This document shows, one piece after another, positions 1 through 64,000 of a stretch of 64,000 bases of DNA. The position numbers and the translations under genes were made by a program. The notes beneath the pieces were generated by a model. That model was not told the DNA's origin, did no database searches, and saw only the letters and a program-made list of their open reading frames with translations. The DNA is from an uncultured Gammaproteobacteria bacterium (lineage in GTDB: Bacteria; Patescibacteriota; Microgenomatia; UBA8517): positions 762-64,761 of the forward strand of contig CAYSZS010000002.1 of the NCBI GenBank assembly GCA_964435575.1. Direction: 5' to 3'. Positions within the stretch are counted from its first letter, which is position 1. Every line of letters starts with the position of its first letter.

Positions 1-956
1 ACAGATTCTACCTCGGCGTTTTGAAATACGCCGGAGAATATTATCAAGGTTCTCATAAAACCTTTATCAGCAAAAAGCTGTTTGGTGAAGTGCAAAAGCA
101 GGTTGAGAAAATTGAACGACCAAGACAAAAAGGCCACAATTTCGCCTTTGCAGGTCTTGCGACCTGCGGCGAATGCGGCGCCGCAATCACAGCAGAGCAA
201 CACATCAAAAAATACAAAAATTGTACTAGTCAAACTTTTATTTACTATCGCTGCACTAAAAAGCTCAAGCCTTGTACGCAAAAATATGTTTCAGAGTTGG
301 AACTTGAACCACAAATAAGGAAAATTGTTCGTGATTGCGGCTTGCACGAAAACTGGGAACCATATTTTGAAAAGTGGATTACAGCAACAGAGGTAAAAGA
401 CAGACTAGCCGTCGAAGTTGAAGAAAAGCAGATAGGCGAACAAATCCAAGAATCAGAAATAAAACTAAACAGACTTCTTGATGGTTATCTCGATCAGGTT
501 ATCGAACCTGAAATTTACAAACAAAAGAAGAATGAATTGTTTGATGAAAAACTTAAGTTAGAAGAGAAAAAATCGCAGGTTGAGAAAAACGGAAGTATTT
601 GGCTCGAACCTATGAGAGAATTCGTAAATTGTGCCTTGCAGGCGCAAAAAATCGCGCGCGCTGAAAATAATTGCCATGATTTGAGAGTCATGGCAAAAAA
701 AGTCGGCTCGAACTTCTTTTTAATGAATCGGCGGCTCTCGGCGAATTTGAATTTCCCCTTTGCAGCGCTGTCTGCGGAGGCGGGCGCAGCCAGCGCTATT
801 CCTACTTCCGACTCGATTTCCTTTTTGGTGAGCCTGGAAGGACTCGAACCTTCAACCATCACCTTAAGAGGGTGTTGCTCTACCGTTGAGCTACAGGCCC
901 TAATATTTCAAAATTGTAAGCAAAGCTTGGCACTGCTGTCGCATTGTAAGAGTTAA
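1..956 (+). CDS. Large serine recombinase, C-terminal portion (5' end outside window). The 3' end reads through the opposite-strand tRNA-Lys, so the last ~40 codons are probably not native
   Basis: Frame is open to position 1. Recombinase zinc-ribbon motif CGECGA...YYRC with a coiled-coil-like E/K-rich region. Stop at 954-956 lies beyond the tRNA at 826-900. Confidence 0.6.
   Translation, partial: RFYLGVLKYAGEYYQGSHKTFISKKLFGEVQKQVEKIERPRQKGHNFAFAGLATCGECGAAITAEQHIKKYKNCTSQTFIYYRCTKKLKPCTQKYVSELELEPQIRKIVRDCGLHENWEPYFEKWITATEVKDRLAVEVEEKQIGEQIQESEIKLNRLLDGYLDQVIEPEIYKQKKNELFDEKLKLEEKKSQVEKNGSIWLEPMREFVNCALQAQKIARAENNCHDLRVMAKKVGSNFFLMNRRLSANLNFPFAALSAEAGAASAIPTSDSISFLVSLEGLEPSTITLRGCCSTVELQALIFQNCKQSLALLSHCKS
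826..900 (-). tRNA. tRNA-Lys(CTT), CCA encoded
   Basis: Cloverleaf read by eye on the reverse complement: acceptor GGGCCTG/CAGGCTC, D-arm GCTCAACGGTAGAGC, anticodon loop CTCTTAA, T-arm GAAGGTTCGAGTCCTTC, then ACCA. Confidence 0.85.
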
Positions 957-994
957 TTGCTCTGTTTACAGATTCAATTTTAGCAAATTTAAGG

Positions 995-2254
995 TTAATT
1001 TGCTAATACTGTAGAAAAAACTGCGATTGAAGTCTCTCCTGGTTCAATATCTGAAAATATTACTTTTGGTTCAAGTTCGATGTCCAGATTAAATTTTCTT
1101 GATCTTATTTTTTCGTTCCCGGTCCAAATGGTTTGACCTTTGTTTTTTATTAGCGCTATTCCCCCGACCATTTTTCCGTTGTTTGGAAAAATGGGAGGAA
1201 AAATGATTGACAGGACGTCAACCGAAACAATTTGTACTGGTTTTCCTTGCTTTTTGGGCAATTTTTGCATTTCATAGTAAAATTCATAAAAGCCTCCGTC
1301 CTTATTCTTCCAGGAAAATATGTCAAAAGGCGGTGTTTGATAGTTTAGGATGAAGGGCGTAACCGCAACAATCCTTTCGTCATTCCAGGCAAGTTCTAAC
1401 GCGCCCTTAAGGTTATTCGTGATCGTTTCTGTATCTTTATAACCATTTGCTTTTGCATCCATGTCGTGTGCCCAGCCGGTTTCAGTGATAAAAACAGGCA
1501 AAGTTTTGGTCAAGCCGATACTTTTAAGAAATTTTAATTCCCACTCAAATGTGAGAACTGTTCCGCGGCCTACGTCGTCTTGAGATCCTGAAAAGTTAGG
1601 GTTTGGGTATGAATGTGAGGTCCAGCCGTCAAGATTTTCAAATATTTGTGATTTATGTTCTACCATTTTTTTAAGAAATTCAGCCTCGTTCATCGTTTCT
1701 TTACTTTTTGGTGCCGAGGCGTCGAAACCGGCGGGGAGAATAAAAAAGTCCTGGTTTCGGGATTTTAATTTTTTGGATAAAGTTTCCAAATAATCGGCAT
1801 ATTCTTCAGGACTAATTTGGTTACCCCACTCTTTACTGTGATTGGGTTCGTTTCCGACAACAAGATATCTATTTTTTATGACCCAATTTAAGGAATTTAA
1901 AAAAGAAACCCAGCCGTCTATTTCGTCAAAATTGGGTTTTTCCCATCCCCCGTCAAGTTGTTTTGTTGCAATTCTGACAATTGGGATGAGGTGAAGTCTA
2001 CGCATCTTGTCAAATACTTTTTGCCATCTTTCTGTATCTCTTTCGTCGGCTCTTATGACCAAGGTTACGTATCCCCAATCTCCTTGCGAGTTAACTAAGT
2101 TAGCGGCATCCTCAAGGTCATTTTCGTCCAAAATATGAATTCCAAAGAGATTGTTAGGAGCGGCTAGGGGGTTTTCGATAGCTTTTGTTTGTTTAGGGAA
2201 AAATAGAATACTAAATATGAATGTAAGTAAAATGATTAAACTTTTTCTTAGCAT
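995..2254 (-). CDS. Secreted glycoside hydrolase, clan GH-A (GH5-like). Start set at MLRKSLIILL; the longer ORF start would overlap the tRNA-Leu genes
   Basis: N-terminal hydrophobic signal/anchor. VVGNEPN (acid/base Glu) and FITETGW (nucleophile Glu) motifs. Confidence 0.7.
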   Translation of the reverse strand: MLRKSLIILLTFIFSILFFPKQTKAIENPLAAPNNLFGIHILDENDLEDAANLVNSQGDWGYVTLVIRADERDTERWQKVFDKMRRLHLIPIVRIATKQLDGGWEKPNFDEIDGWVSFLNSLNWVIKNRYLVVGNEPNHSKEWGNQISPEEYADYLETLSKKLKSRNQDFFILPAGFDASAPKSKETMNEAEFLKKMVEHKSQIFENLDGWTSHSYPNPNFSGSQDDVGRGTVLTFEWELKFLKSIGLTKTLPVFITETGWAHDMDAKANGYKDTETITNNLKGALELAWNDERIVAVTPFILNYQTPPFDIFSWKNKDGGFYEFYYEMQKLPKKQGKPVQIVSVDVLSIIFPPIFPNNGKMVGGIALIKNKGQTIWTGNEKIRSRKFNLDIELEPKVIFSDIEPGETSIAVFSTVLAN

Positions 2255-2322
2255 ATTTAAATATTCTACATGTATTGTTCCAGCTACTAAAGATAGCTTT
2301 ATTTTGATATAATGAGCGACGC

Positions 2323-2407
2323 GCTGAGATGCTGGAATTGGCAGACAGGCACGCTTCAGAAGCGTGTGCTCATTACGAGCGTGAGGGTTCAAATCCCTCT
2401 CTCAGCA
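2323..2407 (+). tRNA. tRNA-Leu(CAG), type II with long variable arm
   Basis: Acceptor GCTGAGA/TCTCAGC, anticodon stem CACGC/GCGTG with loop TTCAGAA, T-arm GAGGGTTCAAATCCCTC. Confidence 0.85.
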
Positions 2408-2411
2408 CAAT

Positions 2412-2493
2412 GCGGGAGTGCTGAAATTGGTATACAGGCATGCTTGAGGTGCATGTGTCGCAAGACGTGGAGGTTCAAGTCCTCTCTCCCGCA
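2412..2493 (+). tRNA. tRNA-Leu(GAG), type II; 4 nt after the previous tRNA
   Basis: Acceptor GCGGGAG/CTCCCGC, anticodon stem CATGC/GCATG with loop TTGAGGT, T-arm GGAGGTTCAAGTCCTCT. Confidence 0.85.
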
Positions 2494-2532
2494 CACATGA
2501 CAAAGATGATATAAGTTGATACAGTATAGATT

Positions 2533-2877
2533 ATGAAGAAGATAAAAGTATCAACAATCAAAGAAGCGCAGAAGTTAGTTAAAAAGTTTACAAAAGATAA
2601 TGGGTGGGAAGATTTTCCAAACATTGACAAGTTTGACCACTTACACGAAGAACTTATAGAAATGTCGCAACATCTTAGGTACAAATCTCAAGATGATAGA
2701 ATTAAGTGTATTCGAGATAAAAGAGTGATATTTAAAGACGGAATTGGTGATTTGTTTTTCGGCTTATGTAGGTTGGCAAACCAGTTAGAAGTGGATATTG
2801 AAGAAGCGTTTAACTTCGTCAAAGACCCAATTCTGACAAAATATAAACAGAAAAAATCAGAAAACAATAGGCTCTAA
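2533..2877 (+). CDS. MazG-like nucleotide pyrophosphohydrolase (small all-alpha NTP-PPase)
   Basis: EELIEM and DIEEAF acidic motifs typical of the MazG/HisE fold; 114 aa. Confidence 0.5.
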   Translation: MKKIKVSTIKEAQKLVKKFTKDNGWEDFPNIDKFDHLHEELIEMSQHLRYKSQDDRIKCIRDKRVIFKDGIGDLFFGLCRLANQLEVDIEEAFNFVKDPILTKYKQKKSENNRL

Positions 2878-3063
2878 GTCGTAAAAACGGGATATTAGAA
2901 TCAACACTTGTTCAGCTAGAAGTCTAACCACTACGGTTGGTTTCAGAAAAAGGATATAGAAATTAATAATCAAACTGATTATTAAAATTAGGATAAGCAA
3001 AGATAAGAGCCTGGAAATTCCTGAGGATTGGTTCAATCTTAGGAAACTTCCTCGCACAGGAAA

Positions 3064-3137
3064 GGTCGCTTGGCTCAGTTGGTTAGAGCGTCTCGTTTAC
3101 ATCGAGAAGGTCGGGGGTTCGAATCCCTCAGCGACCA
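3064..3137 (+). tRNA. tRNA-Val(TAC)
   Basis: GGTCGCT..GCTCAGTTGGTTAGAGC..TCTCG-TTTACAT-CGAGA..GGGGGTTCGAATCCCTC-AGCGACC-A. Confidence 0.9.
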
Positions 3138-3254
3138 CTCGTCGAAGCTCATCTTAAGCGCTACGTTTTCAATTAAATGAAAACTACGCTTTTTTCAGAT
3201 GGCTTCTCCTCTCAAAATCTCTTTGAGATTTTGTATAATACAACAACAATATTA

Positions 3255-3360
3255 CGAAGTAATTTTGAAAGGAGAAATGGCGGAGTGTTAAGGGGTAAGC
3301 GAAAACGGATTACTATAAACGAAGTCCATTTCGACGGACCGAGGTAGCCAGGATGGTTGG
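3255..3360 (+). repeat. Degenerate copy (~65-70% identity) of the ~85-nt upstream leader plus the first ~12-20 nt of tRNA-Leu(TAA); the intact copy is at 9941-10045
   Basis: Shared strings AATTTTGA(A/G)AGGAGAAAT, GTAAGCG, ATTTCGACG(G/A)(A/G)CCGAGGT(A/G)GC. Copy 1 lacks a T-arm, so it is not a tRNA. Confidence 0.5.
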
Positions 3361-3409
3361 TCCAAAGCTTATATTAAGTTAAGATAGAATTTAATTACCC
3401 CCTACAAGA

Positions 3410-3919
3410 TTACTTAGCTTTAAATCTAGCAGAAGCCCATAAAAATGGAATAGTATGAGCTAAGTTAAAAAAAAGATTTTCTTGTTTCATCTGAAAGGTC
3501 AAAACTCCCAAGCCGATCGTGGTCAAGGCAAACACATGTAGCTCTGATATTTTCTTACCACTTATTGGGAAATCTATTGCTATAGTGAAAGAAAAAATTA
3601 CAGTATAAAGTAGAAATATTACCTCAAAGATAAGTATTATTAAATCAAAAATTTCAGTCGGTGAAGAATAAATACCCGATATGAGCAAAACAAATAAAGG
3701 GATTAAAAAATATAATGGTGGCAATAGGAACAGCTTTTTAATTCTTTCCAGTTTTGTTCCTTCTTTTAGCAAGTTTGCCGCTATTTCAAGTCCGATTACT
3801 GGGAAAAAGATATCTAACGGTCTCAATATGTTTTGTGCATCGGTAAAATTGAGTTTTTCGACAGGAATTAAGCTATAGAAGAGAAATCTTCCTATGAAGA
3901 ATAAACCTACATAATTCAT
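3410..3919 (-). CDS. Hypothetical polytopic membrane protein
   Basis: 169 aa with several hydrophobic segments; no recognisable motif. Confidence 0.45.
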   Translation of the reverse strand: MNYVGLFFIGRFLFYSLIPVEKLNFTDAQNILRPLDIFFPVIGLEIAANLLKEGTKLERIKKLFLLPPLYFLIPLFVLLISGIYSSPTEIFDLIILIFEVIFLLYTVIFSFTIAIDFPISGKKISELHVFALTTIGLGVLTFQMKQENLFFNLAHTIPFLWASARFKAK

Positions 3920-4000
3920 TTCTTAACATTACCACTACTCTGGTAAGTTTGCTATAATATGCCCTAAGATAAGATTTCCTTTTTGGGGATTAATTTCCTT

Positions 4001-4022
4001 GCCGAGATAGCCAAGGTGGTTG
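4001..4022 (+). repeat. tRNA-Phe 5' fragment, copy 1 (acceptor plus D-arm only)
   Basis: GCCGAGATAGCCAAGGTGGT matches the first ~20 nt of tRNA-Phe at 4767. Confidence 0.6.
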
Positions 4023-4062
4023 TCTCACAAATATTGTTGAGGTTGAACGGAGGTGATAATTA

Positions 4063-4260
4063 ATGGAAAGAGTACCAGGTGATAAAGGTCATAGAACAAC
4101 AGAGGGTTCTCGAGACGATATTGTGCAAAAAGTTTTAGATATTGCACGAGGTATGCCAGGAGACCCATTAGTGAGTAGTGAATTTGATGAAAACGATAAG
4201 CCTTTAGCTGTAATAGAATTTGAACAACAATCTGAAAAAGAAGCAACTACTAGTGAATAA
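4063..4260 (+). CDS. Hypothetical small acidic protein
   Basis: 65 aa. Strong SD (GGAGGTG) 8 nt upstream of ATG. Bracketed by the tRNA-Phe fragments. Confidence 0.4.
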   Translation: MERVPGDKGHRTTEGSRDDIVQKVLDIARGMPGDPLVSSEFDENDKPLAVIEFEQQSEKEATTSE

Positions 4261-4270
4261 GTATTTTTAA

Positions 4271-4310
4271 GCTGAGATAGCCAAGGTGGTCACGGCGGGC
4301 GCCTGAAGAA
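4271..4310 (+). repeat. tRNA-Phe 5' half fragment, copy 2 (through the anticodon loop)
   Basis: GCTGAGATAGCCAAGGTGGTCACGGCGGGCGCCTGAAGAA versus intact GCTGCGGTAGCCAAGGTGGTCACGGCGGGTCTCTGAAGAA. Confidence 0.65.
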
Positions 4311-4347
4311 CAATTACAATTTATCAGGCAACATGTAAACTTAACGT

Positions 4348-4776
4348 GTGAAGATATGCTCTAAATGTAAAAAGAAAAAAGTTTTATTTCAGTTTTACAA
4401 GAGAAAAACAGGTCTGAGAGCTGGAAAGTATTATGAGAAGTGTAAATCCTGCATGAAAGTCAGGGGTAGAAAGTATTATACAGAGAATAGAGATAGGCAG
4501 TTGCCTTTAGCAAATATTAGACGACGGAGGTACTATAGAGAGAAACGCGATTTCATAATAAATGCCAAGAACAGGCCATGCGCAGACTGCGGAAATAAAC
4601 TTCCAAGTTATGTGATGGATTTTGATCATCGTGATGGGGGTGATAAGATCGTTGATATAGCTCGTGCTGTTACGGCGAATTGGTCTCTAAATAAAATTAA
4701 AGCAGAAATTGAAAAATGTGATATTGTTTGTGCTAATTGTCATAGAATGAGAACTTACGAGTATATGCTGCGGTAG
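4348..4776 (+). CDS. HNH endonuclease with N-terminal Cys-rich zinc finger; homing-endonuclease-like
   Basis: CSKCKKKK...CKSC zinc finger. HNH motif DFDHRDGGDK...N...CANCHRMRT. GTG start; the 3' end overlaps the tRNA-Phe 5' end by 10 nt. Confidence 0.7.
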   Translation: MKICSKCKKKKVLFQFYKRKTGLRAGKYYEKCKSCMKVRGRKYYTENRDRQLPLANIRRRRYYREKRDFIINAKNRPCADCGNKLPSYVMDFDHRDGGDKIVDIARAVTANWSLNKIKAEIEKCDIVCANCHRMRTYEYMLR

Positions 4777-4839
4777 CCAAGGTGGTCACGGCGGGTCTCT
4801 GAAGAAGATCAGATTCTGGTTCGATTCCAGACCGCAGCA
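4767..4839 (+). tRNA. tRNA-Phe(GAA) with an unusual 11-nt D-loop
   Basis: Acceptor GCTGCGG/CCGCAGC, anticodon stem GGTCT/AGATC with loop CTGAAGA, T-arm TCTGGTTCGATTCCAGA. Confidence 0.8.
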
Positions 4840-4859
4840 CACTTGAAAGGCAGGTTTCT

Positions 4860-4931
4860 GCGGGAGTAGTACAGTGGTAGTACGCTTCCTTGCCAAGGAA
4901 GAGGTCGCGGGTTCAAATCCCGTCTCCCGCT
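4860..4931 (+). tRNA. tRNA-Gly(GCC)
   Basis: GCGGGAG..GTACAGTGGTAGTAC..CTTCC-TTGCCAA-GGAAG..GCGGGTTCAAATCCCGT-CTCCCGC-T. Confidence 0.85.
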
Positions 4932-4936
4932 CAGAA

Positions 4937-5974
4937 TTAAGAAGGAATCGGAAGCCTTTCTTTGCCCTTTGCATCACGAACGGTATTGATAAGAAGCCTT
5001 CGGAGAATTTCCTGAAAAGAAATGCCGTATAAATCCAGAATATAAGCCAAGGCGCAATCCGTTTCCTTCGGACCGAATGCGGGGTTGGTGTTGGAATCGA
5101 TAAAAAAATATCTGCCCGACGAGTCCATCCTGATGTCAAACTTCCCGTAGTCCATCATTTTGGTTATATCGAATGCCTTTCTGACATAAGCCCTTAAAAG
5201 AGGTTCGTCGTATTTTTGATAATGTATGTTTGTCAGTTTTTTACTTAACCACTGATCCTCAAATGTCATAAATATATATTTTCTGTCCGCTCCCTCAAAC
5301 ACTTTCTCGGCCAAATAAACTTTTTTATTTAATCCCTCCAAAAGTATAGCCGTAAACTCTCTGCCAACTATAAATTCTTCAACCAAAACGGGTTGTTTAT
5401 AAGTTTGAATCAAAAACTTTATTCTTTCTCTCAGATGTCTTTCGTTTTCGGATATAGCGTCTTGAGTTATTTCCACCGCGCCGTGAATTTCATTCAGCTT
5501 TGAAATTAAAGGATAACGAAGCGTAGGGTCAAGAAAATCGGACGAAGAATTAAAAAGCTGATAATTAGGCACGGGAACTCCATTTTGTTGAAGCAGTTTT
5601 TTTATGACAAATTTATTGGTGTCCAGGGACATTCCCAAAATATCCGCACCAGTGTAAGGAATTTCGAGAAGTTCCAAAACTCCCGGGATGGATGAGGACA
5701 AATATTCATAGCCCTTGACGGAATCGACAAGATTTATTACCGCGTTAGGCTTATCTTTTTTTAGTTTTTGGGGAAGACCGGAATTTCCGGGATATAAAAT
5801 TGGTTTAATCTTCAGTTTTTCTAAATATTTAGATATAACTCTCGCGTCTTTATCGGCGCCTTTTTCGGTAATGAACTGCATCTCTGTCGGGAAATACTCC
5901 CTTTTGACGTCACTATAGATAATGCCTACTTTTTCGGGTATTTCGTAGCCATTTTTTCCATTCGCTATTTGCAT
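4937..5974 (-). CDS. ATP-grasp enzyme of the D-alanine--D-alanine ligase family
   Basis: C-terminal GKFDIRMDSSGRYFFIDSNTNPAFGP and EEFIVGREFTAILLEG resemble Ddl ATP-grasp motifs. Confidence 0.6.
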   Translation of the reverse strand: MQIANGKNGYEIPEKVGIIYSDVKREYFPTEMQFITEKGADKDARVISKYLEKLKIKPILYPGNSGLPQKLKKDKPNAVINLVDSVKGYEYLSSSIPGVLELLEIPYTGADILGMSLDTNKFVIKKLLQQNGVPVPNYQLFNSSSDFLDPTLRYPLISKLNEIHGAVEITQDAISENERHLRERIKFLIQTYKQPVLVEEFIVGREFTAILLEGLNKKVYLAEKVFEGADRKYIFMTFEDQWLSKKLTNIHYQKYDEPLLRAYVRKAFDITKMMDYGKFDIRMDSSGRYFFIDSNTNPAFGPKETDCALAYILDLYGISFQEILRRLLINTVRDAKGKERLPIPS

Positions 5975-6068
5975 ATTAATACGCTTAAAAATATCGATTA
6001 TTTAGATGTACTTGTCAACTACGAAATGAAAAGTTAATAAATTTTTGATAAAATACAGAGATATTATT

Positions 6069-6143
6069 GCCCCTGTAGCTCAATGGATAGAGCGGCTCCC
6101 TTCTAAGGAGTAGATGAGAGTTCGATTCCCTCCAGGGGCACCA
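6069..6143 (+). tRNA. tRNA-Arg(TCT), CCA encoded
   Basis: GCCCCTG..GCTCAATGGATAGAGC..GCTCC-CTTCTAA-GGAGT..TTCGATTCC..CAGGGGC-A-CCA. Confidence 0.85.
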
Positions 6144-6153
6144 TTTGTGCAAG

Positions 6154-7299
6154 CTAAATAAACCTAACTTGCATGCCTTCGGCTAGCTTAGTCGAAAGTG
6201 AAACCTCTTGACCTGGAAATTTTGAACCCGCCCCCCAAATTTTTGCCTTTATTTTTTCTTTAACAAAATCTTCCCCTAATTTCTCCCCAACGTCGTACAA
6301 TGTAGAACCCACTTTCATTATAATCGGGTTATCAAAATCAGGGTCTTCGTCCGGTCGTACCAGATAGCCCCTCAAGAAATTAAGTGATAGCCACATTTTT
6401 TCTTTCAACTCGGTAAGACCGGTTCCTTTTTCAGCGCTGATAAATAGTGGAGTAACGGTTGCAGCCTCAAATACACCCGGCGGCCTGCCTGTCGGAAAGG
6501 CAGGGTGGATTAGCTTGGCACCCGTTACTTTGTTGTTTAAGTCAGCTTTATTAATAATAGAAATTGAGGGTACGTATACGCGGTTTAGAGAAAAAGCGTC
6601 AATTAGCCTTTCTATTGTCAGCTTTTCATTGATGGTTATTTCGGCGTTTTTAATTCCCAACTCTTGTGCAATAGATTTAATAGTTTCTTTAGTAAGGTCT
6701 TGCTTGATGTTTGAATGGAGAGTTAATCCTCCTGAAACTTTCTTGTCTATAATTACATTTGGTCGCACAATGTTGAGGCGTATGCCGTTTTCCTCCAAAG
6801 TTTTTTTAATTCTTTCAGTTGCTTCAGGGCGGTCAACATCGGTCATAAGTATTATTAAGTCTGCCCCCCGAGCTACCGATAAAACTTCCCTACCTCTCCC
6901 CCTCCCTTCTTCAGCCCCCTCGATAAGCCCAGGAACATCAAGTATCTGAATTCGAGCGTTTTTGTAAATCATCATTCCGGGAATAACGTTTACCGTCGTA
7001 AAAGCGTAGGGAGCAACCTTGCTTTGGGCGTTTGTCAATTTGTTAATAAGAGTTGATTTTCCCGCTGAGGGGGGGCCGATTAAGATTACGGCTGCATCAC
7101 CTTGTTTTTTAACGGCGTATCCGCCTCCGCCACCCTTTTTTACAGACTCAACCCGAAGACCGTCTTTTAGCTTTGCAAGCTTTGCGCGAAGCCTGCCAAT
7201 ATGGTGCTCTGTGCCTTTGTGATAGGGAGTATCACGAATCTCTTTCTCGATCCGCTTGATATTCATATGAGTATTTTCGGAATTGGTTAAGTGCACCAT
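6154..7299 (-). CDS. DRG/Rbg-family GTPase (Obg superfamily) with C-terminal TGS domain; start may instead be the internal Met at 7266
   Basis: G1 GPPSAGKST, FTT, DVPGLIEGAEEGRGRGR (classic DRG), NKAD. C-terminal TGS-like tail. Confidence 0.75.
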   Translation of the reverse strand: MVHLTNSENTHMNIKRIEKEIRDTPYHKGTEHHIGRLRAKLAKLKDGLRVESVKKGGGGGYAVKKQGDAAVILIGPPSAGKSTLINKLTNAQSKVAPYAFTTVNVIPGMMIYKNARIQILDVPGLIEGAEEGRGRGREVLSVARGADLIILMTDVDRPEATERIKKTLEENGIRLNIVRPNVIIDKKVSGGLTLHSNIKQDLTKETIKSIAQELGIKNAEITINEKLTIERLIDAFSLNRVYVPSISIINKADLNNKVTGAKLIHPAFPTGRPPGVFEAATVTPLFISAEKGTGLTELKEKMWLSLNFLRGYLVRPDEDPDFDNPIIMKVGSTLYDVGEKLGEDFVKEKIKAKIWGAGSKFPGQEVSLSTKLAEGMQVRFI

Positions 7300-7362
7300 G
7301 TTTGGAATTATATCAAAGAAGACTTCCTCCCACTCAAAGTTAGAAGCTAAATAAGCTTTTGG

Positions 7363-7746
7363 TTATTTTCTCTTATCCATGTACTGCCAAGCTTTGTATT
7401 GGACAAAATTAGCAATAACTGCAATTCCGGCAACGTACAGATAGCTTGCAATGCCGACACCGGTTATAAAGGCAAATCTGGCAATTAACCAAACAGTTGC
7501 AAAATTCATGACCAAATATGCCAGCATCATTGGCACGTTTTCTTTATACGGATACTCCAAGTCTTTTAAGAAAGCTTCGGTATGCCATAGCACTAAGTTC
7601 CAGATAAACCCGCTAAAGACGATTGCCTGATATGGCGCAAAGATGCTATTTCCGATGCTAACTGCGTTGGGTAAAAAAAGATTTGCCAAGTACAAAATTG
7701 CCGAGTTAATTAGCCAGAAACCTAAAAATTTCTGATAGCGTTTCAT
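7363..7746 (-). CDS. Hypothetical membrane protein
   Basis: Start at MKRYQKF, preceded by an AGGAGGGGGTGAG Shine-Dalgarno. 4 hydrophobic helices. Confidence 0.5.
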   Translation of the reverse strand: MKRYQKFLGFWLINSAILYLANLFLPNAVSIGNSIFAPYQAIVFSGFIWNLVLWHTEAFLKDLEYPYKENVPMMLAYLVMNFATVWLIARFAFITGVGIASYLYVAGIAVIANFVQYKAWQYMDKRK

Positions 7747-7942
7747 ATTCTCACCCCCTCCTATGGGATAGCTCACTTAGGAGTATCTAATGGGACCATG
7801 TTGGATAGCTTCGCCTACAACGCAAAGCGGTGCCAAGCTATGCTTATCCAACTGTGACCCTTACTTCTTTGCCAAAACTTATCTAAATTCAGTATAATAT
7901 AATTCAAGAGTTGAAAAAATAAGCAATACTGATGAGAAAATT

Positions 7943-8015
7943 GCCTCTGTAGCTCAACGGATAGAGCACCTGTCTTCGGAACAGGGAATGAGGGTTCGAT
8001 TCCCCCCAGAGGCAC
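7943..8015 (+). tRNA. tRNA-Arg(TCG)
   Basis: GCCTCTG..GCTCAACGGATAGAGC..CCTGT-CTTCGGA-ACAGG..GGGTTCGATTCCCC..CAGAGGC-A. Confidence 0.85.
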
Positions 8016-8180
8016 TGAAGGCAATTTTCGAATTTACTTAGATCCAGACAATAATACTGCAGAGGAAGGTAAGCCGGCACCCAAACATACTCCTAGTCCC
8101 GATTTTTTATATAATTCAAGAAATTAATCTCTCTTTTAGTTATTGACATAAGTTACCTGTAATGTGTTATATAACATAAA

Positions 8181-9902
8181 GTGAAGTTTATTATTGTCTC
8201 CGGTGGTGTACTATCTGGTCTCGGTAAGGGAGTAACTACGGCTTCAATTGGCCTCCTTCTTAAATCCCGCGGAATAAAAGTTACTGCCATGAAGTGTGAT
8301 ATGTACCTGAATATTGATGCTGGTACTATGAACCCTATTGAGCACGGTGAAGTCTTTGTTACCCACGACGGAGTTGAAACGGATCAAGACTTGGGTCATT
8401 ATGAACGCTTTATCAATGAAATTTTAACCAGGGAAAATTATTTGACAAACGGTCAGGTTTACAGGATTGTTTTGGACAAGGAAAGAGCTCTCGAGTACGG
8501 AGGTAAGTGCGTAGAGCCTTATCATCAAATACCTCCTGAAATAATTTTAAGATGGATTGCAGCAGGGCGAGTCCATAACGCCGACGTAGTTTTAATCGAA
8601 TTGGGCGGAACCGTTGGAGAGTATGAAGGACTTTTGTTTTTTGAAGCTGTTCGAAGAATTAAATTGAAAAGCCCCATGGATGTCATTTTGATTCATGTAG
8701 GCTATCTTCCTGTTCCTCCTTCAATCGGAGAGCTAAAATCAAAACCAATTCAACAGTCGGTTCAGATTTTAAATAGTTTAGGTTTAACGCCTGATATTAT
8801 AGTTGGGCGTGCAGAAAAAGAAATCGACCAAAAAAGGAAAGAAAAAATAGCTCTAGCATCCGGTGTTTTAGTAGAAAATATTATTTCAAACCCTGACGTT
8901 AATAGTATTTATGAAATCCCGATTGTTTTAAGAAAACAAAAGTTAGATGAAATAATTATTAAACAATTGGGTTTGAAAGCAAAAAGAGAAGATCTTCGGG
9001 ATTGGGAAATAATGCTGGAAAAATCCAAGAAAATCCGAGACGTTGTAAAAATTGGAATTGTCGGCAAATATCAAAAAACAGGTGATTATACTCTCGAAGA
9101 CAGTTACGTTTGTGTTGTTGAGAGTCTAAAACATGCAGGATTACATTTTAATGTACAACCGCGGTTTTCTTGGATTGATTCGGAAAGTTTGGAAGACTTA
9201 ACAGATTCTGAGATTAAGGATCGTTTGGGGGGAATGGATGCGATAGTGGTTCCTCAAGGGTGGGGAAGGCGTGGAGTCGAGGGGAAAATTAAAGCTGCAA
9301 AATATGCTCGGGAAAATAAACTTCCCTACCTTGGTCTTTGTTTTGGCATGCAAATGGCATCAATTGAGTTTGGCAGAAATGCCGTCGGACTTAAAAAAGC
9401 AAATTCTTCAGAGGTGGATCCAAGGACTCCTCATCCTGTTATTCATATAATGCCTAATCAACGAGATTATTTGAATAAAAAACAATATGGCGGAACGATT
9501 CGCCTTGGCGCTTGGCCCTGCGTAATTAGAAAAGGCACACTACTTGAAAAAGCTTATAAAAAATTTGGCGGAGGAAAATTCAGACCTTGGTACCAACCCA
9601 ATCCCCTGTTTAAAAACAAATCACCAATCACTAACCCGCCTGCCGGACGGGCAGGTCACGAATCACTAATCTTCGAGCGTCACCGCCACAGATACGAGTT
9701 TAATAATAAATACAAAAGGCTGTATGAAAAGAAAGGATTTGTTTTTTCAGGGACTTCACCGGACGGAAAGCTAGTTGAAGCAATTGAGTTGAAAGAACAT
9801 CCCTTTTTTGTCGGGACTCAATTCCACCCGGAATATTTGAGCCGTCCCCTATCCCCACATCCAATATTCTTATCCTTTATTGAAGCTATTGTGAATAAAT
9901 AG
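8181..9902 (+). CDS. pyrG: CTP synthase
   Basis: N-terminal synthetase domain (VSGGVLSGLGKG) and C-terminal GATase (GLCFGMQ); 573 aa; GTG start. Confidence 0.95.
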   Translation: MKFIIVSGGVLSGLGKGVTTASIGLLLKSRGIKVTAMKCDMYLNIDAGTMNPIEHGEVFVTHDGVETDQDLGHYERFINEILTRENYLTNGQVYRIVLDKERALEYGGKCVEPYHQIPPEIILRWIAAGRVHNADVVLIELGGTVGEYEGLLFFEAVRRIKLKSPMDVILIHVGYLPVPPSIGELKSKPIQQSVQILNSLGLTPDIIVGRAEKEIDQKRKEKIALASGVLVENIISNPDVNSIYEIPIVLRKQKLDEIIIKQLGLKAKREDLRDWEIMLEKSKKIRDVVKIGIVGKYQKTGDYTLEDSYVCVVESLKHAGLHFNVQPRFSWIDSESLEDLTDSEIKDRLGGMDAIVVPQGWGRRGVEGKIKAAKYARENKLPYLGLCFGMQMASIEFGRNAVGLKKANSSEVDPRTPHPVIHIMPNQRDYLNKKQYGGTIRLGAWPCVIRKGTLLEKAYKKFGGGKFRPWYQPNPLFKNKSPITNPPAGRAGHESLIFERHRHRYEFNNKYKRLYEKKGFVFSGTSPDGKLVEAIELKEHPFFVGTQFHPEYLSRPLSPHPIFLSFIEAIVNK

Positions 9903-10024
9903 TAAAATATACATGTATTCGTAATTATTTAAACAAAATTCCGTAGGAATTTTGAGAGGAGAAATTACGAAACGATAAGCAATAAGCGTAAGCGTATTGT
10001 GATAAGTGAAGTATATTTCGACGA

Positions 10025-10112
10025 GCCGAGGTGGCGGAATTGGTAGACGCGAGGGCCTTAAGAGCCCTTGTCCCGATGGGACGTGGGGGTTCGAGTCCCC
10101 CTTTCGGCACCA
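10025..10112 (+). tRNA. tRNA-Leu(TAA), type II, CCA encoded
   Basis: GCCGAGG..GCGGAATTGGTAGACGC..AGGGC-CTTAAGA-GCCCT, long variable arm, T-arm GGGGGTTCGAGTCCCCC, CCA. Confidence 0.9.
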
Positions 10113-10195
10113 CGGAGTGTGGCTCAGTTGGCAGAGCGCGCGCTTTGGGAGCGCGAGGTCCCCGGTTCGAATCCGGGCACTCCGACTCAATATTA
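10113..10195 (+). tRNA. tRNA-Pro(TGG), immediately abutting tRNA-Leu
   Basis: CGGAGTG..GCTCAGTTGGCAGAGC..CGCGC-TTTGGGA-GCGCG..CCCGGTTCGAATCCGGG-CACTCCG-A. Confidence 0.85.
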
Positions 10196-10249
10196 TTTGT
10201 TAAAAAGTTGTAAGCTTAAGCGGGCCTGCCCGCCGAAGCTTCAGCGTAG

Positions 10250-10323
10250 GCGGGATTAGTTGAGCGGTTCAACATTTGCTTTCCAAGCAAAGAAGAGGGG
10301 TTCGACTCCCCTATCCCGCTCCA
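10250..10323 (+). tRNA. tRNA-Gly(TCC), CCA encoded
   Basis: GCGGGAT..GTTGAGCGGTTCAAC..TTTGC-TTTCCAA-GCAAA..AGGGGTTCGACTCCCCT-ATCCCGC-T-CCA. Confidence 0.85.
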
Positions 10324-10381
10324 CTAGCATTAAGGGACAAGCTCTGCTTATAACGCCCCCAGCTGTGCGAAGAGAAGGAAG

Positions 10382-11329
10382 TTACTTTTCTTTTCCGACT
10401 ATAATGATTACGTCGTAAGTGGAGTCTTCTTCAAGAGTAGTATCGGATTTAACGACGTCATAAGTATCTGAAAGAGCACTCCTTATTTCATCAAAGACTT
10501 TTTCGGACAAATCTTTTTTTAGACTGATAGAAGTAGCGGTATAGTCGTATGACTGGGCATTTCCGGTTGTTATTTTATCTTCCATAAAACCACTTTCTGT
10601 GAGCAAATCTTTTGCCTTCCCCGCTACCCCTGCTGTTCCGGAGCCGTTAAGAACGCTGAGAGTTAGAGTGCTTATATCAACCTCTGTCTCCGGCTCCTGA
10701 GTCGGGCTGGGCGTTGAAGTTTCCTCCTTTTCAGGAGTTTCACTAATAGATTCCTCGCTAACCGATTGTTTATAATAGAAAATTCCTCCTACCAAAGCTC
10801 CCAAGATAAGAAGAATGATTAGAGTAAAAACTATAAACTTTGTATTTGGTCCGCCTTTTTTCTCTACCTCTTTTGTCGTATCCGGTCTGACTTCTTTGAG
10901 CCACTCTTTTATTTCGTCGGAGGATACATCCTCTTTCCCCTTTCCTTTTTCCTCGGTCATTTCTTGAGTAGGTGTTTCAGATTCAGACAGATCTTCCTTT
11001 TCCTTTTGAGGCTCCGGAGTTAGAACGCTTTCACTGGACTTGGCGGCACCCTCTGCTCCTGAAGCGATATCAGACGATTTTTGAGAATCAAGCTGACTAA
11101 ATGACGTTATTTTCGGAGTATCCTGAGAAGTTGATGCTCGAAGCTTGGTTTCTTCCTCATCTCTTGGTTTTGTTTCAGCTATACTTTCCGTAGATTCTTT
11201 CGCTGGAAGTTGAGTTTCAACTTCTTCCGGTTCTTCACTTATCTCCTCTACTTTTATTTTTGGTTTTGTCGCTTTGGTTTTATCAGCCATGCTTTTACCA
11301 TTGTGAAACATTTGGGGTTGCTTTGTCAA
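10382..11329 (-). CDS. LytR_C (LytR/CpsA/Psr C-terminal) domain protein with acidic disordered N-terminus and one TM segment
   Basis: C-terminal VLNGSGTAGVAGKAKDLL...GNA...TT pattern typical of LytR_C. E/S/T-rich low-complexity N-terminus. TM segment FIVFTLIILLILGALVGGIFYY. Confidence 0.55.
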   Translation of the reverse strand: MTKQPQMFHNGKSMADKTKATKPKIKVEEISEEPEEVETQLPAKESTESIAETKPRDEEETKLRASTSQDTPKITSFSQLDSQKSSDIASGAEGAAKSSESVLTPEPQKEKEDLSESETPTQEMTEEKGKGKEDVSSDEIKEWLKEVRPDTTKEVEKKGGPNTKFIVFTLIILLILGALVGGIFYYKQSVSEESISETPEKEETSTPSPTQEPETEVDISTLTLSVLNGSGTAGVAGKAKDLLTESGFMEDKITTGNAQSYDYTATSISLKKDLSEKVFDEIRSALSDTYDVVKSDTTLEEDSTYDVIIIVGKEK

Positions 11330-11370
11330 TACACCTGGGATTTGATAAAATACAAGGTGTAATTATTCAA

Positions 11371-11444
11371 GGTGGTGTGTGCCGAACGGTTTAGGCGCTG
11401 CTTTGTGGAGGCAGTTTTAGCGGGTTCGACTCCCGTACACCACC
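11371..11444 (+). tRNA. tRNA-His(GTG) with genomically encoded G-1
   Basis: Extra 5' G pairing with discriminator C (8-bp acceptor G-GTGGTGT/ACACCAC-C). Anticodon stem CTGCT/GGCAG with loop TTGTGGA. T-arm GCGGGTTCGACTCCCGT. Confidence 0.85.
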
Positions 11445-11521
11445 CAAGTTTTCTAGCCTCAAGCAAATATATTGAATTATTCCTACTTAAAATCGCGCTC
11501 GAACCAAAATATAATACTTTT

Positions 11522-12211
11522 ATGCAGGTAAAGATTCTTTCCTGGAATATTTGGATTGACAGCTACTTTGATCAAATAAAAGAATTTCTTAAAAGCTCCC
11601 AGGCAGATGTTATCGGCCTTCAAGAAGTAAGAGAAGATGACCCATCGAGAGAAACGATTAAGTATCTGAACTCGTTAGGTTACCAGCTAGTATTTGCACC
11701 TACTGAGAAGGACTGGGGAGAGAAAGTTTGGAGTGATGGGCCAGCGGTCTTCACTAATTACGATATAGCGTCTTCAAAAAAATATATTTTGTCAGAAGAA
11801 GGCATGCATGCTGCTGCTCAAGCTGATATTAAAATCGGAGATAAAATATTGCATGTGTTTAGCACGCACCTCACCCACACCCACCAGAAGGACTCAGTCG
11901 CTCAACTACAGCAAGCTGAAGAACTTATGAAACACATACCATCTGAGATGTCAGTTTTAATGGGAGATTTTAATGCAACTCCAGAAAGTATCACCATACA
12001 AAGAGTGAAAACCCAGTTGGTAGATACGGATTCAAAAGACCAACCAACATGGAGTGTTTACCCCCAAGGTTGTATTATATGTAATCCTCAAGAAATAGAT
12101 TTTCGACTAGATTATATATTTACTACGAAAGATATAAAAACTCATTCTTATAAAGTTGAGGATTCTAAGGGTTCCGATCATCTACCGATTTCAGTAATTG
12201 TAGAATTATAA
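11522..12211 (+). CDS. Endonuclease/exonuclease/phosphatase (EEP) family protein
   Basis: ILSWNIW at the N-terminus and SDHLPISVIVEL at the C-terminus. The upstream part of the longer ORF is the tRNA-His. Confidence 0.7.
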   Translation: MQVKILSWNIWIDSYFDQIKEFLKSSQADVIGLQEVREDDPSRETIKYLNSLGYQLVFAPTEKDWGEKVWSDGPAVFTNYDIASSKKYILSEEGMHAAAQADIKIGDKILHVFSTHLTHTHQKDSVAQLQQAEELMKHIPSEMSVLMGDFNATPESITIQRVKTQLVDTDSKDQPTWSVYPQGCIICNPQEIDFRLDYIFTTKDIKTHSYKVEDSKGSDHLPISVIVEL

Positions 12212-12261
12212 TACAGCAACATACGAGTTTTTATGAAACTCAATTTCTTTAAGTGACATGT

Positions 12262-12289
12262 TGTTATAATAAGTCCGAACATCGTTCGG
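12262..12289 (+). promoter_or_regulatory. Extended -10 promoter (TGtTATAAT) followed at +5 by the perfect palindrome CCGAACATCGTTCGG (Cheo-box-like, GAAC-N3-GTTC)
   Basis: Read directly; the gene at 12354 is ~65 nt downstream. Confidence 0.35.
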
Positions 12290-12353
12290 TAGGCTACCCC
12301 AATTAGCCTCAAATGTTGTTTGACTTACCCATTAAATAGTGAAATACTGAAGT

Positions 12354-13217
12354 GTGAGACAAAAAGGTTTTGCACATTTATTTGTAATAATAGCAATTTT
12401 TATTATTGGTTTAGGAGGAGTAGGATATTCAATCTATAAAAAAACTACAGAAAGGAATCAAAGTCAACAAGTTTCTGAGACCATTCCAACAGAAGAAAAT
12501 CAAACACCCGCTTTGAGTCCAACCTCGGACCAAAAGCCGACTCCTTTGAGTAAACCAAAAATAACGTCTACAAATACACCCGTTCCAACTACACAATCTT
12601 ACAACGGAGTATGCGATGTAATCACACTTGCCGGATCAAATCCAAACGAGGTTGTACTTACATATAGTCTTACCTCCTCCGGTGGAAGGTACATGAAAGA
12701 GGCAAGATGGGATTTGAATAACGACGGACAATGGGATCATGATTTTAGCTCTTCAAATGCCCAAGTAACTACAAATTTAACTAGCGGCAATAGTAAAACT
12801 GTACGATTACAACTAAAACTCTCTGATAACACTTTTACTAACGCCTGTATAAAAAACATTTCTGCTCCATCTGGCACCTGGATTACCATCTGGGGTTATG
12901 TATTCTCGGATAATAATTGTAGCGGTTTTATGGACAGTTCAGAAAGTGGAATTGTAGATGTTCCCGTGAGGATCACCAAAATTTCAGACTATAGTACTTA
13001 TGGTACGACAAATACAGACGGCGGTGGAAAATTCTCTTACACCTCTCTTTTAAACGAACTTATAGAAATGACTGTAACAATGACTTCACCGTCGGGATAC
13101 AAAAGTCATCCCACCCACATTATAGGAAGCTCTCTAATGGGTTATGGAAAAAACACAAATGTTCAAATGAACATTCCTCAAGTTCCATACGCAAGTGTGG
13201 GTCAATGTAGTTTTTAA
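12354..13217 (+). CDS. Secreted/anchored hypothetical protein with a CarbopepD_reg/Cna-B-like beta-sandwich region
   Basis: N-terminal TM segment FAHLFVIIAIFIIGLGGVGY. T/S/P-rich linker. GYVFSDNNCSGF...TNTDGGGKFSY resembles a carboxypeptidase regulatory-like domain. Confidence 0.45.
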   Translation: MRQKGFAHLFVIIAIFIIGLGGVGYSIYKKTTERNQSQQVSETIPTEENQTPALSPTSDQKPTPLSKPKITSTNTPVPTTQSYNGVCDVITLAGSNPNEVVLTYSLTSSGGRYMKEARWDLNNDGQWDHDFSSSNAQVTTNLTSGNSKTVRLQLKLSDNTFTNACIKNISAPSGTWITIWGYVFSDNNCSGFMDSSESGIVDVPVRITKISDYSTYGTTNTDGGGKFSYTSLLNELIEMTVTMTSPSGYKSHPTHIIGSSLMGYGKNTNVQMNIPQVPYASVGQCSF

Positions 13218-13369
13218 GAAGTTACGAAAAATGGATAGACTTTTATATAAATAATATAATAAAACTGCTTTTCAATAGCTTCAAGCGAAACGCTAAATTC
13301 GATTTCTTTGTTCAAGAATAAGTCCTTTAGACGACTCAGGGATACAAGATTGTAAGGTTTATCTACAGG

Positions 13370-13603
13370 CTACAATCCGCGTTCGTTGTTAATTGTACCT
13401 TCAGGGTTGATTTCTTCATTGAGCCTTTTAAGATTTATGTACACTTTTCTCAAATTTTCTATCATTTTCGGTTTAAGTCCGCCGTGCATACTTTCTGAAA
13501 ATCCAGCCACTTCGTGCCAAACGGGACATTCAGGGCCGTTAATCCAATACATTTGGTGAGTTTTGAGATTGCAATTAAAACATCTTCTTATACTTGGCTG
13601 CAT
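13370..13603 (-). CDS. Small Cys/His-rich hypothetical protein (possible zinc-binding)
   Basis: CFNC...ECPVWHE; 77 aa. Confidence 0.35.
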   Translation of the reverse strand: MQPSIRRCFNCNLKTHQMYWINGPECPVWHEVAGFSESMHGGLKPKMIENLRKVYINLKRLNEEINPEGTINNERGL

Positions 13604-13656
13604 TTATACGCGATTATTACATTTACGGAAATATTTTGCTAATATTTATTATAACA

Positions 13657-14097
13657 ATGCAAAGTCAAACACCTACGACACAAAAACCTTCTCAAGATAA
13701 TCAAACTGCCAATTCTGATACTCAAAGTAATTTCACAATTTTAATTGTCGAGGATGATCAGGTTTTGATGAAAATGTATACCCAGAAACTGGTTTCTGAA
13801 GGTTTTAAGGTGCTAAATGCAGTCGACGGAGAGGAAGCTTTTGCTGTTTTTGTCAAAGAAAAAATCGACCTAATAATAACCGACATCATGCTTCCCAGAG
13901 TTTCGGGAATTGAGTTTTTACAAAAAATAAGGGTTACTCCAAAAGGTAAAAACGTACCTGTTATAGTTTGGTCAAACTTAATGCTGGAAGAAGAGAAGAA
14001 ACAAGCTCTTGCCCTTGGAGCCAACGAATATGTTGTCAAAGGTCAACTAAAGTTGGAGGATATGGCTGCGCTCGTCAGGAAATATATGACGAGCTAA
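13657..14097 (+). CDS. Single-domain response regulator (CheY-like REC) with a short Q/T-rich N-terminal tail
   Basis: ILIVEDD...D(phospho-acceptor)IMLP...T...K pattern; no output domain. Confidence 0.75.
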   Translation: MQSQTPTTQKPSQDNQTANSDTQSNFTILIVEDDQVLMKMYTQKLVSEGFKVLNAVDGEEAFAVFVKEKIDLIITDIMLPRVSGIEFLQKIRVTPKGKNVPVIVWSNLMLEEEKKQALALGANEYVVKGQLKLEDMAALVRKYMTS

Positions 14098-14102
14098 AAA
14101 GT

Positions 14103-14381
14103 TCAGTAGTTTACGCTAAAGTGTTTATCTTTATATTTTTCGTAGGAGATAAATTTTTTTGCGACTTCCTTATCAACTTTCTGAATTTCAACTATTACTC
14201 TGTCTCTAATTTGGAGTGAGGTTACTTGGGGCTTTTCCCTTTCCAGAAGCCATGTGCTAATTCTTTCTGTTAGCTTTAGGCTAGCTACTTGATCAAGGCC
14301 AGCCGCTTTTAGTACCCTTATTATTTTTTCGGGGTTATATGCTTCTAATTTTCCGTTTCTTTTGACAACCTTAATGTCCAT
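14103..14381 (-). CDS. Stand-alone ATP-cone domain protein
   Basis: MDIKVVKRNGKLEAYNPEKIIRVLKAAG... matches ATP-cone (NrdR/RNR N-terminal). 92 aa. Convergent, 5 nt from the REC gene stop. Confidence 0.7.
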   Translation of the reverse strand: MDIKVVKRNGKLEAYNPEKIIRVLKAAGLDQVASLKLTERISTWLLEREKPQVTSLQIRDRVIVEIQKVDKEVAKKFISYEKYKDKHFSVNY

Positions 14382-14495
14382 TTATGTTCATTTCCAAGCC
14401 TAGTTAAGTATAGCAGTATATCTTTATTGATGTAAACCCCACCGGTTTCGTTAATTGGGACTGAACTGTTTGGTGATATAATTGAACGAAATCAC

Positions 14496-16211
14496 GTGGT
14501 AACCATATACGAAAATCAGGATTTACAAGTCGAGAAAGCCGAATTGGACAGTAATAGAGATATTTCAAATAAAGATTCGTCAACTCCCGATTCCGAATCC
14601 GGACTATCGAATTTCATTGAAAAGTTCCTTTCTACGTTTGAGAAAAAACTTTCCGTTCTGAAAAAAGACGGCGAACCCACTGTTCAGGTCAGCGAGGTAT
14701 TGGGAGGCTTGGCAAGGCTTTATGAGCGTATTCGAACGACGGTTGAATATAAAGGCGAACACGTTTTAAGAAGAAATGCCATTGAGAGGATTTTAAAAAG
14801 ATTGGTTTGGCAGGAAGAGAGTGTCAGAACCGATGTAAAAAACCGTCGGGTGGCCGAATCTCTGCTGAAAGAGCTAATCTGGGCTCGCTATCTTCCCAAT
14901 AACGCCGTACCCAAAAGTATCATTGATGTTGTTGAGAGGACGGTCGATAAATACATTTATTTTTTGAGAAATCTTGACGATCTTCCCTCAGGAATTTCAG
15001 AAACCAAAGTCAGAAATTGGATTTGGGGAGTAGCATCGAGCGAGATTGAGGATATAGTTGATCCTTCTTATCGGGAGCTGTATGTGCAATTAATGTATGA
15101 CTGGTTTATTGACACTTTTAATTGGGAAGAGCCGGGACTGGATGAACACGATAAGCAAATTCAAATTTACCTGGCAATCCATAGAGCTTTCACCAAATCG
15201 GATGACTCAATAATGAGGTATCATTTGCTTTTAAAAGAGGAGCCCGATTGGCAAAACGCCGAGAGGAGTGAAATAAATAAGTTTATACTCAAATTTTCTG
15301 ATATCTATTCTGAAATAGAGGGGCACCTAAATTTTACCGGAAGACTCGCTCTTTATAGGAAAATACAAAGAAACGCTGCTGCATTTGACGTTTTTAGAGA
15401 AATTGCATCAAAAGAAAAGTTAAAGCTTAGGGAATTAATCAATAATAAAGCCAAATTTGAAGAAAGGGTAAGAAATGAGTGCGATACGAAATATAAGCAG
15501 ATGGCAAAGCGCGTGAGTACTGGAATTATAAGAAGCATAATCTATATTTTTTTGACAAAGGTCGTCTTTGCGATGCTCATTGAAATCCCTTATGAAGTTT
15601 TTATGTACGGGGACGTCCGTTATATCCCACTGGCAATTAACATGATAATCCCGCCTTCAATGATGTGGCTTATCGGCTTTTCTATCCAGGTACCGGGTGC
15701 CAAAAATACAGAAAGTATCGTAACAAGACTTTCGTCGGTTTTATACAAAGAACGTGATAAAGTGAAACAGATTTTCTCGCTCAGAAAGCTTAAACGAAAT
15801 ACAGTCCTTTCTACTTTATTCGGAATTTTATACTCTTTTATTTTTATCACGGTTTTCGGCGGTATTACCTATGTATTGACAATACTTAACTTCAGCATCT
15901 TCGGCATTTTGATCTTCTTTATGTTTTTATCTTTGGTCATGCTTTTTGCATTCAGGGTGAGATTTAACGCAAGTCAACTGAGAGTTGGAAGCGAGGACGA
16001 AGGGTTTTTAGGTCATTTAACCAGCTACTTTACTCTCCCCTTTTTAAATTTTGGATTTTATCTTTCCCGGGGTCTTGCAAAGCTCAACTTTTTTACGATA
16101 CTTTTGGATTTTTTAATAGAAATACCTTTGAAGAACATAATCGAAGTTTTTGAAGAGTGGACCTCATTTTTGAGGGAGAAAAAAGAAGAAGTGGTTGAAA
16201 TACCGGAATAA
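14496..16211 (+). CDS. Hypothetical protein with ~350-aa soluble N-terminal region and multi-TM C-terminal region
   Basis: No recognisable motifs; hydrophobic helices from ~residue 350. Confidence 0.45.
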   Translation: MVTIYENQDLQVEKAELDSNRDISNKDSSTPDSESGLSNFIEKFLSTFEKKLSVLKKDGEPTVQVSEVLGGLARLYERIRTTVEYKGEHVLRRNAIERILKRLVWQEESVRTDVKNRRVAESLLKELIWARYLPNNAVPKSIIDVVERTVDKYIYFLRNLDDLPSGISETKVRNWIWGVASSEIEDIVDPSYRELYVQLMYDWFIDTFNWEEPGLDEHDKQIQIYLAIHRAFTKSDDSIMRYHLLLKEEPDWQNAERSEINKFILKFSDIYSEIEGHLNFTGRLALYRKIQRNAAAFDVFREIASKEKLKLRELINNKAKFEERVRNECDTKYKQMAKRVSTGIIRSIIYIFLTKVVFAMLIEIPYEVFMYGDVRYIPLAINMIIPPSMMWLIGFSIQVPGAKNTESIVTRLSSVLYKERDKVKQIFSLRKLKRNTVLSTLFGILYSFIFITVFGGITYVLTILNFSIFGILIFFMFLSLVMLFAFRVRFNASQLRVGSEDEGFLGHLTSYFTLPFLNFGFYLSRGLAKLNFFTILLDFLIEIPLKNIIEVFEEWTSFLREKKEEVVEIPE

Positions 16212-16390
16212 TTAAATTCCTAAATTCTAATATCTAAATCCTAAACAAATTTAAATTTTTCAAAATCAAATGTACTAAACTTATTTAAAGAATTATACTT
16301 TTGAATTTTGATATTGTTTAGAATTTGGTGCTTAGAGATTAGAGTTTTAACTATTTTGGATAATTCGGATGCCATTCGGGTAATTTCGCA

Positions 16391-17710
16391 CTATTTCCTG
16401 CCTACAGTAAAATATGTTGGGTGATATAAAAAAGCTGCCGGGGCGTCTTCTAACAAAAAGCGCTGAAAATCAAAATATATTTTTTTCCTTTCCTCGATAT
16501 TCAGTTCCTTTCTTCCATCCTCTAAAAGTTTATCGATTCTGGGATTAGTGTATTTGGTAATGTTTGTTGCGCTCTGAGTCGAATGCCATAGAGGGTATTG
16601 GTCGGGATCTTTGGGCATATCAAGAATCGTTAAGTAGGCCTGAAATTCGCTGGGTATGATTGATGATACCTGTACCAGAGATTTAACCCCAACTTCTTCC
16701 CAGTTTTTTGATATTTGTTCGGCGGTTGGCAGTAAGTGTGCAGCACTTACTAATTTTATTTCTAAATTTTTCTTTGCTTCTAACTCCAGTTCATCTATGA
16801 GCTCCTGAGCCCTATTGGGATCATACGAGTACTCTTTTACTTGGGGATTAAAAGCCCATGAGTTAGGTGAGATTGGGCCTAGAGACCTTTCCCCGAAACT
16901 TTCTTTATTGATTGCATAGGTTAAGGCTTGTCTTATTGCCTTTTCAGAAAGTAATGAGTCTTGGGTGTTAAAAAAAAGTACGACGGCCTGATTTTTATCA
17001 GAGCTTGTAACAACTTCTGCATTTTTCCAAGTATCAAACGGTTGTGGATGCAATAAGCCCTGAAGATTATCCACCTCTCCCAGTTTATATGCGAGTTTGG
17101 TTCTTTCGATAGTCGGATAAAACTTGAATATTTTTTTGTCTTTAGCAGCGTTAACAAGAGTGATTGTTTCTACAAAGCTTCCTGAAACCAAAATATTTTC
17201 GACTTTCCATTCTCCTACTCCAAGTAGGCCTTTTCTAAAAGTTGGTTTTGAGACCGCTGCGGGGAAAGGCACGTAAGGTTCTTTGAGTTTAAAAATGATT
17301 GTTGACGCGTCTGGTTTTTCGATTTCTACATCGGAAAACTCGTAAAGCAGGCTTTGGCTCTCGACCGTTTTTCCGTCCTGCCAAAGCGTGTCTTTTTTAA
17401 GATGGAAAATCCAAGTTTTCCCTTTATCGGGTGTTTCCCATGAAGAGGCCAGGCTGGGTTCGATTATGCCCTCTTCCCCGGTCTTGGTCAGACCATCGCT
17501 GACCAAGTCTAATATCTCTTCGGGTAAATTGTCTGAATGGTAGCGACCCATTACGCCAATCCTTTCTGTTTTCCCCTTGAGCATTGTTAAGCTAATTAGT
17601 CTGGCTAGAAAAAATATGGCAATGCCCATGATTATTCCAAGAAAAATTAGACCTTTGAAGCGAGAAAGATAGGCAAAAACCAGTCTAAGAGAAAAGCGAA
17701 AGCTTGCCAT
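16391..17710 (-). CDS. ABC transporter substrate-binding protein, family 5 (peptide/nickel, OppA-like), membrane anchored
   Basis: N-terminal TM, then SBP_bac_5-like sequence (GVMGRYHSDNLPEE..., WQDGKTV). No adjacent permease genes. Confidence 0.65.
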   Translation of the reverse strand: MASFRFSLRLVFAYLSRFKGLIFLGIIMGIAIFFLARLISLTMLKGKTERIGVMGRYHSDNLPEEILDLVSDGLTKTGEEGIIEPSLASSWETPDKGKTWIFHLKKDTLWQDGKTVESQSLLYEFSDVEIEKPDASTIIFKLKEPYVPFPAAVSKPTFRKGLLGVGEWKVENILVSGSFVETITLVNAAKDKKIFKFYPTIERTKLAYKLGEVDNLQGLLHPQPFDTWKNAEVVTSSDKNQAVVLFFNTQDSLLSEKAIRQALTYAINKESFGERSLGPISPNSWAFNPQVKEYSYDPNRAQELIDELELEAKKNLEIKLVSAAHLLPTAEQISKNWEEVGVKSLVQVSSIIPSEFQAYLTILDMPKDPDQYPLWHSTQSATNITKYTNPRIDKLLEDGRKELNIEERKKIYFDFQRFLLEDAPAAFLYHPTYFTVGRK

Positions 17711-17721
17711 AAAATAAATTT

Positions 17722-17934
17722 TTATAGGGTTACCGAAAGAATTGAGAAAATCAGAAAGAGACCGGATAGGATAAAGGTCAATCTGAATACTACCTTTTCA
17801 AGGCCTCTTCTGGTAAAGGAAGGGGTAGATCCGCCCCCCCCTCGTGCAAATCCCGTTCCACGAGACTGAAGAAGAATGAGAACGCAAAGACTAATCGAAA
17901 GAAATATTTGGAATATTAGTAAAATTGAACTCAT
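17722..17934 (-). CDS. secG: Preprotein translocase subunit SecG
   Basis: 70 aa. TM-LLQSRGTGFARGGGGS-TM pattern characteristic of SecG. Confidence 0.65.
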   Translation of the reverse strand: MSSILLIFQIFLSISLCVLILLQSRGTGFARGGGGSTPSFTRRGLEKVVFRLTFILSGLFLIFSILSVTL

Positions 17935-17955
17935 ATAACAGTATTATATATTAAA

Positions 17956-18357
17956 TCATTTAACCAACCAATAAATGAAGGAATTAATAAGAGAGAGGAT
18001 AAAAGAGAAACCTACAAATGCTAAAAATTCGTGGAAATTGAGGGCGGGAATGTCTATCCACTTACTTGAGACTCCTGCGAAAATAAAGGCAATAATTTTA
18101 AAATCTTTGATAATTAAAGTCACTATATATAAAACGACAGCGGACGAAACCCATCTGAAAAGACCGAAGGTTACAAGATTAAGGGGAAGTAGTAGGAGGT
18201 TGATAATGGGTTTTGCGAGAAGAAACGTTCCTGTTAGTGCGGCCCCTGCGACTAGTAAAGTAAATATCCCTTTTTCAAATATCATTCCCGAGGCAACTTT
18301 CGATATGGCCCAAAGAGAGAAAGTGTCGATAACATAGTGGCGGAGTATGCGTTTCAT
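17956..18357 (-). CDS. Hypothetical 4-TM membrane protein (DUF360/holin-4-like topology)
   Basis: 133 aa; four hydrophobic helices. Confidence 0.4.
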   Translation of the reverse strand: MKRILRHYVIDTFSLWAISKVASGMIFEKGIFTLLVAGAALTGTFLLAKPIINLLLLPLNLVTFGLFRWVSSAVVLYIVTLIIKDFKIIAFIFAGVSSKWIDIPALNFHEFLAFVGFSFILSLINSFIYWLVK

Positions 18358-18404
18358 ATTATTTTAAGTATATCCATAAGTATATCAATGGGTTAAGACT
18401 GAAA

Positions 18405-19197
18405 ACAAGACATAATCAACATCCGATGTTGTTTAAATTGGAATATCGGGAAACATGTTATAATGTTTTTATGCCGATTAGAAAAACCCCAATAGTTACA
18501 GATCAAATTTATCATGTGTTTAATCGAGGAATTAATAAGCAACCCATATTTTTTACGAAAAGAAATTATCTGAGAGCTTTGGACACTATTAAATACTATC
18601 GTTTCTACAAACCACCACTTCCGTATTCAAAGTATATTAAGCTTACAGATAACATTAAAAACTTGTTAAAAGAAAGTATCAGAAGTGTAGAAAAAGGTGT
18701 TCATATTATCTCTTATACTTTGATGCCCAACCACTATCATTTTTTGCTTAAACAGTTAAAAGACGGTGGCATTAATAATTTTATTAGAAATTTTCAGATA
18801 AGTTATACAAAATATGTTAATAAAAGATTCGACCGTACCGGAGCCCTAATTCAAAGTCAGTTTAAGGCAGTCCTAATAGAAGACGATGAACAATTAATGC
18901 ACATTAGCAGGTATATCCACCTTAACCCACATACATCGTTTGTGGTCAAAGATCTGAAAGAACTTAAAAGTTATCCTTGGTCTTCGCTAGCAGAATATTT
19001 AGGAGTTGCAAAAAATGGTTTTTGCTCAAAAGATATAGTCCTCTCACTTTTTAAAGAGAAAGATATTTACTGGAAATTTATAGCGAATCAAGCTGACTAC
19101 CAGAAGAGATTAGATAAAATTAAACATTTAACTCTTGACTAACTCACCCCGATGTTAAAACGTAATCAAAATCGGATTTTGTCTGAATGGGAATATC
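18405..19197 (+). mobile_element. IS200/IS605-family-like element (Y1/RAYT-type transposase) with hairpin-bearing ends
   Basis: LE: CATAATCAACATCCGATGTTGTTTAAATTGGAATATCGGG. RE: CCGATGTTAAAACGTAATCAAAATCGGATTTTGTCTGAATGGGAATATCGGG. Both end motifs recur in a 230-bp miniature copy at 49464-49693. Confidence 0.6.
18471..19142 (+). CDS. tnpA: Y1 (HUH) transposase, IS200-like/REP-associated tyrosine transposase
   Basis: YHVFNRG motif; HUH motif MPNHYHFLL; catalytic Tyr region ISRYIHLNP; 224 aa. Confidence 0.75.
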   Translation: MPIRKTPIVTDQIYHVFNRGINKQPIFFTKRNYLRALDTIKYYRFYKPPLPYSKYIKLTDNIKNLLKESIRSVEKGVHIISYTLMPNHYHFLLKQLKDGGINNFIRNFQISYTKYVNKRFDRTGALIQSQFKAVLIEDDEQLMHISRYIHLNPHTSFVVKDLKELKSYPWSSLAEYLGVAKNGFCSKDIVLSLFKEKDIYWKFIANQADYQKRLDKIKHLTLD

Positions 19198-19201
19198 GGG
19201 T

Positions 19202-20656
19202 TCAAACGAGCAACAATTCTCTTTGCACTAACTTGTGATGGTAACGGCGGGCGAAGCGGTGGGCTTCGTCGCGGATTCTTTGCAAAAGATTTTTAGCGGG
19301 AATATTAGGAAGCCTTAGTTGGATAAAAGAAAGTCGATTGTCTTTGAATTGAGGGATTACCAGAGTTTCAAATCTTTTGGCAAGTCCGAGAACAGGAATT
19401 TCGTATTTTTTCAGTTCTTCCCAAAAAACTCTTACCTGAGTTTTTCCGCCGTCAACCAAAATTAAATCCGGCATTCCCCACCCTCCTGAAGACGCATCAA
19501 AATATTTACTCCTTCTTTTGATGGTTTCTCTTAATGACGATAAATCATTCCCTTCTGTCTGACTAATTCTGAAATGTCTGTAAAGGGATTTTTCCGGTTC
19601 ACCCATTACGAAAGTAGTCATTGAAGCCGTCGGACTTGAACCGGCTAAGTGGGCTATATCGTAACATTCAATACGCCGAATTTTTCTGGGAAGGCTAATA
19701 TATTGGTATAAAATTGTTTCAAGAGAATTTATCTCATTACGCCTGATATCTTCGATGAAATTGGGATTTTTCAAAAATTCGTTGATCGGTGTAATTGGTT
19801 GAGTAATATAATCAAGTTTCTGTATCTGATCGCGAACAACTTTTGCATTTTCGAAATCCTCTTTTTTAGAATAAATCTCCATTTCTTTTTTAAGTGATTT
19901 CCTAATATAATGAAGGCCACCCGAAAGAATTTTTCTAATCGCTCCTATATTTTTTTTGTAGATAGCCATATGGCCTTTTTTAAGTTTTTCGTCTTTAATA
20001 TTTTCGATGTAGTTTGGACAGGGATAGCATAACCCAATTTGACTATAAAGACATTCTTTATTACCGATTTTGTGCTCGGCATAGGGGAAAAGAGGGCGTA
20101 ACATTTTTAAAACGCTTTTGACGTTTCTTGATGACGGATATGGACCGAAGAAAAAGGTCCCGTCTTTCAAGTCAGCTTTTCTAGCAGTCAGTACTTGGGG
20201 GTATTTTTCTTTGGTTATTTTTATATATAGAGGGTGTTTGTCGTCTTTGAGCTGACTATTATAAATCGGTTGTAGTTTTCTGACTAGATTTGCTTCAAGT
20301 AGAAGCGCTTCTAGTTCTGAAGAAACCTTAATAATTGAGCAGTATTTTGCCTCTCGAATCATTCTTGCGGTTTTCGAAGACAAATTTGTAAGGAAATACG
20401 AAGCGACTCGATTTTTTAAATTCAGAGCTTTGCCGATGTATATTGGTCTTTCCTCTTTATTCCAAAATATATATACACCCGGATTTTGAGGTATTACTTT
20501 TATTCGAACTTCGCGAAGACCTTGCCTGCTAGGGCGGGGATGAAGCGAAGCAGCGAGCAAACTTGTCCGAAGGAATACCCTGCCTGAAGCGAAGCGCATG
20601 GCAGGGTAGTTTATGCTATTTTTATTAACCTTTATTTTTTTTAAGGAATCTAACAT
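19202..20656 (-). CDS. uvrC: Excinuclease ABC subunit C. Alternative start at 20599 (MRFASG...). Apparently lacks the C-terminal RNase H-like/HhH region
   Basis: GIY-YIG (PGVYIFW...IYIGKA). UvrBC-interaction region. LQRIRDEAHRFARRYHHKL near the C-terminus. The stop codon directly abuts the IS element right end. Confidence 0.85.
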   Translation of the reverse strand: MLDSLKKIKVNKNSINYPAMRFASGRVFLRTSLLAASLHPRPSRQGLREVRIKVIPQNPGVYIFWNKEERPIYIGKALNLKNRVASYFLTNLSSKTARMIREAKYCSIIKVSSELEALLLEANLVRKLQPIYNSQLKDDKHPLYIKITKEKYPQVLTARKADLKDGTFFFGPYPSSRNVKSVLKMLRPLFPYAEHKIGNKECLYSQIGLCYPCPNYIENIKDEKLKKGHMAIYKKNIGAIRKILSGGLHYIRKSLKKEMEIYSKKEDFENAKVVRDQIQKLDYITQPITPINEFLKNPNFIEDIRRNEINSLETILYQYISLPRKIRRIECYDIAHLAGSSPTASMTTFVMGEPEKSLYRHFRISQTEGNDLSSLRETIKRRSKYFDASSGGWGMPDLILVDGGKTQVRVFWEELKKYEIPVLGLAKRFETLVIPQFKDNRLSFIQLRLPNIPAKNLLQRIRDEAHRFARRYHHKLVQRELLLV

Positions 20657-22493
20657 TTGATAGTTTGAATTTTTGCTTTAGTAAAATTTCAAAAATTCTA
20701 ATGTGCGTAAGTCTAATATAAGTAAAAATGATTATTATTATTAAAAGGAAAGCCAAAGTCAGAATCTGTGAAATTATACTCTGATTTTTATTTGTAGGGA
20801 TAAAAATCTCTGATCTATATGCATTGATCGAAACTAGCGTAGGCGCTTTTTTGGCAAGGAGTCCGTAAGGAATTTTAAAAGAAGTCTCAAAATTTGCAAA
20901 AGGAGGGAGTTGGGGTATGTAGTTTGAACTCACCACCTTATCATCAAAAATTATTTGAGGAATGAGGTCATAAACGGCTACCGGGCCGGGATTAGAAATC
21001 GTGATTTTTACATTTTTAGAAAAAAGAAAAAAGTTTTTAGGAAAAGAGGCTTGAATAGTAACACTCGACGTTCTTTTATTCGGAAGTTCACCGAATGAAA
21101 CGAAAACGTCTTTTTGAGGATCATCTCCGAGCTTGTAGGAGCCGGCAGAATAGGGAGTAAAGGCATTTTTGCCGTGGATGACAAATGCGAAATGTCTGAG
21201 ATCAAGTTTATTGAAATAATCTACTCCGCTTGTCGAGCCCCAAGTCGGGTCAACCGGTATCCATGTGGCGCGCGATGCATCCCAATATTCTGGCCAGGCG
21301 TGGAGGACGTCGGATACGAACGAGAGGGGTTGAATTTTTGGATTTTCAGAGTAAGCATAGCCGTTAATTTCTCTTGCAGGAATTCCGTTGGCTCGGGCAA
21401 GAGCTATGAAAAGGTCCGTAAACTCGGTACAGATCGCGTTTCTTGGGTTGGCGAGTGCCTTTTTAGCCCCATACCTTTCTGCTTCGGGTTTCACTCTTTC
21501 AAAGTCATAGACAAGAGTTTCGGTTACGTATTTATATATCTCTTCGGGAGTTTTTAAAGTCTTTGCGAGTTCATAGATCCCGGGATCTTCCGTTTGCCAT
21601 ACGTCTTGGGACTTGGTGTTTTCGAGAAGAGTGCTTGACGTGGGTTGAATAAACTTCCTAGGTTTTGAAAAGATTTGGACAAAGCCTTTAACTTTAACCA
21701 GCTTTTTCTGGCGGGGTGAGAAGGAAAAGACCGTAATCCAGTTGCCGCCACTATCTTGATAAATATTTACCGGTTTGGGGTCAATACTCTCGTAAAACAT
21801 CTTTTGAGTTGACGTGTCGGGTGGTATGGCAATTTCCAATTGCGTTTTTTTATTTGAAGTGTTCTCCAGGTGATAGTTTAGAGTGAATGAAAATACCTGA
21901 TATTTACCAAAACCGACCGAAATTCCGCTTGTCAAATCTTCTTTTTGGAAAATAAAAATTTTTCTATCGTTTTCCTCTTTCACCTCTCTTGCGTCGGGGG
22001 CAATATAGGCTTCCTCTCCAAAAGATTTTGGAGTCGATAGTAAAACTTTATATGTAGTGAAGGATTGCGGATTTGCCAACTTGGGGATAAAGACCTCCCA
22101 GACGTCGCCCGTTTTGGTTGCAAGTGAGTCTTCTTCGTAGGTTATTATAAAAGTTCGAGTCTTTCCTATCCCGGGAAGAGTATCTTCAAAATCGACCCTT
22201 AGTTTTGTGCTGTCCGCATCAGTCAACTGAAATACAGAAAGCTTTTTTCCCTCCTCGAAAGCCTTTATATTTTTTGGTTTTCCGCCTGAAATGTTCAGAG
22301 TATAACTTTTGGCCAATAGTTGGGATGTTGAATTTTTTATGGTTATGGTATTGGTAACTTGAGTTTTTCCAGTCTCCTCCACCTTGTATTCTGCAAATGT
22401 CGTGACCGAAAAGTCATTTATTGCATAAGCAATTTTTTGTGATTGAGAGAATAAAAAAAGGAAAATTAGAAAAAAGAGAACTCTCTTAAACAT
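20625..22493 (-). CDS. Transglutaminase-like domain protein (secreted; C-terminal TM anchor)
   Basis: Signal peptide. Cys-His-Asp core: CTEFTDLFIALARANGIPAREINGYAY...HAWPEYW...DPTWG. Terminal TM. Confidence 0.7.
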   Translation of the reverse strand: MFKRVLFFLIFLFLFSQSQKIAYAINDFSVTTFAEYKVEETGKTQVTNTITIKNSTSQLLAKSYTLNISGGKPKNIKAFEEGKKLSVFQLTDADSTKLRVDFEDTLPGIGKTRTFIITYEEDSLATKTGDVWEVFIPKLANPQSFTTYKVLLSTPKSFGEEAYIAPDAREVKEENDRKIFIFQKEDLTSGISVGFGKYQVFSFTLNYHLENTSNKKTQLEIAIPPDTSTQKMFYESIDPKPVNIYQDSGGNWITVFSFSPRQKKLVKVKGFVQIFSKPRKFIQPTSSTLLENTKSQDVWQTEDPGIYELAKTLKTPEEIYKYVTETLVYDFERVKPEAERYGAKKALANPRNAICTEFTDLFIALARANGIPAREINGYAYSENPKIQPLSFVSDVLHAWPEYWDASRATWIPVDPTWGSTSGVDYFNKLDLRHFAFVIHGKNAFTPYSAGSYKLGDDPQKDVFVSFGELPNKRTSSVTIQASFPKNFFLFSKNVKITISNPGPVAVYDLIPQIIFDDKVVSSNYIPQLPPFANFETSFKIPYGLLAKKAPTLVSINAYRSEIFIPTNKNQSIISQILTLAFLLIIIIIFTYIRLTHIRIFEILLKQKFKLSNVRFLKKNKG

Positions 22494-22511
22494 TAGGAAA
22501 GTATAACAGTT

Positions 22512-25481
22512 TTAAGCGTTCTTGAGGAATGCACCGGTATATGATTTTGCTTCCCTTTTGACGTCGTCTAAACTCCCTTGAGATACGATATAACCGCCCG
22601 CCTCTCCTCCTTCGGGACCAAGGTCAATTATCCAATCAGCTGAAGCTATTACGTCAAGATTGTGTTCGATGGTAAAGACGCTGTTACCTTTTGCGACCAA
22701 GAGTTTTAGGACTCCGAGGAGTTTCTCTACATCTGCGAAATGAAGTCCTGTTGTAGGTTCGTCAAGGATATAAACAGTTTTCCCTGTTGCTTTTTTAGTC
22801 AATTCGGAGGCCAATTTTACTCTTTGGGCTTCACCCCCTGAAAGAGTTGTCGCCGATTGTCCAAGTTCAATATAACCAAGGCCCACGTCCTCAAGCGTTT
22901 GCAGTTTTGAAATAATTCTCGCATGTGAATGGAAAAATTCAAGAGCCTCGGAAACGGTTAAATCAAGTACGTCGGCGATATTCTTACCCCTGTAACTTAC
23001 TTCCAGGGTTTGGCTATTATATCGTTTTCCCTGGCAGACGTCACAAGTTACCCATATGTCGCTCATGAACTGCATTTCTATTTTTATTTGCCCCTGACCC
23101 TCACAAGCTTCACAACGCCCGCCTTTGACATTAAAAGAAAATCTTCCTTTTTTAAAACCGAGGGTTCGGGATTCGCGGGTTTGGGAAAAAACTTCTCTTA
23201 TTAAATCAAAGACCTTTGTGTAAGTTGCCGGATTACTTCTCGGCGTTCTTCCGATTGGAGATTGATCGATGAGTATTACTTTATCGACTTTTTCCAGGCC
23301 TTCAATGCCTTTATGAAGACCGACGTCTCCCCTAAACCTGGAATTTAAATTTTTCTCAAGCACCGTGTAAAGCGTTTCAACAAGAAGCGTAGATTTTCCA
23401 CTGCCGGAAACTCCGGTTATTACCACAAACTTACCCAAAGGAAAAGCTACATCGATATTTTTTAGATTGTATTGAGAACAGCCTTTTAGTATAAGGGATG
23501 AGTTTTGATGATTGAAGATCGAGGGTAGATTTTGAAGATCGGAATTTGAAATCTGACTTCCTGCTCCGGTGTTCCATTTTCCGGCTTCTATCTTTCTTCT
23601 TCCGCTCAAAAACTGGCCGGTTATAGATTTGGGATTTTTAGTGATGTTTTCCGGAGTGCCGATTGCGACGGCTTCTCCGCCGAGTTTTCCTGCGCCAGGT
23701 CCAAAGTCGATAACATAGTCAGCAGATTTTATTGTTTGCGCGTCATGTTCAACGACTATTACCGTATTACCCAAGTCTCTTAGTTTTTTCAAAGTGTCGA
23801 TAAGTCTATTGTTGTCTTTCTGGTGAAGGCCGATTGTCGGCTCATCGAGTACATATAAAACTCCGGTTAGACCAGAACCGATTTGGCTTGCAAGGCGGAT
23901 TCTTTGTGCTTCTCCTCCTGACAAAGAACCTGCAGAACGATTGAGCGTGAGGTATTCTAGACCTACAGATAGAAGAAAATTTAGCCTTTCTTTTATCTCT
24001 TTTAAAATGAGCTGTCCAATTTCCTGCTCTCGAGAGCTAAGAATGGTTTTATCAATTAAATTATCAATCCATTCCAAAGCCTCTTTAACCGAAAGTGACG
24101 AAGCATCGGAAATAGATAAATTGTCAATAGTTACGGCAAGCGCTTCCTTTTTTAACCTTGCTCCTTTGCACTCGGTGCATGGAGTTTCACGCATGTATTT
24201 CTCAATCTCGCTCCTTACATAGTCTGATTCTGTTGACGCGTGACGGCTTTCAAGTTCGGCTATTATTCCCGGGAATTGTTCGTAAATAAAAGTGGAGCGG
24301 CCAAACCTGTTTGTGCCTTCGACTCTATATTCACGATTTCCTCTTCCGAAAAGGATCAGGTTTTTCTGTTCTTGGCTAATGTTCTTAATAGGAATTCTGG
24401 GGTCGATTCCATGTTCTTGGCAAACCGTCAGAATAAGTCTTGAGTACCAGGTGTTGTGTTCAAAAATGTTTGAAAAGGGTAGGATGCCTCCTTCGGTTAT
24501 GGAAATTTCTTTTGAGAAAACGCTTTCTGCGTCGACTTTGAGAATCTTTCCTATACCGTTACAACTGGGGCACGCGCCGTGTGGGGAATTAAAAGAAAAA
24601 GTTCTCGGCTCAATTTCGGGGATTTGGATATTGTCGATTGGGCACGCGAAACGCTCGGAAAAAAGATGGTCATTAAAGCTTTTTGGCGTTTCCGGCATTT
24701 CCAGTGATTTATCCAAAATCTCGCTTACTTTAACAAGGCCCTCCGAAAGTTTTAAAGATTTTTCCATGGAGTCCGTAATTCGAGTTTTCAGATTTTCATT
24801 GAAAATTTTGTCTTTAAAATCGCCTAAGCTAAGGGAAATTTTATCTACAACCGCTTCGATTGTATGCTTGTTGGTTTTTATGAGAACCAGATTCTCGGAG
24901 ACGTCTTTGATATACCCGTCTATTCTGACTTGCCTAAACCCCTTTGCTTTGAGATTGTCAAAAAGCGATGAAAATTCGCCCTTTTTGTCGATAACTATTG
25001 GGGATGAAATCATGAATCTCGCAACCTTTTTTTCTTTTGCAATATTTTCCAAGAGCGCTAAAACTGAATTTGTGATTTCGTCAAGTGACTGTCTTGATAT
25101 TTCCCTGCCGCATATCGGACAGTGAGGATGGCCGATTCGTGCAAATAGAAGTCTTAAATAATCGTAGATTTCGGTTACGGTTCCGACCGTTGACCGCGGA
25201 TTTTTGGAAGTTGTTTTTTGGTCGATCGAGATTGCCGGGGACAGCCCTTCGATTGCGTCTACGTCCGGCTTTTCCATTATGCCGAGAAATTGCCTTGCAT
25301 AGGTAGAAAGAGATTCGACATAACGCCTTTGGCCCTCGGCATAAATCGTGTCAAAAGCCAAAGAACTTTTTCCGCTGCCCGATACACCCGTAAAAATAAC
25401 GAGTTTATTTTTCGGGATGTCAACATCGATATTCTTGAGATTATGTTGGCGTGCCCCCCTGATTCTGATTGTATTTTCCAT
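22512..25481 (-). CDS. uvrA: Excinuclease ABC subunit A
   Basis: Two ABC ATPase modules (GVSGSGKSSL, LSGGEAQR x2). Zinc fingers. 989 aa. Confidence 0.95.
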   Translation of the reverse strand: MENTIRIRGARQHNLKNIDVDIPKNKLVIFTGVSGSGKSSLAFDTIYAEGQRRYVESLSTYARQFLGIMEKPDVDAIEGLSPAISIDQKTTSKNPRSTVGTVTEIYDYLRLLFARIGHPHCPICGREISRQSLDEITNSVLALLENIAKEKKVARFMISSPIVIDKKGEFSSLFDNLKAKGFRQVRIDGYIKDVSENLVLIKTNKHTIEAVVDKISLSLGDFKDKIFNENLKTRITDSMEKSLKLSEGLVKVSEILDKSLEMPETPKSFNDHLFSERFACPIDNIQIPEIEPRTFSFNSPHGACPSCNGIGKILKVDAESVFSKEISITEGGILPFSNIFEHNTWYSRLILTVCQEHGIDPRIPIKNISQEQKNLILFGRGNREYRVEGTNRFGRSTFIYEQFPGIIAELESRHASTESDYVRSEIEKYMRETPCTECKGARLKKEALAVTIDNLSISDASSLSVKEALEWIDNLIDKTILSSREQEIGQLILKEIKERLNFLLSVGLEYLTLNRSAGSLSGGEAQRIRLASQIGSGLTGVLYVLDEPTIGLHQKDNNRLIDTLKKLRDLGNTVIVVEHDAQTIKSADYVIDFGPGAGKLGGEAVAIGTPENITKNPKSITGQFLSGRRKIEAGKWNTGAGSQISNSDLQNLPSIFNHQNSSLILKGCSQYNLKNIDVAFPLGKFVVITGVSGSGKSTLLVETLYTVLEKNLNSRFRGDVGLHKGIEGLEKVDKVILIDQSPIGRTPRSNPATYTKVFDLIREVFSQTRESRTLGFKKGRFSFNVKGGRCEACEGQGQIKIEMQFMSDIWVTCDVCQGKRYNSQTLEVSYRGKNIADVLDLTVSEALEFFHSHARIISKLQTLEDVGLGYIELGQSATTLSGGEAQRVKLASELTKKATGKTVYILDEPTTGLHFADVEKLLGVLKLLVAKGNSVFTIEHNLDVIASADWIIDLGPEGGEAGGYIVSQGSLDDVKREAKSYTGAFLKNA

Positions 25482-25512
25482 TGACTATAACCGCGGAGTA
25501 AGCCGTGGTACA

Positions 25513-25836
25513 ATGGATTATATCATGCAACCGCTTGACCTTTTACCAAGAGGACAATTTACTCCCCTTAATGAAATCTCGATTTTGGGTTTAATTGCCG
25601 CCTTTGTTCATATTGTTTTAATCGTTGCCTCTGTCCTTTTTGTTTTTAATCTTTTATTTGGAGGAATAAAGCTTATTATCTCGGGCGGAAATAGGGAAAA
25701 ATCGGAAGAATCAAGGCGTCAGATAGTCAATGCGTTTATTGGGGTTTTTATTGTTTTTATAACCTGGGCACTATTAGGATTTTTAAGCCAATTTTTCGGA
25801 ATAGACCTTCTCAGCTTTGAAATTCCAACTCTTTGA
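25513..25836 (+). CDS. Small two-TM membrane protein, possibly TrbC/VirB2-like pilin
   Basis: 108 aa from MDYIM. Two hydrophobic helices with a Gly-rich linker. The longer ORF start overlaps uvrA and is rejected. Confidence 0.35.
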   Translation: MDYIMQPLDLLPRGQFTPLNEISILGLIAAFVHIVLIVASVLFVFNLLFGGIKLIISGGNREKSEESRRQIVNAFIGVFIVFITWALLGFLSQFFGIDLLSFEIPTL

Positions 25837-27934
25837 TTTTATCACGAATTTCAGCCGCTAGTTCGAAATTCAAATCTTGTGCAGCGAGGGACATTTCGCG
25901 GCGAAGTTTTATAACCAACCTTTTTCTATCCATCGGTGTTAGCGAGTCTAAATCTATGTCGGGAAGCCTGGAATAAGTTTTTTCAGTCTTTTCGAAAAGC
26001 TTATCAAGTGTTGATTCTTCCTCTTCTTCAACGAGCCTTTTCCTTATTGGTTTGGTGATCGAAGTTGGTTTAATGCCGTATTCTTTGTTCATTTTGATTT
26101 GATAATCACGCCTTCTTTCGACTTCGGCTATCGCCCTTTGCATCGAGCCGGTTACCTTCTCTGCGTAAAGAATAACCTTCCCTTCTATATGCCTTGCAGC
26201 CCGTCCCATCGTTTGTATCAGAGAAACTTCGCTCCGTAGAAATCCTTCTTTGTCTGCGTCTAAAATTGCGACTAATGAAACTTCCGGAAGATCAAGACCC
26301 TCTCTTAATAAGTTCACGCCTACTAAAACGTCGTACTTTCCTCGCCTTAAATCATCTAAAATATCACTTCTTTCAAGTGTCGCCACATCGGAATGAAGGT
26401 AATGAACATTTAGACCCTGTTCAATTAAATACTGGCTTAAATCCTCAGCCGTTCTTTTTGTTAAGGTTGTAACGAGTACACGTTGCTTTTTCTTACTAAC
26501 TTTTTTTATTTCTTCAATTACATCTTTTACCTGGGTTTTAATTGACCTTATTTCAATTTCCGGGTCGGGTATACCTGTGGGGCGAAGAAGTTGCTCGACT
26601 ATGCCGTCTGCGGCAAATAGACTAGTGTCTGATGCTCTATTTGATTTTTTTCTGTAGACCGTAGTCTCTTGACCGTAAGCTTGTTTTGCCATTCCCATTT
26701 CCCACTCCGAAGGGGTCGCGCTGGTTGCGATAAAACCTGGAATTCTGCGCATGAATTCTTCGAATTTTAGGGGGCGATTGTCAAATGCTGCCGGGAGACG
26801 AAATCCATAATCAATTAAAACTTCTTTTCTGGCCATGTCGCCGTTGTACATTCCCCTTATTTGGGGAAAAGTTATATGGCTTTCGTCTATAAAAGTAAGC
26901 CAGCCGTTTTTGTAAGGTTCATTGAAATAATCCAGAAGCGAATACGGCGGGTCCCCCGGACTTCTACCGTCAAAATATCTTGAATAGTTTTCAATACCTT
27001 TTACATATCCGACTTCCGCAATCATTTCAAGATCATATTTAACTTTATTTTGGAGTCTGTATGCTTCAAGCTCTTTGCCTTTCTTTTTAAAATAAGCGAC
27101 TCTTTCGGCCAAATCATGTTCAATTTTGGTAAAAACGTCCTTATTTTTTGTAGGATCTGTTACATAGTGTTTTGCAGGATAAAGAACGAATTTTTCTATT
27201 TTTCCTTTTCCATTTTCCTTTTTGGAGCCAGACACGGGGTCAATAAATTTTACATTTTTTATGACATCTTGCCCAATTTCGAGTCGCACTCCCTCGTCCT
27301 GATAGGAAGGGTAAATGTCAATGGTGTCCCCCATCACCCGGAAGGTACCCCGATGGAATCCGAAGTCGCCTCTTTCGTATTGCAGATCAATGAGTCTATT
27401 GATAATCTGATCCCTCCCAATTTTTACTCCTTGTGAAATTTCAAAGACAAAATGTCCGTATTCTCGGGGAGAACCGATATTGTATATGCAAGAGACCGAT
27501 GCAACGACTATGGTGTCGTGTCGAGTTAAAAGATTTGTGGTAGCTGCGAGACGCAGCTTATCGATGAGCTCGTTAATATCAGCATCTTTTTCAATATATG
27601 TGTCGGTTGAAGGGATGTAAGCCTCTGGTTGGTAATAGTCATAGTATGAAACAAAAAAAGAAACCGCATTTTCAGGAAAAAAATCACGAAATTCCTGATA
27701 GAGCTGTGCTGCCAGAGTTTTATTGTGAGAAATGATGAGCGCAGGCTTTTGCAGGCGCTCGATAACGTTGGCGATGGTGAACGTCTTTCCCGAACCAGTC
27801 ACTCCCAGAAGGACTTGGTAGTCAATTCCGTTTTTAACTCCCTCACAAAGAGAGTCTATTGCCTTTTCCTGATCTGGGATGGGTTTATAGTTTGACTTAA
27901 GTTTAAATTTATTCATATTCCGAAATATTACCAT
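25811..27934 (-). CDS. uvrB: Excinuclease ABC subunit B (start could be the Met at 27916)
   Basis: Helicase motifs (GVTGSGKT, DESH), beta-hairpin region, C-terminal UVR domain. Confidence 0.95.
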   Translation of the reverse strand: MVIFRNMNKFKLKSNYKPIPDQEKAIDSLCEGVKNGIDYQVLLGVTGSGKTFTIANVIERLQKPALIISHNKTLAAQLYQEFRDFFPENAVSFFVSYYDYYQPEAYIPSTDTYIEKDADINELIDKLRLAATTNLLTRHDTIVVASVSCIYNIGSPREYGHFVFEISQGVKIGRDQIINRLIDLQYERGDFGFHRGTFRVMGDTIDIYPSYQDEGVRLEIGQDVIKNVKFIDPVSGSKKENGKGKIEKFVLYPAKHYVTDPTKNKDVFTKIEHDLAERVAYFKKKGKELEAYRLQNKVKYDLEMIAEVGYVKGIENYSRYFDGRSPGDPPYSLLDYFNEPYKNGWLTFIDESHITFPQIRGMYNGDMARKEVLIDYGFRLPAAFDNRPLKFEEFMRRIPGFIATSATPSEWEMGMAKQAYGQETTVYRKKSNRASDTSLFAADGIVEQLLRPTGIPDPEIEIRSIKTQVKDVIEEIKKVSKKKQRVLVTTLTKRTAEDLSQYLIEQGLNVHYLHSDVATLERSDILDDLRRGKYDVLVGVNLLREGLDLPEVSLVAILDADKEGFLRSEVSLIQTMGRAARHIEGKVILYAEKVTGSMQRAIAEVERRRDYQIKMNKEYGIKPTSITKPIRKRLVEEEEESTLDKLFEKTEKTYSRLPDIDLDSLTPMDRKRLVIKLRREMSLAAQDLNFELAAEIRDKIKELEFQS

Positions 27935-28052
27935 AAATTGCCACTTGACCCCAGTACTACACTTACTTGCTCCCGAAAACTACGTGTTCGCGTCGCAAGA
28001 GCGTGAGTACGGGGTCTGCGCCCCATTTGATGCGAAATTATCAAATTGGGGC

Positions 28053-28092
28053 TTGACATCTTCGGGTAAAGTTTGTACAAATAAAATACAAA
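28053..28092 (+). promoter_or_regulatory. Candidate lexA promoter (TTGACA-17-TACAAA) overlapped by the inverted repeat TTTGTA-N9-TACAAA; candidate autoregulatory operator
   Basis: Read directly; 40-80 nt upstream of the lexA ATG. Confidence 0.35.
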
Positions 28093-28095
28093 GAT

Positions 28096-28130
28096 AACTA
28101 ATAGCTAATGACTAATTACTAATAACTAAT
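28096..28130 (+). repeat. Five tandem heptads (AACTAAT AGCTAAT GACTAAT TACTAAT AACTAAT) ending 2 nt before the lexA ATG, in the position where an SD would be
   Basis: Read directly. Confidence 0.6.
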
Positions 28131-28132
28131 TT

Positions 28133-28756
28133 ATGGCACCGGTAATTTATCAAAGACAGCGTCAGATTTTAGATTTTATCAGACAGTATATACAATCTAC
28201 CGGTTCTGCCCCTACTCTTAAAATAATTGCGAATGCTTTGGGCGTTTCTTCTTTGGCGACCGTACACGAGCATCTTACTTCCTTAGAAAATAAAAAGTTA
28301 ATAAGAAGAAAGCCCGGTAAAAGCCGTTCGATAGAGTTGGTCAACGTTGATAGCGAATATTCACAGGAAGGTATTGAAGTGCCAATTTTAGGTTATATCG
28401 CAGCCGGAGCACCGATTGAGCCATATACCGACCCTAATGCAAGTTTTGCGATACCATCTAATTTTGTTTCAGGAAAAAAACGTACTTATATACTTCAAGT
28501 AAAAGGAGAATCGATGATAGAGGAACAAATTCGTGATGGCGACTATGTAGTTATCGAGCAGGCAGAGGATGCGGTAAATGGAGATATTGTGGTAGCGCTA
28601 CTTGATAACGGTATGGCTACACTCAAGAGATTTTTCAGGGAAACGACAAGAATTAGGCTGGAACCAGCCAACGCCAAGATGAGCCCCATTTTTGTAAAAA
28701 ACGTAAAAATTCAGGGTAAGGTTGTGGGTCTTATCAGAAAGTACTACAAAAACTAA
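28133..28756 (+). CDS. lexA: LexA repressor (S24 peptidase)
   Basis: N-terminal wHTH. AG cleavage site (IAAGAP). Ser/Lys dyad region (KGESM...LKRF); 207 aa. Confidence 0.9.
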   Translation: MAPVIYQRQRQILDFIRQYIQSTGSAPTLKIIANALGVSSLATVHEHLTSLENKKLIRRKPGKSRSIELVNVDSEYSQEGIEVPILGYIAAGAPIEPYTDPNASFAIPSNFVSGKKRTYILQVKGESMIEEQIRDGDYVVIEQAEDAVNGDIVVALLDNGMATLKRFFRETTRIRLEPANAKMSPIFVKNVKIQGKVVGLIRKYYKN

Positions 28757-30420
28757 AAATCTCTTAAGTCGGAAAGTAGGTTACTCCCGGTCATGCTCGT
28801 TGGAGTTGGTAAACCTAAAAGATTAAGTATGGTGGGTGCGACGTCGGCGAGTATTCCGGTACGAAGCTTGTAGGATTTACCCAGAAGTTGATGCGAGATT
28901 GCGATGAAGGGGACCCGGCTTGTTGAATGTTCGGTGTCTATTTCGTTAGTGTCACGGTTTATTAGTTCTTCGGCGTTACCGTGGTCAGATGTAATAATTA
29001 AAGCCCCTCCATATCCCAAAATAAAATTGCTAAGTTTTCCGATACATTCGTCCACGACCTCAACAGCTTTTACGGTTGCTCCGATATTTCCTGTATGCCC
29101 CACCATGTCGGGGTTGGGAAAGTTGACAACTACAAATTTATAATCGGAAATAGACAATTTCTTTAGAAGTGTTTCTGTGAGTTCGTAAGCGCTCATTTCC
29201 GGCTTCTGATCGTATGTCGGAACTTTTGGTGAGGGTATGATTACTCTTTCTTCAAGGGGATATTCTTTTTCCCTTATGCCGTTAAAATAAAATGTGACAA
29301 ATCTTTCTTTTTCACTCTCGGTGGCTTTAAGTTGTCTTAAACTTGAGGTCGCAATGACTCCCGATATGGGCATGTCGATGATCTCCGGAGGAAATGCGGG
29401 TTTTGCTCCCGCATCCGTGATCGGTTTACCGTATTCCGTCATTGTTACAAAATATAGGTTTTTAGGTAATACGCCTCTATCAAACGGTTCTTGAGATTTG
29501 GGGGACTCTTGACTAATATGCGTTTTTTGGTATTTAACCAGGTAAGGGTCGTAATCAAAAACTATATTTGCTTTACTAAAATCTTTAAATACGAAGGTTT
29601 TTGTTAGCTGTCTGGGCCTATCTATTCTGAAATTAAAAAAAACGACCGCGTCGTTATCAGAAATTACGCTAAGAGGCTTTCCATCTTTATTCGTTATTAC
29701 CGAAGGATCTATGAATTCGTCGGTTTTTCCTTCCGAGTATGATATGTCGATTGCTTCTTCAGGTTCTTTGACAAGGTTACCTTCTCCTTTCATTAGGGCA
29801 AAATAGGCTTTGGCGGTTCTATCCCAACGCTGATCACGATCCATTGCCCAATACCTTCCCGTTATGGTGGCTATTTTGCCTACCGCTTCCTTTTTCAGAA
29901 CTTCCCTTAAACGCATGAGATAAGTTTTAGCGGCGGTTGGCGGCGAATCTCTGCCGTCGGTAAAAAGATGTAGGTAAAGCCTGTCAAATTTTAAAGTACG
30001 CGTTAAGCGGATTAGAGCAAAGAGGTGTTCAATATTGGAATGAACACCACCGGCGCCGAGAAGTCCCATAAAATGGAGGTTTGATGAAAATTTTTTGGCG
30101 TGTTCGATTGCGTTAGTCAGAATTTTATTTTCGAAAAAACTACCATCGGCGATGGCCATATTAATTCTTTCCAGATCCTGATAAACAATTCTTCCCGCTC
30201 CAAGATTTAAATGACCGGTCTCGGTATTTCCATCCTCAGCCCGAGGAAGTCCCACAGATTCCCCTGACGCTTCGAGCTCGGCATGCGGGTAAGATGCCCA
30301 GAATTTATCGAAATTAGGGGTATTTGCTTTGGTTATCGCATTACCGGGAGAGTCAGGCGCTATGCCCCAGCCGTCAAGTATAGCGAGTACTACAAATTTA
30401 CATCGTTGGGAAGAATTCAT
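28753..30420 (-). CDS. gpmI: 2,3-bisphosphoglycerate-independent phosphoglycerate mutase
   Basis: LAILDGWG, TDGRDS, HGNAE motifs; 555 aa. Confidence 0.9.
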   Translation of the reverse strand: MNSSQRCKFVVLAILDGWGIAPDSPGNAITKANTPNFDKFWASYPHAELEASGESVGLPRAEDGNTETGHLNLGAGRIVYQDLERINMAIADGSFFENKILTNAIEHAKKFSSNLHFMGLLGAGGVHSNIEHLFALIRLTRTLKFDRLYLHLFTDGRDSPPTAAKTYLMRLREVLKKEAVGKIATITGRYWAMDRDQRWDRTAKAYFALMKGEGNLVKEPEEAIDISYSEGKTDEFIDPSVITNKDGKPLSVISDNDAVVFFNFRIDRPRQLTKTFVFKDFSKANIVFDYDPYLVKYQKTHISQESPKSQEPFDRGVLPKNLYFVTMTEYGKPITDAGAKPAFPPEIIDMPISGVIATSSLRQLKATESEKERFVTFYFNGIREKEYPLEERVIIPSPKVPTYDQKPEMSAYELTETLLKKLSISDYKFVVVNFPNPDMVGHTGNIGATVKAVEVVDECIGKLSNFILGYGGALIITSDHGNAEELINRDTNEIDTEHSTSRVPFIAISHQLLGKSYKLRTGILADVAPTILNLLGLPTPTSMTGSNLLSDLRDF

Positions 30421-31691
30421 TGTGCCTTTTGTTGCAGGAGTTCAGCCTCAATTGACAAAAGCCTATTGTATTTGACTACGCGTTCGCCTCGGTTCGGTGC
30501 ACCAAATTTTGCATAGTCAGACCCGATTCCGACGGCAAAATCTGCTATAAACCAGTCATTGGTTTCTCCGCCCCTGTGGGATGTAATAATTTTCCAATTA
30601 GCTTCCTGAGAAATTTTTACGACCTTTAAAGTTTCAGTTATTGTTCCGACTTGATTGGGTTTGACTAGTATGGCATTACAGGAGCCCTCGCTTATTCCTT
30701 TTTCGACCCTTTCGAAATTGGTTGTGAGAAGGTCGTCGCCAACTACGACCAGTTGATCTTTAAAACTTTCTGATAATTTTTTCCACGATTCCCATGCGTC
30801 CTCATGAAAAGGATCCTCGATTTCGGCCAAGTGATACTGACTATTTATGTATTTGTAGTATTCTAAGAGTCCGTCGTCTGTAAGGGGTGCGGATTTGTCA
30901 CGAATTGTATACTCTCCGTTTTTATAAAAAACGTTTGCCGCTACATCAAGTCCGAAAAATACATCACGCCCGATTTGATAAGGCGTTTGTTTGACGGCTT
31001 CGTATAAAACTTCCAAGGCGTCGGCGTTGGTAAATAGATTGGGTGCGTAGCCGCCCTCTTCTCCGAAAGAATGAATCGCACCCCTTCTTTCCAGGTCTCT
31101 TCCCAATATTAGAAATATCTCAACGGCGCTCCTTAGAGAATCCGAAAAGGACTTTGAGGTTGCAGGGATAAGATGAAATTCCTGAAAATCTAAATTGCCG
31201 GCTCCGTGAAGCCCGCCTTCAATAAGTACAAAAACTGAAGACGGAATTCGAACTTCACCTTTGATGCCCACCCTTTTTGCCAGAGTGTTTATCCATAAAT
31301 AAAGCGGTTGTTTTGTTGCAAGGCTTGCCGCTTTAGTTACGGCAGTCGAGACTGAAAGAATCGCGTTTGCCCCGTATTTTGATTTATTGGGAGTTCCGTC
31401 AAGCTCGATGAGTCGAGAATCAACTCTTTCCTGATCTGTTGCGTCTGAACCCCACACACCGGGGCCTAATACGTCATTTACATTGGCAACGGCCTTACTG
31501 ACTCCCTTCCCTAGATATTTTTGTGCGTCGTTGTCCCTGAGTTCGAGGGCTTCATGGGTTCCTGTTGAAGTTCCGCTTGGAACTGAAGCTACCGCAGTTT
31601 CTCCAGTATCTAGCTGACAGGCAGCCTCAACAGTCGGAATGCCGCGGGAGTCAAGGATTTGTCTTGCCCAAACTTTTTGAATTTTAGCCAT
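30417..31691 (-). CDS. eno: Enolase
   Basis: ARQILDSRGIPTVE N-terminus; 424 aa; overlaps the gpmI start by 4 nt. Confidence 0.95.
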   Translation of the reverse strand: MAKIQKVWARQILDSRGIPTVEAACQLDTGETAVASVPSGTSTGTHEALELRDNDAQKYLGKGVSKAVANVNDVLGPGVWGSDATDQERVDSRLIELDGTPNKSKYGANAILSVSTAVTKAASLATKQPLYLWINTLAKRVGIKGEVRIPSSVFVLIEGGLHGAGNLDFQEFHLIPATSKSFSDSLRSAVEIFLILGRDLERRGAIHSFGEEGGYAPNLFTNADALEVLYEAVKQTPYQIGRDVFFGLDVAANVFYKNGEYTIRDKSAPLTDDGLLEYYKYINSQYHLAEIEDPFHEDAWESWKKLSESFKDQLVVVGDDLLTTNFERVEKGISEGSCNAILVKPNQVGTITETLKVVKISQEANWKIITSHRGGETNDWFIADFAVGIGSDYAKFGAPNRGERVVKYNRLLSIEAELLQQKAQ

Positions 31692-31717
31692 AACTTTATT
31701 TTATATTAACTACTAAT

Positions 31718-34036
31718 TTAGAGCTTATCAACCACCTCTTTTTCTGCTTCCATTATTACTTTTCGGGTTGTATTGACCGCGTCAGGATTCACCGAGATAG
31801 AAGTTATTCCGTATTTAACCAATTTTTTAACCAAATCTTCGTACTCAGATGGTGCTTGTCCGCAGATTGAGGAGGTTACGCCATGCTTGTTGCATTTTTT
31901 AATTACGCGCCTTAAGGACCAATTGACAACCGGAGATCTTTCGTTAAAGGCGCTGGCTACTTCGGCGTTATCACGATCGGTTCCCGTCAAAAGCATTGTC
32001 AGGTCATTTGAGCCTATCGACACTCCGTCAATTCCTACCTTAATAAATTCTTCGATCAAGATTACATTAGTTGGAATTTCGACCATCATCCAGAATTTAA
32101 AAGTGGTTGAGGCAAAAAGTCCTTCGGCAGCCACAAGTCTTCTTACCTGTGATAATTCTTCGGGTGATCGGACAAAAGGGACCATTAACCAAAGATTTTT
32201 ATATTTATCCCGAACTTTTTTTATAGCCGTGAGTTCTAAGTTAAAAACGTCTGGACTGGCGATGTATCTGAAAGCACCTCGAAATCCAAGCATAGGATTG
32301 GGTTCGATCGGTTCCCAATTAGCTCCACCGGGAAGAGACCGATATTCATTGGTCTTGAAATCAGTGGCTCTATAGACTACTGGTCTGGGATAAAATGCTT
32401 TACAAAACGTTTCCAGATCGTTTGCGAGTTTCTCTACAAAATGACCCTGGGTTTTTTTCTTTATTGCTTCTTTGGGGTGAATCCCAATGTTTGCAATCAT
32501 AAATTCGGCCCGTAAAAGCCCGACTCCGTCAACGTTTAATTTAGACATCTCTACCGCCAGCTCTTTTTCTGCCAGGTTGATGTAGAGTTTTGTTGCGGTT
32601 TTGCCTTTAATTTCCTCTTCAACTACCTCTTTTTTTTCTATTTTTATCTTCCCCCCGAGGTAAATAAGTCCTCTTTCTCCGTCAACAGTGACTACTGTTT
32701 CATCTTTCAATCGCTTGGTTGCCTCTTTGGTTCCGACAACGCAGGGTATTCCTAATTCTCTTGAAACGATGGCGGCGTGAGAAGTCATCCCGCCCTCGTC
32801 GGTTATAATTGCCGAGGCCTTTTTCATTGCAGGTACATAATCCGGTGAAGTCATCGGAGCGACCAATACATCTTTGTTTTTAACTTTATTAATTTCTTTT
32901 GGGCTAGAGAGAACTTTGACGGGGCCTGTTCCTATGCCGGGGCTTGCTCCTACTCCTGTTAATACGGGAACTTCCGCTATTTTTATTTTTTTATCGTCGG
33001 TTATATCGATGGTTACTTTTGTTTCTCCCGCTTTTCCTAGCGCAGTAACCGGTCTTGTTTGAACGATATATAGGTTTTGACCATCTTTGGCCCACTCTAT
33101 ATCTTGAGGAAAATAATAATGCTTTTGCAGGCGCTCGGCGAGTTTGGCCAATTTGATGATTTCATTGTCATTTAGTTTGGGTTTGTCGCTTAATCTTTCC
33201 GGAACACCGCTTTCTATGTTTTTTCCACCCTTTTTAATTAGCTGAATCTTCTGATCAGAAATCTCTTTTGAGAGAATTGAAAAGGTGTCTTTTTGAACGA
33301 CATACCTGTCTGGAACAACAGACCCTTGGACAATCATTTCTCCCAGTCCCCAAACGGATTCAATTACGATTCTATCCTTATCACTTGTAACCGGATCTAT
33401 TGAAAACATTACTCCGGAGACTTCTGACTGAATCATCTTTTGGACAATGACTGAAATTTTTACTTTTGAATGAGAGATTTTATTCTGTTCACGATAAAAA
33501 ATTGCCCGTGCTGTAAAAAGTGACGCCCAGCAGTCTCTGACTGCGACTAAAAGATTTGCGTCACCCTTTACATTCAAAAAGGTTGCCTGTTGGCCGGCGA
33601 ATGAGGCGCCTGGTAAGTCCTCGGCAGTTGCCGAAGATCGAACGGCAACCAGAGCCGATTTAAATATCCCCGACAGCTTCTTATAAGCTTGAATAACATC
33701 GCGGGAAACTTCTTCTGGAATTAGACTCGTTGTAATAATTTTTTCGATTCTTTTTGAGGCTTCTTGAAGTTGTTCGGCTTCATTGATGTCAGTTTTTTCT
33801 ATGAGATCGTTAATTTTTTTGGAAATTTGGTTTTTTTCCAAAAAGGCATCATATGCGGAAACAGTTATTGCAAAACCAGGAGGTACAGGAAAACTTGCTT
33901 GTGTCATCTCGCCAAGATTTGCTCCTTTGCCCCCGACTGAAGGAATATCGTCTTTATCAATGTCTTTGAAGAATTTAATTAAGGGTTGTTGGGCAGCCAT
34001 AATAAATAATGATACTAATAATTCGAATAATGCCAA
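31718..34036 (-). CDS. ppsA: Phosphoenolpyruvate synthase (pyruvate, water dikinase)
   Basis: N-terminal VGGKGANLGEM ATP-grasp, central phospho-His domain, C-terminal PEP-utilising TIM barrel; 772 aa. Confidence 0.8.
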   Translation of the reverse strand: MALFELLVSLFIMAAQQPLIKFFKDIDKDDIPSVGGKGANLGEMTQASFPVPPGFAITVSAYDAFLEKNQISKKINDLIEKTDINEAEQLQEASKRIEKIITTSLIPEEVSRDVIQAYKKLSGIFKSALVAVRSSATAEDLPGASFAGQQATFLNVKGDANLLVAVRDCWASLFTARAIFYREQNKISHSKVKISVIVQKMIQSEVSGVMFSIDPVTSDKDRIVIESVWGLGEMIVQGSVVPDRYVVQKDTFSILSKEISDQKIQLIKKGGKNIESGVPERLSDKPKLNDNEIIKLAKLAERLQKHYYFPQDIEWAKDGQNLYIVQTRPVTALGKAGETKVTIDITDDKKIKIAEVPVLTGVGASPGIGTGPVKVLSSPKEINKVKNKDVLVAPMTSPDYVPAMKKASAIITDEGGMTSHAAIVSRELGIPCVVGTKEATKRLKDETVVTVDGERGLIYLGGKIKIEKKEVVEEEIKGKTATKLYINLAEKELAVEMSKLNVDGVGLLRAEFMIANIGIHPKEAIKKKTQGHFVEKLANDLETFCKAFYPRPVVYRATDFKTNEYRSLPGGANWEPIEPNPMLGFRGAFRYIASPDVFNLELTAIKKVRDKYKNLWLMVPFVRSPEELSQVRRLVAAEGLFASTTFKFWMMVEIPTNVILIEEFIKVGIDGVSIGSNDLTMLLTGTDRDNAEVASAFNERSPVVNWSLRRVIKKCNKHGVTSSICGQAPSEYEDLVKKLVKYGITSISVNPDAVNTTRKVIMEAEKEVVDKL

Positions 34037-34270
34037 TGCATACTAATAGGTGCAAATATTATTTCGTAAGTAGGTAGCGGTAACGAAACCCGTATCGTAA
34101 AAATCGTCTTACGTCTTACGTAACCGAAACAGGCATCCTAACCCTAACCGCTAGACTATTTATTCGTATCCATTCGCAGCATTCGCATAAATTCGCAGAT
34201 TAGCATTATACTAAACCACTATATCACAAAACCTTAGTTATAAATCAAGAAGCATATCGAGAATGAATTA

Positions 34271-35329
34271 TTACCTAGACAACCTTTCTTTGAAATAATC
34301 TACCCAAGGGATTTCTAAAGGATCTTCATTATATAATTTTGCCAGGTAATATGAAATAAAAGATCCGAGAATAAATACTTCAAATAGCTGTTTTAACCTT
34401 GTATCCGAACGGGGGCTATAGAGAAGGTAGTCATAACCATTTTTGTTTACGACTTCAGATGTTATTTTATATCTTTTTTGGACTTTTTCCGAATAAAGAC
34501 TCGAGTTAAAAAAAAGGAATTTAAGGCCCCCTTTAATTTTAGCAGGGTTTTTAAGGCCTTCCAATAAATGGTGGTTAAGCTCTGGAATATCAAAGAGTGT
34601 CGAAAAAGTCTTTGAATTTTCGTTAAATTGATTTTTTATAGCATGGGCTATGCCGTATAAATGCTCGGAAGCAATTATTACCGGAACATAGTTTTTAAGA
34701 CTAGCTGCAAGTTTATAAGACAGATTTTTATCTGTATCGATATTTTCATGAAACTCCGTTAAGAATTCGTACATAGAGTTAATGGCCTCATCAATATCTT
34801 CTCTATCGATTGAAATGAATCCTAACTTATGAAATAAGGAAAAATAGGAGCCGATAGAATAGCCCAAAGACATTCGGGGTTCTTTTGAGGGATTATTTAT
34901 TGGGTTAAAGATATAGGCAGGAATATTATCTTTTTTGGCTAGTTCGGAGAGTTTTCCTCCTGTTGTTATACAAAGAATTTTGGCATTTCTCTTCAAGGCG
35001 TCGAATGTGGCGTTAAGAGTTTCTTCCGTATTACCTGAGTAGGAATAGGATATGACAAGCGTATTTTTATTGACGTAGTTTGGAAGATGATACTCTGTAT
35101 AAATTTCAATAGGGAGTCTTATTTTATCTACGATGAAAGAGTCTATGATTCTTGCGCCAAGAGCGCTACCTCCCATGCCGCTGACGACGACATTGTCAAC
35201 GTTTTTATAATCTTCCGGGATATATAAAGTATCAATTTCTTCCCAAGCTTGCTTTAGTTGAAGCGGATAAGCGCGAATAGTATCTGCAACTAATTTATAT
35301 TTTTGGTCAAGTAACTTTGCCTTGGACAT
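34271..35329 (-). CDS. Bifunctional phosphoglucose/phosphomannose isomerase (SIS domain, archaeal-type PGI/PMI)
   Basis: SGMGGSALGARI and SYSGNTEETL SIS motifs. Confidence 0.7.
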   Translation of the reverse strand: MSKAKLLDQKYKLVADTIRAYPLQLKQAWEEIDTLYIPEDYKNVDNVVVSGMGGSALGARIIDSFIVDKIRLPIEIYTEYHLPNYVNKNTLVISYSYSGNTEETLNATFDALKRNAKILCITTGGKLSELAKKDNIPAYIFNPINNPSKEPRMSLGYSIGSYFSLFHKLGFISIDREDIDEAINSMYEFLTEFHENIDTDKNLSYKLAASLKNYVPVIIASEHLYGIAHAIKNQFNENSKTFSTLFDIPELNHHLLEGLKNPAKIKGGLKFLFFNSSLYSEKVQKRYKITSEVVNKNGYDYLLYSPRSDTRLKQLFEVFILGSFISYYLAKLYNEDPLEIPWVDYFKERLSR

Positions 35330-35475
35330 AATTCATACTAGCCATTTATTCCTAAAATTTCAAGATAAAAAGTTAGTTTAGTAGTTTAAAAGATACATGA
35401 GCTTTGTTTATTTATAGGGTGAACTATTAAATTTAAATGATTCTTACTTAATATAAAATATTCAACTATTATGAC

Positions 35476-35505
35476 ACGATCGTTTAATTTTAGTTGATCG
35501 TAAAT
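35476..35505 (-). promoter_or_regulatory. Bipartite motif ACGATCGTT-N7-AGTTGATCGTAA, copy 1 (5 nt after the PaaX-like stop, ~150 nt upstream of pgi/pmi)
   Basis: Near-identical copy at 36286-36315. Contains the palindrome ACGATCGT. Confidence 0.45.
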
Positions 35506-35509
35506 CTAT

Positions 35510-36271
35510 CTAAAGCGTTTTATTTATAAGTCTGAGTGCGTTTTCCCTTGACCAGTGTTTGGGTAATAGATCCTTAGGAAGATGTGGGTCGGTTGATAAA
35601 GTTTCCACGTATATTTGAATAGCACTGGTAATAAGTTTTTTTCTTTTGTAATTTTTGGCTCGCGATGCAACCTTTATTTTATTTACTACTTTTTCGTAAT
35701 TTTTATTTATCTTTTTTAAATCCCATATTTTTTCAACTAAAGGCATAATTTTCCCGGCTAAAATCTTTTTTGCAGAAAGCACAAAAACACTATCACCCAA
35801 ACCGTGAAGTTCGAGGAACTCCCGTAAATCCTCTTCAAAATGGTAAGGGTTTATCCATACAGATTTTTGCATCATTCCAAAACCTAACTCGATAAGCTTT
35901 GTTCTTAGCAGATCCCTCGCCTTTCTTTGTTTTTCCGGAATATCAAATACTGCAATCATGAAATATCCATCCCATTTTTGATTTTTATAATGCAGCCTAA
36001 ATTTCCTTTTTAATTTTTTATTACCGGAAGAGGTAAGTATAAGGTACGCTCTACCGTGTTCATCAACTTTTCTTTCTATATCCCCGACGGAAAGCATATC
36101 CGAAACCTCTGTCAAGTAGCTGGTTTTCTTATATCTGGAAGGTATAAACCCGTATCGATTTTGCATTGCCGAAGGCAAAAATCCTCCTACCAGGCGAACT
36201 TCATCGAATAATTCACCGGAAAAAGCAGCGCTAATTAGAATATAATCCCTCAACCTCAAAAGTTTTCCCAC
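35510..36271 (-). CDS. PaaX-family-like transcriptional regulator
   Basis: C-terminal WDGYFMIAVFDIPEKQRKARDLLRTKLIELGFGMMQKSVWINP resembles the PaaX_C domain. Confidence 0.5.
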   Translation of the reverse strand: MGKLLRLRDYILISAAFSGELFDEVRLVGGFLPSAMQNRYGFIPSRYKKTSYLTEVSDMLSVGDIERKVDEHGRAYLILTSSGNKKLKRKFRLHYKNQKWDGYFMIAVFDIPEKQRKARDLLRTKLIELGFGMMQKSVWINPYHFEEDLREFLELHGLGDSVFVLSAKKILAGKIMPLVEKIWDLKKINKNYEKVVNKIKVASRAKNYKRKKLITSAIQIYVETLSTDPHLPKDLLPKHWSRENALRLINKTL

Positions 36272-36285
36272 TCAACTTTTTTACT

Positions 36286-36315
36286 ACGATCGTTATTTAA
36301 AAGTTGATCGTAATA
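36286..36315 (-). promoter_or_regulatory. Bipartite motif ACGATCGTT-N7-AGTTGATCGTAA, copy 2 (15-44 nt upstream of the PaaX-like start)
   Basis: Matches the 35476-35505 copy at all positions except the 7-nt AT spacer. Confidence 0.45.
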
Positions 36316-36372
36316 TTAATAATACCACGTCAGAGTAACCGATGTTGTAAATTAGTGAAGATCCTAAGTTGT

Positions 36373-37176
36373 TTATGATACTATGTCTATTATTCGATCC
36401 AGAATCCTGTGGTTATTTGAGGCAATAATGCCATTAAAAAAATTTCTGTTCAAACTCTTACCTCTCGAGTCAGTTATTAACGCACCTGCTTCTTGGGCTA
36501 CAAATAAGCCGGGTGCAAAGTCATGCCATTTTGGAGGATTACTTAAGTTTACGTATGCTTCTATTCCCCCTTGGGCAAGCCAGCAAAGGCCTGTATTTTC
36601 ATCGGACAAAGACCTCAGTCTATATGTCTTTTTACCGATTTCTGATAGCCTTTTGTAAGCGTTCTCATAGTTTTCTCTATTACGATGGTATAAGGGAAGA
36701 TAGCAAAATATAAAGGAATCCTCCAGTTTTTGGATTGAAGATACTTTTATACTTTTTCCGTTTAAAAAACTTCCAGTACCTTTTGCGGCACTAAATAGAC
36801 TTTCTTCGAAGGGCCTATAAACAACCGAAACAAGGAGCTCGTTTTTATATTCCAAGGCCATTGAGAAATTCCAAAGAGGAATGCCTCGTATATATTCTTT
36901 TGTGCCGTCCAAAGGGTCAATAATCCAGCGAAAGTCAGAAAGTTTGTTTATTTCACCTTTTTCTTCGGACAGGATACTATGATCAGGAAAATTTCTGGTT
37001 ATCTCGTTGATCACAAATTTTTCCGAAGCCAAATCCGTAGAAGTTACTATGTCTTTTCGATCTTTATATTTAACAATCCTGACTTTCTTTTGCTCTTTAA
37101 GAAGTATTTTTCCCGCTTCTTTTGCTAATTTTGTAGAAAATTCAAGAAAATCAATTAAATTTTGTTTAGAAAGCAT
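36373..37176 (-). CDS. Inositol monophosphatase / bisphosphate nucleotidase family protein
   Basis: WIIDPLDGT and metal-binding motifs; 267 aa. Confidence 0.75.
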   Translation of the reverse strand: MLSKQNLIDFLEFSTKLAKEAGKILLKEQKKVRIVKYKDRKDIVTSTDLASEKFVINEITRNFPDHSILSEEKGEINKLSDFRWIIDPLDGTKEYIRGIPLWNFSMALEYKNELLVSVVYRPFEESLFSAAKGTGSFLNGKSIKVSSIQKLEDSFIFCYLPLYHRNRENYENAYKRLSEIGKKTYRLRSLSDENTGLCWLAQGGIEAYVNLSNPPKWHDFAPGLFVAQEAGALITDSRGKSLNRNFFNGIIASNNHRILDRIIDIVS

Positions 37177-37185
37177 TATTAGAAA

Positions 37186-38532
37186 TCAGTCTCTTTTAAT
37201 AATATCTTTAACCAAACTGGTGCCTTTTTGGAAAAGAGATTCTGCTTTAGTTTCTGAATCACTTTCGGTAAAAATCCTGAACTCGGGTGCATTTTGGGAA
37301 GAACGGAAAAGAATCCATGTTGTTTGGTCGAGCCACATTTTTAATCCATCTCTTTCATCTATCTTGATTGCTTTAAATCTTGATTTAGCTTCCTTTAAAA
37401 TAACGTCTTGCTGTTCCCATTTATATTGAATTTTATCCTTAAAAGAGTAAAACTTAGGTAACTCCGAAATAAGTTTACTTAAGGATTTGTTTTTCTTTTT
37501 CAATATGTTTAAAAGTTTAATCGTTGTCGAACCACCATCTCTTGTCATTAATATTTCAGGGAAAATACATCCACCGTTTGGTTCAAATCCAATGGCGCTA
37601 CCTGTCGTTTTCATCTTTTCTATAACATAAGGTGCTCCTACTTTAGTGCGATAAACCTTTTTTTCTAAATGGTCAACAACTTGTGAAGTACTTATTGGCG
37701 TGACTACGGAATCGCCTTTTATATATTTTGCAATCAAAGTTGCGGAATAATCCCCGGGTATAAATTCAGAATTTTCGTCAACAAAAACTACCCTGTCGCC
37801 ATCAGCGTCGTAGCCTATGCCAAAATCCGCTTTCTCTTTTTTAACCGTCATTATCAATCCCATCATGTCAGGTTTATGCTCCGTGTCTCTTGCGTAAAAC
37901 TCTCCCTGTATAGTTGTATTTTGCTCAATGACATTAATTCCGAGCCTTTTTAGTACATATGGCATCGTGTCAGATTGTGCTCCATCGCCTGCGTCCACAA
38001 CTACTTTCCAGTTAGGGAAACTCCCGTTTGCTAATTTAACCAACATTTCTAGATATTCGTCTTTTGCGCGATTTTCGTTATGGATTTCGTATTCTTCACC
38101 TTCCTTAAATATAACTTTGTCTTTTAAAGAAGCATAAATACTTTCGATTTCTTTCTCGTGCTTTTTTAGAATTTCTTCGTTAAAAGCAAAAAATTTAATA
38201 CCATTTAAATTTGCTTGAATATGACTTCCAGAAACCATAATTGAAGATGAGTAATAATCACTTACAAGAAGTACAAAGCACATAGAAGGAACAGAAGTGG
38301 CTCCCTGGTCATAAACTTCTCTTCCCTCGTTAGTTAGTCCAGCTTCAATAGCCTCTTTAATACGGGGACTTGAACCTCTTGGATCCATTCCAGTTGCAAC
38401 CGCGCCTTCTTCTCCGTTTTGAGTTAGAAATTTTGCGAAAGTTCTGCCGATGTCAAAGCAAAACTGGTTAGTAAAAAGTTTTTCCGAATCGCCTCTAATT
38501 CCGCTTGTGCCGAATAATCCTCTTGTCATCAA
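37186..38532 (-). CDS. Phosphomannomutase/phosphoglucomutase (alpha-D-phosphohexomutase family)
   Basis: GTSGIRG, active-site SGSHIQ loop, GYDADGDR metal loop; 448 aa. Confidence 0.8.
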   Translation of the reverse strand: MMTRGLFGTSGIRGDSEKLFTNQFCFDIGRTFAKFLTQNGEEGAVATGMDPRGSSPRIKEAIEAGLTNEGREVYDQGATSVPSMCFVLLVSDYYSSSIMVSGSHIQANLNGIKFFAFNEEILKKHEKEIESIYASLKDKVIFKEGEEYEIHNENRAKDEYLEMLVKLANGSFPNWKVVVDAGDGAQSDTMPYVLKRLGINVIEQNTTIQGEFYARDTEHKPDMMGLIMTVKKEKADFGIGYDADGDRVVFVDENSEFIPGDYSATLIAKYIKGDSVVTPISTSQVVDHLEKKVYRTKVGAPYVIEKMKTTGSAIGFEPNGGCIFPEILMTRDGGSTTIKLLNILKKKNKSLSKLISELPKFYSFKDKIQYKWEQQDVILKEAKSRFKAIKIDERDGLKMWLDQTTWILFRSSQNAPEFRIFTESDSETKAESLFQKGTSLVKDIIKRD

Positions 38533-38534
38533 AT

Positions 38535-39206
38535 TTATTCTAATTTGGTTGCAATAATAAAATCAAGTAAATCACTTAAGTTTCCTTGAGAAGTTTTGGA
38601 TCTTACATCTGCTTCCGCCAATAAAGAAATAAGATTAGTTAATTGGAGATTAGTGAATTTATTTGCTTGGACTTTGAGTTTAACGATTCTCCACTCCGGA
38701 TATGTCATACTTTTGGAGTCTACTTTTATCCAATATAAGTCTCTAACCTGCTTTGCCAAAAGGGAAAAAACAAATTCTAAAGGTTGCGTTTTTACAATTT
38801 CATGAAGAAGCAGAAGTGAATTTCTTGCATTTCTTGGATAAAAAGAATCCAAAAACGACCAGATTAATTTTGGAAGTTTGAATTCTTCGACTTTATCTAC
38901 TTTAGGTAATGAGTTGATAAATGTTTCCGTAATGGTTCCGGGGTGATATATAATTAAAGTTGTATCTAATTTATCGGCTTTTAGCTTCATAAATTTTCTA
39001 ACGACCGCCCCTAAAAAAGTGATATTTTCGACGACAACCAGCTTTTCTTTTTCAAATAATGAATCAACAACCAAAGCTTCTGGAATGCTTCGGGCTGACG
39101 TAATTCTTTTGACATCCCAACCCCTTTTCTTTGCTTCCTTAATGAAAGTTAAAAGTCGTTCATAACTTTCCAATGTATTATCGCCGTGGAGAACAATTAT
39201 TTTCAT
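38535..39206 (-). CDS. DNA polymerase III delta subunit (HolA)-like, short form
   Basis: Weak resemblance of the C-terminal helical region (LLLLHEI...LLAEADVRSK) to HolA. Confidence 0.35.
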   Translation of the reverse strand: MKIIVLHGDNTLESYERLLTFIKEAKKRGWDVKRITSARSIPEALVVDSLFEKEKLVVVENITFLGAVVRKFMKLKADKLDTTLIIYHPGTITETFINSLPKVDKVEEFKLPKLIWSFLDSFYPRNARNSLLLLHEIVKTQPLEFVFSLLAKQVRDLYWIKVDSKSMTYPEWRIVKLKVQANKFTNLQLTNLISLLAEADVRSKTSQGNLSDLLDFIIATKLE

Positions 39207-39220
39207 TAGAGTAATTTAAT

Positions 39221-39652
39221 TCAACGATTTTTAAACGGTCGTTCTAAAACAGTTGAACGTTGATAATGAGCGAAAAGTTCCTCTACCCTGTCGTGGAAAT
39301 TTCTCTTGCCGCGCCTTCTTATATGCGGCAGTAAACTTCCTGAAAAATTTTTGGGAATATGGGCTATTTCGTGAAGTAATATTCTATCTTTTTCGCGCTC
39401 AGATAAATTATCAAATTTTTCACTTAAAACCTCAATTATATATGCCGGCTTTTGCTTAAGGGCAAGTTGCCAAATTTTTGACAGACCCCAGATTCTTGCA
39501 TAAGCCCTTGATGAAGAATTTAGCGAACGGAAGCAATATAGCGAAGAAGTTTTTACCCACTCTAGATTAAGTGATTTCTTTAAATGAAGTACCCTTTTTT
39601 TGATATCGGGAGCTGATTTCCACTCCACATTTACCCATTTTTTTCTTCGCAT
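39221..39652 (-). CDS. Putative Zn-metallopeptidase-like protein (SprT/DUF45-like HExxH)
   Basis: ILLHEIAHI motif; 143 aa. Confidence 0.3.
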   Translation of the reverse strand: MRRKKWVNVEWKSAPDIKKRVLHLKKSLNLEWVKTSSLYCFRSLNSSSRAYARIWGLSKIWQLALKQKPAYIIEVLSEKFDNLSEREKDRILLHEIAHIPKNFSGSLLPHIRRRGKRNFHDRVEELFAHYQRSTVLERPFKNR

Positions 39653-39754
39653 ACATTATAATTACTAAACGGTTATATGGTATGGTAATTCTGACTAATT
39701 ATTAACAACCTAACCATTTAGCCATGTAAATATTAAGCTATTATTCGTGTCGCG

Positions 39755-40009
39755 TTAAGTTATTTTATAAACTTCCGCGCCTTCTTTAAGTTCCTGACCA
39801 ACCTTTAATCCGACGACGTCTCCTTTTTTGGCGTTTTCTATCTGGTTGTGCTCGATTTGGATTGAAGAAACGTCTTGCTCGAATATATCTTCACCTCCTC
39901 TGACGAATTTAATTTTATCGCCGACCCCCAAGTCTGCGTCAAGTTCTACAATTGCAACGCCAATTTTATCGTAAAAATGAGTCACTTTTCCGACTTTAAA
40001 ATCAGCCAT
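39755..40009 (-). CDS. Small beta-barrel protein resembling EF-Tu domain 2
   Basis: 84 aa; GDKIKF...KKGDVVGLKVG pattern. Confidence 0.3.
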   Translation of the reverse strand: MADFKVGKVTHFYDKIGVAIVELDADLGVGDKIKFVRGGEDIFEQDVSSIQIEHNQIENAKKGDVVGLKVGQELKEGAEVYKIT

Positions 40010-40015
40010 TTTCTA

Positions 40016-40513
40016 TCACCTTCTCTCTATGGACAGCGCATGAGTTAGTGCAACCGCCAGTGCATCAGCTGCGTTATCAAAATGAGTTTTTTTATGAGCT
40101 TTGCTTTTGACTCTGTTACCCAGAATTTTTCTTACTGCTTTTTGGATGTCTTTCTTTTTGGCTCGGCCGCTACCGGCAATCACTTTCTTTATCGTTCCTG
40201 GAGCATATTCAACCACCCTAATTTTAGTTTTTGAGGCAGCCAGAAGTAGTACTCCCTGAGCCTGTCCCACGGCTATTGCGGTTTTTGCATTAGTCGCGAA
40301 AAAGATTTTTTCCATAGCAAAAAGATCGGGTGAGGTTCTTTTAATTAAGGAAAGAGTTTCTTTGTAAATTACTTCCAGTCGTTTTTCGTAAAATGCGTTT
40401 TTATCCGTTTCAATAAGCCCCCAACCAACTACATTTGTTTTTCCGTTCCCATCCGACTCGACCAGTCCGTAGCCTGTTGTCGCCGTACCGGGATCTATTC
40501 CGAGTATTAACAT
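40016..40513 (-). CDS. ruvC: Holliday junction resolvase RuvC
   Basis: ILGIDPGTATTGYGLV start, catalytic acidic residues, C-terminal AADALAVALTHA. Confidence 0.9.
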   Translation of the reverse strand: MLILGIDPGTATTGYGLVESDGNGKTNVVGWGLIETDKNAFYEKRLEVIYKETLSLIKRTSPDLFAMEKIFFATNAKTAIAVGQAQGVLLLAASKTKIRVVEYAPGTIKKVIAGSGRAKKKDIQKAVRKILGNRVKSKAHKKTHFDNAADALAVALTHALSIERR

Positions 40514-40584
40514 TAAACTAATTATAGCAACTTTAAAGAAAAATTACTCCAGTACCAGAAAATCCCACGTTTCGCTAGAAGACT

Positions 40585-40851
40585 TCACTTTTTTCCTTTA
40601 AATTTAAGCCTTTTAAGAAGCCCTTTAAAGGGAGACTGGGGAGGTTTTTGGAAAAAGGAAAGATATACTATTTCAAGAATTCCCACTGTACTGACCAGAA
40701 GAAGTGCTATAAACCAGTATTTTTGGCCGTTTCTGGCCGCGCGCCACAATGCGTAACCTTTCCAGAAGAAAAGCCAAGCAAGAACGATTATTAAAAGGAT
40801 TGTCGGCAAACCGTACCCGGAATTTGAAGTTAGAAAATTTTGCCAAAACAT
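40585..40851 (-). CDS. Small hypothetical membrane protein
   Basis: 88 aa, two TM segments, basic C-terminal tail. Confidence 0.35.
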   Translation of the reverse strand: MFWQNFLTSNSGYGLPTILLIIVLAWLFFWKGYALWRAARNGQKYWFIALLLVSTVGILEIVYLSFFQKPPQSPFKGLLKRLKFKGKK

Positions 40852-40859
40852 ATCTAAAT

Positions 40860-41519
40860 TTAGAAATTCACGAAGTAGATTATTTGTGACTCATTTTTTA
40901 GTTTAGTCATCCATTCCTGAAAGGCAGTAGAAAGCTTTTCCTGTTTCAATTGCTCTCTTATATCGTCTTTAAGATCCTCAAAAACGGCTTCCTCGCCGTA
41001 AAGGCTTTTGTTTTCTTCAAAATATTTTAAAGTATCTTCGTCAGAAATTACCACTTCCTCTTGTAATAATTTCTCTACTGTTTTTTGGATTTTTACATTT
41101 TCTTCCAAGTCTTCTCTCGTTTGGCCCTGAATGGAAAGAGCAGCGTCCAAAGTTGAACCTTGGGACTCAATCATTTTAGAAATATTTTCTATTTCTTTTT
41201 TAACATCTTCGTCTGAAACCGTGACGCCCTCTTTTTGAGCCTTCTGACTTATGAGCTCTTTAGTGATCAAGCTTTCAAGTGTCTGTTTACCCGCCCCCTT
41301 TTCGAGCTCTCTAACCAGCTCGAAACGCGTAATCGGACGTCCGGAAACAAGGGCTGCAATAAATAAACTCTTGCCAAGATAAAGTCCGAGGCCTACCACA
41401 ACAAGAATTAACAATATTAAGAGGTATCTTTTTGACTTTGACTTCTTAAGGTTTTTCTTAAGGGATTCTATCCGCCCCTTCGATTTATTATTTATTTTAG
41501 CCTCTAACTTCTTAGCCAT
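40860..41519 (-). CDS. Membrane-anchored SurA N-terminal-domain-like chaperone
   Basis: N-terminal TM segment. Helical region resembling the SurA_N/PpiD N-domain. Confidence 0.35.
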   Translation of the reverse strand: MAKKLEAKINNKSKGRIESLKKNLKKSKSKRYLLILLILVVVGLGLYLGKSLFIAALVSGRPITRFELVRELEKGAGKQTLESLITKELISQKAQKEGVTVSDEDVKKEIENISKMIESQGSTLDAALSIQGQTREDLEENVKIQKTVEKLLQEEVVISDEDTLKYFEENKSLYGEEAVFEDLKDDIREQLKQEKLSTAFQEWMTKLKNESQIIYFVNF

Positions 41520-41565
41520 TATTTTATGGTAGACATTAATTAATAAAAGTAAATACTCAATTTGC

Positions 41566-42180
41566 CTACTTCAGAGCACTACGTAAATTTATTTCTACCT
41601 GGTCCCAATTCACGATATTCCACCAAGCTTCTATATAATCAGCACGCCTATTCTGATACTTAAGATAGTAAGCGTGTTCCCAAACATCCAATCCCAGAAT
41701 AGGGATCCTTTTTCTTGACAAGGGTGAATCTTGATTCTCCGTATCTTCAATTACTAATTCAGAGCCGGTTACACTCAACCAAGCCCAACCGCTTCCGAAT
41801 CTTGCCAAAGCAGTTTGGCTAAATTTTTCCCTGAATGAATCGAAAGAACCGAAATTATTAGATAGGACTTTTTTTAGGAGTCCCTCCGGGCGGGAAGCCC
41901 TCTGGGCTGGACGCATAATTTTCCAAAATAGGCTGTGGTTTGAATGACCGCCGCCGCTATTTCTTACTGCGTTACGAATATTGCCGGGAAGCCTGGGGAG
42001 ATTACTGATTAGAGAGTGAACATCGAACTTGAATAGTTTGGGATATTTTTCAAGAGCCAAGTTCAGGTTGTTGATATAGGCTTGATGATGTTTCGTATGA
42101 TGTATTTTCATTGTCCGCTCGTCAATATAAGGTTCAAGCGCATTGTAAGCGTAAGGTAGCTCTGGGAGTTTATGTTCCAT
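41566..42180 (-). CDS. sodA: Fe/Mn superoxide dismutase
   Basis: HHTKHHQAYINNLN and DVWEHAYYLKYQNRR motifs. Confidence 0.9.
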   Translation of the reverse strand: MEHKLPELPYAYNALEPYIDERTMKIHHTKHHQAYINNLNLALEKYPKLFKFDVHSLISNLPRLPGNIRNAVRNSGGGHSNHSLFWKIMRPAQRASRPEGLLKKVLSNNFGSFDSFREKFSQTALARFGSGWAWLSVTGSELVIEDTENQDSPLSRKRIPILGLDVWEHAYYLKYQNRRADYIEAWWNIVNWDQVEINLRSALK

Positions 42181-42188
42181 GTTCGCTA

Positions 42189-42392
42189 TTATCTTCTAAA
42201 CCGGTTAAGTATTAAAAAAAGTATTATGGATGCGATTAAAGAGCTTCCCAAGGGAATATAGATTCTTTTTTGGCCGATGTGGATATAAATGTCTCCCGGT
42301 AGCGTAAAAGGAATAGCTCCCCTTCTTTGTATTGCATAAATAAAGGCAGTACATATAAAGTAAAGAACGAAGAAAAATTCAAGTGCGCTCAT
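42189..42392 (-). CDS. DUF2905-like small membrane protein
   Basis: 67 aa, two TM segments with an LPGD motif. Confidence 0.4.
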   Translation of the reverse strand: MSALEFFFVLYFICTAFIYAIQRRGAIPFTLPGDIYIHIGQKRIYIPLGSSLIASIILFLILNRFRR

Positions 42393-42456
42393 ACTTAAAA
42401 TATATTAGCAAAAAAAGTTTTAACAAGTCCAGTAGTTGATAGCGACCTGATTATTA

Positions 42457-43308
42457 TTGTATATTTATTTAATGGAAGACCAAGAGCCAAAAATGACGCC
42501 GCAAAAAGGTGAAACGACAGTTCACCAAGAGCAACCTAGTCCAATGCCTAAAATGGACACCGAACCGCCGCAGTCTCCTGAGCCGTCGTCGCACTTTACT
42601 CCGCCATCTCTAAAAACCGGCTTGGGGTTTAGGATTTTTGTCATATTATCTTTAATTATTGTTGCGGCTATATATGGAGGAGTCGTATATCTTTATAGTC
42701 AAAATCAGAAAATCAAAAAAGGCGAGACAAGCGAAAATATTAACTCAAACTTAACTCCGACCTCCACTCCGACCCCGTCCTTCTCCCCCGATCAGGTTAA
42801 AATTAAAAACGGCAGTGTGGTTAGGGAAATTCCCGGCGGAGAAACAACTATTCTGGTTGATAAAGAAAATTACGATTCTACAGGCATAACAGGATTTGCA
42901 AAAGTTGTAGTCTCTCCCGATGAAACAAAAATTTGCTTTGAGTCCTGGCCGCCTGCGCCGGAACCTGCTTTATATATTGCCGATATAGACGGAAGTGAGG
43001 TGTCTGAAGTAAGTCCCAATAGGCAGAATTGTGTCTGGGTTCCCGACTCCCAAAAAATTATGTATGTCAACTCTTCTTCAAAAACGACCCCTGCCAATAT
43101 TTATCTATTTTCCCCGACCGATGAGGTAGAAACAAACTTAACCAAAGATAGCGTTAGCGAGGGAACAGTTAGGCGTTACGAGATTGTAGGATTCTCGGCA
43201 GACGGCGGGAAAATAATTTGTACTTACGAGGATGTGGGGGGAACTGATGAGGGAATGGGAGGAGAATGCGAAATAGACTTAAGTACCCTTGCGGTTAACT
43301 TCCTTTAA
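42457..43308 (+). CDS. Membrane-anchored periplasmic protein with Pro-rich N-terminus and PD40/WD40-like beta-propeller repeats
   Basis: TM segment FRIFVILSLIIVAAIYGGVVYLY. SPDETKICFES...LYIADIDGSE repeats. 3' end overlaps the convergent SipW-like gene by 30 nt. Confidence 0.4.
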   Translation: MYIYLMEDQEPKMTPQKGETTVHQEQPSPMPKMDTEPPQSPEPSSHFTPPSLKTGLGFRIFVILSLIIVAAIYGGVVYLYSQNQKIKKGETSENINSNLTPTSTPTPSFSPDQVKIKNGSVVREIPGGETTILVDKENYDSTGITGFAKVVVSPDETKICFESWPPAPEPALYIADIDGSEVSEVSPNRQNCVWVPDSQKIMYVNSSSKTTPANIYLFSPTDEVETNLTKDSVSEGTVRRYEIVGFSADGGKIICTYEDVGGTDEGMGGECEIDLSTLAVNFL

Positions 43309-43935
43309 ATAGTCAACTTCATTTTTAATTAGGTAAATTGAAGGCGCAGCTATAAAAATCAGAAATCCGGGGAGCGTTTTTAGGGCGACGTCGAAATAAC
43401 CCATAAAGGGGATGATTAATACAACTTTACCCAAGATTTCACTTCTTTTCACTCTTACCGGATCGGGTTGGGAATTCGCATCCCCTTTGGTTATAAAATA
43501 ACTTGCGTCTTTCTCATTGACTTTATCAATAATTCGATGGGTAACCGCTTTTCCGCTGACAAGGCTTGTTTTAGGGTTTACTTCTTTATAGGTTATAATG
43601 TCCTCTTTCGAGTAAGATAGAGAAGGTAACGAAACCACTATGCTTCCGGGATCAATTCCCGGCGACATTGAATTTGTGGTAATTGAAGAAATTCTGACGC
43701 CGCTAGCTTTTTCGGAATACTTGGTGAGTGTAAATACTGCAATTATTCCAAGATAAACAATAAAAAACGCCGGGATTAGATTTTCGAATACTCTTTCAAT
43801 ATAAAAATCGTATTCAAAGTCGATGGCGCGAATAATGATTTTTTTTATTTTCGGTTTTAGTTTATTCCAAAAAGAAAAAAACGTGTCCATAAACCCGTAT
43901 GAGTCGCGAAGATATTCGTAAGTGCTATAACGCAT
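43279..43935 (-). CDS. SipW-type (archaeal-like) signal peptidase I, S26 family
   Basis: N-terminal TM segment. TNSMSPGIDPGSIVV (Ser box), THRII (His), GDAN box. C-terminal TM segment. Confidence 0.7.
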   Translation of the reverse strand: MRYSTYEYLRDSYGFMDTFFSFWNKLKPKIKKIIIRAIDFEYDFYIERVFENLIPAFFIVYLGIIAVFTLTKYSEKASGVRISSITTNSMSPGIDPGSIVVSLPSLSYSKEDIITYKEVNPKTSLVSGKAVTHRIIDKVNEKDASYFITKGDANSQPDPVRVKRSEILGKVVLIIPFMGYFDVALKTLPGFLIFIAAPSIYLIKNEVDYLKEVNRKGT

Positions 43936-44040
43936 AATTTTGGGGCTATTATGAGGTTATTTAGAAGAAATTTCAAATACGTATTCCAGCAGACCGCTGA
44001 ATTTCTATGTATATGATAGATTATTTAATAATGAGAAAAT

Positions 44041-44697
44041 CTAGATAACCAAGTCTTTAGCCAGTTTCTTCGCCCGTTTTTTAAAAAACTTCTTCAGTTC
44101 ATTGAGAGTTAATGGTTTTAGCATTTTGGGTAAGTATTCAAACTCCTCAACTGCCAGAAAATCGGCAGCTAAAGTTAAAGGATCGCGTTCAGTCCGGAAT
44201 TTCACTTTTACCCCCTCAATTAGGTCCCACACAGTATATTCATCAAGTAAAAAGTAAAGATCAACGTAATCTTTGACTTCGCTACGCTGGTTCATGAGCA
44301 GCAGTTTATTAACAGCGATATCTAGTAGACTGTCTACCGTTACTTTTTTATAGCTAGTCCCTGGTTCTAATCTTTTGTATGGATAATATGCGAAGTCTAA
44401 TTTTAATTTCTTGCCGCCGTCAAAATTCAAGAGGTAAATAAAAGTGTCTTCTGCCCGTTGTGGTTGAATAGTAAACTTTAACTGCTTTCCCCATTCTAAA
44501 AGAAAGGAAAATAGCATTTGATTGTCAAACCTTTTATCTGCGAAGAAATCCAAATCAAGACTTTCACGATGTTTGAGATAGACTTCACTAAGTGCCGTTC
44601 CTCCTGAAAAGTAAAAGTTGTTGGTAAGAAAAGAGTTAGCGGCGATTTTTACGAAAATACTTTTCTGCTCTGGTGTCAGTATTGTTACTTCCCCCAT
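44041..44697 (-). CDS. AbiEii/DUF1814-like nucleotidyltransferase (putative type IV toxin)
   Basis: FSGGTALSEVYLKHRESLDLDF matches the pol-beta NTase GG...DxD motif of AbiEii. Confidence 0.55.
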   Translation of the reverse strand: MGEVTILTPEQKSIFVKIAANSFLTNNFYFSGGTALSEVYLKHRESLDLDFFADKRFDNQMLFSFLLEWGKQLKFTIQPQRAEDTFIYLLNFDGGKKLKLDFAYYPYKRLEPGTSYKKVTVDSLLDIAVNKLLLMNQRSEVKDYVDLYFLLDEYTVWDLIEGVKVKFRTERDPLTLAADFLAVEEFEYLPKMLKPLTLNELKKFFKKRAKKLAKDLVI

Positions 44698-44885
44698 ATT
44701 AGAAGGTTAAAAAGGCGTTTTTTACGAGGGAAAAGTTTTAACCTATCCCAATATTTCTTGACCTTAGAAAGTTCTATTTTTTCTCCTTTCTCCGGTCCAT
44801 AATTGATCGCACGTTCCAAAAGCATTATTCGTCCATGTTCAGACTTTGCGAGTTTTTTCGCATCATAATCCCAAATATATGTCAT
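44685..44885 (-). CDS. Small hypothetical protein, possible cognate partner of the AbiEii-like NTase
   Basis: 66 aa. Overlaps the start of the NTase gene by 13 nt (translationally coupled arrangement). Confidence 0.3.
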   Translation of the reverse strand: MTYIWDYDAKKLAKSEHGRIMLLERAINYGPEKGEKIELSKVKKYWDRLKLFPRKKRLFNLLIWGK

Positions 44886-45099
44886 AAGATAATTGTATAA
44901 CTTCGTAGCAAAAGAGGCAAATTCATGTGATGGTCGCCTACATTTAGTAAGGTCAATTATATAACTTAAAAAATGATGTTGTTTTATTTATTAAGTATCA
45001 GTTGACAGGGCAAAAATGTGATGTTAGTCTAAATATACATTTTTTCTTTCAGTTATATACGTCTCCTGCCCCGAGATTATTGTCCCATATTATAGTTTG

Positions 45100-46530
45100 A
45101 TGAAGAGAATTTTAATTTCTGTCATAACTTTAGGATTAGTAGCTGCTTTAGCGGTGAGTATAACAGGCTCCTTTTTTTCTGACACCGAAACGTCAAAAGA
45201 TAATATACTTCAGGCAGGAGAACTTGATCTAAAAATAGACAATACCAGTTATTACAACGGTAAACCCTATCCCGACGCATCGTGGGAACCCGATGATCTT
45301 CCAGGGCACCTTTTTTTTAATTTTCAGGATTTAAAACCGGGTGACTGGGGTGAAGATACAATTTCTTTGCGGGTTGACGATAACGACGCCTGGGCTTGTA
45401 TGAAAATAACCCATACCGAGGATGACGACGAGACTTGTAACGAACCAGAATTAAAAGACGATCCAACCTGTGATGATCCCGACGATGATAAAAAAGACGG
45501 AGAATTAGGGTCCCATCTTTCTTTTATCTTCTGGGTTGACGACGGAGATAATGTTTTAGAGAAAGATGAAGAAGAAGGAATAATAAGGCAACAGGATTTG
45601 GTTGGCAATGTTTTTGACGGAAAGATTATAAACCTCGCAGATGCATTGGGAGGAGTTTTGGGTTTAGCGGGACCGCTTGTGGGTAGTAAAACTTACTACA
45701 TCGGCAAAGCCTGGTGCTTCGGCGAAATGACTATTACTCCTCTTCCCGATAATACCGGTGTAAGTCCGGAAGTTGATTCGGGAATAAAATGCGACGGGGC
45801 TGAGCTGAATAACGAAACCCAAACAGACCAGGTTTTGGTCGATTTTGAATTTAGCGCTTATCAATCAAGAAATAATCCCAATTTTACTTGTTCAGGTGAA
45901 AAACCGTCAGGTACTCCAACCCCGACATTAACACCCACTCCCCCGCTCGCCTGTAATAAGGCAGATGTAATGCTCGTTCTCGATAGATCGGGAAGTATTA
46001 GTTCTACGGAGCTTGTGCAATTAAAAACTGCTGCTAAGGATTTCGTTGATTCTTTGACACTGGCTTTGGACGGAAATCACGCAGGAAAATCAAGTTTTGC
46101 AACAACAGGAACTTTAAATCATCACTTGACGAGCGATCCCACTAGTCTCAAGGCAGCAATTGACGCAATGATTTCAGGTGGCTGGACGAACCTTAAAGAA
46201 GGCATTGACCTTGCAAAAACGGAGTTGGATAATCCAGGCGATGGACATGACAGAGCCGATGGTGTCTCCCTTGACAAGATGATTGTCATCACAGACGGTA
46301 ATCCTAATAGACCACTAGACGGTGATCCCCCACCTGACGTAGATGCAAAAAATGCAGCTGATGTAGCAAAAGCAGCCGGGGTAGAAATCTTTGTGGTTGG
46401 AGTTGGCAGCGATGTTGATGCTACTTATCTAACAAACGATATAGCAACTGCTGGAGCTGGTCATTATTATTCCGCATCAGATTACTCAGGCTTACAGACA
46501 ATTCTTTCCGGACTTGATCTTTGCGATTAA
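45100..46530 (+). CDS. TasA/camelysin-like secreted protein with SipW-cognate signal peptide and C-terminal vWA (MIDAS) domain
   Basis: N-terminus MKRILISVITLGLVAALAVSITGSFFSDTETS..N.LQAGELDL. Core FNFQDLKPGDWGEDTISL, FWVDDGDNV, YYIGKAWCFGE. PT-linker, then DRSGSIS...ITDGNPN vWA. Confidence 0.7.
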   Translation: MKRILISVITLGLVAALAVSITGSFFSDTETSKDNILQAGELDLKIDNTSYYNGKPYPDASWEPDDLPGHLFFNFQDLKPGDWGEDTISLRVDDNDAWACMKITHTEDDDETCNEPELKDDPTCDDPDDDKKDGELGSHLSFIFWVDDGDNVLEKDEEEGIIRQQDLVGNVFDGKIINLADALGGVLGLAGPLVGSKTYYIGKAWCFGEMTITPLPDNTGVSPEVDSGIKCDGAELNNETQTDQVLVDFEFSAYQSRNNPNFTCSGEKPSGTPTPTLTPTPPLACNKADVMLVLDRSGSISSTELVQLKTAAKDFVDSLTLALDGNHAGKSSFATTGTLNHHLTSDPTSLKAAIDAMISGGWTNLKEGIDLAKTELDNPGDGHDRADGVSLDKMIVITDGNPNRPLDGDPPPDVDAKNAADVAKAAGVEIFVVGVGSDVDATYLTNDIATAGAGHYYSASDYSGLQTILSGLDLCD

Positions 46531-46537
46531 TTACATA

Positions 46538-46786
46538 ATGAGATTGGATAGCGAAGAACACCAAACTTCAGTAGAAAAACGGGAAATGTGGAGGCGAGAA
46601 TTATTTTCAATGGCTCCATATTTATATAAACATCCGGAAAATAAAGATTTGCAAAAGTACGGAGCAATTCTTACAGATATTGTAAGACAGATTGAATGGG
46701 GAGGGGTTTACCCTATTGATTACAGTGGCGGTAAAGGAAATGTTATTTTCAATTTTGAAACGGGTGAATTTCGTACTCTGGATTAA
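46538..46786 (+). CDS. Small hypothetical protein inside the tasA-like locus
   Basis: ~82 aa; no motif. Confidence 0.3.
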   Translation: MRLDSEEHQTSVEKREMWRRELFSMAPYLYKHPENKDLQKYGAILTDIVRQIEWGGVYPIDYSGGKGNVIFNFETGEFRTLD

Positions 46787-46915
46787 ACCCTTACGAAATT
46801 ACTTTTACCTTTTGCATAACCAATTAATATTTTAAATGGTTCTATAAGGGGTAAAAACCCTTAATAGCCAAGCTTTTACTAAAAAAGCCTCTGGATTAGA
46901 TTGTTGGTGAAAAAG

Positions 46916-47845
46916 ATGAAGAAAATTTTATTAAGTTTATTTGTAATTGGTGTCGTATCAGTAGCAGGAGTCCTCGCAACCCGAGCATTTTTCAGTGATA
47001 CCGAGACATCAGTCGGCAATACATTCGTAGCCGGAGACATTGATCTACAGATTGATAACGAAAGCTATGCAATAGACTGTACTATTCCTGACGGAGACGG
47101 TAATCCTCCAGCAGAATGTAAAGGTGTACTGGCAGCAAGCTCTAATACGTCATGGCAGCTTACCGACTTAACAGTTGAGAAGTTTTTTGACTTTGTAGAC
47201 CTTAAACCGGGAGATTATGGCGAAGACACAATATCCGTTCACGTCGGAAGTAATGATGCTTGGGTTTGTGCCTCAGCCCGTATTACGGAAGATCAAGACA
47301 ATTCCTGTACAGATCCTGAACAAACAGATGAATTAGTTGCTTGCGTTAATCCAAATGGAAACGGAGAGCTTGATGAAGACCTAAATTTCGCTTTCTGGGT
47401 TGACGATGGAGATAACGTATTTGAAGCTTGTCCAGAGGGAACGGGTGAATGTGAGGATGAAAAAGTCTTTTTATTGGGGCCTCTCGAAGGACTAGGTACT
47501 CAAGGACAAATCGCTCTTGCTGATACCCAAGGCGGTGTACTTGGTGCAGGAAATCCTATCCCTGGCGATACAACTTTCTATATAGGTAAAGTGTGGTGTT
47601 TTGGAGAATTAACTCCTGAACCCAAAGATTCTCATGATGTGCAGGGAGCTCCTATCAACGGAACTCCAGTCGAAAGGGGAACCGGTTGGCTTTGTGATGG
47701 GACACTAGTTGATAACGCTGCTCAAACTGACAGTGTTGTTGGTGATTTACAATTTTATGCAGAACAGGCAAGACATAATGATGAGTTTTTGTGTAGTAAA
47801 GATTACGAACCTGTTTGGCCTACGCCAACACAAACATCTGATTAG
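46916..47845 (+). CDS. TasA/camelysin-like secreted protein with SipW-cognate signal peptide; Cys-rich
   Basis: MKKILLSLFVIGVVSVAGVLATRAFFSDTETSVGNTFVAGDIDLQIDN. FDFVDLKPGDYGEDTISV, FWVDDGDNV, FYIGKVWCFGE. SD GGTGA 5 nt upstream. Confidence 0.7.
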   Translation: MKKILLSLFVIGVVSVAGVLATRAFFSDTETSVGNTFVAGDIDLQIDNESYAIDCTIPDGDGNPPAECKGVLAASSNTSWQLTDLTVEKFFDFVDLKPGDYGEDTISVHVGSNDAWVCASARITEDQDNSCTDPEQTDELVACVNPNGNGELDEDLNFAFWVDDGDNVFEACPEGTGECEDEKVFLLGPLEGLGTQGQIALADTQGGVLGAGNPIPGDTTFYIGKVWCFGELTPEPKDSHDVQGAPINGTPVERGTGWLCDGTLVDNAAQTDSVVGDLQFYAEQARHNDEFLCSKDYEPVWPTPTQTSD

Positions 47846-47865
47846 TTTTTTTCTCTAGCGTTTTA

Positions 47866-47936
47866 GGGTGGGGTCAAAGAGATAAATGAGTTTCGACTCG
47901 GAACTCTCTTGCCCACCCAAGCTAGGGGACTTTTTT
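47866..47936 (+). terminator. Possible intrinsic terminator after tasA-like gene 2: long imperfect hairpin GGGTGGG..AAGAGA/TCTCTTG..CCCACCC followed by a T6 run 12 nt downstream
   Basis: Read directly; the T-run is not immediately adjacent, so this is weak. Confidence 0.3.
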
Positions 47937-47985
47937 GCAAAAGATACTAAGCAAAATTAGCTCCTTTCCGAGTGAAACTCTATAA

Positions 47986-48092
47986 GATGCTCATAAGGAG
48001 TAATCAAATTAGGGTCACGGTTAGATAGACCCGTTAGATACAAAGTTATCTAACTTGGGTCATCTAACGTGATTCCGTTTGATGCTCATAAG
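47986..48092 (+). promoter_or_regulatory. Structured regulatory region upstream of tasA-like gene 3: direct repeats GATGCTCATAAG (x2, 95 bp apart) bracketing an array of GTTAGATA (x2 direct) and TATCTAAC/ATCTAAC (x2 inverted) with GGGTCA repeats
   Basis: Read directly. Confidence 0.4.
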
Positions 48093-48130
48093 AGCTATCA
48101 AACCGGAAGGAGGTGAATATATTTAAAATT

Positions 48131-49315
48131 ATGAAAAAAGCTCTATTGAGTTTATTTACTATTGGTGTAATTGGTTTAGTTGTTGTTGCTGTAACACAGT
48201 CCTTTTTCTCCGACACCGAGACTTCGACCGGAAACGTTTTAACCGCTGGAGCTATTGATTTAAAGATAGATAGCGAGTGTACATATAATGGAGAAAGATC
48301 AGAACAGTGTGGCACTTGGGGTCCGGTTGATTTAACAAACGAAAAGTTTTTCAACTTCTTTGACTTGAAACCCGGAGATTATGGCGAAAACACAATAAGC
48401 TTAGACCTTTCCAGTAATCCCGCACACGCTTGCGTAATTGTCGAAAACATGCAGGATGATGATCTGGGTCTGACCGAGCCGGAAAGCGAAGATGGGGATG
48501 TTAGCGACGGTCCTTTTTACGGAGAATTATCTTCCGAACTTCGCTTTTTCACTTGGGCCGATAACGGTCCAGAGCAAAATTCTTGCGATAACGTATGGCA
48601 AGAAGGGGAACTTCCATTGTTTTCTAATGCCGAAGGTCCTGCAAGCGATGTATTGGATGGGAGAAGTTATTACCTTGGAAAGCTAGATCCGGGGAAAAGC
48701 TGTATAGGTGTTTACTGGTGTTACGGGACAATGGCGGTTGGTCCGGGAAACGCCTTGAGTTGTAACGGAGCGCCTGTAAATAACGTTTCACAAACTGATG
48801 CTCTTACCGCCGATATAAGGTTTTATGTAGAGCAATACAGAAATAATCCTAACTTCGTTTGTCCTCTTCCTGAAAAGAGGCTTGTGCTGGAAAATAAAAT
48901 TCCAGATGTCTGGACAGTAATAGAAGATAATAGGTCTGCGACATTAACATGGGCGGGCGACGGTCCAACATTTGACTTCAGCTCTACGCTTATTGCACAA
49001 GGACTGGAGGCAAATACAAAATACAGCTTGATTTATTATGCAGATCCTTGGGAGGGAGATAATCCGGGAGCATTTCTAGGTACTGGTATTTCAAATGGAA
49101 GCGGTGATCTTACTATCGCAGGTAATGTCAACTTAGGTTTTGATTTACCGCATCCATCTGATGCCAACTATCCGACCGGAGCAAAAATCTGGCTAGTATT
49201 GGCAAGTGATTATAATAGCGGTCTGGAATTAACCGGGCCGATGACCGGATGGCAGCCTACAAGGTACTTATTTGAGACAAAGCTGATCAGGTACGACGAT
49301 ACGGATGCGCCTTAA
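48131..49315 (+). CDS. TasA/camelysin-like secreted protein with SipW-cognate signal peptide and ~170-aa C-terminal extension
   Basis: MKKALLSLFTIGVIGLVVVAVTQSFFSDTETSTGNVLTAGAIDLKIDS. FNFFDLKPGDYGENTISL, YYLGK, CYG. NVSQTDALTADIRFYVEQYRNNPNFVC. Confidence 0.7.
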   Translation: MKKALLSLFTIGVIGLVVVAVTQSFFSDTETSTGNVLTAGAIDLKIDSECTYNGERSEQCGTWGPVDLTNEKFFNFFDLKPGDYGENTISLDLSSNPAHACVIVENMQDDDLGLTEPESEDGDVSDGPFYGELSSELRFFTWADNGPEQNSCDNVWQEGELPLFSNAEGPASDVLDGRSYYLGKLDPGKSCIGVYWCYGTMAVGPGNALSCNGAPVNNVSQTDALTADIRFYVEQYRNNPNFVCPLPEKRLVLENKIPDVWTVIEDNRSATLTWAGDGPTFDFSSTLIAQGLEANTKYSLIYYADPWEGDNPGAFLGTGISNGSGDLTIAGNVNLGFDLPHPSDANYPTGAKIWLVLASDYNSGLELTGPMTGWQPTRYLFETKLIRYDDTDAP

Positions 49316-49463
49316 ATATTTTTCTAGCCGCTGCCCGGCTGGAGAAAAATCCGTATCAGGTACAGAAGATATAGACCGAAGCGTGGGAGATTTTATATGG
49401 TATATCAAGAAGGCGAGCCGTCTATTACTTTGAGAGGAAATTTACTCGAACAAGCCGCAATAG

Positions 49464-49693
49464 CATAATCAACATCCGATGTTGTTTAGCTTGTAACATC
49501 GGGTATTGATGAAAAGATTATATATTTATGAAAATAAGTAAGTTTATACAAAATACTTTAATCGGGTTTCTTTGTATAGTCTTCTTCATTTTTTCAGCAT
49601 TAGCAACATATCTTCTATTAGATTTATTTAAGTTTAATTTACCGATATTGCAACGTAATCAATATCCGATTTTGAATACATTTGAATATCGGG
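49464..49693 (+). mobile_element. Miniature non-autonomous (MITE-like) derivative of the IS200-like element at 18405-19197: both terminal motifs present, no transposase
   Basis: LE CATAATCAACATCCGATGTTGTTTAGCTTGTAACATCGGG. RE CCGATATTGCAACGTAATCAATATCCGATTTTGAATACATTTGAATATCGGG. Matches the IS ends at ~80% identity. Confidence 0.55.
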
Positions 49694-51234
49694 ATATTAA
49701 GCTCCCTAAAGCCTTTATCGTCCAGTCGGGTTCAATGGAACCTGCTATTAAAACCGGAAGCATTGTCATAACTAAAAAGGAAGAAATCTATAATCAGGGA
49801 GAAATAATTTCCTATACAAAGGGTTCGAAAAATATCATAACTCACAGAATTCAAGTCAAAAACTATCCTGACGGTATCAATTCTGATCCAGTCTATTTAA
49901 CTGCCGGAGACGCCAACGAGGATTTTGATTCAGGAAGTATAACCAGTGAACAGATAGTAGGTAAGGTCGTTTTGACACTCCCCTATTTGGGCTACGTTGC
50001 CGACTTTGCCAAACAGCCCTACGGCTTTTTGCTTTTGGTCATAGTTCCGGCGACAATTGTTATTTACGAAGAGTTAAAGGGTTTATTAAAGGAAATCTTT
50101 AAAACATTATCTATCATGAAAAGAAAGCTATTTCGTCGTAAGGGTCGTACCCTTAAGTACGACTTAAAGGGTACGACCCTCAAGGCTAAAAACAACGGTC
50201 TGCCTAAAGCTAGTGCAATAGTTCCGATTTTCGGTGCAGCACTTGTTTTTACCGGTCTCGCCTCGTCCTTCTTCTCCGACATAGAAATTTCAATAGGAAA
50301 TTTATTTCAGGCAGGTGATTGGAGTCCCCCCATTGCACAAACATTAGTAATAAATGAAGTATTGTACAAAACAAATTGCACTGTACCTCAAAATAAACAA
50401 TGGATTGAGATATGGAACGGTTTTGATTTCACGGTTAATCTCCAGGATTGGAGTTTAAGAGATGGAGAAGGAAACACAATTCAAATAATTAATTCTGTAA
50501 CTCCCCTCGCCCCCGGAAAATTCGCATTATTGTCCAAATCAAGCGCAACATGGAACGACCAATGTTACGGACCGCTCCTTAGTGATGTTGTTCAAGTCCA
50601 ACTAGGTGGGACAATAAATATTGCAACAGAATCTGGAGCATTTAAATTATTAGATAGCAATCTTGATATCGTAGATGAGGTTTTCTATGGTCCTGACCCT
50701 GCATCAGCAAGTGCCGGTCTTAACTTCTCGTTTGAAAGGGAAGTTTTAGGCCAAAAAACCGGCGGAGTATTTAATGCAATTGATTTTTCTGAAAGAAAAC
50801 CATCAATAGCAGGTTTTGCAATACCTCAAAATCAGGATGTAGTTATTAATGAATTCATCGTCCACGATGGCGGTACCGGACTGGGTAATGATTGGGTTGA
50901 ACTTTATAACAAAACGGGCAGCAGTGTTGACATAAGTGGATGGACTCTCCGTGATACAACCGGTATTTTTCACACTGTTCCAGCTTCCACAACTTTATTA
51001 AATGGCGACTGGTACACTGTTTACAATAGTTCAAACAGACTCGGAAATAGTGGCGACAAAATTTATTTATTTGATTCTGGTAGTAATTTAAAAGATGGAA
51101 TCTCATATTTTCAGTTCTTGCCATCGGTTGGTAGTTCTGTTGGAAGAAATACAGATGGTGGTAACGCTTGGTCAGTTTTTACAGTTCCAACAGATGATAA
51201 TACTAATATAAATCCGACATCACCTTGGCCATAA
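49528..51234 (+). CDS. In-frame fusion: SipW-type signal peptidase I (res 1-196) fused to a protein with SipW-cognate signal peptide and two lamin-tail domains (LTD)
   Basis: SGSMEPAIKTGSIV, ITHRIQ, GDAN, TM segment. Internal MKRKLFRRKGR...IVPIFGAALVFTGLASSFFSDIEISIGNLFQAG (ATG at 50116, same frame, no intervening stop). LTD1 VINEVLY...WIEIWN...WSLRD. LTD2 VINEFIV...WVELYN...WTLRD. Confidence 0.65.
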   Translation: MKISKFIQNTLIGFLCIVFFIFSALATYLLLDLFKFNLPILQRNQYPILNTFEYRDIKLPKAFIVQSGSMEPAIKTGSIVITKKEEIYNQGEIISYTKGSKNIITHRIQVKNYPDGINSDPVYLTAGDANEDFDSGSITSEQIVGKVVLTLPYLGYVADFAKQPYGFLLLVIVPATIVIYEELKGLLKEIFKTLSIMKRKLFRRKGRTLKYDLKGTTLKAKNNGLPKASAIVPIFGAALVFTGLASSFFSDIEISIGNLFQAGDWSPPIAQTLVINEVLYKTNCTVPQNKQWIEIWNGFDFTVNLQDWSLRDGEGNTIQIINSVTPLAPGKFALLSKSSATWNDQCYGPLLSDVVQVQLGGTINIATESGAFKLLDSNLDIVDEVFYGPDPASASAGLNFSFEREVLGQKTGGVFNAIDFSERKPSIAGFAIPQNQDVVINEFIVHDGGTGLGNDWVELYNKTGSSVDISGWTLRDTTGIFHTVPASTTLLNGDWYTVYNSSNRLGNSGDKIYLFDSGSNLKDGISYFQFLPSVGSSVGRNTDGGNAWSVFTVPTDDNTNINPTSPWP

Positions 51235-51279
51235 ATTACGCTATACATTTGTATTCATGTATTAATACATAGAAACATT

Positions 51280-52446
51280 ATGATAAAGATTAGAAAAATC
51301 AGAGCCATGGGAATAAGAAGGATTAGTGCAATTCTTCTTCTGCCGTTTGTTTTAGTGGGAACATTTCTTGTGTATAAAAATTCCCAAATTACAAGATATG
51401 CTTATGGGGAGGGCGACCCTTTGATTTTAACCTATGATCCTGAGGGTCCTCTTCCTGATCCACCCATGTTTGTTGTCACCAATATGCTCCCGGGTGACTC
51501 TAAAACAAAGGACTTTAATGTCAAAAATGCATCAACTGAGGATGAGTCGGTTACTATGGATTTTATCAAAACTGACGAGGAAAAAGATTTTGCTAACATA
51601 TTGGATGTAGAAGTAACAGAACTTCCCTCAACCGTTATCTTTCAAGGCAAACTTCAGGCTCTTTTTGACGCTCCCCTGTTTAACCTTGGCAACTTCCCTG
51701 CCGGAAGCGACAAAAGTTTCAGAGTCAAAGTAAAATTCCCGGAGAATGCAGGAAATGAGTACCAAAATGCCATGGTCATGTTTGATATAAAATGGCAAAC
51801 AGAACAACCCGAAATAGAAATCCCTGAAGACTGTTCATTTTTGGAATCAGGAATTACCAGGGTTGTTGAAGGAACAGAGGGCAATGACTTCATTATTGGT
51901 AACAAGGAATCTGAGTTATTCATTCTAAAAGGCGGTAACGATATAGTTTTTGGAGGTAAAGGCAACGATATAATCCTCGGAGGCGAGGGTAACGACCCTA
52001 GGCTTGACGGGAGTGACGGAAATGATTGCATTATAGGAGGCCCAGGTAATGACCATCTTGACGGGAGTGATAATAATGATGTTCTTTTCGGAAATGAGGG
52101 AAATGATAACCTTGACGGTGGCGGTAATGATGATCTGATAAAGGCAGGTACAGGAAACGACAATGTAGACGGCGGAGCAGGAAATGACGTAATTTACGGC
52201 GAGGAAGGAAACGATAATATTGAAGGCGGAAGCGGGAATGACAACATTTGGGGAGGAATTGGTAACGATACTATAAAAGGAGAAAGCGGAAATGATAATT
52301 TATATGGAGAAGAAGGGAATGATAACCTACAGGGAGGAAGCGGTATGGACTTTTTGGATGGCGGAGCCGATACGGACACTCTTCATGGAGGTTCAAGTAC
52401 GGATACCTGTGTCAACGGAGAATCAAATACTTCCTGCGAGCTCTAG
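51280..52446 (+). CDS. Secreted protein with TasA-like beta-sandwich region followed by RTX-type calcium-binding nonapeptide repeats
   Basis: Signal-anchor. FVVTNMLPGDSKTKDFNVKNAS (TasA-like core). About 14 GGxGNDxLx repeats (GGNDIVFGGKGNDIILGGEGND...). Confidence 0.65.
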   Translation: MIKIRKIRAMGIRRISAILLLPFVLVGTFLVYKNSQITRYAYGEGDPLILTYDPEGPLPDPPMFVVTNMLPGDSKTKDFNVKNASTEDESVTMDFIKTDEEKDFANILDVEVTELPSTVIFQGKLQALFDAPLFNLGNFPAGSDKSFRVKVKFPENAGNEYQNAMVMFDIKWQTEQPEIEIPEDCSFLESGITRVVEGTEGNDFIIGNKESELFILKGGNDIVFGGKGNDIILGGEGNDPRLDGSDGNDCIIGGPGNDHLDGSDNNDVLFGNEGNDNLDGGGNDDLIKAGTGNDNVDGGAGNDVIYGEEGNDNIEGGSGNDNIWGGIGNDTIKGESGNDNLYGEEGNDNLQGGSGMDFLDGGADTDTLHGGSSTDTCVNGESNTSCEL

Positions 52447-52571
52447 CGCCTTATTTCTGCGACAAACTTCCTCTTGATTTTATATTTTTAGATGTTAATA
52501 CTTAATAATTCGTAAAAAAAGACCCGCCTATGATTTCAAAGCTATGGCGAGGCGAAGGGTGGTGAATAAAT

Positions 52572-52781
52572 ATGAAAAATGTAAAAGGAGCAATTGACCA
52601 TTTAAAAACACACCAAAGTTACCCGGCGACTAAAGAAGAGCTTCTTGCGGAGTGCGACAATCTTTCCGATTTTTCTGATGAGGATAAAGAGTGGTTTAAG
52701 GCAAATCTTCCGGAAGAGCCAGAAGGCGGATTTAAATCGGCAGATGAAGTAATAAAAGCTCTAAGTTTGTCTGAAGAATAA
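52572..52781 (+). CDS. DUF2795 family small protein
   Basis: 69 aa; HLKTHQSYPATKEELLAECDNL... pattern typical of DUF2795. Confidence 0.45.
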   Translation: MKNVKGAIDHLKTHQSYPATKEELLAECDNLSDFSDEDKEWFKANLPEEPEGGFKSADEVIKALSLSEE

Positions 52782-52792
52782 TATCAGTAAAT

Positions 52793-53476
52793 TCAAGCTG
52801 CGTAAGCTTGTTGTTTTTCTTTACTTATAATTAAACCTTCTTTCTCTAGTTTTTTCATGCTATTTATAATAAAAGTGTGATGTTCACAAGAGATAATCTT
52901 TTTATTAACTAATTTCATTAGGGCAAGGCTGGCCGTTTCTCTGGAAATTCCTGCGATATTTGCGATATCTTGATGCGTTAAAGGCAGATTTATTGCAATT
53001 TTTCCATCCTGCACGCGTTCTCCAAACCTTTTTGCAGAAAGATAAATAGCGCCGATTACTCTTTTATGTGCGTTTCCGCATAGCATGTATTCGATATTTG
53101 CGAGTACCCCGTCCAAACCTACCAATATTCTTCGAGTCAGTTCAAAAAGAACGTCCGGATTTTCTTTAAGATAAGTCAGAACTACACTTTTTGGGGCTCT
53201 GTGAATAATCGTATCAGTTTGAGCTTGGAAAAAGTAAGAATTTGGAATTCCAGCTATAACCCACATCATGGGGAAATAGGTTCCGGGTTTAAAAATGTTC
53301 AAAGTGAGTTCTCTGCCGTTTTCGAAAATTGTATTTAATTTAACAAACCCTTCCTTTATATAGTAAACGCCTTGGGGTTTGTCTTCGGGACGAAGGATTG
53401 TTTGATTTTTTTTATAGGATATAGTTTTATATTTTGAGAAAAAGCTCCTTAACTTTCCAGGTACGTAATTCTCCAT
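52793..53476 (-). CDS. Crp/Fnr family transcriptional regulator
   Basis: N-terminal cNMP-binding beta-barrel and C-terminal HTH (ISRETASLALMKL). Confidence 0.75.
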   Translation of the reverse strand: MENYVPGKLRSFFSKYKTISYKKNQTILRPEDKPQGVYYIKEGFVKLNTIFENGRELTLNIFKPGTYFPMMWVIAGIPNSYFFQAQTDTIIHRAPKSVVLTYLKENPDVLFELTRRILVGLDGVLANIEYMLCGNAHKRVIGAIYLSAKRFGERVQDGKIAINLPLTHQDIANIAGISRETASLALMKLVNKKIISCEHHTFIINSMKKLEKEGLIISKEKQQAYAA

Positions 53477-53608
53477 TTTTTAAAGTATACGCTTTGTTAG
53501 AAATTTAACAAATAATAAGTTAGTTTTCTAACTGAAATATTTAATCGGACTATATACCGTGTAAAAGTGATTGCTTCATAAAAATCTAAGAGAAAGGGGG
53601 TGAAAATT

Positions 53609-54919
53609 ATGATCAAAAAAATAATTGCAGGAGCAACTGCTGGACTTGCCGGCACTTTACTTTTTGCAGGTCTAGTATTCGCTTTGGTTGGTGATTTACT
53701 CGATACAGTAGGTCTTCCCGGAAACGATAATTGTTCCGTGGCAGGAACCTTTACAGGCACATATTATATGACCATGGAGGGTGGATTCGCAGTAGGTTGT
53801 GCTGGAAATCAGCTCCAAATCTATACTCCTCCTGCGCCCGACGTCGTACCGGGTCTTCCGCCTGATCCTGCGACATTGGTGTCCACACAGACTGTGCTTG
53901 ATGCCGGCGGTAACGCCGTCAACATCAGCGCTTTAGCCTGGGATCCGACAAGGAACAAGGTCTGGGGAGCTTACGACGATAACGTCTATCTCATAGACAT
54001 CGTTGACCCGACTGTCGACGGAAATGCAACAGCAACTTTGCAGTTTAGTCCGTCGGTAAACGCACCAGTAGCAGAAGTTGATCCGTTCGATCTTTTTGGT
54101 AAATTACCAGGAATTACTTTGGTTGACGGGTTAGCCTATGATGGCAACGACGATACTGTCTGGTACACACCGGATGTCCACTGCAATGTTTATCACTTCG
54201 CCTCAGACGGGACATACATTGGTAAAGTAACACCCGAAAACGCAGCGGGTAATTCTGACTGTTCAGTAAGCGGGGTTGTAGTTGGTTCTGCTAACTCACT
54301 CTACATTGGTAGAAACGGTAATAATGAGATAAGAAGAGTTGATAAAACAACAGGAGATTTTATTTCCAATTTCGCTACAACTGCCGGACGGGTTGAGGAC
54401 TTAACTTGCGATCCTGTAACATATGCGCCAAAAGAAGCTGTATTGGCAAAGGACGCATTTAATGTCCTTTACGAAGCCTTTGAAGTGGAAGAGGGCACTT
54501 GTCCATTGCCTGAGCCGAAAGATGAGACGCCTCCAAAGGCTGCCTGTACCGAAACGGTTAATCCTCATGGAGCAACCGTTCCTCCTGCAGGTAAGACTAC
54601 ATTGCCTGGTCCAAGAGGTGGAGATAATGAAGACGGATTCTATGAGCTTTTTGCTGCCGATAACTTGCCGGGTGTAACGATTTGGGTTTCTGACGCATTC
54701 GGTAGCGGTCCTTTCGGACCATTCTTACCAGGAGATAAGGTTAAGATTACCGAAGCACCGGGCGGACCCGCTTCCTCGAAAGCAATGGGAAGTAGTAATG
54801 GTCAAGCAGGGGCAATTCTAACCCACATTACGCTTTTGGGTGACGCTCTGATAACAGCAATAGATGCCGCAGGTAATGCGACAGTTGTAAGTTGTTTGGT
54901 TCCGCCGCCACCGAAATAA
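53609..54919 (+). CDS. Secreted hypothetical protein (G/A/T/D/V-rich, Cys-containing); the gene is visibly more GC-rich than its surroundings
   Basis: SD AAGGGGGTG 6 nt upstream of ATG at 53609. N-terminal hydrophobic signal. No recognisable catalytic motif. Confidence 0.45.
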   Translation: MIKKIIAGATAGLAGTLLFAGLVFALVGDLLDTVGLPGNDNCSVAGTFTGTYYMTMEGGFAVGCAGNQLQIYTPPAPDVVPGLPPDPATLVSTQTVLDAGGNAVNISALAWDPTRNKVWGAYDDNVYLIDIVDPTVDGNATATLQFSPSVNAPVAEVDPFDLFGKLPGITLVDGLAYDGNDDTVWYTPDVHCNVYHFASDGTYIGKVTPENAAGNSDCSVSGVVVGSANSLYIGRNGNNEIRRVDKTTGDFISNFATTAGRVEDLTCDPVTYAPKEAVLAKDAFNVLYEAFEVEEGTCPLPEPKDETPPKAACTETVNPHGATVPPAGKTTLPGPRGGDNEDGFYELFAADNLPGVTIWVSDAFGSGPFGPFLPGDKVKITEAPGGPASSKAMGSSNGQAGAILTHITLLGDALITAIDAAGNATVVSCLVPPPPK

Positions 54920-54999
54920 ACTTTATTTAAAGGGGGATAGTTGTTGGGTTCGGAGGTCTTTCTTGAGATAGGAAGGCCTCCGTCCCGGGGGAAAGAAGA

Positions 55000-55386
55000 T
55001 TAGGGTTCGAGAACGGATTTTTCTTGTGTTCGTAAATTTACCTTGATAGGCCGAACAAACTGAACGCCTAAAGAAGCTATCTTAAATCCAACATTTAATA
55101 TAAACCCCATAAATATAACGTGGGCGATTATATTTAGAGGAGAGTTAATTATTTCAGGAGCAACGAGATCGGTTTTCAAGCCGGTTTCAACGGCTGTTTC
55201 CTTATCTTGTTGGCCTTGTGGAACGTCGGGTGCGACACTGGATAAATCAATGGATATTCCGGGAAGATTGAAAATGTCAACAGGCTTGCCTTTGTTGGTA
55301 AAAACCATATAGATGGAAACCAAGGCCAATGCCATTAAGACCGTTCCTGTTAAGATATACATATACCCGATAACCTTCTCGGTCAT
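55000..55386 (-). CDS. Hypothetical membrane protein
   Basis: 128 aa, two TM segments. Confidence 0.35.
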   Translation of the reverse strand: MTEKVIGYMYILTGTVLMALALVSIYMVFTNKGKPVDIFNLPGISIDLSSVAPDVPQGQQDKETAVETGLKTDLVAPEIINSPLNIIAHVIFMGFILNVGFKIASLGVQFVRPIKVNLRTQEKSVLEP

Positions 55387-55479
55387 AGATAAATATTACA
55401 GCATTATTCGGAGTATATACAATACAAGAAAATGACTTTTTTTGAAAATATTTATTAAAAGGTATATATTTATCCTAGT

Positions 55480-55842
55480 ATGGCAAAAAGAGTTATTCTC
55501 ATCGAGGACGACCTTGACCTTCAGAGGATTTACTCGTCAAAAATAGAAAGCGCAGGATTTGAAGTACTATTGGCTTTGGAAGCTACACAGGGTTGGAACT
55601 TGGTTAAAGGTGAAAAACCGAATATTATTTTACTTGACATAATGCTACCGGGAAAAATGAACGGATTTGATTTTCTCAAAAAGCTCAAAGAAGATACGAA
55701 TCTTAAAAATATTCCCGTAGTCGTCATTACCAATTTGGAAACGGAGAAAGACGAGGCGCTAAAAATTGGGGCCACAGATTATGTAATCAAAGCAAATACC
55801 GACCTTAATCAGATAGTTGAAAAAATAAAAAAATATACTTAA
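55480..55842 (+). CDS. Single-domain response regulator (CheY-like REC); paralog of the gene at 13657
   Basis: ILIEDD...D(phospho-acceptor)IMLPG...T...K; 120 aa. Confidence 0.75.
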   Translation: MAKRVILIEDDLDLQRIYSSKIESAGFEVLLALEATQGWNLVKGEKPNIILLDIMLPGKMNGFDFLKKLKEDTNLKNIPVVVITNLETEKDEALKIGATDYVIKANTDLNQIVEKIKKYT

Positions 55843-55843
55843 T

Positions 55844-56101
55844 CTACTCTTTCTTGTAAGACTGGAAGTTATCGGCCTGACTTGGAAATTCCTCTTTTAG
55901 AAATTCAATAACCTTATCTCTAATTTCCGTGGATGCAACTACTCCTTTCTGGGCAGCAGTTTTTGCCCAACTTTCTATATTACCGGCAATTTTTTGAGCG
56001 GCTTCGAATGGAACACCGGCTTTACCTATTGCGGTAACCAGTTTGTCAAAACTCCATGCTTCAAGCCTTCCGTCACGCTTTTTTACGCTAATATCGTTCA
56101 T
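55844..56101 (-). CDS. Stand-alone ATP-cone domain protein; paralog of the gene at 14103
   Basis: MNDISVKKRDGRLEAWSFDKLVTAIGKAG...; 85 aa. Its stop is 1 nt from the REC gene stop (convergent). Confidence 0.7.
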   Translation of the reverse strand: MNDISVKKRDGRLEAWSFDKLVTAIGKAGVPFEAAQKIAGNIESWAKTAAQKGVVASTEIRDKVIEFLKEEFPSQADNFQSYKKE

Positions 56102-56145
56102 TTTTCTTCACCCTCTTTCCACTCCTAATCTATAATAACACTTTT

Positions 56146-57216
56146 TTAGCCAATGGTTTTTTCTTCTAAACGCTCCATTTCATAAAGGGCTACGATAAAT
56201 AGAGACTCGCTCCAGCCAAGAGGCGTATTTTCGTTATAGTCAGCGGAATTTGAAAAATAGAGTTCAGGCATGCCCTCGGGGGTATCAATTGTAATGAGAT
56301 TTTTAATCAACTCCTCTACTTTTTCTTTATTTCCCATTTTTTCGTAGATTATGGCAAGCCATGATAATCCGAAAGTCCACTCGGCCTCTTCAGAAATCCC
56401 GTCGGGATTTCTGTTGTAGTAATGGTCTCCCTTGTACCTGACCACTCCCCTTTCTTTAGCAAGGTGATACTCGACGTTCTCAAGTATTTTACCCCTTTGC
56501 TCGTCTGTAACTACATCGTAAGGCCATATAAGTGAAAGTAGTGACAAATCCGTAAATTTATGCTCGCTTTCTCTGGGAAGAAGTAATTTTAGTGAATCTT
56601 CTCCTTTTCGGATTAGCCATAAAGGGACTTCAATTTGTGCCATTTTGGATACTGATTTCAGTCCAGCTACACACGCTCCGACGGAGCTTGCATGTAGCTC
56701 CTCTTCCTCTTCCCAAATTCCGGAATCGGGATCGCTCCAATATTCAATAGATTCCAGATATTTTACCAGCTTATTTATGATTCGGGTATGTTCGGGCGTT
56801 TTTAAGATTGATCTTTTCTGGTTAATTTCCAGTTCTCCCAGCCGAAAAAGAATGCAGCCTATAGCGTCATTTTGTTTATTACCCCACTCTTCCCAAAATT
56901 CGTCAAAAGTTTCAGGATGGAATCGCGCGTGTATTCGTTTGTGGGCTTCTTTTGGTTTTTCTTTAATGGCCCAGTCTATTTTATCTTCGTGTCTGAGAAA
57001 AACGTTCAAAATTGCTCTATACGTTTTTTCGACTGTGTTCCAGTCGCCTATAACTTCAAAAGCAATTGTTTCGTAAAAATTGTCTCTCAACCAACTTTTG
57101 TCGTAGCCAGTTGACAAGCCTTTTTTTGAAGCCAAAAATAAGCCGGACTTAGTTTTTAGACTTTTCAGGATTGTTAAATGTTTTTTTATCAGCTCGTCGT
57201 ATGTAAGTCTGGCCAT
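56146..57216 (-). CDS. Glycoside hydrolase family 15-like (glucoamylase-type alpha/alpha-6 barrel) protein
   Basis: YDKSWLRD and SGIWEEEEELHASSVGACVAGL (general acid region) motifs. Confidence 0.55.
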   Translation of the reverse strand: MARLTYDELIKKHLTILKSLKTKSGLFLASKKGLSTGYDKSWLRDNFYETIAFEVIGDWNTVEKTYRAILNVFLRHEDKIDWAIKEKPKEAHKRIHARFHPETFDEFWEEWGNKQNDAIGCILFRLGELEINQKRSILKTPEHTRIINKLVKYLESIEYWSDPDSGIWEEEEELHASSVGACVAGLKSVSKMAQIEVPLWLIRKGEDSLKLLLPRESEHKFTDLSLLSLIWPYDVVTDEQRGKILENVEYHLAKERGVVRYKGDHYYNRNPDGISEEAEWTFGLSWLAIIYEKMGNKEKVEELIKNLITIDTPEGMPELYFSNSADYNENTPLGWSESLFIVALYEMERLEEKTIG

Positions 57217-57236
57217 TTTTAGGTTAAAATATTATT

Positions 57237-58016
57237 ATGAAAAGAATACTCTTTATTCTACTACCAATTTTGGCTTTTTTGGTAGTTTTAATATTTTTTT
57301 ATAAATCAAAGGGAATTGACAAAAAAATTAAGACTCCCCAGAAAGAAGAACAGGCAGAAGAATCTTTTTCGCCAACTCCAAGCCTAACGGAATCCTTTAA
57401 TTCTAGCTATCAGACTGTTTGGGTAACGGTTAGAGATATCGGTAAAATCAAGCTTTTTTTAAACCTGGTAGAAAAACTTTCGTCCGATGAAGCTTCAACA
57501 AAAAATAACTGCGCCCATCTTATAAACGGAGGGTTTTACGATAAAAATGATAAGCCTATCGGCCTTTTTGTTATAGACGGCAGGGTATTAGAAATCGCCA
57601 AAGAGAATTCGCTTTTGAATGGCTATTTTTATATAGATTTGCAAGAAAAAGCATACATAGAAAGTGTTTCTCCAAAGAGTCCCTCGATTGCCGTTCAGGC
57701 CGGACCGATTTTGTTTAAAAACCAAAAACCCGTTAGTCTAACTCTTTCTAAAGACGAATTAGCAAGAAGGATAGTCGTTGCTACGACAAAAGATCAAAAG
57801 GCTATTTTTTTAGTTTTTTACACAAAAGCTAATCCTCTTTTAGGACCGACGTTGTCCGAATTACCCGGAATTATTGAAGAAATTAGACAGAATGCAAAGT
57901 TGGATATCGTCAACGCAATAAACCTTGACGGCGGGACCCACTCTTCCTTTTTAACAAAAAATTTTAAACTCAGCGAAGTTGCCACTATTGGAAGCTATTT
58001 CTGCATTGTCCCTTAG
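57237..58016 (+). CDS. Phosphodiester glycosidase/DUF2233 family protein, membrane anchored
   Basis: N-terminal TM segment. INGGFY and NLDGGTHSSFL motifs. Confidence 0.45.
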   Translation: MKRILFILLPILAFLVVLIFFYKSKGIDKKIKTPQKEEQAEESFSPTPSLTESFNSSYQTVWVTVRDIGKIKLFLNLVEKLSSDEASTKNNCAHLINGGFYDKNDKPIGLFVIDGRVLEIAKENSLLNGYFYIDLQEKAYIESVSPKSPSIAVQAGPILFKNQKPVSLTLSKDELARRIVVATTKDQKAIFLVFYTKANPLLGPTLSELPGIIEEIRQNAKLDIVNAINLDGGTHSSFLTKNFKLSEVATIGSYFCIVP

Positions 58017-58244
58017 CTAGCGAATTTTTTTAGAATATTTCGGAAGAGTCGTTTTTATTTTGTTGTATTGCCTTTTTAATTTTATTAAATTGATCTCGAA
58101 CTGACTTTTTGAAAATTGGTAGATTTTATAGGGAAGGTTTCTATTTATGTGGGAAAATATTTGAGCTTGATGAGCAGACTTGAATTCTCTTGGAGTTTGT
58201 CTGAAGAAGGTGTTTACTCTTTTAGCCTTTTTCTTTTCAGCCAT
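58017..58244 (-). CDS. Small basic hypothetical protein
   Basis: 75 aa, K/R-rich. Confidence 0.25.
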   Translation of the reverse strand: MAEKKKAKRVNTFFRQTPREFKSAHQAQIFSHINRNLPYKIYQFSKSQFEINLIKLKRQYNKIKTTLPKYSKKIR

Positions 58245-58266
58245 ATTTAATTATACATGATTTGCA

Positions 58267-58620
58267 CTATACTACCTTGATAATTTTTGCACTGCTTACT
58301 TTTTTGTTATTTACCTCGATTGCTACAACGTCGATTCTTTGTTTATTAAAGACATTTTTATGAGTTAAAAGATAATAGTCTCCGGCACGTTTAATTCTAT
58401 AAAGCTTTCTTTTATTTACGGCTTCTTCGGGCTTGCCGTATTTCTTACTCCACCTGGTCTTGACTTCGACAAAAACCAAAGTATCGCGATCTTCCGCAAT
58501 TATATCTATTTCTCCCACCTTGGTTCTGAAGTTTCTTTCGAGGATTTTATAATTATGTTCTTTTAGTAATCCGACCGCATATTCCTCACCGATATCTCCG
58601 GACAGTCTTTTGCCTTTCAT
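58267..58620 (-). CDS. yraN: YraN-family (UPF0102) endonuclease
   Basis: GDIGEEYAVGLLKEHNYKILERNFRTKVGEIDIIAED...FVEVKTR. Confidence 0.7.
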   Translation of the reverse strand: MKGKRLSGDIGEEYAVGLLKEHNYKILERNFRTKVGEIDIIAEDRDTLVFVEVKTRWSKKYGKPEEAVNKRKLYRIKRAGDYYLLTHKNVFNKQRIDVVAIEVNNKKVSSAKIIKVV

Positions 58621-58631
58621 TGGAAAGTTTT

Positions 58632-59012
58632 TTATTTTTTTTGGGATTTCTTAGTTACTTCCTTACTATTTTCCCTTCTTGCTGCTCTTTTATAAATTAG
58701 ATCAATTTCACGCTTGGAAATACCCCTTGTATAGTATAGTTTTCCGCGCCTTATGCCTTTTGTACCCTTTTTTATAACTTCTATTTTCTCAATTGTGGGA
58801 GAGTAAAGCGGAAAAATTCTTTCAACGCCGATTTGTCCTGCACCAATTCTTCTGACGGAAAAACTTTTATTTTCGTCTCGACCCGATAAGGCAATTACCA
58901 TTCCTTCAAATATTTGTAAGCGGTTTTTTTCGCCCTCTTTTATTTTTTGAACAACTTTAATTTTGTCTCCAGGACCAAAGGAGGTATCTTTATGGATTAT
59001 AGTTAGTGTCAT
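58632..59012 (-). CDS. rplS: 50S ribosomal protein L19 (start at MTLTII; basic C-terminal extension)
   Basis: KIKVVQKIKEGEKNRLQIFEGMVIALSGR...FSVRRIGAGQIGVERIFPLYSP. Confidence 0.85.
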   Translation of the reverse strand: MTLTIIHKDTSFGPGDKIKVVQKIKEGEKNRLQIFEGMVIALSGRDENKSFSVRRIGAGQIGVERIFPLYSPTIEKIEVIKKGTKGIRRGKLYYTRGISKREIDLIYKRAARRENSKEVTKKSQKK

Positions 59013-59058
59013 ATAATTAACTAATTTTTGGTATTTTACACCATTAATACATTGAAAA

Positions 59059-62000
59059 CTAGTCGAGTTTACGATTAAACTCAAAAATGTCCGTAATTTT
59101 ATGAGAAAGATTTTGGCTCCAGGATATTTTTATATTAAGATCAACCGTACGTTTTACTTTTCCCTCAAAAACCAAACTTACATTTTGGTTACCCGGGTTA
59201 TTAAGAAGTATTTTTTTTAAATTTATGAGATTGTCGGTGGAGGATTCTTTAGGTACCGTAATGAATAACCGACCGCTTTCTGAGCTTAAACTGTCTTTGG
59301 TATTAATTTCGCTGACAATAATAGCAGGTTCTTCGTCTTTAAAATCGACTCTTCCTGTTACTAATATGGCCTTATTGTCAATCAAGGAATTTCTTGTATC
59401 CTTGAAGGTTTTAGGAAATACGACGAGTTCAAGTGTACCCGTATCGTCTCTTACTTTTACAAATGCCATTTCCTGACCTGTTTTTTTTGTAATAATGATT
59501 CTGACGTCGGTCACTATCGCTGCAATTTTTACATTTTGCTCTAAGGTTTCTTCAGTAAAAATGTCTTGGATTTTATGGGTAGCCAGGTTCTCTAAAGTGC
59601 CTAAAACTTCATTTATTGGCCGGGCCGAAAGGGAAAATCCCAATAGTTGTCTCTCAAGGCTTTGGAGCTCGTCCTCGGAAAATTCGTCTAAGTTAAGATT
59701 TATTTCCGAAAAATCGCTCTCCGTAGTTTTTTTGAAGTCGTCTTGGCTAAAAAGTCCTTCCTGATTTTCAGGACCTTTTGGCTTTGAAACCCTATTTCTG
59801 ATTCCTTCCATTGAGGCTAAAAGAGAAGCGCGTGAGCCGAAAGAGGAAAGCGCGCCAACTTTTATGAGTGATTCGAGAACTTTTTTGTTTACGCGCCGTG
59901 GGTCAACCCGGGATAGAAAATCTGCGAAAGAATTAAATGCGTCTTTCGACCTCTCTTCAAGAATTGCCATAATTGCGGCTTTACCCACATTTTTGATGGC
60001 GTCAAATCCAAACCTGATTGCTTTTGATTCCAGCGATTCCGAATCCTTAATGATTTTAAAGCCTACGTCGCTCTCGTTTATATCGGGAGGTAAAACTTTA
60101 ATCTTCATTCTTTTGCATTCGTTAACCGCCGCCGAGACTTTTTCGGGATCTTTTGCTTCAGCCGTCAGGAGTGCATTCATAAATTCAACAGTATAATTAG
60201 CTTTCATATATGCCGTCCAATAGGCTACCATTCCGTAGGAAGCAGCATGTGCTTTGTTAAAGCCGTAGCCCGAGAAAGGTTCAATCAATTTAAAAAGCTC
60301 CCCTGCTTTATCTTTTGTCAACCCGTTATTGACCGCTCCTTCAATAAATTTAGTTTTTTGTTTTTCCATTTCCTGGGGAATTTTTTTACCTACCGCTTTT
60401 CTGAATTTATCGGATTCTTCCCAGGTGTAACCGGCAATTTTTATTGCTGTTTGGAATACGTCGTCCTGATAGACCAAAAGGCCGTAGGATTTACCGAGAT
60501 ACTCTTTCATTCTTTCGTCAAAATAGATAATTTTTTCGGGATTGTTTTTTCTTTCAATATATTCAGGAATTTGGACCATGGGCCCGGGTCTATATAACGC
60601 AACCATTGCCATCAGGTCTTCAACACGCGTGGGTTTCAGGTCTTTGAGATATCTGGTCATGCCGCTACCTGCTAGTTGAAAGACGCCCATGGTATCACCC
60701 TTCGAGAGCATTTCAAAAGTTTTTTTATCGTTTAAAGGTATATTTAGTATGTTAATATCTATGGCGTAGTTTCTTTTAACGACCTCAATGGCTTCACCTA
60801 AAATTGAGAGATTTCGCAGGCCCAAAAGGTCAAATTTTAAAAGGCCGACCGCTTCGTTTGGCGATACGTTAGGGTCGAGTGAATCCATATCGTATTGTGT
60901 TATTACCTTTTTTCCTTCTGGATCGAGTTGGATTGGCGTAAATTTAATGATATCGTCGGGAGCTATGACTACGCCGGCTGCGTGTACTGAAATATGCCTT
61001 GCGTTTCCCTCAACCTGCCTGGCAAGATCTATAATTTTCTTGGCGTCTTTATCACTCTCGTACATTTGCTTTAAATCAGGTGAAGTACTAAGCGCTTTAT
61101 CTATTGTCATCGGAAAACCCTGAGACCCGATTGGAATAAGTTTTGATATTCTGTCGCCTGTTGAGTAGGGGTAGCCTAAAACCCGGGCGATGTCTCTAAC
61201 AGATCCTCTTGCCAGCATCCGTCCGAAAGTACAGATTTGTGCCACTTTTTCCTTGCCGTATTTTTCTGTCATATAGGTAATTACTTCTTCCCGTCTGTTA
61301 TCTGCTATGTCAAAATCAATGTCGGGCGGAGACGGTCTCCAGGGAGTAAGAAATCTCTCAAAAGGAAGGTCGTAGTCAATTGGGTTAATATTAATAATGC
61401 CCAATGCATAAGCAACCAGGCTTCCTGCAGTAGATCCTCTTGTATTTGTTATTATCATATTGGTATTACACCAATCGGCAATGTCGGCTACAATTAAAAA
61501 GTATGTCGAGTAACCCTTTTGTTTTATTATTGAGAGTTCGTAGTTGAGGCGTTCCCTTATCTCGGGAGTAATTTTTTCTAACCTTTTTTCCAGACCTTGC
61601 CAGCTTTTTTCAACGAGCTCTTTATCAGGGGTTTTAGCTTCGGAGAGTTCGAATTCGGGAAAATACCATTTGTCCAAAGTAATTGTAAGGCTACACTTAT
61701 CGGCAATTTTTTGTGAATTTTGTAGAGCTTCGGGCAAATCGGGGAAAAGGCTGGTCATTTCTTCTGTAGATTTCAGATAAAAAGTTGGCGAATCAATGTA
61801 GCGTAGTCTCTTGAGGTCGCTGACGTTTTTCCCGGTTGCAATACAAACTAGAGCGTCTTGAGCCATGCTTTCTTCTTTTTTTACATAATGAGCGTCATTT
61901 GTTGCAACGATCGGTATTCCCAATTCACGGCTTAATCGGATTATTCCTTGGTTAACCGCTTTTTCAGATTCTACCTGTTGTTTCAGGAAAGTTTTAATTT

Positions 62001-62571
62001 CTTCATTTTCCGAAGTCTCTATGTATTTTTCAGGTTCGTGTCTTTGAACTTCTAAGTAATAATCTTTGCCGAAAATATCCAAAAACGTTGTTGCCGTTTC
62101 TTTAGCCTTCTTAAAGTCATCCGCAATTAATGCTTGGCCTATTTCTCCTAAGGGACAGGCAGATGTACAAATAAGGCCTTTTGAATATTTAATAAGCGTT
62201 TCTCTGTCAAATCTTGGTCTATAATAATAACCTTCAAGATGGGCTATTGAAGTAAGTTTCATCAGGTTTTGATAACCCTCGTTATCTTTAGCCAATAGGA
62301 GAAGATGGTAATTTTTTAGTTTTGACCTCTCCGGTCTTTCTTTTAAATTAACATTCGTAATATACCCTTCCATTCCGATGATTGGCTTTATGCCTTCTTT
62401 AAGCGCTTTTTTATAAAATTCTATACATCCGTACATTACTCCGTGGTCTGTTATTGCGAGAGCGTCCATTCCCAAGGTCTTGATGTGCGAAAACATTAAA
62501 TCTATTCTCGACAAGCCGTCAAGAAGAGAGTATTCGCTGTGAACATGTAGGTGAACGAATTTATTTTTCAT
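59059..62571 (-). CDS. dnaE: DNA polymerase III alpha subunit
   Basis: N-terminal PHP domain (VHLHVHSEYSLLDG), polymerase core, OB fold; 1170 aa. Confidence 0.95.
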   Translation of the reverse strand: MKNKFVHLHVHSEYSLLDGLSRIDLMFSHIKTLGMDALAITDHGVMYGCIEFYKKALKEGIKPIIGMEGYITNVNLKERPERSKLKNYHLLLLAKDNEGYQNLMKLTSIAHLEGYYYRPRFDRETLIKYSKGLICTSACPLGEIGQALIADDFKKAKETATTFLDIFGKDYYLEVQRHEPEKYIETSENEEIKTFLKQQVESEKAVNQGIIRLSRELGIPIVATNDAHYVKKEESMAQDALVCIATGKNVSDLKRLRYIDSPTFYLKSTEEMTSLFPDLPEALQNSQKIADKCSLTITLDKWYFPEFELSEAKTPDKELVEKSWQGLEKRLEKITPEIRERLNYELSIIKQKGYSTYFLIVADIADWCNTNMIITNTRGSTAGSLVAYALGIININPIDYDLPFERFLTPWRPSPPDIDFDIADNRREEVITYMTEKYGKEKVAQICTFGRMLARGSVRDIARVLGYPYSTGDRISKLIPIGSQGFPMTIDKALSTSPDLKQMYESDKDAKKIIDLARQVEGNARHISVHAAGVVIAPDDIIKFTPIQLDPEGKKVITQYDMDSLDPNVSPNEAVGLLKFDLLGLRNLSILGEAIEVVKRNYAIDINILNIPLNDKKTFEMLSKGDTMGVFQLAGSGMTRYLKDLKPTRVEDLMAMVALYRPGPMVQIPEYIERKNNPEKIIYFDERMKEYLGKSYGLLVYQDDVFQTAIKIAGYTWEESDKFRKAVGKKIPQEMEKQKTKFIEGAVNNGLTKDKAGELFKLIEPFSGYGFNKAHAASYGMVAYWTAYMKANYTVEFMNALLTAEAKDPEKVSAAVNECKRMKIKVLPPDINESDVGFKIIKDSESLESKAIRFGFDAIKNVGKAAIMAILEERSKDAFNSFADFLSRVDPRRVNKKVLESLIKVGALSSFGSRASLLASMEGIRNRVSKPKGPENQEGLFSQDDFKKTTESDFSEINLNLDEFSEDELQSLERQLLGFSLSARPINEVLGTLENLATHKIQDIFTEETLEQNVKIAAIVTDVRIIITKKTGQEMAFVKVRDDTGTLELVVFPKTFKDTRNSLIDNKAILVTGRVDFKDEEPAIIVSEINTKDSLSSESGRLFITVPKESSTDNLINLKKILLNNPGNQNVSLVFEGKVKRTVDLNIKISWSQNLSHKITDIFEFNRKLD

Positions 62572-62577
62572 AATTAT

Positions 62578-63219
62578 TTATTTTCTATCAGCACCTTTTG
62601 ACCTTTTAACTTCATACATTTTCGTTTCAGCTCTTTCTAAAGTTTTACTAATATCCTCATCTTTGTTACGTTGTGCATAACCTATGCTCATGTTTATAGG
62701 AACTTCTTCTGGTATCTCCCATAATAAAGAATTATTAATTATTTCCAGTAGTGACTCCTTTAATCGTTCTGCGACACTCTCGGCCTCATCAGTATTTGTA
62801 GCTGGTAATAGAATTTCGAATTCATCTCCCGATATGTGTGCCACAATATCAGCATCTCTTGTACCAATCTTTAAAGTATTAGCTATTGCTTGAATAACTT
62901 TATCACCTGTAGCATGACCATACGAGTCGTTAATTTCTTTAAGTCTATCCAAATCAATTAACATAACAGATAATTCTTCGTTTGTTCTCTCGCTGTGGGC
63001 TTCATAAAATTCCAGATATCTATTAAAACCTCTTCTATTTAGAAGTCCGGTTAAGTCATCAATTTCAACCGCTAATTTTAGTTTTCTTATTAGTTCATCC
63101 TTTTCTAAATCCATAATAGCTTTTTCTCTGGGGTCCATCAAACTATGCTTTTCCTGCCGTTCATTTATTTGTTCTTCACTAAAACCCATTGGCTCATTAG
63201 GAGTTAGTTCTTCGCTCAT
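62578..63219 (-). CDS. GGDEF-domain protein (diguanylate cyclase-like; signature variant SGDEF)
   Basis: DDLTGLLNRRGF, IDLDRLKEINDSYGHATGD, HISGDEFEIL. Confidence 0.75.
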   Translation of the reverse strand: MSEELTPNEPMGFSEEQINERQEKHSLMDPREKAIMDLEKDELIRKLKLAVEIDDLTGLLNRRGFNRYLEFYEAHSERTNEELSVMLIDLDRLKEINDSYGHATGDKVIQAIANTLKIGTRDADIVAHISGDEFEILLPATNTDEAESVAERLKESLLEIINNSLLWEIPEEVPINMSIGYAQRNKDEDISKTLERAETKMYEVKRSKGADRK

Positions 63220-63237
63220 AATTCATTTTACAATGTT

Positions 63238-64000
63238 TTAAAGTAATTTTTTATGGAGAATTTCTTTAACTTTAATGGGATCTGCGTGGCCTTTGGATAA
63301 GCTCATTACTTTTCCTATAATTACTGAAATAGCATTAACCTTACCCTTTTTATAATCATCAGCTGCTTTTGGTAATTCTTTAATGGCTTTTTCGACTAAA
63401 ATTGCAAGCTCGGACTCTTCTGTCACCTTGCCTTCCTCTTTAATTTTGATTTTTTTAAGTAAAGATTCAGGGGGTACTTTTGATATATCTACTTTCTGAT
63501 TGACAATAATTCCAGCCATTCTATCAGGTTCTATTTTCTTTTTTAGAGCCAGATTAAAAACTATATATGCGTACTCCGTTAAACTTTTACTACCGGTTAA
63601 AATCTGAGCATAGGATTTTCTGACTTTGTATTTTTCGATAAATTCCTTGGCAATTTCGTCGGGCAGTCTTGGGATTTTTCTTTTGAGTTTTTTTATAAAA
63701 TCGTCGCTAAATTCCATCGGGGGAATATCAGGTTCAGGGAAGTATCTGTAGTCTGAAGCTGTCTCCTTAAACCTCTGTGATATTGTTTCGTTATTGCCTT
63801 CACTCCAGCCGCGTGTTTCCTGTCTAGGAGTTTCACCTTTGTCTAAAATTTGCTTCTGGCGTTTCAACTCAAATTCGATAGCCTTGTCGACAAATCTGAA
63901 AGAGTTTAAATTTTTTACTTCAACTTTGTAACTCCAATTAAGTCCCCAGGAAATATTTGCTTCCAATCTCATTGACCCCTTTTCCATATCGCAGTCAGAA
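63238..64000 (-). CDS. gatB: Asp-tRNA(Asn)/Glu-tRNA(Gln) amidotransferase subunit B, C-terminal part (N-terminus beyond window end)
   Basis: RGWSEGNNETISQRFKE...DYRYFPEPDIPP, then GatB/YqeY helical domain. Frame open to position 64000. Confidence 0.8.
   Translation of the reverse strand, partial: SDCDMEKGSMRLEANISWGLNWSYKVEVKNLNSFRFVDKAIEFELKRQKQILDKGETPRQETRGWSEGNNETISQRFKETASDYRYFPEPDIPPMEFSDDFIKKLKRKIPRLPDEIAKEFIEKYKVRKSYAQILTGSKSLTEYAYIVFNLALKKKIEPDRMAGIIVNQKVDISKVPPESLLKKIKIKEEGKVTEESELAILVEKAIKELPKAADDYKKGKVNAISVIIGKVMSLSKGHADPIKVKEILHKKLL

Follow-up and report, generated by a model that had tools for sequence, protein, structure and literature searches.

Filaments built from TasA-superfamily subunits are known from Bacillus and from the archaeal Tafi, ABP and AbpX systems, in which the subunits are accompanied by a TIGR02228 signal peptidase, minor subunits, a tip and an anchor (PMC9674648; PMC12337348; bioRxiv 10.64898/2026.01.04.697558). 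In TasA, residues 28-38 form the donor strand (PMC9674648), and the first strand is donated by TapA (PMC9674648; PMC10151520). Tafi comprises the pilins TafA/E, the peptidase TafD, the tip protein TafC and the jelly-roll membrane anchor TafF (PMC12337348). In AbpX-like proteins, donor strands reportedly depend critically on two features, an aromatic first residue and an acidic fourth residue. For the candidate phyla radiation (CPR), a literature search on SipW, TasA and camelysin in CPR, Patescibacteria, Parcubacteria, Microgenomates and Saccharibacteria yielded only a passing remark on the distribution of PF12389 (PMC9245690). A preliminary description of the locus discussed here had called it no described system. 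Its general scheme is in fact known from Bacillus and archaea, and it is for the CPR-specific form that no account was found.

The locus comes from an uncultured member of GTDB Patescibacteriota; Microgenomatia; UBA8517, and the window, meaning the whole stretch that was analyzed, comprises 64,000 nucleotides (GCA_964435575.1, contig CAYSZS010000002.1, 762-64,761, forward strand). We consider it fairly probable that this Woesebacteria-like organism encodes here a TasA-superfamily extracellular donor-strand fibre system with its own archaeal/ER-type signal peptidase. All ORFs claimed previously are present in the window, and the relevant features are as follows.

43279..43935 (-): SipW-A, stand-alone archaeal/ER-type signal peptidase I, 218 aa, divergent from the paralog genes
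44041-44697: AbiEii toxin gene, between SipW-A and paralog 1
45100..46530 (+): paralog 1, predicted TasA-like core (residues ~1-285) and C-terminal vWA domain with MIDAS
45172..45222 (+): predicted mature N-terminus of paralog 1, donor-strand-like segment FFSDTETSKDNILQAGE
46514-46786: 90-aa ORF with no family matches
46916..47845 (+): paralog 2, predicted core-only TasA-like subunit, 309 aa from ATG
46988-47038 (+): equivalent predicted donor-like segment of paralog 2
48131..49315 (+): paralog 3, predicted TasA-like core and ~140-aa C-terminal module with no family matches
48203-48253 (+): equivalent predicted donor-like segment of paralog 3
49528..51234 (+): SipW-LTD fusion, a single 568-aa ORF with peptidase, TM and FFSD motif, and two lamin-tail domains (LTDs)
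~49699-50091 (+): peptidase domain of the fusion, with Ser69, His106, Asp128 and Asp134
50206-50277 (+): TM3 of the fusion
50269-50319 (+): internal motif of the fusion, ASS/FFSDIEISIGNLFQAGD, with the predicted cleavage site at the slash
50332-51207 (+): two lamin-tail domains of the fusion (PF00932, 1e-28)
51280..52446 (+): RTX protein, minimal TasA-like domain behind an N-terminal hydrophobic helix, then RTX repeats
~51409-51804 (+): minimal TasA-like domain of the RTX protein (PF12389)
~51835-52428 (+): about nine RTX nonapeptide repeats (PF00353)

Counts from a promoter and terminator scan of 42300-52800 equaled the shuffled expectation and are thus uninformative regarding operon structure or the major subunit. 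LPxTG is absent from all ORFs in the window, and sortase is absent from the locus. A sortase adjoins Chisholmbacteria locus L004.

Two SipW-like peptidases carrying Ser...His...GDAN had been proposed, and both are real. SipW-A and the N-terminal part of the fusion score 83.5 and 83.2 bits against TIGR02228 (cutoff 51.85), and the SM..P, THR and GDAN..D motifs of SipW-A line up with the catalytic residues of the fusion peptidase. In alignments of 17 and 60 homologs, Ser69 is near-invariant (at least 90%) and His106, Asp128 and Asp134 are invariant. These residues match SGSMEP(A), HR and GD.N of human SEC11A/C, and the catalytic type is Ser/His, not Ser/Lys, with conserved Asp residues. The best PDB matches are SEC11C (E 2.7e-13) and SEC11A (E 6.7e-12), and the fold comparison likewise gives SEC11C (Foldseek E 9.6e-5; TMt 0.59). 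Against the Bacillus SipW equivalog NF046067 (cutoff 190 bits) the two reach only 63.8 and 91.6 bits; judged by sequence, they are of the Bacillus SipW type yet not orthologous equivalogs of Bacillus SipW. SipW-A orthologs lie on the minus strand in Woesebacteria loci L009 and L012 as well. Both peptidases are present at the ends assigned to them as brackets of the locus, but the second (49528-50115) is the N-terminal part of the 49528-51234 fusion. Similarly, the second peptidase and the LTD substrate are both there, but as one ORF rather than separate proteins.

This fusion runs through TM1, the peptidase domain, TM2, a basic cytoplasmic linker, TM3, the cleavage motif and the two LTDs, in that order. 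The lamin-tail part matches lamin Ig-folds (Foldseek probability 1.0), and D251 and N258 of the internal motif are invariant in 60 sequences. A strict regular expression for the donor motif recovered just 9 sequences among LTD-type proteins, so alignments were used instead to judge motif conservation. The domains and three TM helices are clear in an AF2 model, in which the internal cleavage segment is disordered and undocked from the peptidase active site; thus, modelling gives cis- or self-cleavage no support. Both the alignment and the model have the donor-like segment leading straight into the LTD, no jelly-roll intervening. The LTD protein of Parcubacteria bears a small TasA-like domain as well, which limits the donor-only reading proposed below to Microgenomates-type fusions.

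The three paralogs are mutually 44-47% identical, and 53-66% identical to hundreds of Patescibacteria proteins; across classes, paralog-type subunits share 45-66% identity, and the family counts 4004 cluster representatives at E<=1e-3. Its HMM matches paralog 1 over residues 1-285 and also matches paralog 3. Against the SipW-cognate and TasA/camelysin models, the N-termini and cores give weak but specific matches. TIGR04088 (cutoff 19) is passed by paralog 2 (21.5), with paralog 3 just below (16.8). PF12389 (cutoff 22.5) gives sub-threshold matches to paralog 1 (19.8 bits, partial, covering its N-terminus) and paralog 2 (18.5) and none to paralog 3; many orthologs bear a precomputed PF12389 match. 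The family profile did not find TasA among PDB sequences, returning only a chance RuvC match, and a fold comparison was therefore needed. The single-chain core model is a confident jelly-roll whose best solved-structure match is the TasA fibre, in line with the earlier suggestion, at only 13-17% identity. On this modelling, the paralog core is a TasA-like jelly-roll.

The differing C-termini described previously stand for paralog 1, whose vWA domain (nt 45964-46506, residues 290-470; PF00092, 6.3e-23) has its MIDAS motif DRSGS at residue 296, and for paralog 3, which has an extension of ~140 aa (a Pfam search with the C-terminal 88 aa gave no match). The Cys-rich module attributed to paralog 2 must be dropped: this protein is a bare core, and its cysteines, four of them invariant family-wide, sit in core loops. 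Conservation of the three paralogs is 48.6%, 46.2% and 39.0%, a small spread in loci retrieved with a paralog 2 query, so that these values do not clearly single out a major subunit. Paralog 2, ranked most conserved in this biased sample, is a candidate for that role.

The motif FFSDTETS..GN....AG is present in paralogs 1-3, and FFSDxExS..GN....AG recurs inside the fusion. Cleavage sites here are predicted from motifs alone. Among 120 family members, the consensus before the cut is T(-3) (92%) and A(-1) (90%), followed after it by F1 (95%), F2 (92%), D4 (98%) and E6 (98%), and further on by S8 (99%), N11 (98%) and G16 (98%). The same invariant positions recur inside 60 peptidase fusions. This near-invariant A/FFSDxExSxGNxFxAG supports the claim of three tandem paralogs with a SipW-cognate signature. 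The motif scan found no FFSD motif in the RTX protein, so the carriers of the SipW-type motif number four, not the five once proposed. Motif conservation reaches 16-24 residues beyond the predicted cleavage site, and low confidence in the monomer model (pLDDT <50) is confined to the first 14 residues of the predicted mature chain. The segment, aromatic at position 1 and acidic at position 4, corresponds to the TasA donor strand.

The last gene product had been described as an RTX calcium-binding protein with a TasA-like core: it passes PF12389 (24-27.3 bits, cutoff 22.5) and matches PF00353 at 5.7e-38 with nine GxGxD units. The profile of the donor-less class that it represents matches TasA 8aur_A by sequence (E 7e-4). 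An hhalign comparison of this class with the paralog family aligned the PGD motif alone (82% probability), and full-domain homology of the two is thus not proven. Members have a canonical AxA site, with the mature N-terminus 16-22 aa before PGD versus 27 aa in TasA, and are encoded by the last operon gene in many loci. At the C-terminus, 11 loci have RTX repeats and 3 an LTD, whereas 7 have between one and five TM helices. The protein in this window has RTX repeats without a C-terminal TM, so an anchor role for it is extrapolated. Because it has an N-terminal hydrophobic signal and the ORF list contains no T1SS genes near it, it probably combines an RTX fold with export by a route other than T1SS.

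Neighborhood conservation among related Patescibacteria is very strong. One to four tandem paralogs are directly followed by a peptidase in 72 of 82 loci from many classes, and the remaining 10 stop at a contig end, so all 72 informative loci keep the arrangement. Fusions of the peptidase to an LTD account for 18 loci, and in 19 it bears a different extension that is 260 aa or longer; in 17 the LTD has its own gene behind that of the peptidase, the two genes overlapping in L008. Adhesin-type modules on the paralogs include SpaA-like (34+14), vWA (9), Reelin-B, CBM60, MAM and F5/8C domains. Loci of this type are present in hundreds of species-level genomes of Microgenomates and Parcubacteria. 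Because the same gene set recurs across the phylum, a surface-fibre or attachment system of known general type, as yet unstudied, is probably widespread in Patescibacteria. A highly conserved subunit with adhesin modules that vary between genomes is the pattern expected of an attachment organelle.

Fibre formation, attachment and the subunit roles, which we infer from homology, would fit together as follows. Paralogs 1-3 would be exported by Sec and then cut by a SipW-type peptidase after the conserved T-x-A, exposing FFSDxExSxGNxFxAG. As in TasA, this strand would be donated to a neighbor and fill out its jelly-roll, giving a polar fibre. Paralog 2 would likely be the bulk subunit, and paralogs 1 and 3 would be inserted subunits displaying the vWA/MIDAS or other module. 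The fusion is predicted to have TM1, the peptidase outside, TM2, the basic loop inside, TM3 and then the cleavage site outside. Once cut, in cis or in trans, the fusion would set free its two LTDs with a donor segment at their head. Since no jelly-roll lies behind that segment, the released piece might be donor-only, filling the first groove and nucleating or capping the fibre like TapA, and accepting no strand itself.

The RTX protein would be a groove-bearing core minus about 11 N-terminal residues, the length of a donor strand, and on that account would receive the final strand and so end the fibre. That the donor-less class ends in TM helices in related loci argues for a cell-proximal anchor, a part that might be played here by the RTX beta-roll or, as in TafF, by an N-terminal helix that stays uncleaved. 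The acidic composition, DDGDN-type loops and RTX repeats suggest that the fibre is calcium-dependent. It would most likely serve in attachment to host cells or surfaces, or in forming a matrix. A broader and rather doubtful extension is that Patescibacteria at large own a second filament beside type IV pili, a calcium-dependent TasA-type donor-strand fibre made tip-first. In this scheme the signal peptidase would bring its own substrate with it and free a donor-only LTD nucleator by self-cleavage at the secretion site, freshly cut subunits with swappable adhesins (vWA, SpaA-like, CBM and others) would be added beneath, and closure and anchoring would fall to a donor-less subunit of the TM-anchored, RTX or LTD kind.

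The main competing view holds the paralogs to be monomeric adhesins, secreted or displayed at the surface, or else to form a matrix or coat that is not fibrous; they would have no more in common than a SipW-dependent export signal, with the conserved N-terminus serving for recognition by the peptidase and not as a donor strand. The FFSD motif lies at the cleavage site and could be kept for the peptidase alone, each paralog has its own binding module, and the TasA similarity is distant and the models single-chain. We nevertheless judge this unlikely, since motif conservation past the cut extends far beyond what a signal peptidase reads, the corresponding stretch of TasA is a donor strand, and the best structural matches are all donor-strand filaments. 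For monomers it would also be hard to explain why the fusion has a donor segment and no core, and the RTX class the reverse. Lower still stands the prospect that the peptidases are housekeeping enzymes and that genes for secreted proteins are clustered by chance or for co-regulation. Such a role would suit a reduced CPR genome, no LepB-type motif occurs in the 64-kb window (which covers part of the genome only), and SipW-A lies apart on the other strand. This is difficult to square with a peptidase right after the paralogs in every informative locus, and with its fusion, in about half of the loci, to a protein with the same motif.

Family names invite another reading, because Pfam uses Peptidase_M73 and JGI 'predicted ribosomally synthesized peptide with SipW-like signal peptide', by which the paralogs would be camelysin-type (M73) metalloproteases or precursors of ribosomally synthesised peptides. 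HExxH is absent from every protein of the locus, however, and these are folded, multidomain proteins of 300-480 aa with a confident jelly-roll model; moreover, TasA/camelysin proteins are today regarded as subunits of fibres (PMC9674648; PMC10151520). Both versions were rejected as highly improbable. Finally, a stop codon lost in assembly or sequencing could have joined two genes into the fusion, and Parcubacteria do have the two parts as separate, overlapping genes. Against this, the ORF runs without interruption, an identical protein is present in an independent metagenome assembly, and more than 100 homologs from many genomes of Woese-, Chisholm- and Gottesmanbacteria share the architecture and retain the linker and TM3. 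Given the independent copy and these homologs, an artefact was rejected and has next to no chance of being the explanation.

Attachment of the ultrasmall CPR bacteria to hosts and surfaces is a central open question, in which type IV pili have so far dominated discussion. If the broader reading of a second filament holds, such a fibre could rank among the chief determinants of how these episymbionts attach to hosts or surfaces. The analysis yields concrete parts open to testing, namely the cleavage/donor motif and candidate cap and anchor subunits, and a peptidase fused to a substrate offers a natural setting for examining whether enzymes of the ER type process in cis. The TasA superfamily is also extended to a large, distinct bacterial subfamily missed by RefSeq-based surveys.

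Comparisons with other surface fibres help to place the locus. Chaperone-usher pili (FimH/PapG tip adhesin, PapH terminator) offer a functional analogy only, as polar donor-strand fibres with a two-domain terminal subunit that has a groove and lacks a donor, and with another terminal piece that ends the chain. There is no homology, chaperone or usher here; the envelope is monoderm, and a signal peptidase would expose the donor strand. Gram-positive sortase pili with vWA tip adhesins share vWA/MIDAS and SpaA-like (CnaB-type) modules on subunits and a signal-peptidase-fold protein dedicated to assembly (SipA/LepA-type homologues; 4n31 is among the fold matches). Unlike these pili, the locus has no sortase, LPxTG or isopeptide-pilin core, and its peptidases keep their catalytic residues.

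For the archaeal Tafi, ABP (AbpA/AbpB) and AbpX pili, the likeness lies in the logic of the locus. Their loci pair major with minor subunits and add a TIGR02228 peptidase of their own, a tip protein and a membrane anchor of jelly-roll fold, and the genes here suggest a matching set of roles. Those pili, too, have donor strands aromatic at 1 and acidic at 4, as predicted here, and involve calcium, on which the fibre proposed here may depend; their loci contain peptidase fusions to accessory domains, there DUF5305. In this bacterial host, no DUF5305 partner was seen; the peptidase is fused instead to an LTD protein that resembles a substrate and has a predicted cleavage site of its own. Export would be by Sec, not Tat, and adhesin modules sit at the C-termini of subunits. 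The core forms a subfamily apart, whose profile reaches neither archaeal nor Bacillus sequences.

With tapA-sipW-tasA of Bacillus subtilis and sipW-tasA/calY of B. cereus, the locus shares a dedicated archaeal/ER-type peptidase encoded with its substrates, a common signal peptide and conserved mature N-terminus (TIGR04088), and a jelly-roll core with (N/D)LKPGD and N.YQ...F.F..Q motifs. In both systems, too, an accessory protein, TapA there and the LTD protein here, joins a donor-like N-terminus to an unrelated body of Ig type and is coupled in translation to the peptidase, although the LTD has a different fold (lamin Ig-fold) and the likeness is one of analogy. Relative to Bacillus TasA, the core is ~60 aa larger, Cys-rich and very acidic. 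Furthermore, this locus has three subunit paralogs with vWA or other modules, and its nucleator-like protein forms one chain with the peptidase instead of being encoded by an overlapping gene. A donor-less RTX subunit and a second gene for a peptidase come in addition.

This locus contains a run of three TasA-like paralogs followed by a signal peptidase that is fused to a substrate-like protein. ORF calling, together with a Pfam match for the toxin gene, gives the arrangement below (the second figure of a pair refers to the ATG start).

43279-43935, minus strand, SipW-A, a stand-alone peptidase of 218 aa
44041-44697, minus strand, AbiEii toxin gene (PF08843, 2.4e-16)
45097/45100-46530, plus strand, paralog 1, 477 aa
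46901/46916-47845, plus strand, paralog 2, 314/309 aa
48113/48131-49315, plus strand, paralog 3, 400/394 aa
49528-51234, plus strand, SipW-LTD fusion, 568 aa
51280-52446, plus strand, RTX protein, 388 aa

The preliminary description saw Ser and His hallmarks of archaeal-type SipW in both peptidases, and their assignment to the Ser/His archaeal/ER type holds. On the archaeal-type signal peptidase I model TIGR02228 (curated cutoff 51.85), SipW-A scores 83.5 bits and the N-terminal third of the fusion 83.2. Neither reaches the 190-bit cutoff of the equivalog model for Bacillus SipW, on which they score 63.8 and 91.6 bits. Alignments of 17 and 60 homologs show no variation at His106, Asp128, or Asp134 and at least 90% conservation of Ser69. 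The only PDB relatives of the fusion-family profile are human SEC11C (E 2.7e-13) and SEC11A (E 6.7e-12), with SGSMEP, HR, and GD.N aligned, and Foldseek matches the predicted fusion structure to the same human proteins (E 9.6e-5, TMt 0.59, 29% identity). Fold matches of the peptidase domain also include Streptococcus pyogenes SipA (4n31), a signal-peptidase homolog required for pilus polymerization. Domains with this fold can also serve as assembly chaperones; the catalytic residues of the fusion are intact.

The second peptidase had been read as ending at 50115, with a separate lamin tail domain (LTD) substrate downstream, but 49528-51234 is a single ORF of 568 aa. Three observations show that the fusion is real. 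A metagenome contig of independent origin encodes a protein 100% identical to it; its architecture recurs in more than 100 proteins (400-580 aa) of Woesebacteria, Chisholmbacteria, Gottesmanbacteria, and unnamed Microgenomates; and an internal segment is conserved. In every fusion, a basic linker and a hydrophobic helix precede the motif S-x-S/FFSDxExSxGNxFxA (slash, predicted cut) between peptidase and LTD. All of 60 sequences keep D251 and N258 of this motif, and E253, S255, and A262 reach 90% conservation or more. An AF2 model (pLDDT 78.7) gives the following layout.

Residues 2-33, TM1
Residues 61-151, peptidase domain
Residues 164-205, TM2
Residues 207-225, disordered Lys/Arg-rich loop
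Residues 227-250, TM3
Residues 251-264, disordered segment with the FFSD motif
Residues 270-560, two Ig-like domains that match lamin tail domains (probability 1.0)

The predicted topology places the active site and the internal cleavage site both outside the membrane. The model did not dock this site into the active site, so cleavage in cis is something that we infer.

The three paralogs (44-47% pairwise identity) all carry FFSDTETS..GN....AG after the signal peptide. On TIGR04088, the SipW-dependent signal model (cutoff 19), paralog 2 passes at 21.5 and paralog 3 falls just under at 16.8. The N-termini of paralogs 1 and 2 match PF12389 (TasA/camelysin) with scores under its cutoff (19.8 and 18.5 versus 22.5). 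Across 120 paralogs, the consensus is G-A-T-G-A/F-F-S-D-T-E-T-S-T-G-N-T-F-x-A-G-x-I-D-L-x-I-D-N, where the slash marks a cleavage site predicted from the motif, with T(-3) conserved at 92%, A(-1) 90%, F1 95%, F2 92%, D4 98%, E6 98%, S8 99%, N11 98%, and G16 98%. Judged from the alignment, conservation that extends 16-24 residues past the predicted site exceeds what a peptidase requires. In TasA, the equivalent region is an 11-residue donor strand, 28-38 (PMC9674648), and a similar N-terminus in TapA provides the first strand (PMC9674648; PMC10151520). For AbpX-like proteins, calcium-mediated donor-strand complementation is reported to depend critically on an aromatic residue at position 1 and an acidic one at position 4 (bioRxiv 10.64898/2026.01.04.697558). 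The P2' Phe of TasA hampers LepB (PMC10269814), so the aromatic P1' and P2' residues of the paralogs also fit the requirement for a peptidase of their own.

A database search with paralog 2 gives 1331 relatives at E<=1e-3; the best 120 are 53-66% identical and ~290-310 aa or longer, and those with names are Patescibacteria. An exhaustive profile search with the paralog family returned 4004 cluster representatives at E<=1e-3, of which 872 reach E<=1e-30, all with the core at the N-terminus and with C-terminal extensions that bring totals up to ~900 aa. The paralogs are acidic (14-18% Asp+Glu) and have 8-10 Cys each, of which four are invariant across the family; HExxH is absent from every protein encoded here. 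The vWA domain noted earlier on paralog 1 is confirmed (6e-23, MIDAS motif DRSGS). Paralog 2 proved to be a bare core instead of carrying the Cys-rich C-terminal module attributed to it, and the ~140-aa C-terminal module of paralog 3 has no family matches. Extensions among 124 paralogs include SpaA-like prealbumin (34 and 14), vWA (9), and Reelin-B (7) modules, along with DUF642, MopE, beta-helix, CBM60, MAM, and F5/8C. By sequence comparison, the core is constant and the displayed module interchangeable. Many family members bear the JGI label 'predicted ribosomally synthesized peptide with SipW-like signal peptide', and one is called 'Ca-activated chloride channel homolog'. Several locus-bearing MAGs are named 'uncultured Gammaproteobacteria' or 'uncultured Saccharibacteria'; these names look like placeholders and were given no weight, and the labels and names alike look misleading for structural proteins of 300-600 aa from Patescibacteria.

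Screening one genome for each GTDB species gave 327 stretches that encode relatives, with all informatively named records from Patescibacteria: Woesebacteria, Levybacteria, Kaiserbacteria, Zambryskibacteria, Taylorbacteria, Yonathbacteria, Nomurabacteria, Portnoybacteria, Lloydbacteria, Moraniibacteria, and Paceibacteria. Related loci were retrieved with paralog 2 as bait, and ORFs of 82 non-redundant loci were called and scored with HMMs built from our alignments. Tandem paralogs number one in 9 loci, two in 31, three in 34, and four in 8. The neighborhood is conserved in these relatives, with a same-strand peptidase gene directly 3' of the paralogs in 72 of the 82; the other 10 stop at a contig edge immediately beyond their last paralog. 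Thirty-six loci have a free-standing peptidase, 18 have a fusion to LTD, and 19 have a fusion to another extension of at least 260 aa, often with the internal motif. In 17 loci, the peptidase gene is followed by an independent LTD gene, with an 8-nt overlap between the two in the Kaiserbacteria locus L008.

In Parcubacteria, the protein encoded after the peptidase has a long N-terminus, basic and cytoplasmic, ahead of a TM helix and the donor motif; a small TasA-like domain and then an LTD follow. Examples, alongside similar genes, are as follows.

L008 (Kaiserbacteria locus), 13989-15698, TasA-like/LTD gene
L076 (related locus), 11502-13187, TasA-like/LTD gene
L019 (related locus), 6875-9163, TasA-like/LTD gene

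This protein is thus a full subunit whose signal region is unusually long, and elsewhere a protein of this kind forms a fusion with the peptidase. In the Chisholmbacteria locus (L004/L005), a sortase gene (12721-13278, minus strand) directly follows TasA-like, SipW-LTD, and LTD genes, and a 1650-aa CLIPPER/SpaA_2 surface protein is encoded upstream; the window has no sortase and no LPxTG motif.

The close relative L002 encodes two paralogs, a peptidase-LTD fusion, and an RTX protein, with order and RuvC-SOD flank as in the window; it has no SipW-A, AbiE genes, or vWA paralog. SipW-A orthologs are present in the Woesebacteria loci L009 and L012. The 5' flank (RuvC, a SurA-like protein, Fe/Mn superoxide dismutase, and a DUF2905-like gene) recurs in related loci, and the base composition of 43279-52446 does not depart from the remainder of the window. 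The AbiEii-family nucleotidyltransferase toxin gene and a 66-aa ORF overlapping its start (44041-44885, minus strand) separate SipW-A from paralog 1. Because both are absent from syntenic L002, this looks like a toxin-antitoxin insertion into the fiber locus; the 66-aa ORF has no Pfam match and is far below the usual AbiEi antitoxin length. Directly 5' of the locus lies a gene (42457-43308, plus strand) for a 283-aa protein whose N-terminus is rich in Pro, Thr, and Ser; the protein has a single TM helix and weakly matches a TolB-like beta-propeller (TIGR02800, 3e-05). It has a 332-aa homolog at the equivalent position in L002 and may or may not be part of the fiber system. The 370-bp gap between paralogs 1 and 2 has no explanation other than a 90-aa ORF (46514-46786, plus strand) that overlaps the end of paralog 1, has no family matches, and is probably not a gene. 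Just 3' of the locus lies a Crp/Fnr-type regulator (52793-53476, minus strand; cNMP_binding and HTH_Crp_2), adjoined by a secreted-looking 439-aa protein (53600-54919, plus strand) with no Pfam or NCBIfam match. The 3' neighbors differ in L002 and the related locus L006 (ECF sigma factor, DUF5667 protein, and small secreted protein). The window is unusually dense in tRNA genes over its first ~11.4 kb, with twelve of them at 829-11444 (Rfam RF00005, 44-74 bits).

The RTX protein does combine a TasA-like core with RTX repeats, as first described: its N-terminal 197 aa exceed the PF12389 cutoff (27.3 bits) and there are nine GxGxD units. It lacks the FFSD motif, and with its 18 homologs from related loci it forms a distinct minimal class whose profile matches TasA (8aur_A, E 7e-4) via N(M/L)(L/K)PGD and GNEYQ...F.L motifs. 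Members have an ordinary A-x-A type site, such as ..AYA/VGDL.. or ..VFA/AGTIDVSF.., that lies 16-22 residues from the PGD strand, whereas mature TasA has 27. By this count, the shortfall equals the 11-residue donor strand of TasA 28-38. C-termini carry RTX repeats in 11 loci (window included), LTD in 3, and one to five transmembrane helices in 7. The transmembrane tail replaces RTX or LTD in Parcubacteria and one Woesebacteria locus, as in these genes with 1-5 predicted helices.

L019, 9166-10650
L052, 16395-17888
L076, 13168-14316
L083, 14963-16537
L086, 14107-15369
L012 (Woesebacteria), 7824-8495, minus strand

These members point to a putative membrane-anchor role for the minimal class. The Tafi anchor TafF consists of a membrane helix and a jelly-roll (PMC12337348), and with this precedent and the TM-tailed relatives of the RTX protein, the donor-less class is most likely the cell-proximal anchor. 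Growth would therefore be tip-first at the membrane, where the peptidase sits.

Homology of the parts, the catalytic residues, the fold, operon conservation, and the fusion with its topology have been demonstrated, and the locus very probably encodes a TasA-type secreted fiber system with a dedicated peptidase. The assignment of roles as subunits, LTD nucleator or cap, and donor-less anchor is tentative. Paralogs would be cut after T-x-A and would then undergo donor-strand exchange, yielding a polar fiber that displays vWA and other modules. The piece released from the fusion would be two LTDs with nothing but a donor segment in front. It might fill the groove of a first subunit, acting like TapA as a nucleator or as a distal cap, and would accept no strand itself. 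The donor-less RTX protein would take the last strand and close the chain.

Within the literature searched, combining SipW, TasA, or camelysin with CPR terms returned only the distribution remark of Wang et al. (PMC9245690), who list Patescibacteria among phyla with PF12389 matches. The AbpX survey drew on RefSeq; the phyla it reports are Bacillota, Actinomycetota, Chloroflexota, and archaeal ones, and CPR is not among them. The closest systems are Bacillus tapA-sipW-tasA and the archaeal Tafi, ABP, and AbpX loci. Paralogous subunits together with a TIGR02228 peptidase, a tip, and an anchor are shared features of those systems, among which peptidase-DUF5305 fusions are also known. What appears to be new is the large, distinct CPR subfamily of the core, the peptidase fused to a substrate-like protein with its own cleavage site, the modular adhesin C-termini on the paralogs, and the donor-less class with RTX, LTD, or TM tails.

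Follow-up and report, generated by a model that had tools for sequence, protein, structure and literature searches.

The closest described counterparts of the locus presented here are the REP/RAYT systems of Proteobacteria, i.e., yafM/TnpA-REP of E. coli and RAYT-REPIN of Pseudomonas, in which a single-copy Y1/HUH gene is associated with its own palindromes, present in tens to hundreds of copies; we drew their defining features from PMC3337134 and PMC6006769. Typical REPs carry a GT[AG]G foot, which is also missing from some REP subclasses (PMC6006769). Palindromic repeats can also be inserted in frame in protein-coding genes, as with the Rickettsia palindromic elements (RPEs), which are translated as extra peptides in tolerant regions (PMC10969869).

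For the Patescibacteria, no link to RAYT or REPIN was found in the searchable literature. We analysed a 64-kb stretch of DNA (hereafter the window) whose host is a Woesebacteria-type bacterium of the Candidate Phyla Radiation (CPR). We propose that four units of the window (Table 1) probably belong to one family of imperfect, REP-like palindromes that is present in few copies and is cognate to a single-copy Y1/HUH gene, and that CPR bacteria likely harbor a REP/RAYT-like low-copy system, here with an RPE-like in-frame copy.

Table 1. Coordinates in the window of the Y1/HUH gene, the sipW gene, and the palindromic units.
Feature	Position	Strand	Basis
Putative REPtron, upstream palindromic unit	18413..18450	+	Alignment; model match 18394-18455, E 4.6e-12
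Y1/HUH tyrosine transposase-like gene, TnpA-REP/RAYT type, 223 aa	18471..19142	+	Pfam, fold, motifs
Putative REPtron, downstream full-length unit	19148..19200	+	CCCGATGTT...CAAAATC-G-GATTTTG...AATATCGGG; model match 19144-19205, E 5.9e-13
Intergenic copy ("mini left"), 5'-truncated	49466..49510	+	Model E 1.7e-10; DNA fold z = -4.2
sipW-LTD fusion gene	49528..51234	+	TIGR02228 at 83 bits; PF00932 at 1e-28
5' segment of sipW, with the start codon and the coding region of the N-terminal TM anchor	49528..49630	+	Shared with sipW genes without the repeat family
Intragenic full palindrome ("mini right"), core 49641-49693	49631..49703	+	Model E 5e-16; DNA fold z = -4.2

A Family of Palindromic Units

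Alignment of the window revealed four gapless copies, all on the same strand, of the unit TAATCAA-N-ATC-S-GAT-N-TTG-N13-ATCGGG (18413-18450, 19163-19200, 49466-49503, and 49656-49693), with 27 invariant columns. The 19-nt core pattern has 9 matches in the window against 0.62 expected, a number reached in 0 of 100 shuffles; four of them are the sites themselves, one is partial, and the others are echoes of the four sites on the reverse strand. For the window search, we built a covariance model from 13 members of the palindrome family, and this model retrieved exactly four matches in the 64 kb (E from 5e-16 to 2e-10), the next best one having E >= 1. By alignment, shuffles, and model alike, the likeness between the motifs at 49460-49700 and the flanks of the Y1 gene, already reported in a preliminary description of this DNA, is specific and far beyond chance.

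The aligned unit lies within a larger, imperfect palindrome that spans about 54-73 nt and whose 5' outer arm is missing from the "left" copies (starting at 18413 and 49466). Palindrome pairs are formed in 74.8% of cells versus 30-40% in slid controls; within-family covariation does not exceed that of shuffles, a test which is uninformative here because the copies are too similar. With H taken as about CAAYATCGG, the unit would comprise three half-sites, arranged as rcH - N7 - H|rcH - N7-10 - H. Unlike typical REPs, it has no GT[AG]G foot, the consensus ...AACGTAATCAAYATC... carrying GTAA, and the other lineages share no common foot. By direct reading, only one frame out of three is open across the palindrome. 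A scan of the window at the Rfam gathering threshold returned tRNAs only, and the exact full-unit pattern gave 0 matches in GTDB genomes, being too strict for the related families that do occur there (e.g., L026).

The Y1/HUH Gene and Its Relatives

The Y1 protein possesses an HUH motif at H88/H90 and a catalytic tyrosine, Tyr148, within RYIHLNP, and these three residues are invariant across 44 sequences. It reaches 37.4 bits against Pfam PF01797 (cut-off 23) and 50 bits against the NCBIfam model REP_Tyr_transpos, i.e., under the cut-off of 80, which counts against the RAYT assignment. A sequence search of the PDB produced only marginal matches, to ISDra2, and structure prediction was therefore needed. 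The best fold match of the AF2 model (pLDDT 90.7) is 4er8_A (E 1.3e-7, TMt 0.71), the E. coli TnpA-REP/RAYT bound to a REP hairpin, which outranks IS608 (5e-5) and ISDra2 TnpA. Upstream of the gene, the inner palindrome CAACATC-C-GATGTTG is followed by a 10-nt spacer and by the 3' half-site AATATCGGG, and this unit ends 20 nt ahead of the ATG. The exact Y1 protein was recovered in one fixed genomic context in 23 of the 23 metagenome contigs read. The preliminary description had considered the gene and its flanks as an IS200-like parent element; judging from its single context, from the palindromes that flank its homologues, and from its modelled fold, this unit appears to behave as a single-copy REPtron and is better read as such than as an IS.

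At E <= 1e-10, we retrieved 3010 Y1 homologues of about 222-227 aa, forming a family that is highly conserved in both length and sequence. In most of the 39 full-length homologues from Patescibacteria (GTDB), palindromes that are specific to the lineage and built like those of the window lie on either side of the gene, as judged by eye from a flank listing, and direct alignment of upstream with downstream flanks scored at least 39 in 16 of them and at most 20 in 7. By locus, palindromes flank the Y1 gene on both sides at L007, L008, and most of L026-L064, with sequences that are specific to each lineage, and genomes with several Y1-type genes present a different palindrome for each gene (e.g., L028/L029 and L034/L041). 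The Y1 locus shows no synteny between lineages; therefore, strict vertical inheritance is not established. The alternative offered earlier, a conserved structured sequence from which the IS ends would derive, comes closer in that there is a palindrome family, but this family is defined by transposase flanks across Patescibacteria and not by sipW.

The same palindrome was detected at 9 further metagenome loci. One copy lies in frame inside a GT4 glycosyltransferase gene (L001), another provides the stop codon of a gene in L002 that was recognised as fmt-like from the N-terminal sequence alone, and one further copy is intergenic. Apart from the flanking units, the 64 kb contain 2 copies, of which one is intragenic, and the flanks of other loci, scanned over roughly 200 kb, contain about 2 extra ones; the high-copy, mostly extragenic dispersal expected of REPs was not found in these scanned stretches.

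The Two Palindromes of sipW

The sipW-LTD gene encodes an archaeal-type signal peptidase I (residues 62-182) followed by two lamin-tail domains, and the exact protein is present in GCA_000992365.1. The intergenic copy folds as a hairpin (49468-49483/49495-49510); its conserved unit (49466-49503) ends 24 nt ahead of the sipW ATG and is 90% identical to the transposase-upstream unit. The intragenic copy has two arms of 36 nt each (49631-49666/49668-49703), 78% complementary, and falls within the linker that joins the TM anchor to the catalytic SGSMEP motif. Its identity is 80% with the transposase-downstream unit but 85-87% with the copies carried by sipW at L005/L006. Several earlier readings of this region were confirmed, i.e., that the right motif is translated (as PILQRNQYPILNTFEYRD, its only open frame), that the ATG (49528) and the TM helix are located between the units, codons 1-55 falling either there or within the units, and that no transposase separates the two, since 49503-49656 holds no transposase-like ORF.

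The distant sipW ortholog found at L005/L006 (43% aa identity) has the intragenic copy only, with no upstream copy; codons and frame are those of the window, with about 86% nucleotide identity. The closest SipW homologues do not carry the repeat but have the TM segment in common with the window (P0001, SATATYLLLDTFRF; P0002, TTSFLLLDTLKL; window, SALATYLLLDLFKF). The 24 contigs of the species that include the upstream gene are all intact, with no excision, insertion, or empty-site variant. The single difference between them is an unrelated 82-bp indel.

A consensus scan identified no canonical promoter or terminator signal at the sipW copies of the window, and we do not claim a promoter donated to sipW by either copy. 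In many other lineages, the 3' arm yields, by eye, TTGACA, ~17 nt, and a TAxxxT box just ahead of the ATG.

Proposed Explanation and Alternatives

By analogy with TnpA-REP and IS200/IS605 TnpA, the Y1 protein would bind the hairpin formed by the palindrome in single-stranded DNA and, in a step that we infer, may cut and rejoin it, occasionally copying the palindrome elsewhere. The two copies at the sipW 5' end would have arrived independently. The older one would be the intragenic copy, tolerated because the linker is variable and because its translation follows the one frame of the palindrome that contains no stop, and the younger one the intergenic copy, 5'-truncated and of the transposase-upstream type. 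Between them, the start codon and the TM helix would be ancestral sipW sequence. Their independence is indicated by L006, with its intragenic copy alone, and by their differing nearest relatives: the intergenic copy appears to be a paralogue of the transposase-upstream unit, while the intragenic one is nearest to the copies of sipW orthologues. Likewise, the TM segment common to P0001 and P0002, which lack the family, points to host DNA between the two copies.

Two observations fall outside what a simple selfish-repeat model predicts. The first, which was unexpected, is the recurrence of different palindrome families at one sipW linker. Indeed, other sipW orthologues bear there palindromes of other RAYT-flank families: a significant inverted repeat is present in the 120 nt before the catalytic Ser in 5-6 of the 11 sampled orthologues, these palindromes belong to at least 4 sequence families, and one is of the same type as the Y1-gene flanks of other genomes. 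The second is the strong conservation of the intragenic copy between distant orthologues. When the window is compared with L006, nucleotide identity is highest over the palindrome, at 85%; it is 33-44% in the TM region and 57-63% in the catalytic one. The 8 differences within the palindrome comprise 2 synonymous and 6 non-synonymous ones.

Both observations would suit a sipW-linker palindrome that is a host-functional nucleic-acid element co-evolving with the Y1 protein and not selfish DNA, i.e., a site bound or cleaved by a domesticated Y1, or an mRNA/DNA hairpin tuning sipW in a tasA-like operon. The linker palindromes of L025 and L107, which share codon and frame with compensatory changes, and the high conservation of the Y1 family argue in the same direction, as does the near absence outside SipW of the in-frame peptide among 5.8 billion proteins, searched with a concatenated query that gave only 4 word-sharing candidates, none scoring. 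We nevertheless consider this explanation unlikely. In L106, L108, L109, L114, and L115, the linker palindrome has either decayed or is missing, and it is therefore not required; the family also occurs in the GT4 gene, at the end of the fmt-like gene, and at an intergenic site; the Y1 loci have no physical linkage to sipW or tasA-like genes; and the window copies are devoid of canonical promoter or terminator. L109 carries an FKGETFK element, which can be likened to an in-frame RPE-type insertion.

A bolder form, which we regard as quite unlikely, is that the 223-aa Y1 protein and the palindromes constitute a domesticated, co-evolving protein-DNA pair acting on a persistent sipW site and are not merely selfish. 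If so, the sipW linker of each lineage would carry a palindrome recognised by its own Y1 protein, and the sipW site would be either a regulated cleavage or binding site that controls the TasA-like surface-fibre operon or a permanent, re-written landing pad.

As one of two possibilities, the preliminary description had proposed a single inserted element of ~230 bp supplying the 5' end and the membrane anchor of sipW. In such a model, a miniature IS200/IS605 element (PATE/MITE) without tnpA, inserted whole, would give sipW its promoter-proximal region, start codon, and anchor. The order, orientation, and end types of the two units (left 5'-truncated, right full) do match those of the Y1 flanks, and the distance from the left unit to the ATG is similar at both places (20 and 24 nt). 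However, the comparison with element-free orthologues that it had called for contradicts an element origin, the interior being orthologous to the sipW N-termini of P0001 and P0002. L006 has the right copy alone, and in the window this copy is closer to those of sipW orthologues than to the Y1-downstream unit. Neither the window nor the metagenomes scanned yielded a second 230-bp unit, and no empty site was found among the 24 contigs. Taken together, a single insertion is very improbable.

It is even harder to believe that Y1-mediated precise excision of the 190-bp segment between the direct copies serves as a sipW on/off switch (phase variation). The geometry would take out the ATG and the TM helix, and IS200/IS605-type enzymes excise the single-stranded DNA between left-end and right-end hairpins and reseal the donor. 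To our knowledge, however, no such excision has been described for REPtron-type enzymes, the segment is intact in 24 of 24 contigs, and L006 lacks the left copy. Finally, a chance likeness of AT-rich, low-complexity strings, in line with the 10-mer GAATATCGGG, which alone is not significantly enriched in the window (8 matches vs 4.0 expected), has a negligible probability in view of the model matches (E 1e-10 to 1e-16, and no further site in the 64 kb), the shuffles (0 of 100), and the 9 independent metagenome loci.

Significance

A low-copy REP-like family with a cognate Y1/HUH gene would extend REP/RAYT-type systems to the Candidate Phyla Radiation, in which a very large and uniform family of 223-aa Y1 proteins is annotated just as "transposase" or "hypothetical". 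The REP-like palindromes of CPR bacteria can be translated in frame, as the Rickettsia RPEs are. Their recurrence, by families, at one sipW linker offers a testable handle on both the dissemination of REPs and their maintenance in place. Annotators should not take units of this type for IS ends, and should keep the sipW N-terminus as genuine.

Comparison with Known Systems

Like RPEs, the palindromes described here are translated in frame (in sipW, in the GT4 gene, and in the FKGETFK element of L109). This is an analogy only: no sequence relationship to RPEs was found and the host is a CPR bacterium, while RPEs, which measure about 100-150 bp and are limited to Rickettsia, are not known to have a cognate transposase; the element here is ~54 nt long and tied to a Y1 gene.

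With IS200/IS605 elements and PATEs, the locus shares the Y1/HUH superfamily (PF01797) and same-strand subterminal hairpins at both sides of the gene and, as in IS200/IS605, it lacks both terminal inverted repeats and a target duplication. Unlike these elements, the gene and its flanks are found at one place in the population and do not appear to be multicopy, and the RAYT fold match beats IS608 and ISDra2 TnpA. Unlike PATEs, the sipW pair encloses no element-specific DNA.

From REP-RAYT systems, the locus differs by a very low copy number in the scanned stretches, by a longer palindrome of three half-sites (~54 nt) without a GT[AG]G foot and with copies inside coding sequence, and by a protein of 223 aa that is extended at its C terminus by ~70 conserved aa and scores under the NCBIfam RAYT cut-off. 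On the other hand, as in E. coli and Pseudomonas, a Y1/HUH gene, in a single context in the contigs read, carries its own palindromes on both sides, the palindrome type appears to change with the paralogue or the lineage, copies lie elsewhere in the genome, the gene itself is apparently not multiplied, and the modelled Y1 fold is nearest to 4er8.

Palindromic Unit and Its Architecture

The preliminary description had reported that the ends of an IS200-like element recur around the start of sipW, and what it stated on the shared end motifs is correct: beyond short strings, the similarity consists of one ~40-nt unit (consensus TAATCAA-N-ATC-S-GAT-N-TTG-N13-ATCGGG), which aligns gaplessly in four places with 27 invariant columns. 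Scanning the window with the 19-nt core pattern (≤3 mismatches tolerated) gave 9 matches versus 0.62 expected, a count reached by 0/100 shuffles; these are the four unit sites, their reverse-strand echoes, which arise because the core is palindromic, and one partial site. The 10-mer GAATATCGGG by itself is not enriched in the window. A covariance model of 13 family members, run with filters off, recovered exactly the four sites in the 64 kb (E 5e-16 to 2e-10) and no further one, all other matches having E ≥ 1.

Features of the window and of relative loci (L numbers; L109 positions are those of that locus)
Feature	Position	Strand	Sequence or remark
Cluster of 12 tRNA genes	826-11446		first 11.5 kb
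REPtron-like locus	18413-19200		
Open stretch before Y1 start	18333-18470		RHNQHPMLFKLEYRE
Unit upstream of Y1 gene	18413-18450	+	aligned 18400-18460
Y1 gene	18471-19142		223 aa
Unit downstream of Y1 gene	19148-19200	+	aligned 19150-19215
82-bp segment, tasA-like/sipW intergenic region	49330-49411		
Left sipW copy	49466-49510	+	aligned 49455-49515; hairpin 49468-49483/49495-49510
sipW	49528-51234		
Right sipW copy	49631-49703	+	aligned 49645-49710; arms 49631-49666/49668-49703
RTX-repeat, camelysin-like gene	51280-52446		
361-aa ORF	56149-57231	-	
Perfect 11-bp-stem palindrome in this ORF	56391-56413		CAGAAATCCCGTCGGGATTTCTG
L023 sipW-linker palindrome			AATCAACCCG-T-CGGGTTGATT-aggttt-GAACCCTTCGG
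L025 sipW-linker palindrome			TTCCACCTGGGGGGTGGAA-tatgcgt-ACACCTGGGG; type of the Y1-gene flanks of L030, L032, L044
L107 sipW-linker palindrome, full			TCCCGATATG...GTTCCACTTC-C-GAAGTGGAAC...CATATCGGGA; DNA fold z = -7.7
L106 sipW linker			3' arm alone left
L109 family, three copies in 6 kb	724-758, 2306-2336, 2965-2991		CTTTAAAGGAGAAACCTTTAAAG

Searching metagenomes with the unit pattern gave 9 loci, which show the unit as the 3' two-thirds of a larger, ~54-nt imperfect palindrome, CCCGATATT-gcaacgt-AATCAAYATC-S-GATRTTGATT-agcttgc-AATATCGGG, i.e., three half-sites in the order rcH - N7 - H|rcH - N7 - H. The long hairpin pairing holds in 74.8% of cells of the 13-copy alignment versus 30–40% in slid controls; covariation does not rise above shuffles because the 13 copies are too similar. 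The 36-nt arms of the right sipW copy are 78% complementary, and the DNA folds of the right and left sipW copies both have z = -4.2. The 5' outer arm is missing in both "left" copies (upstream of the Y1 gene and of sipW) and in L003.

A REPtron-Like Locus

The Y1 gene encodes a protein of the Y1/HUH type (37.4 bits to Pfam PF01797; 50 bits to NCBIfam REP_Tyr_transpos, under its cut-off of 80), in which the HUH histidines H88 and H90 and Tyr148 (in RYIHLNP) are invariant across 44 sequences. Its AlphaFold model (pLDDT 90.7) best matches 4er8_A (E 1.3e-7, TMt 0.71), the E. coli REP-associated tyrosine transposase in complex with a REP hairpin, followed by IS608 and ISDra2 TnpA (5e-5 to 1e-4). 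This large, uniform family has 3010 proteins at E ≤ 1e-10, and the best 120 of them all have lengths of 216–230 aa. Many groundwater assemblies encode an identical protein, on 23 contigs in all, and its gene invariably sits among SBP_bac_5, a 120-aa ORF, uvrC, and a transglutaminase-core gene; therefore, the gene does not appear to be multiplied. Its reading frame has no stop across the upstream palindrome, which would be read in the open frame that sipW also uses; translation of this stretch is unlikely, because the conserved MPIRK start lies at 18471.

We fetched 80 GTDB loci with Y1 homologues, nearly all from Patescibacteria (Woese-, Davies-, Levy-, Gottesman-, Roizmanbacteria, and Saccharibacteria), and judged the flanks on the 39 full-length homologues. 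By eye, most of these have palindromes of the same architecture on both sides (about -60 to -20 from the ATG upstream, +5 to +90 downstream), whose sequence is lineage-specific (e.g., TCCACCTGGGGGGTGGATTnCTATTGACACCTAGGG flanking the Y1 genes of L030, L032, and L044); the direct flank alignment score is at least 39 in 16/39. When one genome holds several Y1-type genes, each has a distinct palindrome (e.g., L028/L029, L034/L041). Many GTDB records with the Patescibacteria-type Y1 gene and its palindromes (L026, L032, L033, L039, and others) bear the title "uncultured Gammaproteobacteria", probably a labelling artefact of the TPA assemblies. The supposed IS is a REPtron-like locus.

Two Copies at sipW

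The sipW start (49528) and first 55 codons do lie between or inside two units, the right one being translated as PILQRNQYPILNTFEYRD. The idea that these ~230 bp are one inserted miniature element, which brought the sipW N-terminus, does not hold. The closest SipW homologues have the TM segment (SATATYLLLDTFRF in P0001, 58% identity; TTSFLLLDTLKL in P0002, 50%; SALATYLLLDLFKF in the window) without the window palindrome family, and the DNA between the units is, judging from this comparison, host sequence. In L005 and L006, which carry an orthologous tasA-like/sipW-LTD/RTX locus with a SipW only 43% identical to that of the window, the intragenic palindrome has the same codons and frame (peptide PILERNQ[HY]PILNSLQYRDI), and no copy is found upstream of the gene. 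The left copy is closest to the Y1-upstream unit (90% identity); the intragenic one shares 85–87% identity with the L005/L006 copies and only 80% with the Y1-downstream unit. No deletion variant of the pair exists among 24 contigs with the upstream gene, the arrangement being intact in 24/24. A single element is thus contradicted by the orthologous interior, the lone L005/L006 copy, and the unlike relatives; together with the lack of deletion variants, these results show that the copies arose independently, the intragenic one being old and the intergenic one younger.

The sole variant among the 24 contigs is an unrelated 82-bp indel, which does not touch the palindrome: the window and most metagenome contigs have the segment, GCA_000992365.1 (L021/L111) lacks it, and contig L112 stops within it. 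The RTX-repeat gene product has 388 aa in the window and most contigs, but GCA_000992365.1 encodes one of 367 aa, a difference suggestive of a varying repeat number.

Copies inside Coding Sequence

Read directly, the palindrome has one open frame, TAA (in ACGTAATCAA) and TGA (in GATNTTGA) blocking the other two, and sipW uses the open one. The intragenic copy occupies the linker that joins the TM anchor to the catalytic SGSMEP; most SipW homologues listed have a short linker here, and the closest ones a long, variable one. Other copies are in frame in a GT4 glycosyltransferase, with the TAA lost (L001), supply the stop codon to an fmt-like gene (L002/L009), or are intergenic (L003). A search of 5.8 billion proteins for the in-frame peptide found practically nothing elsewhere (4 word-sharing candidates, none scoring).

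The perfect palindrome in the 361-aa ORF could have arisen by chance or be a further palindromic element within a gene. At residues ~240-275, SipW-LTD contains a segment, PIFGAALVFTGLASSFFSDIEISIGNLFQAGD, mimicking the N-terminal SipW-type signal peptides AFFSDTETSVGNTFVAGD of the upstream TasA-like proteins (46901..., 48113...); this resemblance suggests that the lamin-tail part could be released by self-processing.

Recurrence at the sipW Linker

Unexpectedly, palindromes of different families occupy the same linker in other sipW orthologues; a significant inverted repeat is found in the 120 nt 5' of the catalytic Ser in 5–6 of 11 sampled orthologues, for a background of about 0.2 perfect palindromes (stem ≥ 8 bp) per kb. 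The linker palindromes of L025 and L107 have codon and frame in common, with compensatory inner changes, and the 3' arm frame differs between the window and L107. When the window is compared with L006, nucleotide identity is highest at the palindrome (85%, versus 33–44% in the TM region and 57–63% around the catalytic motif), the 19 codons showing 8 differences (2 synonymous, 6 non-synonymous). This conservation appears to reflect DNA-level constraint or a recent origin, not protein-level selection. A different palindrome family is found in L109; one of its copies directly precedes the sipW start, and another is read in frame, as the peptide FKGETFK, within the C-terminal linker of SipW.

This recurrence could come from a persistent landing site with turnover, from conversion by the current family of the genome, or from a host function; the linker palindrome is decayed in L106, L108, L109, L114, and L115, which argues against an obligatory function.

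Mechanism and Comparison with Known Systems

The palindrome family, with its architecture, is associated with a RAYT-like gene. By analogy with the biochemistry of TnpA-REP and IS608, the Y1 protein would recognise the palindrome hairpin in single-stranded DNA and would disseminate it. Consensus scans at the window copies gave no promoter and no terminator.

The Y1 gene has one context in the 23 contigs, most of the full-length homologues lie between palindromes, and several such genes in one genome differ in palindrome type; these are features by which REP/RAYT systems and REPtrons are recognised (PMC3337134, PMC6006769). However, unlike in classical REP/RAYT systems, copies are few (2 in 64 kb besides the flanking ones; about 2 extra copies in roughly 200 kb of the flanks of other loci), the GT[AG]G foot is absent, and synteny of the locus does not extend from one lineage to another. 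Our literature search found no paper linking RAYT or REPIN with Patescibacteria. The in-frame copies find a parallel in the Rickettsia palindromic elements, which are tolerated in frame within genes (PMC10969869). We read the system as REPtron-like, with a palindrome that has three half-sites and few copies, some of them translated in frame.

Follow-up and report, generated by a model that had tools for sequence, protein, structure and literature searches.

An open reading frame on the plus strand of the window (the whole 64,000-nucleotide stretch of DNA that was analysed) encodes a SipW-type signal peptidase and, in the same chain, an internal signal peptide, a donor-strand-like motif and two lamin-tail domains (LTDs). 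The gene (49528-51234, plus strand, as for all features given below) is one uninterrupted frame of 568 aa in the ORF listing of the window, and the only ORFs of at least 40 aa that overlap it are short ones on the minus strand. As a rule, a signal peptidase and the proteins it cleaves are made as separate chains, and the SipW-type membrane protease ordinarily removes the export signal of biofilm-fibre proteins. Here, the original prediction of an in-frame fusion between a SipW-type peptidase and a protein with a SipW-cognate-type signal is borne out by the single frame, by the NCBIfam model TIGR02228, by an independent signal profile and by conservation, and the protein is almost certainly a conserved, genuine fusion of an enzyme and a substrate module.

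The peptidase half starts with an N-terminal membrane anchor, TM1 (49552-49626, about residues 9-33), followed by a predicted extracytoplasmic catalytic domain (49705-49983, residues 60-152) and a C-terminal helix, TM2 (50017-50073, about residues 164-182), which would run from outside to inside; a PATI[VI][IV]YEE block is conserved here. A C-terminal TM is typical of SipW/Sec11-type peptidases. The position of the catalytic domain between two TM helices is given by the AF2 model (helices 2-33 and 164-203) and by hydropathy peaks at residues 20 and 174, and TIGR02228, the model for archaeal-type signal peptidase I, matches residues 62-182 with 83.2 bits against a cutoff of 51.85; together these agree with the SipW-like peptidase with N- and C-terminal TMs that had been proposed. 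The same model is matched by all 100 members of the aligned family, which consists of the window protein and 99 homologues. All sequence motifs quoted in the original prediction were found, namely SGSMEPAIKTGSIV, which includes Ser69 (49732-49734), ITHRIQ with His106 (49843-49845) and GDAN with Asp128 (49909-49911), in addition to the ATG at 50116 (Met197) and GLASSFFSDIEISIGNLFQAG further downstream. Ser69, His106 and Asp128 align with the SGSMEP, HR and GD.N blocks of human SEC11C and SEC11A and are invariant in the 100 aligned sequences. According to this alignment, the enzyme carries Ser-His(-Asp) catalytic residues and not the Ser-Lys dyad of LepB-type enzymes, and the best Foldseek matches of the catalytic domain are 7p2q and 7p2p. 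Judged by sequence, residues 62-182 are an ER/archaeal-type (S26B) signal peptidase I, for which removal of signal peptides is predicted, and the enzyme is SipW-like in kind, not a Bacillus SipW equivalog; the 190-bit cutoff of the latter model (NF046067) was not reached by the peptidase, which scores 91.6 bits.

TM2 is followed by a basic, putatively cytoplasmic linker (50074-50208, residues 183-227) with 15 K+R against 2 D+E, within which AF2 models residues 208-224 as disordered. The net charge of the linker is positive in 100 of 100 homologues, at lengths of 30-92 aa. It includes Met197, from which a second round of initiation, at ATG 50116, could give, beside the full-length chain, an ordinary LTD precursor that carries a signal peptide of its own. 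The basic n-region directly after this residue (MKRKLFRRKGR) is typical in form, and the split orthologues described below begin at about the same position. Such a second start is nevertheless very unlikely. Met197 is present in only 8 of the 100 homologues and 56 of them have no Met in the linker at all, the sole AGGA upstream lies 22 nt from ATG 50116, and, as no stop codon is present that would give a short peptidase of its own, the fused chain is produced either way. Internal initiation was rejected as a conserved mechanism because Met197 is not conserved, and the conserved product is therefore a single polypeptide and not two translationally coupled proteins; of the two options offered originally, one polypeptide stands, and translational fusion or overlap of two products is dropped as the conserved form. 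Met197 itself is probably a relic of the start codon of a once separate downstream gene.

The internal signal peptide occupies residues 228-247 of the 568-aa chain, behind the peptidase and not at the N-terminus of the precursor, and this internal position is the feature that makes the fused protein unusual. Its h- and c-regions form a third membrane segment, TM3 (50209-50268; AF2 helix 228-250). The segment shows a basic n-region, a hydrophobic h-region, small residues at -3 and -1, and then [FY]F.D.E.S..N. A signal profile derived solely from the N-terminal ends of 55 TasA-like proteins encoded at other loci matched 4 of the 464 ORFs of the window, namely three upstream genes (E 1e-21 to 1e-23) and residues 235-264 of the fused protein (E 1.4e-8). 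The next-best match in the window had an E of 0.34, indicating that the internal segment resembles a signal peptide more closely than chance would explain. A six-frame motif scan of the window found the motif only at the three upstream N-termini and in the fused protein. The NCBIfam model TIGR04088 (cognate_SipW, 19-bit cutoff) did not match the internal segment of the window protein, either in the whole protein or as a segment alone; within the aligned family of 100 fused proteins, it has internal matches in 15 (E of 0.1 or below). The proposed SipW-cognate signal peptide is thus supported by the independent profile and by the pattern around the cleavage site, but not by TIGR04088.

The internal n-h-c segment and the motif are present in 100 of 100 aligned homologues. 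In every one of these fused proteins, position -3 is S, T or A and position -1 is S, A or G, and the residues that follow the site are F/Y at +1, F at +2, D at +4 (100 of 100), E at +6, S at +8, N at +11 and A at +15, which is the pattern of the 55 genuine N-terminal signals of the neighbouring TasA-like genes. The predicted cut falls after A245-S246-S247, between nt 50268 and 50269 (ASS↓FFSD, S247↓F248), where F248 of GLASSFFSDIEISIGNLFQAG starts at nt 50269. The cut was placed here by analogy, because TasA has Phe at P2' (PMC10269814); the original prediction, with cleavage after FSD, was too far downstream by a few residues. Cleavage of the chain between residues 247 and 248 is considered probable. 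Hydropathy, charge and the AF2 model suggest a topology with the N-terminus inside, TM1, the catalytic domain outside, TM2, the basic loop inside, TM3, and the motif and LTDs outside. Where the cleavage site lies with respect to the active site is not placed with confidence in the AF2 model.

More than 100 fused homologues of the same architecture were found in independent Microgenomates (candidate phyla radiation, CPR) assemblies. Among the best 150 representatives of 50%-identity clusters, 121 carry the internal motif in the same chain, and identity averages only 13% per alignment column over the family. The module is split in Berkelbacteria, Moranbacteria, Parcubacteria and Beckwithbacteria, where a stand-alone peptidase of 183-233 aa is directly followed by a separate gene for signal peptide, motif and LTD, which mostly overlaps the peptidase gene by 4 nt. 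Each of ten split downstream genes has an LTD above the Pfam cutoff, and TIGR04088 matches six of the ten, two above cutoff. In a neighbour-joining (NJ) tree, the fused forms make up two groups and the split forms a single one, and the two kinds mix little. Related genomes, in which the original prediction had seen the choice between two modules and a single conserved domain, therefore encode two modules. The 4-nt overlap in the split lineages also means that a single-base error could fuse the two genes, and one locus (L015) does have an apparent frameshift, but within the LTD. An assembly or sequencing artefact, in which a lost stop or a frameshift joined two genes, has next to no chance of being the explanation: a sequence on a 4.4-kb contig from ENA (P0001) is 100% identical to the window protein over the aligned part, and the more than 100 fused homologues come from many independent projects and assemblers. 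The missed stop or frameshift that had been named as a possible flaw is excluded, and the artefact is effectively refuted, by these independent fused homologues.

The predicted mature protein begins with a conserved motif, FFSDIEISIGNLFQAG (50269-50316, residues 248-263), which is common to the TasA-like neighbours and is proposed to be a donor strand. D251 is invariant in the aligned family, and F249, E253, N258 and A262 are each conserved in at least 90% (A262 in 92%). In TasA, the donor strand is formed by the first 11 mature residues, and the similar N-terminus of TapA has been modelled to complement TasA (PMC9674648). The motif has a pLDDT below 50 in the AF2 monomer model of the fused protein, as does the same motif in the model of the neighbour at 46901, and disorder in both monomers is as expected of a donor strand without an acceptor. 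Behind the motif lie lamin-tail domain 1 (50335-50802, about residues 270-425) and lamin-tail domain 2 (50827-51180, about residues 434-551). Pfam PF00932 matches this passenger with 100.3 bits against a gathering threshold of 34.3, in two stretches, the best of them residues 434-527 in the second domain; AF2 models a beta domain at 273-423 and strands at 438-551, and Foldseek matches the passenger to the Ig folds of lamin A/C and lamins B1/B2. The two lamin-tail domains read earlier from the sequence are confirmed by this agreement of Pfam, AF2 and Foldseek. The TapA model TIGR04087 did not match the window protein and matched 1 of the 100 family members, at an E of 0.09; by these comparisons the LTD protein is classed as not homologous to TapA and as a functional analogue at most.

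The surroundings of the fused gene are a likely fibre locus. The products of three upstream genes share the N-terminal signal and motif with the internal segment of the fused protein: the first (45097-46530) combines a SipW-type signal and the motif FFSDTETSKDN with a TasA-like region and a VWA domain, the second (46901-47845) is a TasA/camelysin-like fibre subunit of 314 aa, and the third (48113-49315) is a TasA-like subunit of 400 aa with a C-terminal extension. A conserved partner lies downstream (51280-52446), with a camelysin/TasA-like domain that lacks the FFSD motif, plus RTX repeats. PF12389 matches the latter protein at 24 bits, above cutoff, HemolysinCabind is also matched, and in five loci (L010, L013, L015, L021 and L024) the peptidase likewise has a gene of this kind downstream. 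TIGR04088 matches the protein encoded at 46901 with 21.5 bits, above cutoff. PF12389 is found in 24 of the 25 members of its family (best E 1.6e-13); the 46901 protein itself stays below the cutoff of that model (18.5 against 22.5 bits). A search of its sequence against PDB sequences gave no match, and the best matches of the family profile in the PDB were to TasA and marginal (E about 0.01). The three best PDB matches of its AF2 model were all TasA (8aur, 5of2 and 5of1), with a probability of 1.0 and TM-scores of only 0.45-0.51, and the protein was identified as TasA-like because this fold search settled what the sequence searches had left marginal.

To account for these observations, the following mechanism is proposed. 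A dedicated ER/archaeal-type peptidase gene would have fused to the gene that follows it in related lineages, giving a polyprotein with three TM segments. The suggested topology would put A-S-S↓F-F-S-D at the outer membrane face, where Ser69, His106 and Asp128 would work, and S247↓F248 would most likely be cut by the peptidase domain, either that of the same chain (in cis) or that of an adjacent copy. TM3 would then stay with the peptidase, while the released product would be an LTD protein of 321 aa. Its new N-terminus, FFSDIEISIGNLFQAG, corresponds to the N-terminal arm of the TasA-like subunits whose genes lie just upstream. If it behaves like TapA of B. subtilis, this LTD protein, a donor only, may insert its strand into the first TasA-like subunit, so that a fibre is nucleated or capped and the LTDs are carried as a terminal module. 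The fusion would fix the ratio of peptidase to nucleator at 1:1 and place nucleation where the subunits are processed. One objection is that a cleaved signal peptide would remain attached next to the active site, where it might act as an inhibitor. Taken as a whole, a self-cut polyprotein that releases a TapA-like nucleator or tip protein with LTDs is the best explanation and, on balance, a likely one; for the TapA-like donor-strand role, suggested by sequence analogy, the chances seem about even.

The mechanism was weighed against a reading in which no cut occurs. TM3 would then be a permanent third anchor that keeps the strand tethered, the peptidase would be the membrane anchor or nucleation point of the fibre, and the LTDs would be displayed at the surface. 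A Pro (P233, 90%) and a PK pair are conserved in TM3 of the fused type. Neither was seen in the aligned TasA-like signals or in the eight signal peptides of split LTD proteins that were inspected, so the fused TM3 is not an ordinary signal peptide. In some family members the passenger is almost absent after the motif; cleavage in L024, L025, L023 and L026 would free a peptide of only 19-45 residues, whereas a strand that stays tethered is an obvious anchor, and L024, with its 19 residues, fits a tethered strand at least as well as release. For TapA, colocalisation with the membrane and anchoring of fibres have also been reported (PMC10151520, PMC9674648). On the other hand, small residues at -3 and -1 are kept in 100 of 100 sequences despite the 13% mean column identity, which argues for selection for cleavability. 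With an invariant triad, and with this motif to be cut in the neighbouring proteins too, the enzyme should also cut a perfect site right beside it. A released short peptide could work, since in B. subtilis, according to work cited in PMC9674648, a minimal N-terminal portion of TapA suffices. A chain that is never cut is accordingly regarded as unlikely.

Release by cleavage, as in the preferred mechanism, is shared by a further alternative, in which FFSD...GN..A is only a recognition element for the peptidase, and the LTD protein is an ordinary surface protein or adhesin outside the fibre. The motif does lie directly after the cut and includes the P1'-P4' residues that matter for TasA-type processing (PMC10269814), and beyond it the LTD proteins diverge from the TasA-like ones (W-x-P-P against IDLxID). 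Conservation reaches +15 (A262), however, which is beyond the usual reading of a peptidase groove, and the conserved stretch is the donor-strand stretch of TasA (PMC9674648). Moreover, the motif tends to match that of the major subunit of its own locus, as in L055, with SYSDSVTMSGITLSTG against LFSSNVNVSGITFSTG. This co-variation is only suggestive: a permutation test gave p=0.002 with L055 and p=0.05 without it, and is confounded by shared ancestry. Synteny with TasA-like genes is also conserved. A role in recognition alone therefore appears improbable, and a donor strand on a released LTD protein is preferred.

Among known systems, the tapA-sipW-tasA operon of B. subtilis is similar in that a dedicated ER/archaeal-type signal peptidase is encoded with subunits of the TasA/camelysin family and with a minor, Ig-like protein without the TasA fold, in which a SipW-type signal is followed by an N-terminus that resembles the donor strand of the major subunit. 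The gene of the minor protein and sipW overlap stop-to-start in Bacillus (PMC10151520), as the genes do in the split CPR loci. In contrast to this operon, peptidase and minor protein are here one polypeptide with the signal peptide as an internal third TM, the order runs from peptidase to minor protein, the minor protein has lamin-tail domains that TIGR04087 does not match, the peptidase reaches 92 bits against the 190-bit SipW equivalog cutoff, and the hosts are CPR Microgenomates. A search of a literature library found no description of a signal peptidase-substrate (SipW + LTD) fusion, and the original prediction had likewise known of none. The nearest case is the SPase I-DUF5305 fusion of TasA-superfamily AbpX/Tafi loci (bioRxiv 10.64898/2026.01.04.697558), which also joins a TIGR02228-type SPase I to a component of a donor-strand fibre locus, with extra TM helices. 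The partner there is read as an accessory subunit of the peptidase and not as a substrate, whereas the partner here keeps a complete substrate-type signal, cleavage site and donor-strand motif, and sister lineages have it as a secreted protein on its own. Donor-strand fibres also have tip, minor and anchor subunits, such as archaeal AbpB, the Tafi tip and anchor and FimH-type adhesins, which resemble the proposed LTD subunit as low-copy proteins that pair the strand-exchange interface of the major subunit with another, probably adhesive domain at the fibre end; in the sources consulted on them (PMC9245690 and the AbpX preprint), covalent fusion to the processing peptidase is not described.

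Two relatives of the peptidase domain are also instructive. Eukaryotic SEC11A and SEC11C, with the same Ser-His-Asp, are the best sequence and structure matches of residues 63-182, but SEC11 belongs to a complex of four subunits, cleaves unrelated substrates and is not fused to any of them. SipA of Streptococcus pyogenes, of LepA type, lacks catalytic residues and acts in a sortase pilus system. It is a further signal-peptidase fold recruited to fibre assembly; its structure, 4n31, is among the structural matches and is titled as a signal-peptidase homologue essential for pilus polymerisation. The protein described here differs from SipA in keeping an invariant catalytic triad.

A conserved natural fusion of peptidase and substrate offers a compact and testable model for signal-peptide binding by ER/archaeal-type peptidases, with the enzyme and a defined site in one chain of the topology suggested above. 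It is tentatively suggested, at somewhat less than even confidence, that the protein is a natural polyprotein of protease and substrate, whose dedicated signal peptidase cleaves its own chain in cis, and that the strand is either released as a fibre primer or stays tethered with the peptidase as an anchor or nucleation point. If this is true, the primer in the passenger-less relatives would be little more than a bare strand, and the retained TM3, with its fusion-specific Pro233, would serve as an integral third helix with the potential to gate or inhibit the active site. In either case, a single molecule would couple the processing of subunits to the initiation of the fibre. In Bacillus, only the overlap of genes hints at a link between peptidase and nucleator; here, the peptidase and the proposed nucleator are joined covalently. 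CPR bacteria are small, mostly uncultured and thought to depend on attachment to other cells. The current label, 'signal peptidase I', gives no hint of the secreted LTD module or of the surrounding locus, which is likely to encode a fibre and to which the TapA-SipW-TasA logic of Bacillus biofilm fibres would extend in the candidate phyla radiation, with fibre components that are few and clustered.

The gene at 49528..51234 (+) is a single open frame without interruption, encoding 568 aa, and the other ORFs of at least 40 aa that overlap it are short and on the minus strand only, one of 72 aa spanning the junction. All of the elements quoted in the original prediction were found, namely SGSMEPAIKTGSIV with Ser69, ITHRIQ with His106 and GDAN with Asp128, the ATG at 50116 (Met197), and GLASSFFSDIEISIGNLFQAG with F248 at nt 50269. 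Residues 62-182 match TIGR02228, the archaeal-type signal peptidase I model of NCBIfam, scoring 83.2 bits where 51.85 is the cutoff; with the equivalog model for Bacillus SipW the fused protein reaches 91.6 bits, under the cutoff of 190. Human SEC11C and SEC11A align to the peptidase part over the catalytic domain, Ser, His and Asp blocks included. The peptidase is a member of the archaeal/ER-type signal peptidase I family, not a Bacillus SipW equivalog. The same chain carries two lamin-tail domains (LTD; 100 bits, Pfam), and this LTD protein is not a TapA homologue. The AF2 model of the fused protein has a mean pLDDT of 80.9, and its closest PDB structures are SEC11C/A and lamin Ig folds.

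TIGR04088 (cognate_SipW) gave no match to the internal segment, either in the whole protein or in the segment alone, so a profile was built instead from the N-terminal signal and motif of 55 TasA-like proteins, all from other loci, and searched against all 464 window ORFs of at least 30 aa. Four ORFs matched: the upstream genes starting at 46901, 48113 and 45097 (E 6e-23 to 8e-21) and the fused protein at residues 235-264 (E 1.4e-8), the next-ranked window ORF reaching only E 0.34. When the whole window was scanned for the motif in six frames, only these four places came up. Hydropathy centres TM1 on residue 20, TM2 on 174 and TM3 on 240, and in the AF2 model helices span 2-33, 164-203 and 228-250, while 208-224 and 254-265 are disordered. 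The loop 183-227 holds 15 K+R against 2 D+E; the positive-inside rule would put the catalytic domain, and all residues C-terminal to TM3, outside the cell. TasA has Phe at P2' and is cleaved by the dedicated ER-type peptidase SipW (PMC10269814), and mature TasA begins at residue 28, its first 11 residues serving as the donor strand to complete the following subunit (PMC9674648). Applying this processing knowledge moves the predicted cut, originally placed after FSD, to A245-S246-S247|F248-F249. The N-terminus so created, FFSDIEISIGNLFQAG, would by analogy be the counterpart of the donor-strand arm in the neighbouring subunits.

Database searching turned up 126 homologues, most of them 320-880 aa with an LTD; the named ones, from Woesebacteria, Chisholmbacteria or Gottesmanbacteria, are called 'signal peptidase I', and one homologue, from ENA, is 100% identical across the aligned part. 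When the window protein was aligned with 99 of the 126, the catalytic residues and D251 of the FFSD motif were invariant, and P233, F249, E253, N258 and A262 were at least 90% conserved against a mean column identity of just 13%. Every one of the 100 sequences matches TIGR02228 and has an internal hydrophobic segment followed by the motif, and TIGR04088 scores within the peptidase protein in 15 of them. Among 1.84 billion cluster representatives, searched exhaustively, 200 matched at E<=1e-30, and 121 of the best 150 of these carry the internal motif and the peptidase in one chain. The fusion is a conserved family and not an artefact.

Fused peptidases without a passenger also occur in related genomes (L024:9881-10546, L025:9893-10591, L023:9908-10642, L026:390-1193 and L010:9977-10930). 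These chains stop 19-95 residues past the predicted cut (19 in L024) and hold only the motif and a low-complexity tail there. Because they keep the motif, it is the motif rather than the LTD that forms the conserved core of the fusion. At another locus, from one Chisholmbacteria genome (L015:9860-10666 and 10653-11060), the LTD part resumes in another frame after a short overlap, an apparent frameshift from assembly error or a pseudogene.

Scanning one genome per species gave 54 loci, most of them belonging by title to the Patescibacteria (candidate phyla radiation, CPR). The titles of about 20 records, 'uncultured Gammaproteobacteria', 'Pseudomonadales' or 'Saccharibacteria', disagree with gene content; CPR-type gene content stands under the first two titles in L002, L006, L008, L010, L023, L024, L026, L027 and others (TPA_asm). 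The taxonomic labels of such third-party assemblies look unreliable. Among loci with a usable lineage label, the peptidases of Woese-, Chisholm- and Amesbacteria are fused, with one to three TasA-like genes directly upstream, and those of Berkelbacteria, Moranbacteria, Parcubacteria and Beckwithbacteria stand alone (183-233 aa, with a basic tail after TM2). In the split loci the next gene, mostly with a 4-nt overlap, encodes a signal peptide, GAYFSD..SGN.F..G.W, and then an LTD or sometimes larger passengers. The LTD exceeded the Pfam cutoff in 10 of 10 split downstream proteins tested, and TIGR04088 matched six, two above its cutoff. In a quick neighbour-joining tree built on the peptidase domains, with no support values, the fused forms fell into two groups, one large and one small (Amesbacteria/Microgenomates), and the split forms into one clade; the exceptions are L033 (480 aa, without the motif), which groups with the split forms, and L031, whose sequence breaks off where its contig ends. 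The proposed comparison of fused and split genes across genomes thus shows two modules, apart in some lineages and joined in others, and a single conserved domain, the outcome the original prediction had set against its own reading, was not borne out. Met197, present in only 8 of the 100 homologues, looks like a relic of a former start codon. The linker is positively charged in all 100 and lacks any Met in 56; given this and the rarity of Met197, the conserved product is a single chain.

All three upstream genes open with the same signal; the motif FFSDTETS.GN...AG comes next and then.IDL.ID, which is absent from the fused protein. PF12389 (camelysin/TasA, Pfam) is matched by 24 of 25 members of the 46901 family, whose profile finds TasA as its best match among PDB sequences (E about 0.01). 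For the AF2 model of 46901 (pLDDT 81.6, pTM 0.75), Foldseek puts TasA structures, fibre and monomer, in the first three places, at probability 1.0 with TM-scores of just 0.45-0.51, and AbpA ranks seventh. In this model the arm that holds the motif (residues 28-45) stays below pLDDT 50, and the motif of the fused protein does too. The JGI name for such neighbours (P0122, P0133 and others), 'predicted ribosomally synthesized peptide with SipW-like signal peptide', misleads, as these are proteins of 280-450 aa with a TasA-like fold. The 45097-46530 (+) product, TasA-like, joins a SipW-type signal to a C-terminal von Willebrand factor A (VWA) domain (82 bits) and could be an adhesive fibre subunit. 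Directly after the fused gene, 51280-52446 (+) encodes, by domain match, a camelysin/TasA-like protein with a hydrophobic N-terminus and RTX calcium-binding repeats but without the FFSD motif, and comparable TasA-like genes, again lacking the motif, come after the peptidase at L010:10937-12007, L013:4941-5765, L015:11118-12161, L021:11017-11583 and L024:10482-11513. Such proteins could be acceptor-only subunits, capping or anchoring the opposite fibre end. A Crp/Fnr-type regulator with a cNMP-binding domain and HTH_Crp_2 (52793-53476, -) is encoded on the other strand directly downstream of the fibre cluster and possibly regulates it; a 439-aa protein with an N-terminal hydrophobic segment and no Pfam/NCBIfam match (53600-54919, +) adjoins the cluster. 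Elsewhere in the window, an AbiEii-type nucleotidyltransferase toxin (44041-44697, -; 61 bits) and a 218-aa protein without family match beside it (43279-43935, -) may form a type IV toxin-antitoxin pair, and 12 tRNA genes are spread over the first 11.5 kb (829-11444).

From the topology, cleavage and donor-strand role that we infer, the chain would insert into the membrane with three TMs and be cut at 247|248, either by the catalytic domain that it carries or by the one in an adjacent copy. The released 321-aa LTD protein would then donate a strand and accept none, serving in the manner of TapA as a nucleator or end subunit of the fibre made by the upstream genes. The N-terminus of TapA is similar to the TasA donor strand and is modelled as complementing TasA (PMC9674648); TapA speeds filament formation via strand donation, its own Ig fold being complete (PMC10151520). 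Alternatively, the chain may stay uncut, the strand remaining tethered to the peptidase as a membrane anchor. The chains that have almost nothing past the motif (L024, with its 19 residues, L025, L023 and L026) fit a tethered strand just as well and weaken the simple cleavage reading, as does Pro233 in TM3 (nt 50224-50226), kept at 90% in the fused proteins with a conserved P226-K227 pair before it, both absent by eye from eight split LTD signal peptides and the aligned TasA-like signals. Pro233 may itself be a kink letting TM3 reach the active site in cis. Cleavage is nevertheless more likely than tethering, because the -3/-1 positions are strictly kept in so divergent a family, beside an invariant active site: -3 is S/T/A and -1 is S/A/G in 100/100 fused proteins, followed by +1 F/Y, +2 F, +4 D, +6 E, +8 S, +11 N and +15 A. 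In the neighbouring TasA-like proteins, the true N-terminal signals follow this pattern too, with -3 T/S and -1 A/S in 55/55.

P0110 (895 aa; L055:744-3431), on contig DATMWB010000046.1 labelled Candidatus Methanoperedens, is an analogous peptidase-substrate fusion: it has the same layout with a variant motif and different passenger domains. The small pilin-like gene directly upstream of it (L055:133-696) has a matching variant (internal SYSDSVTMSGITLSTG, pilin LFSSNVNVSGITFSTG). Over 22 loci, the internal motif is closer to the major subunit of its own locus than to those of other loci (permutation p=0.002; p=0.05 once the Candidatus Methanoperedens-labelled contig is left out). This is suggestive of an internal motif that tracks its own major subunit, a result that shared ancestry could also give.

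In the literature searched, no description was found of a peptidase fused to a substrate-type subunit, nor any paper in which TasA or SipW appears together with 'lamin tail domain', or in which signal peptidase and TasA or camelysin appear together with 'Microgenomates' or 'Woesebacteria'. A single paper was found on signal peptidase, TasA and Patescibacteria, and it just names the phylum among carriers of TasA homologues (PMC9245690), and public databases hold the fused proteins as plain 'signal peptidase I'. For related fibre loci, a 2026 preprint describes a fusion of signal peptidase I with the accessory protein DUF5305, along with tip, minor and anchor subunits, but no peptidase fused to a substrate-type subunit. 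The fused system would work like tapA-sipW-tasA, where tapA and sipW overlap stop-to-start (PMC10151520). The kind of system is already known, and what is new is the architecture and the coupling that it implies. The fusion is genuine and conserved; it is also mechanistically unusual and readily testable.
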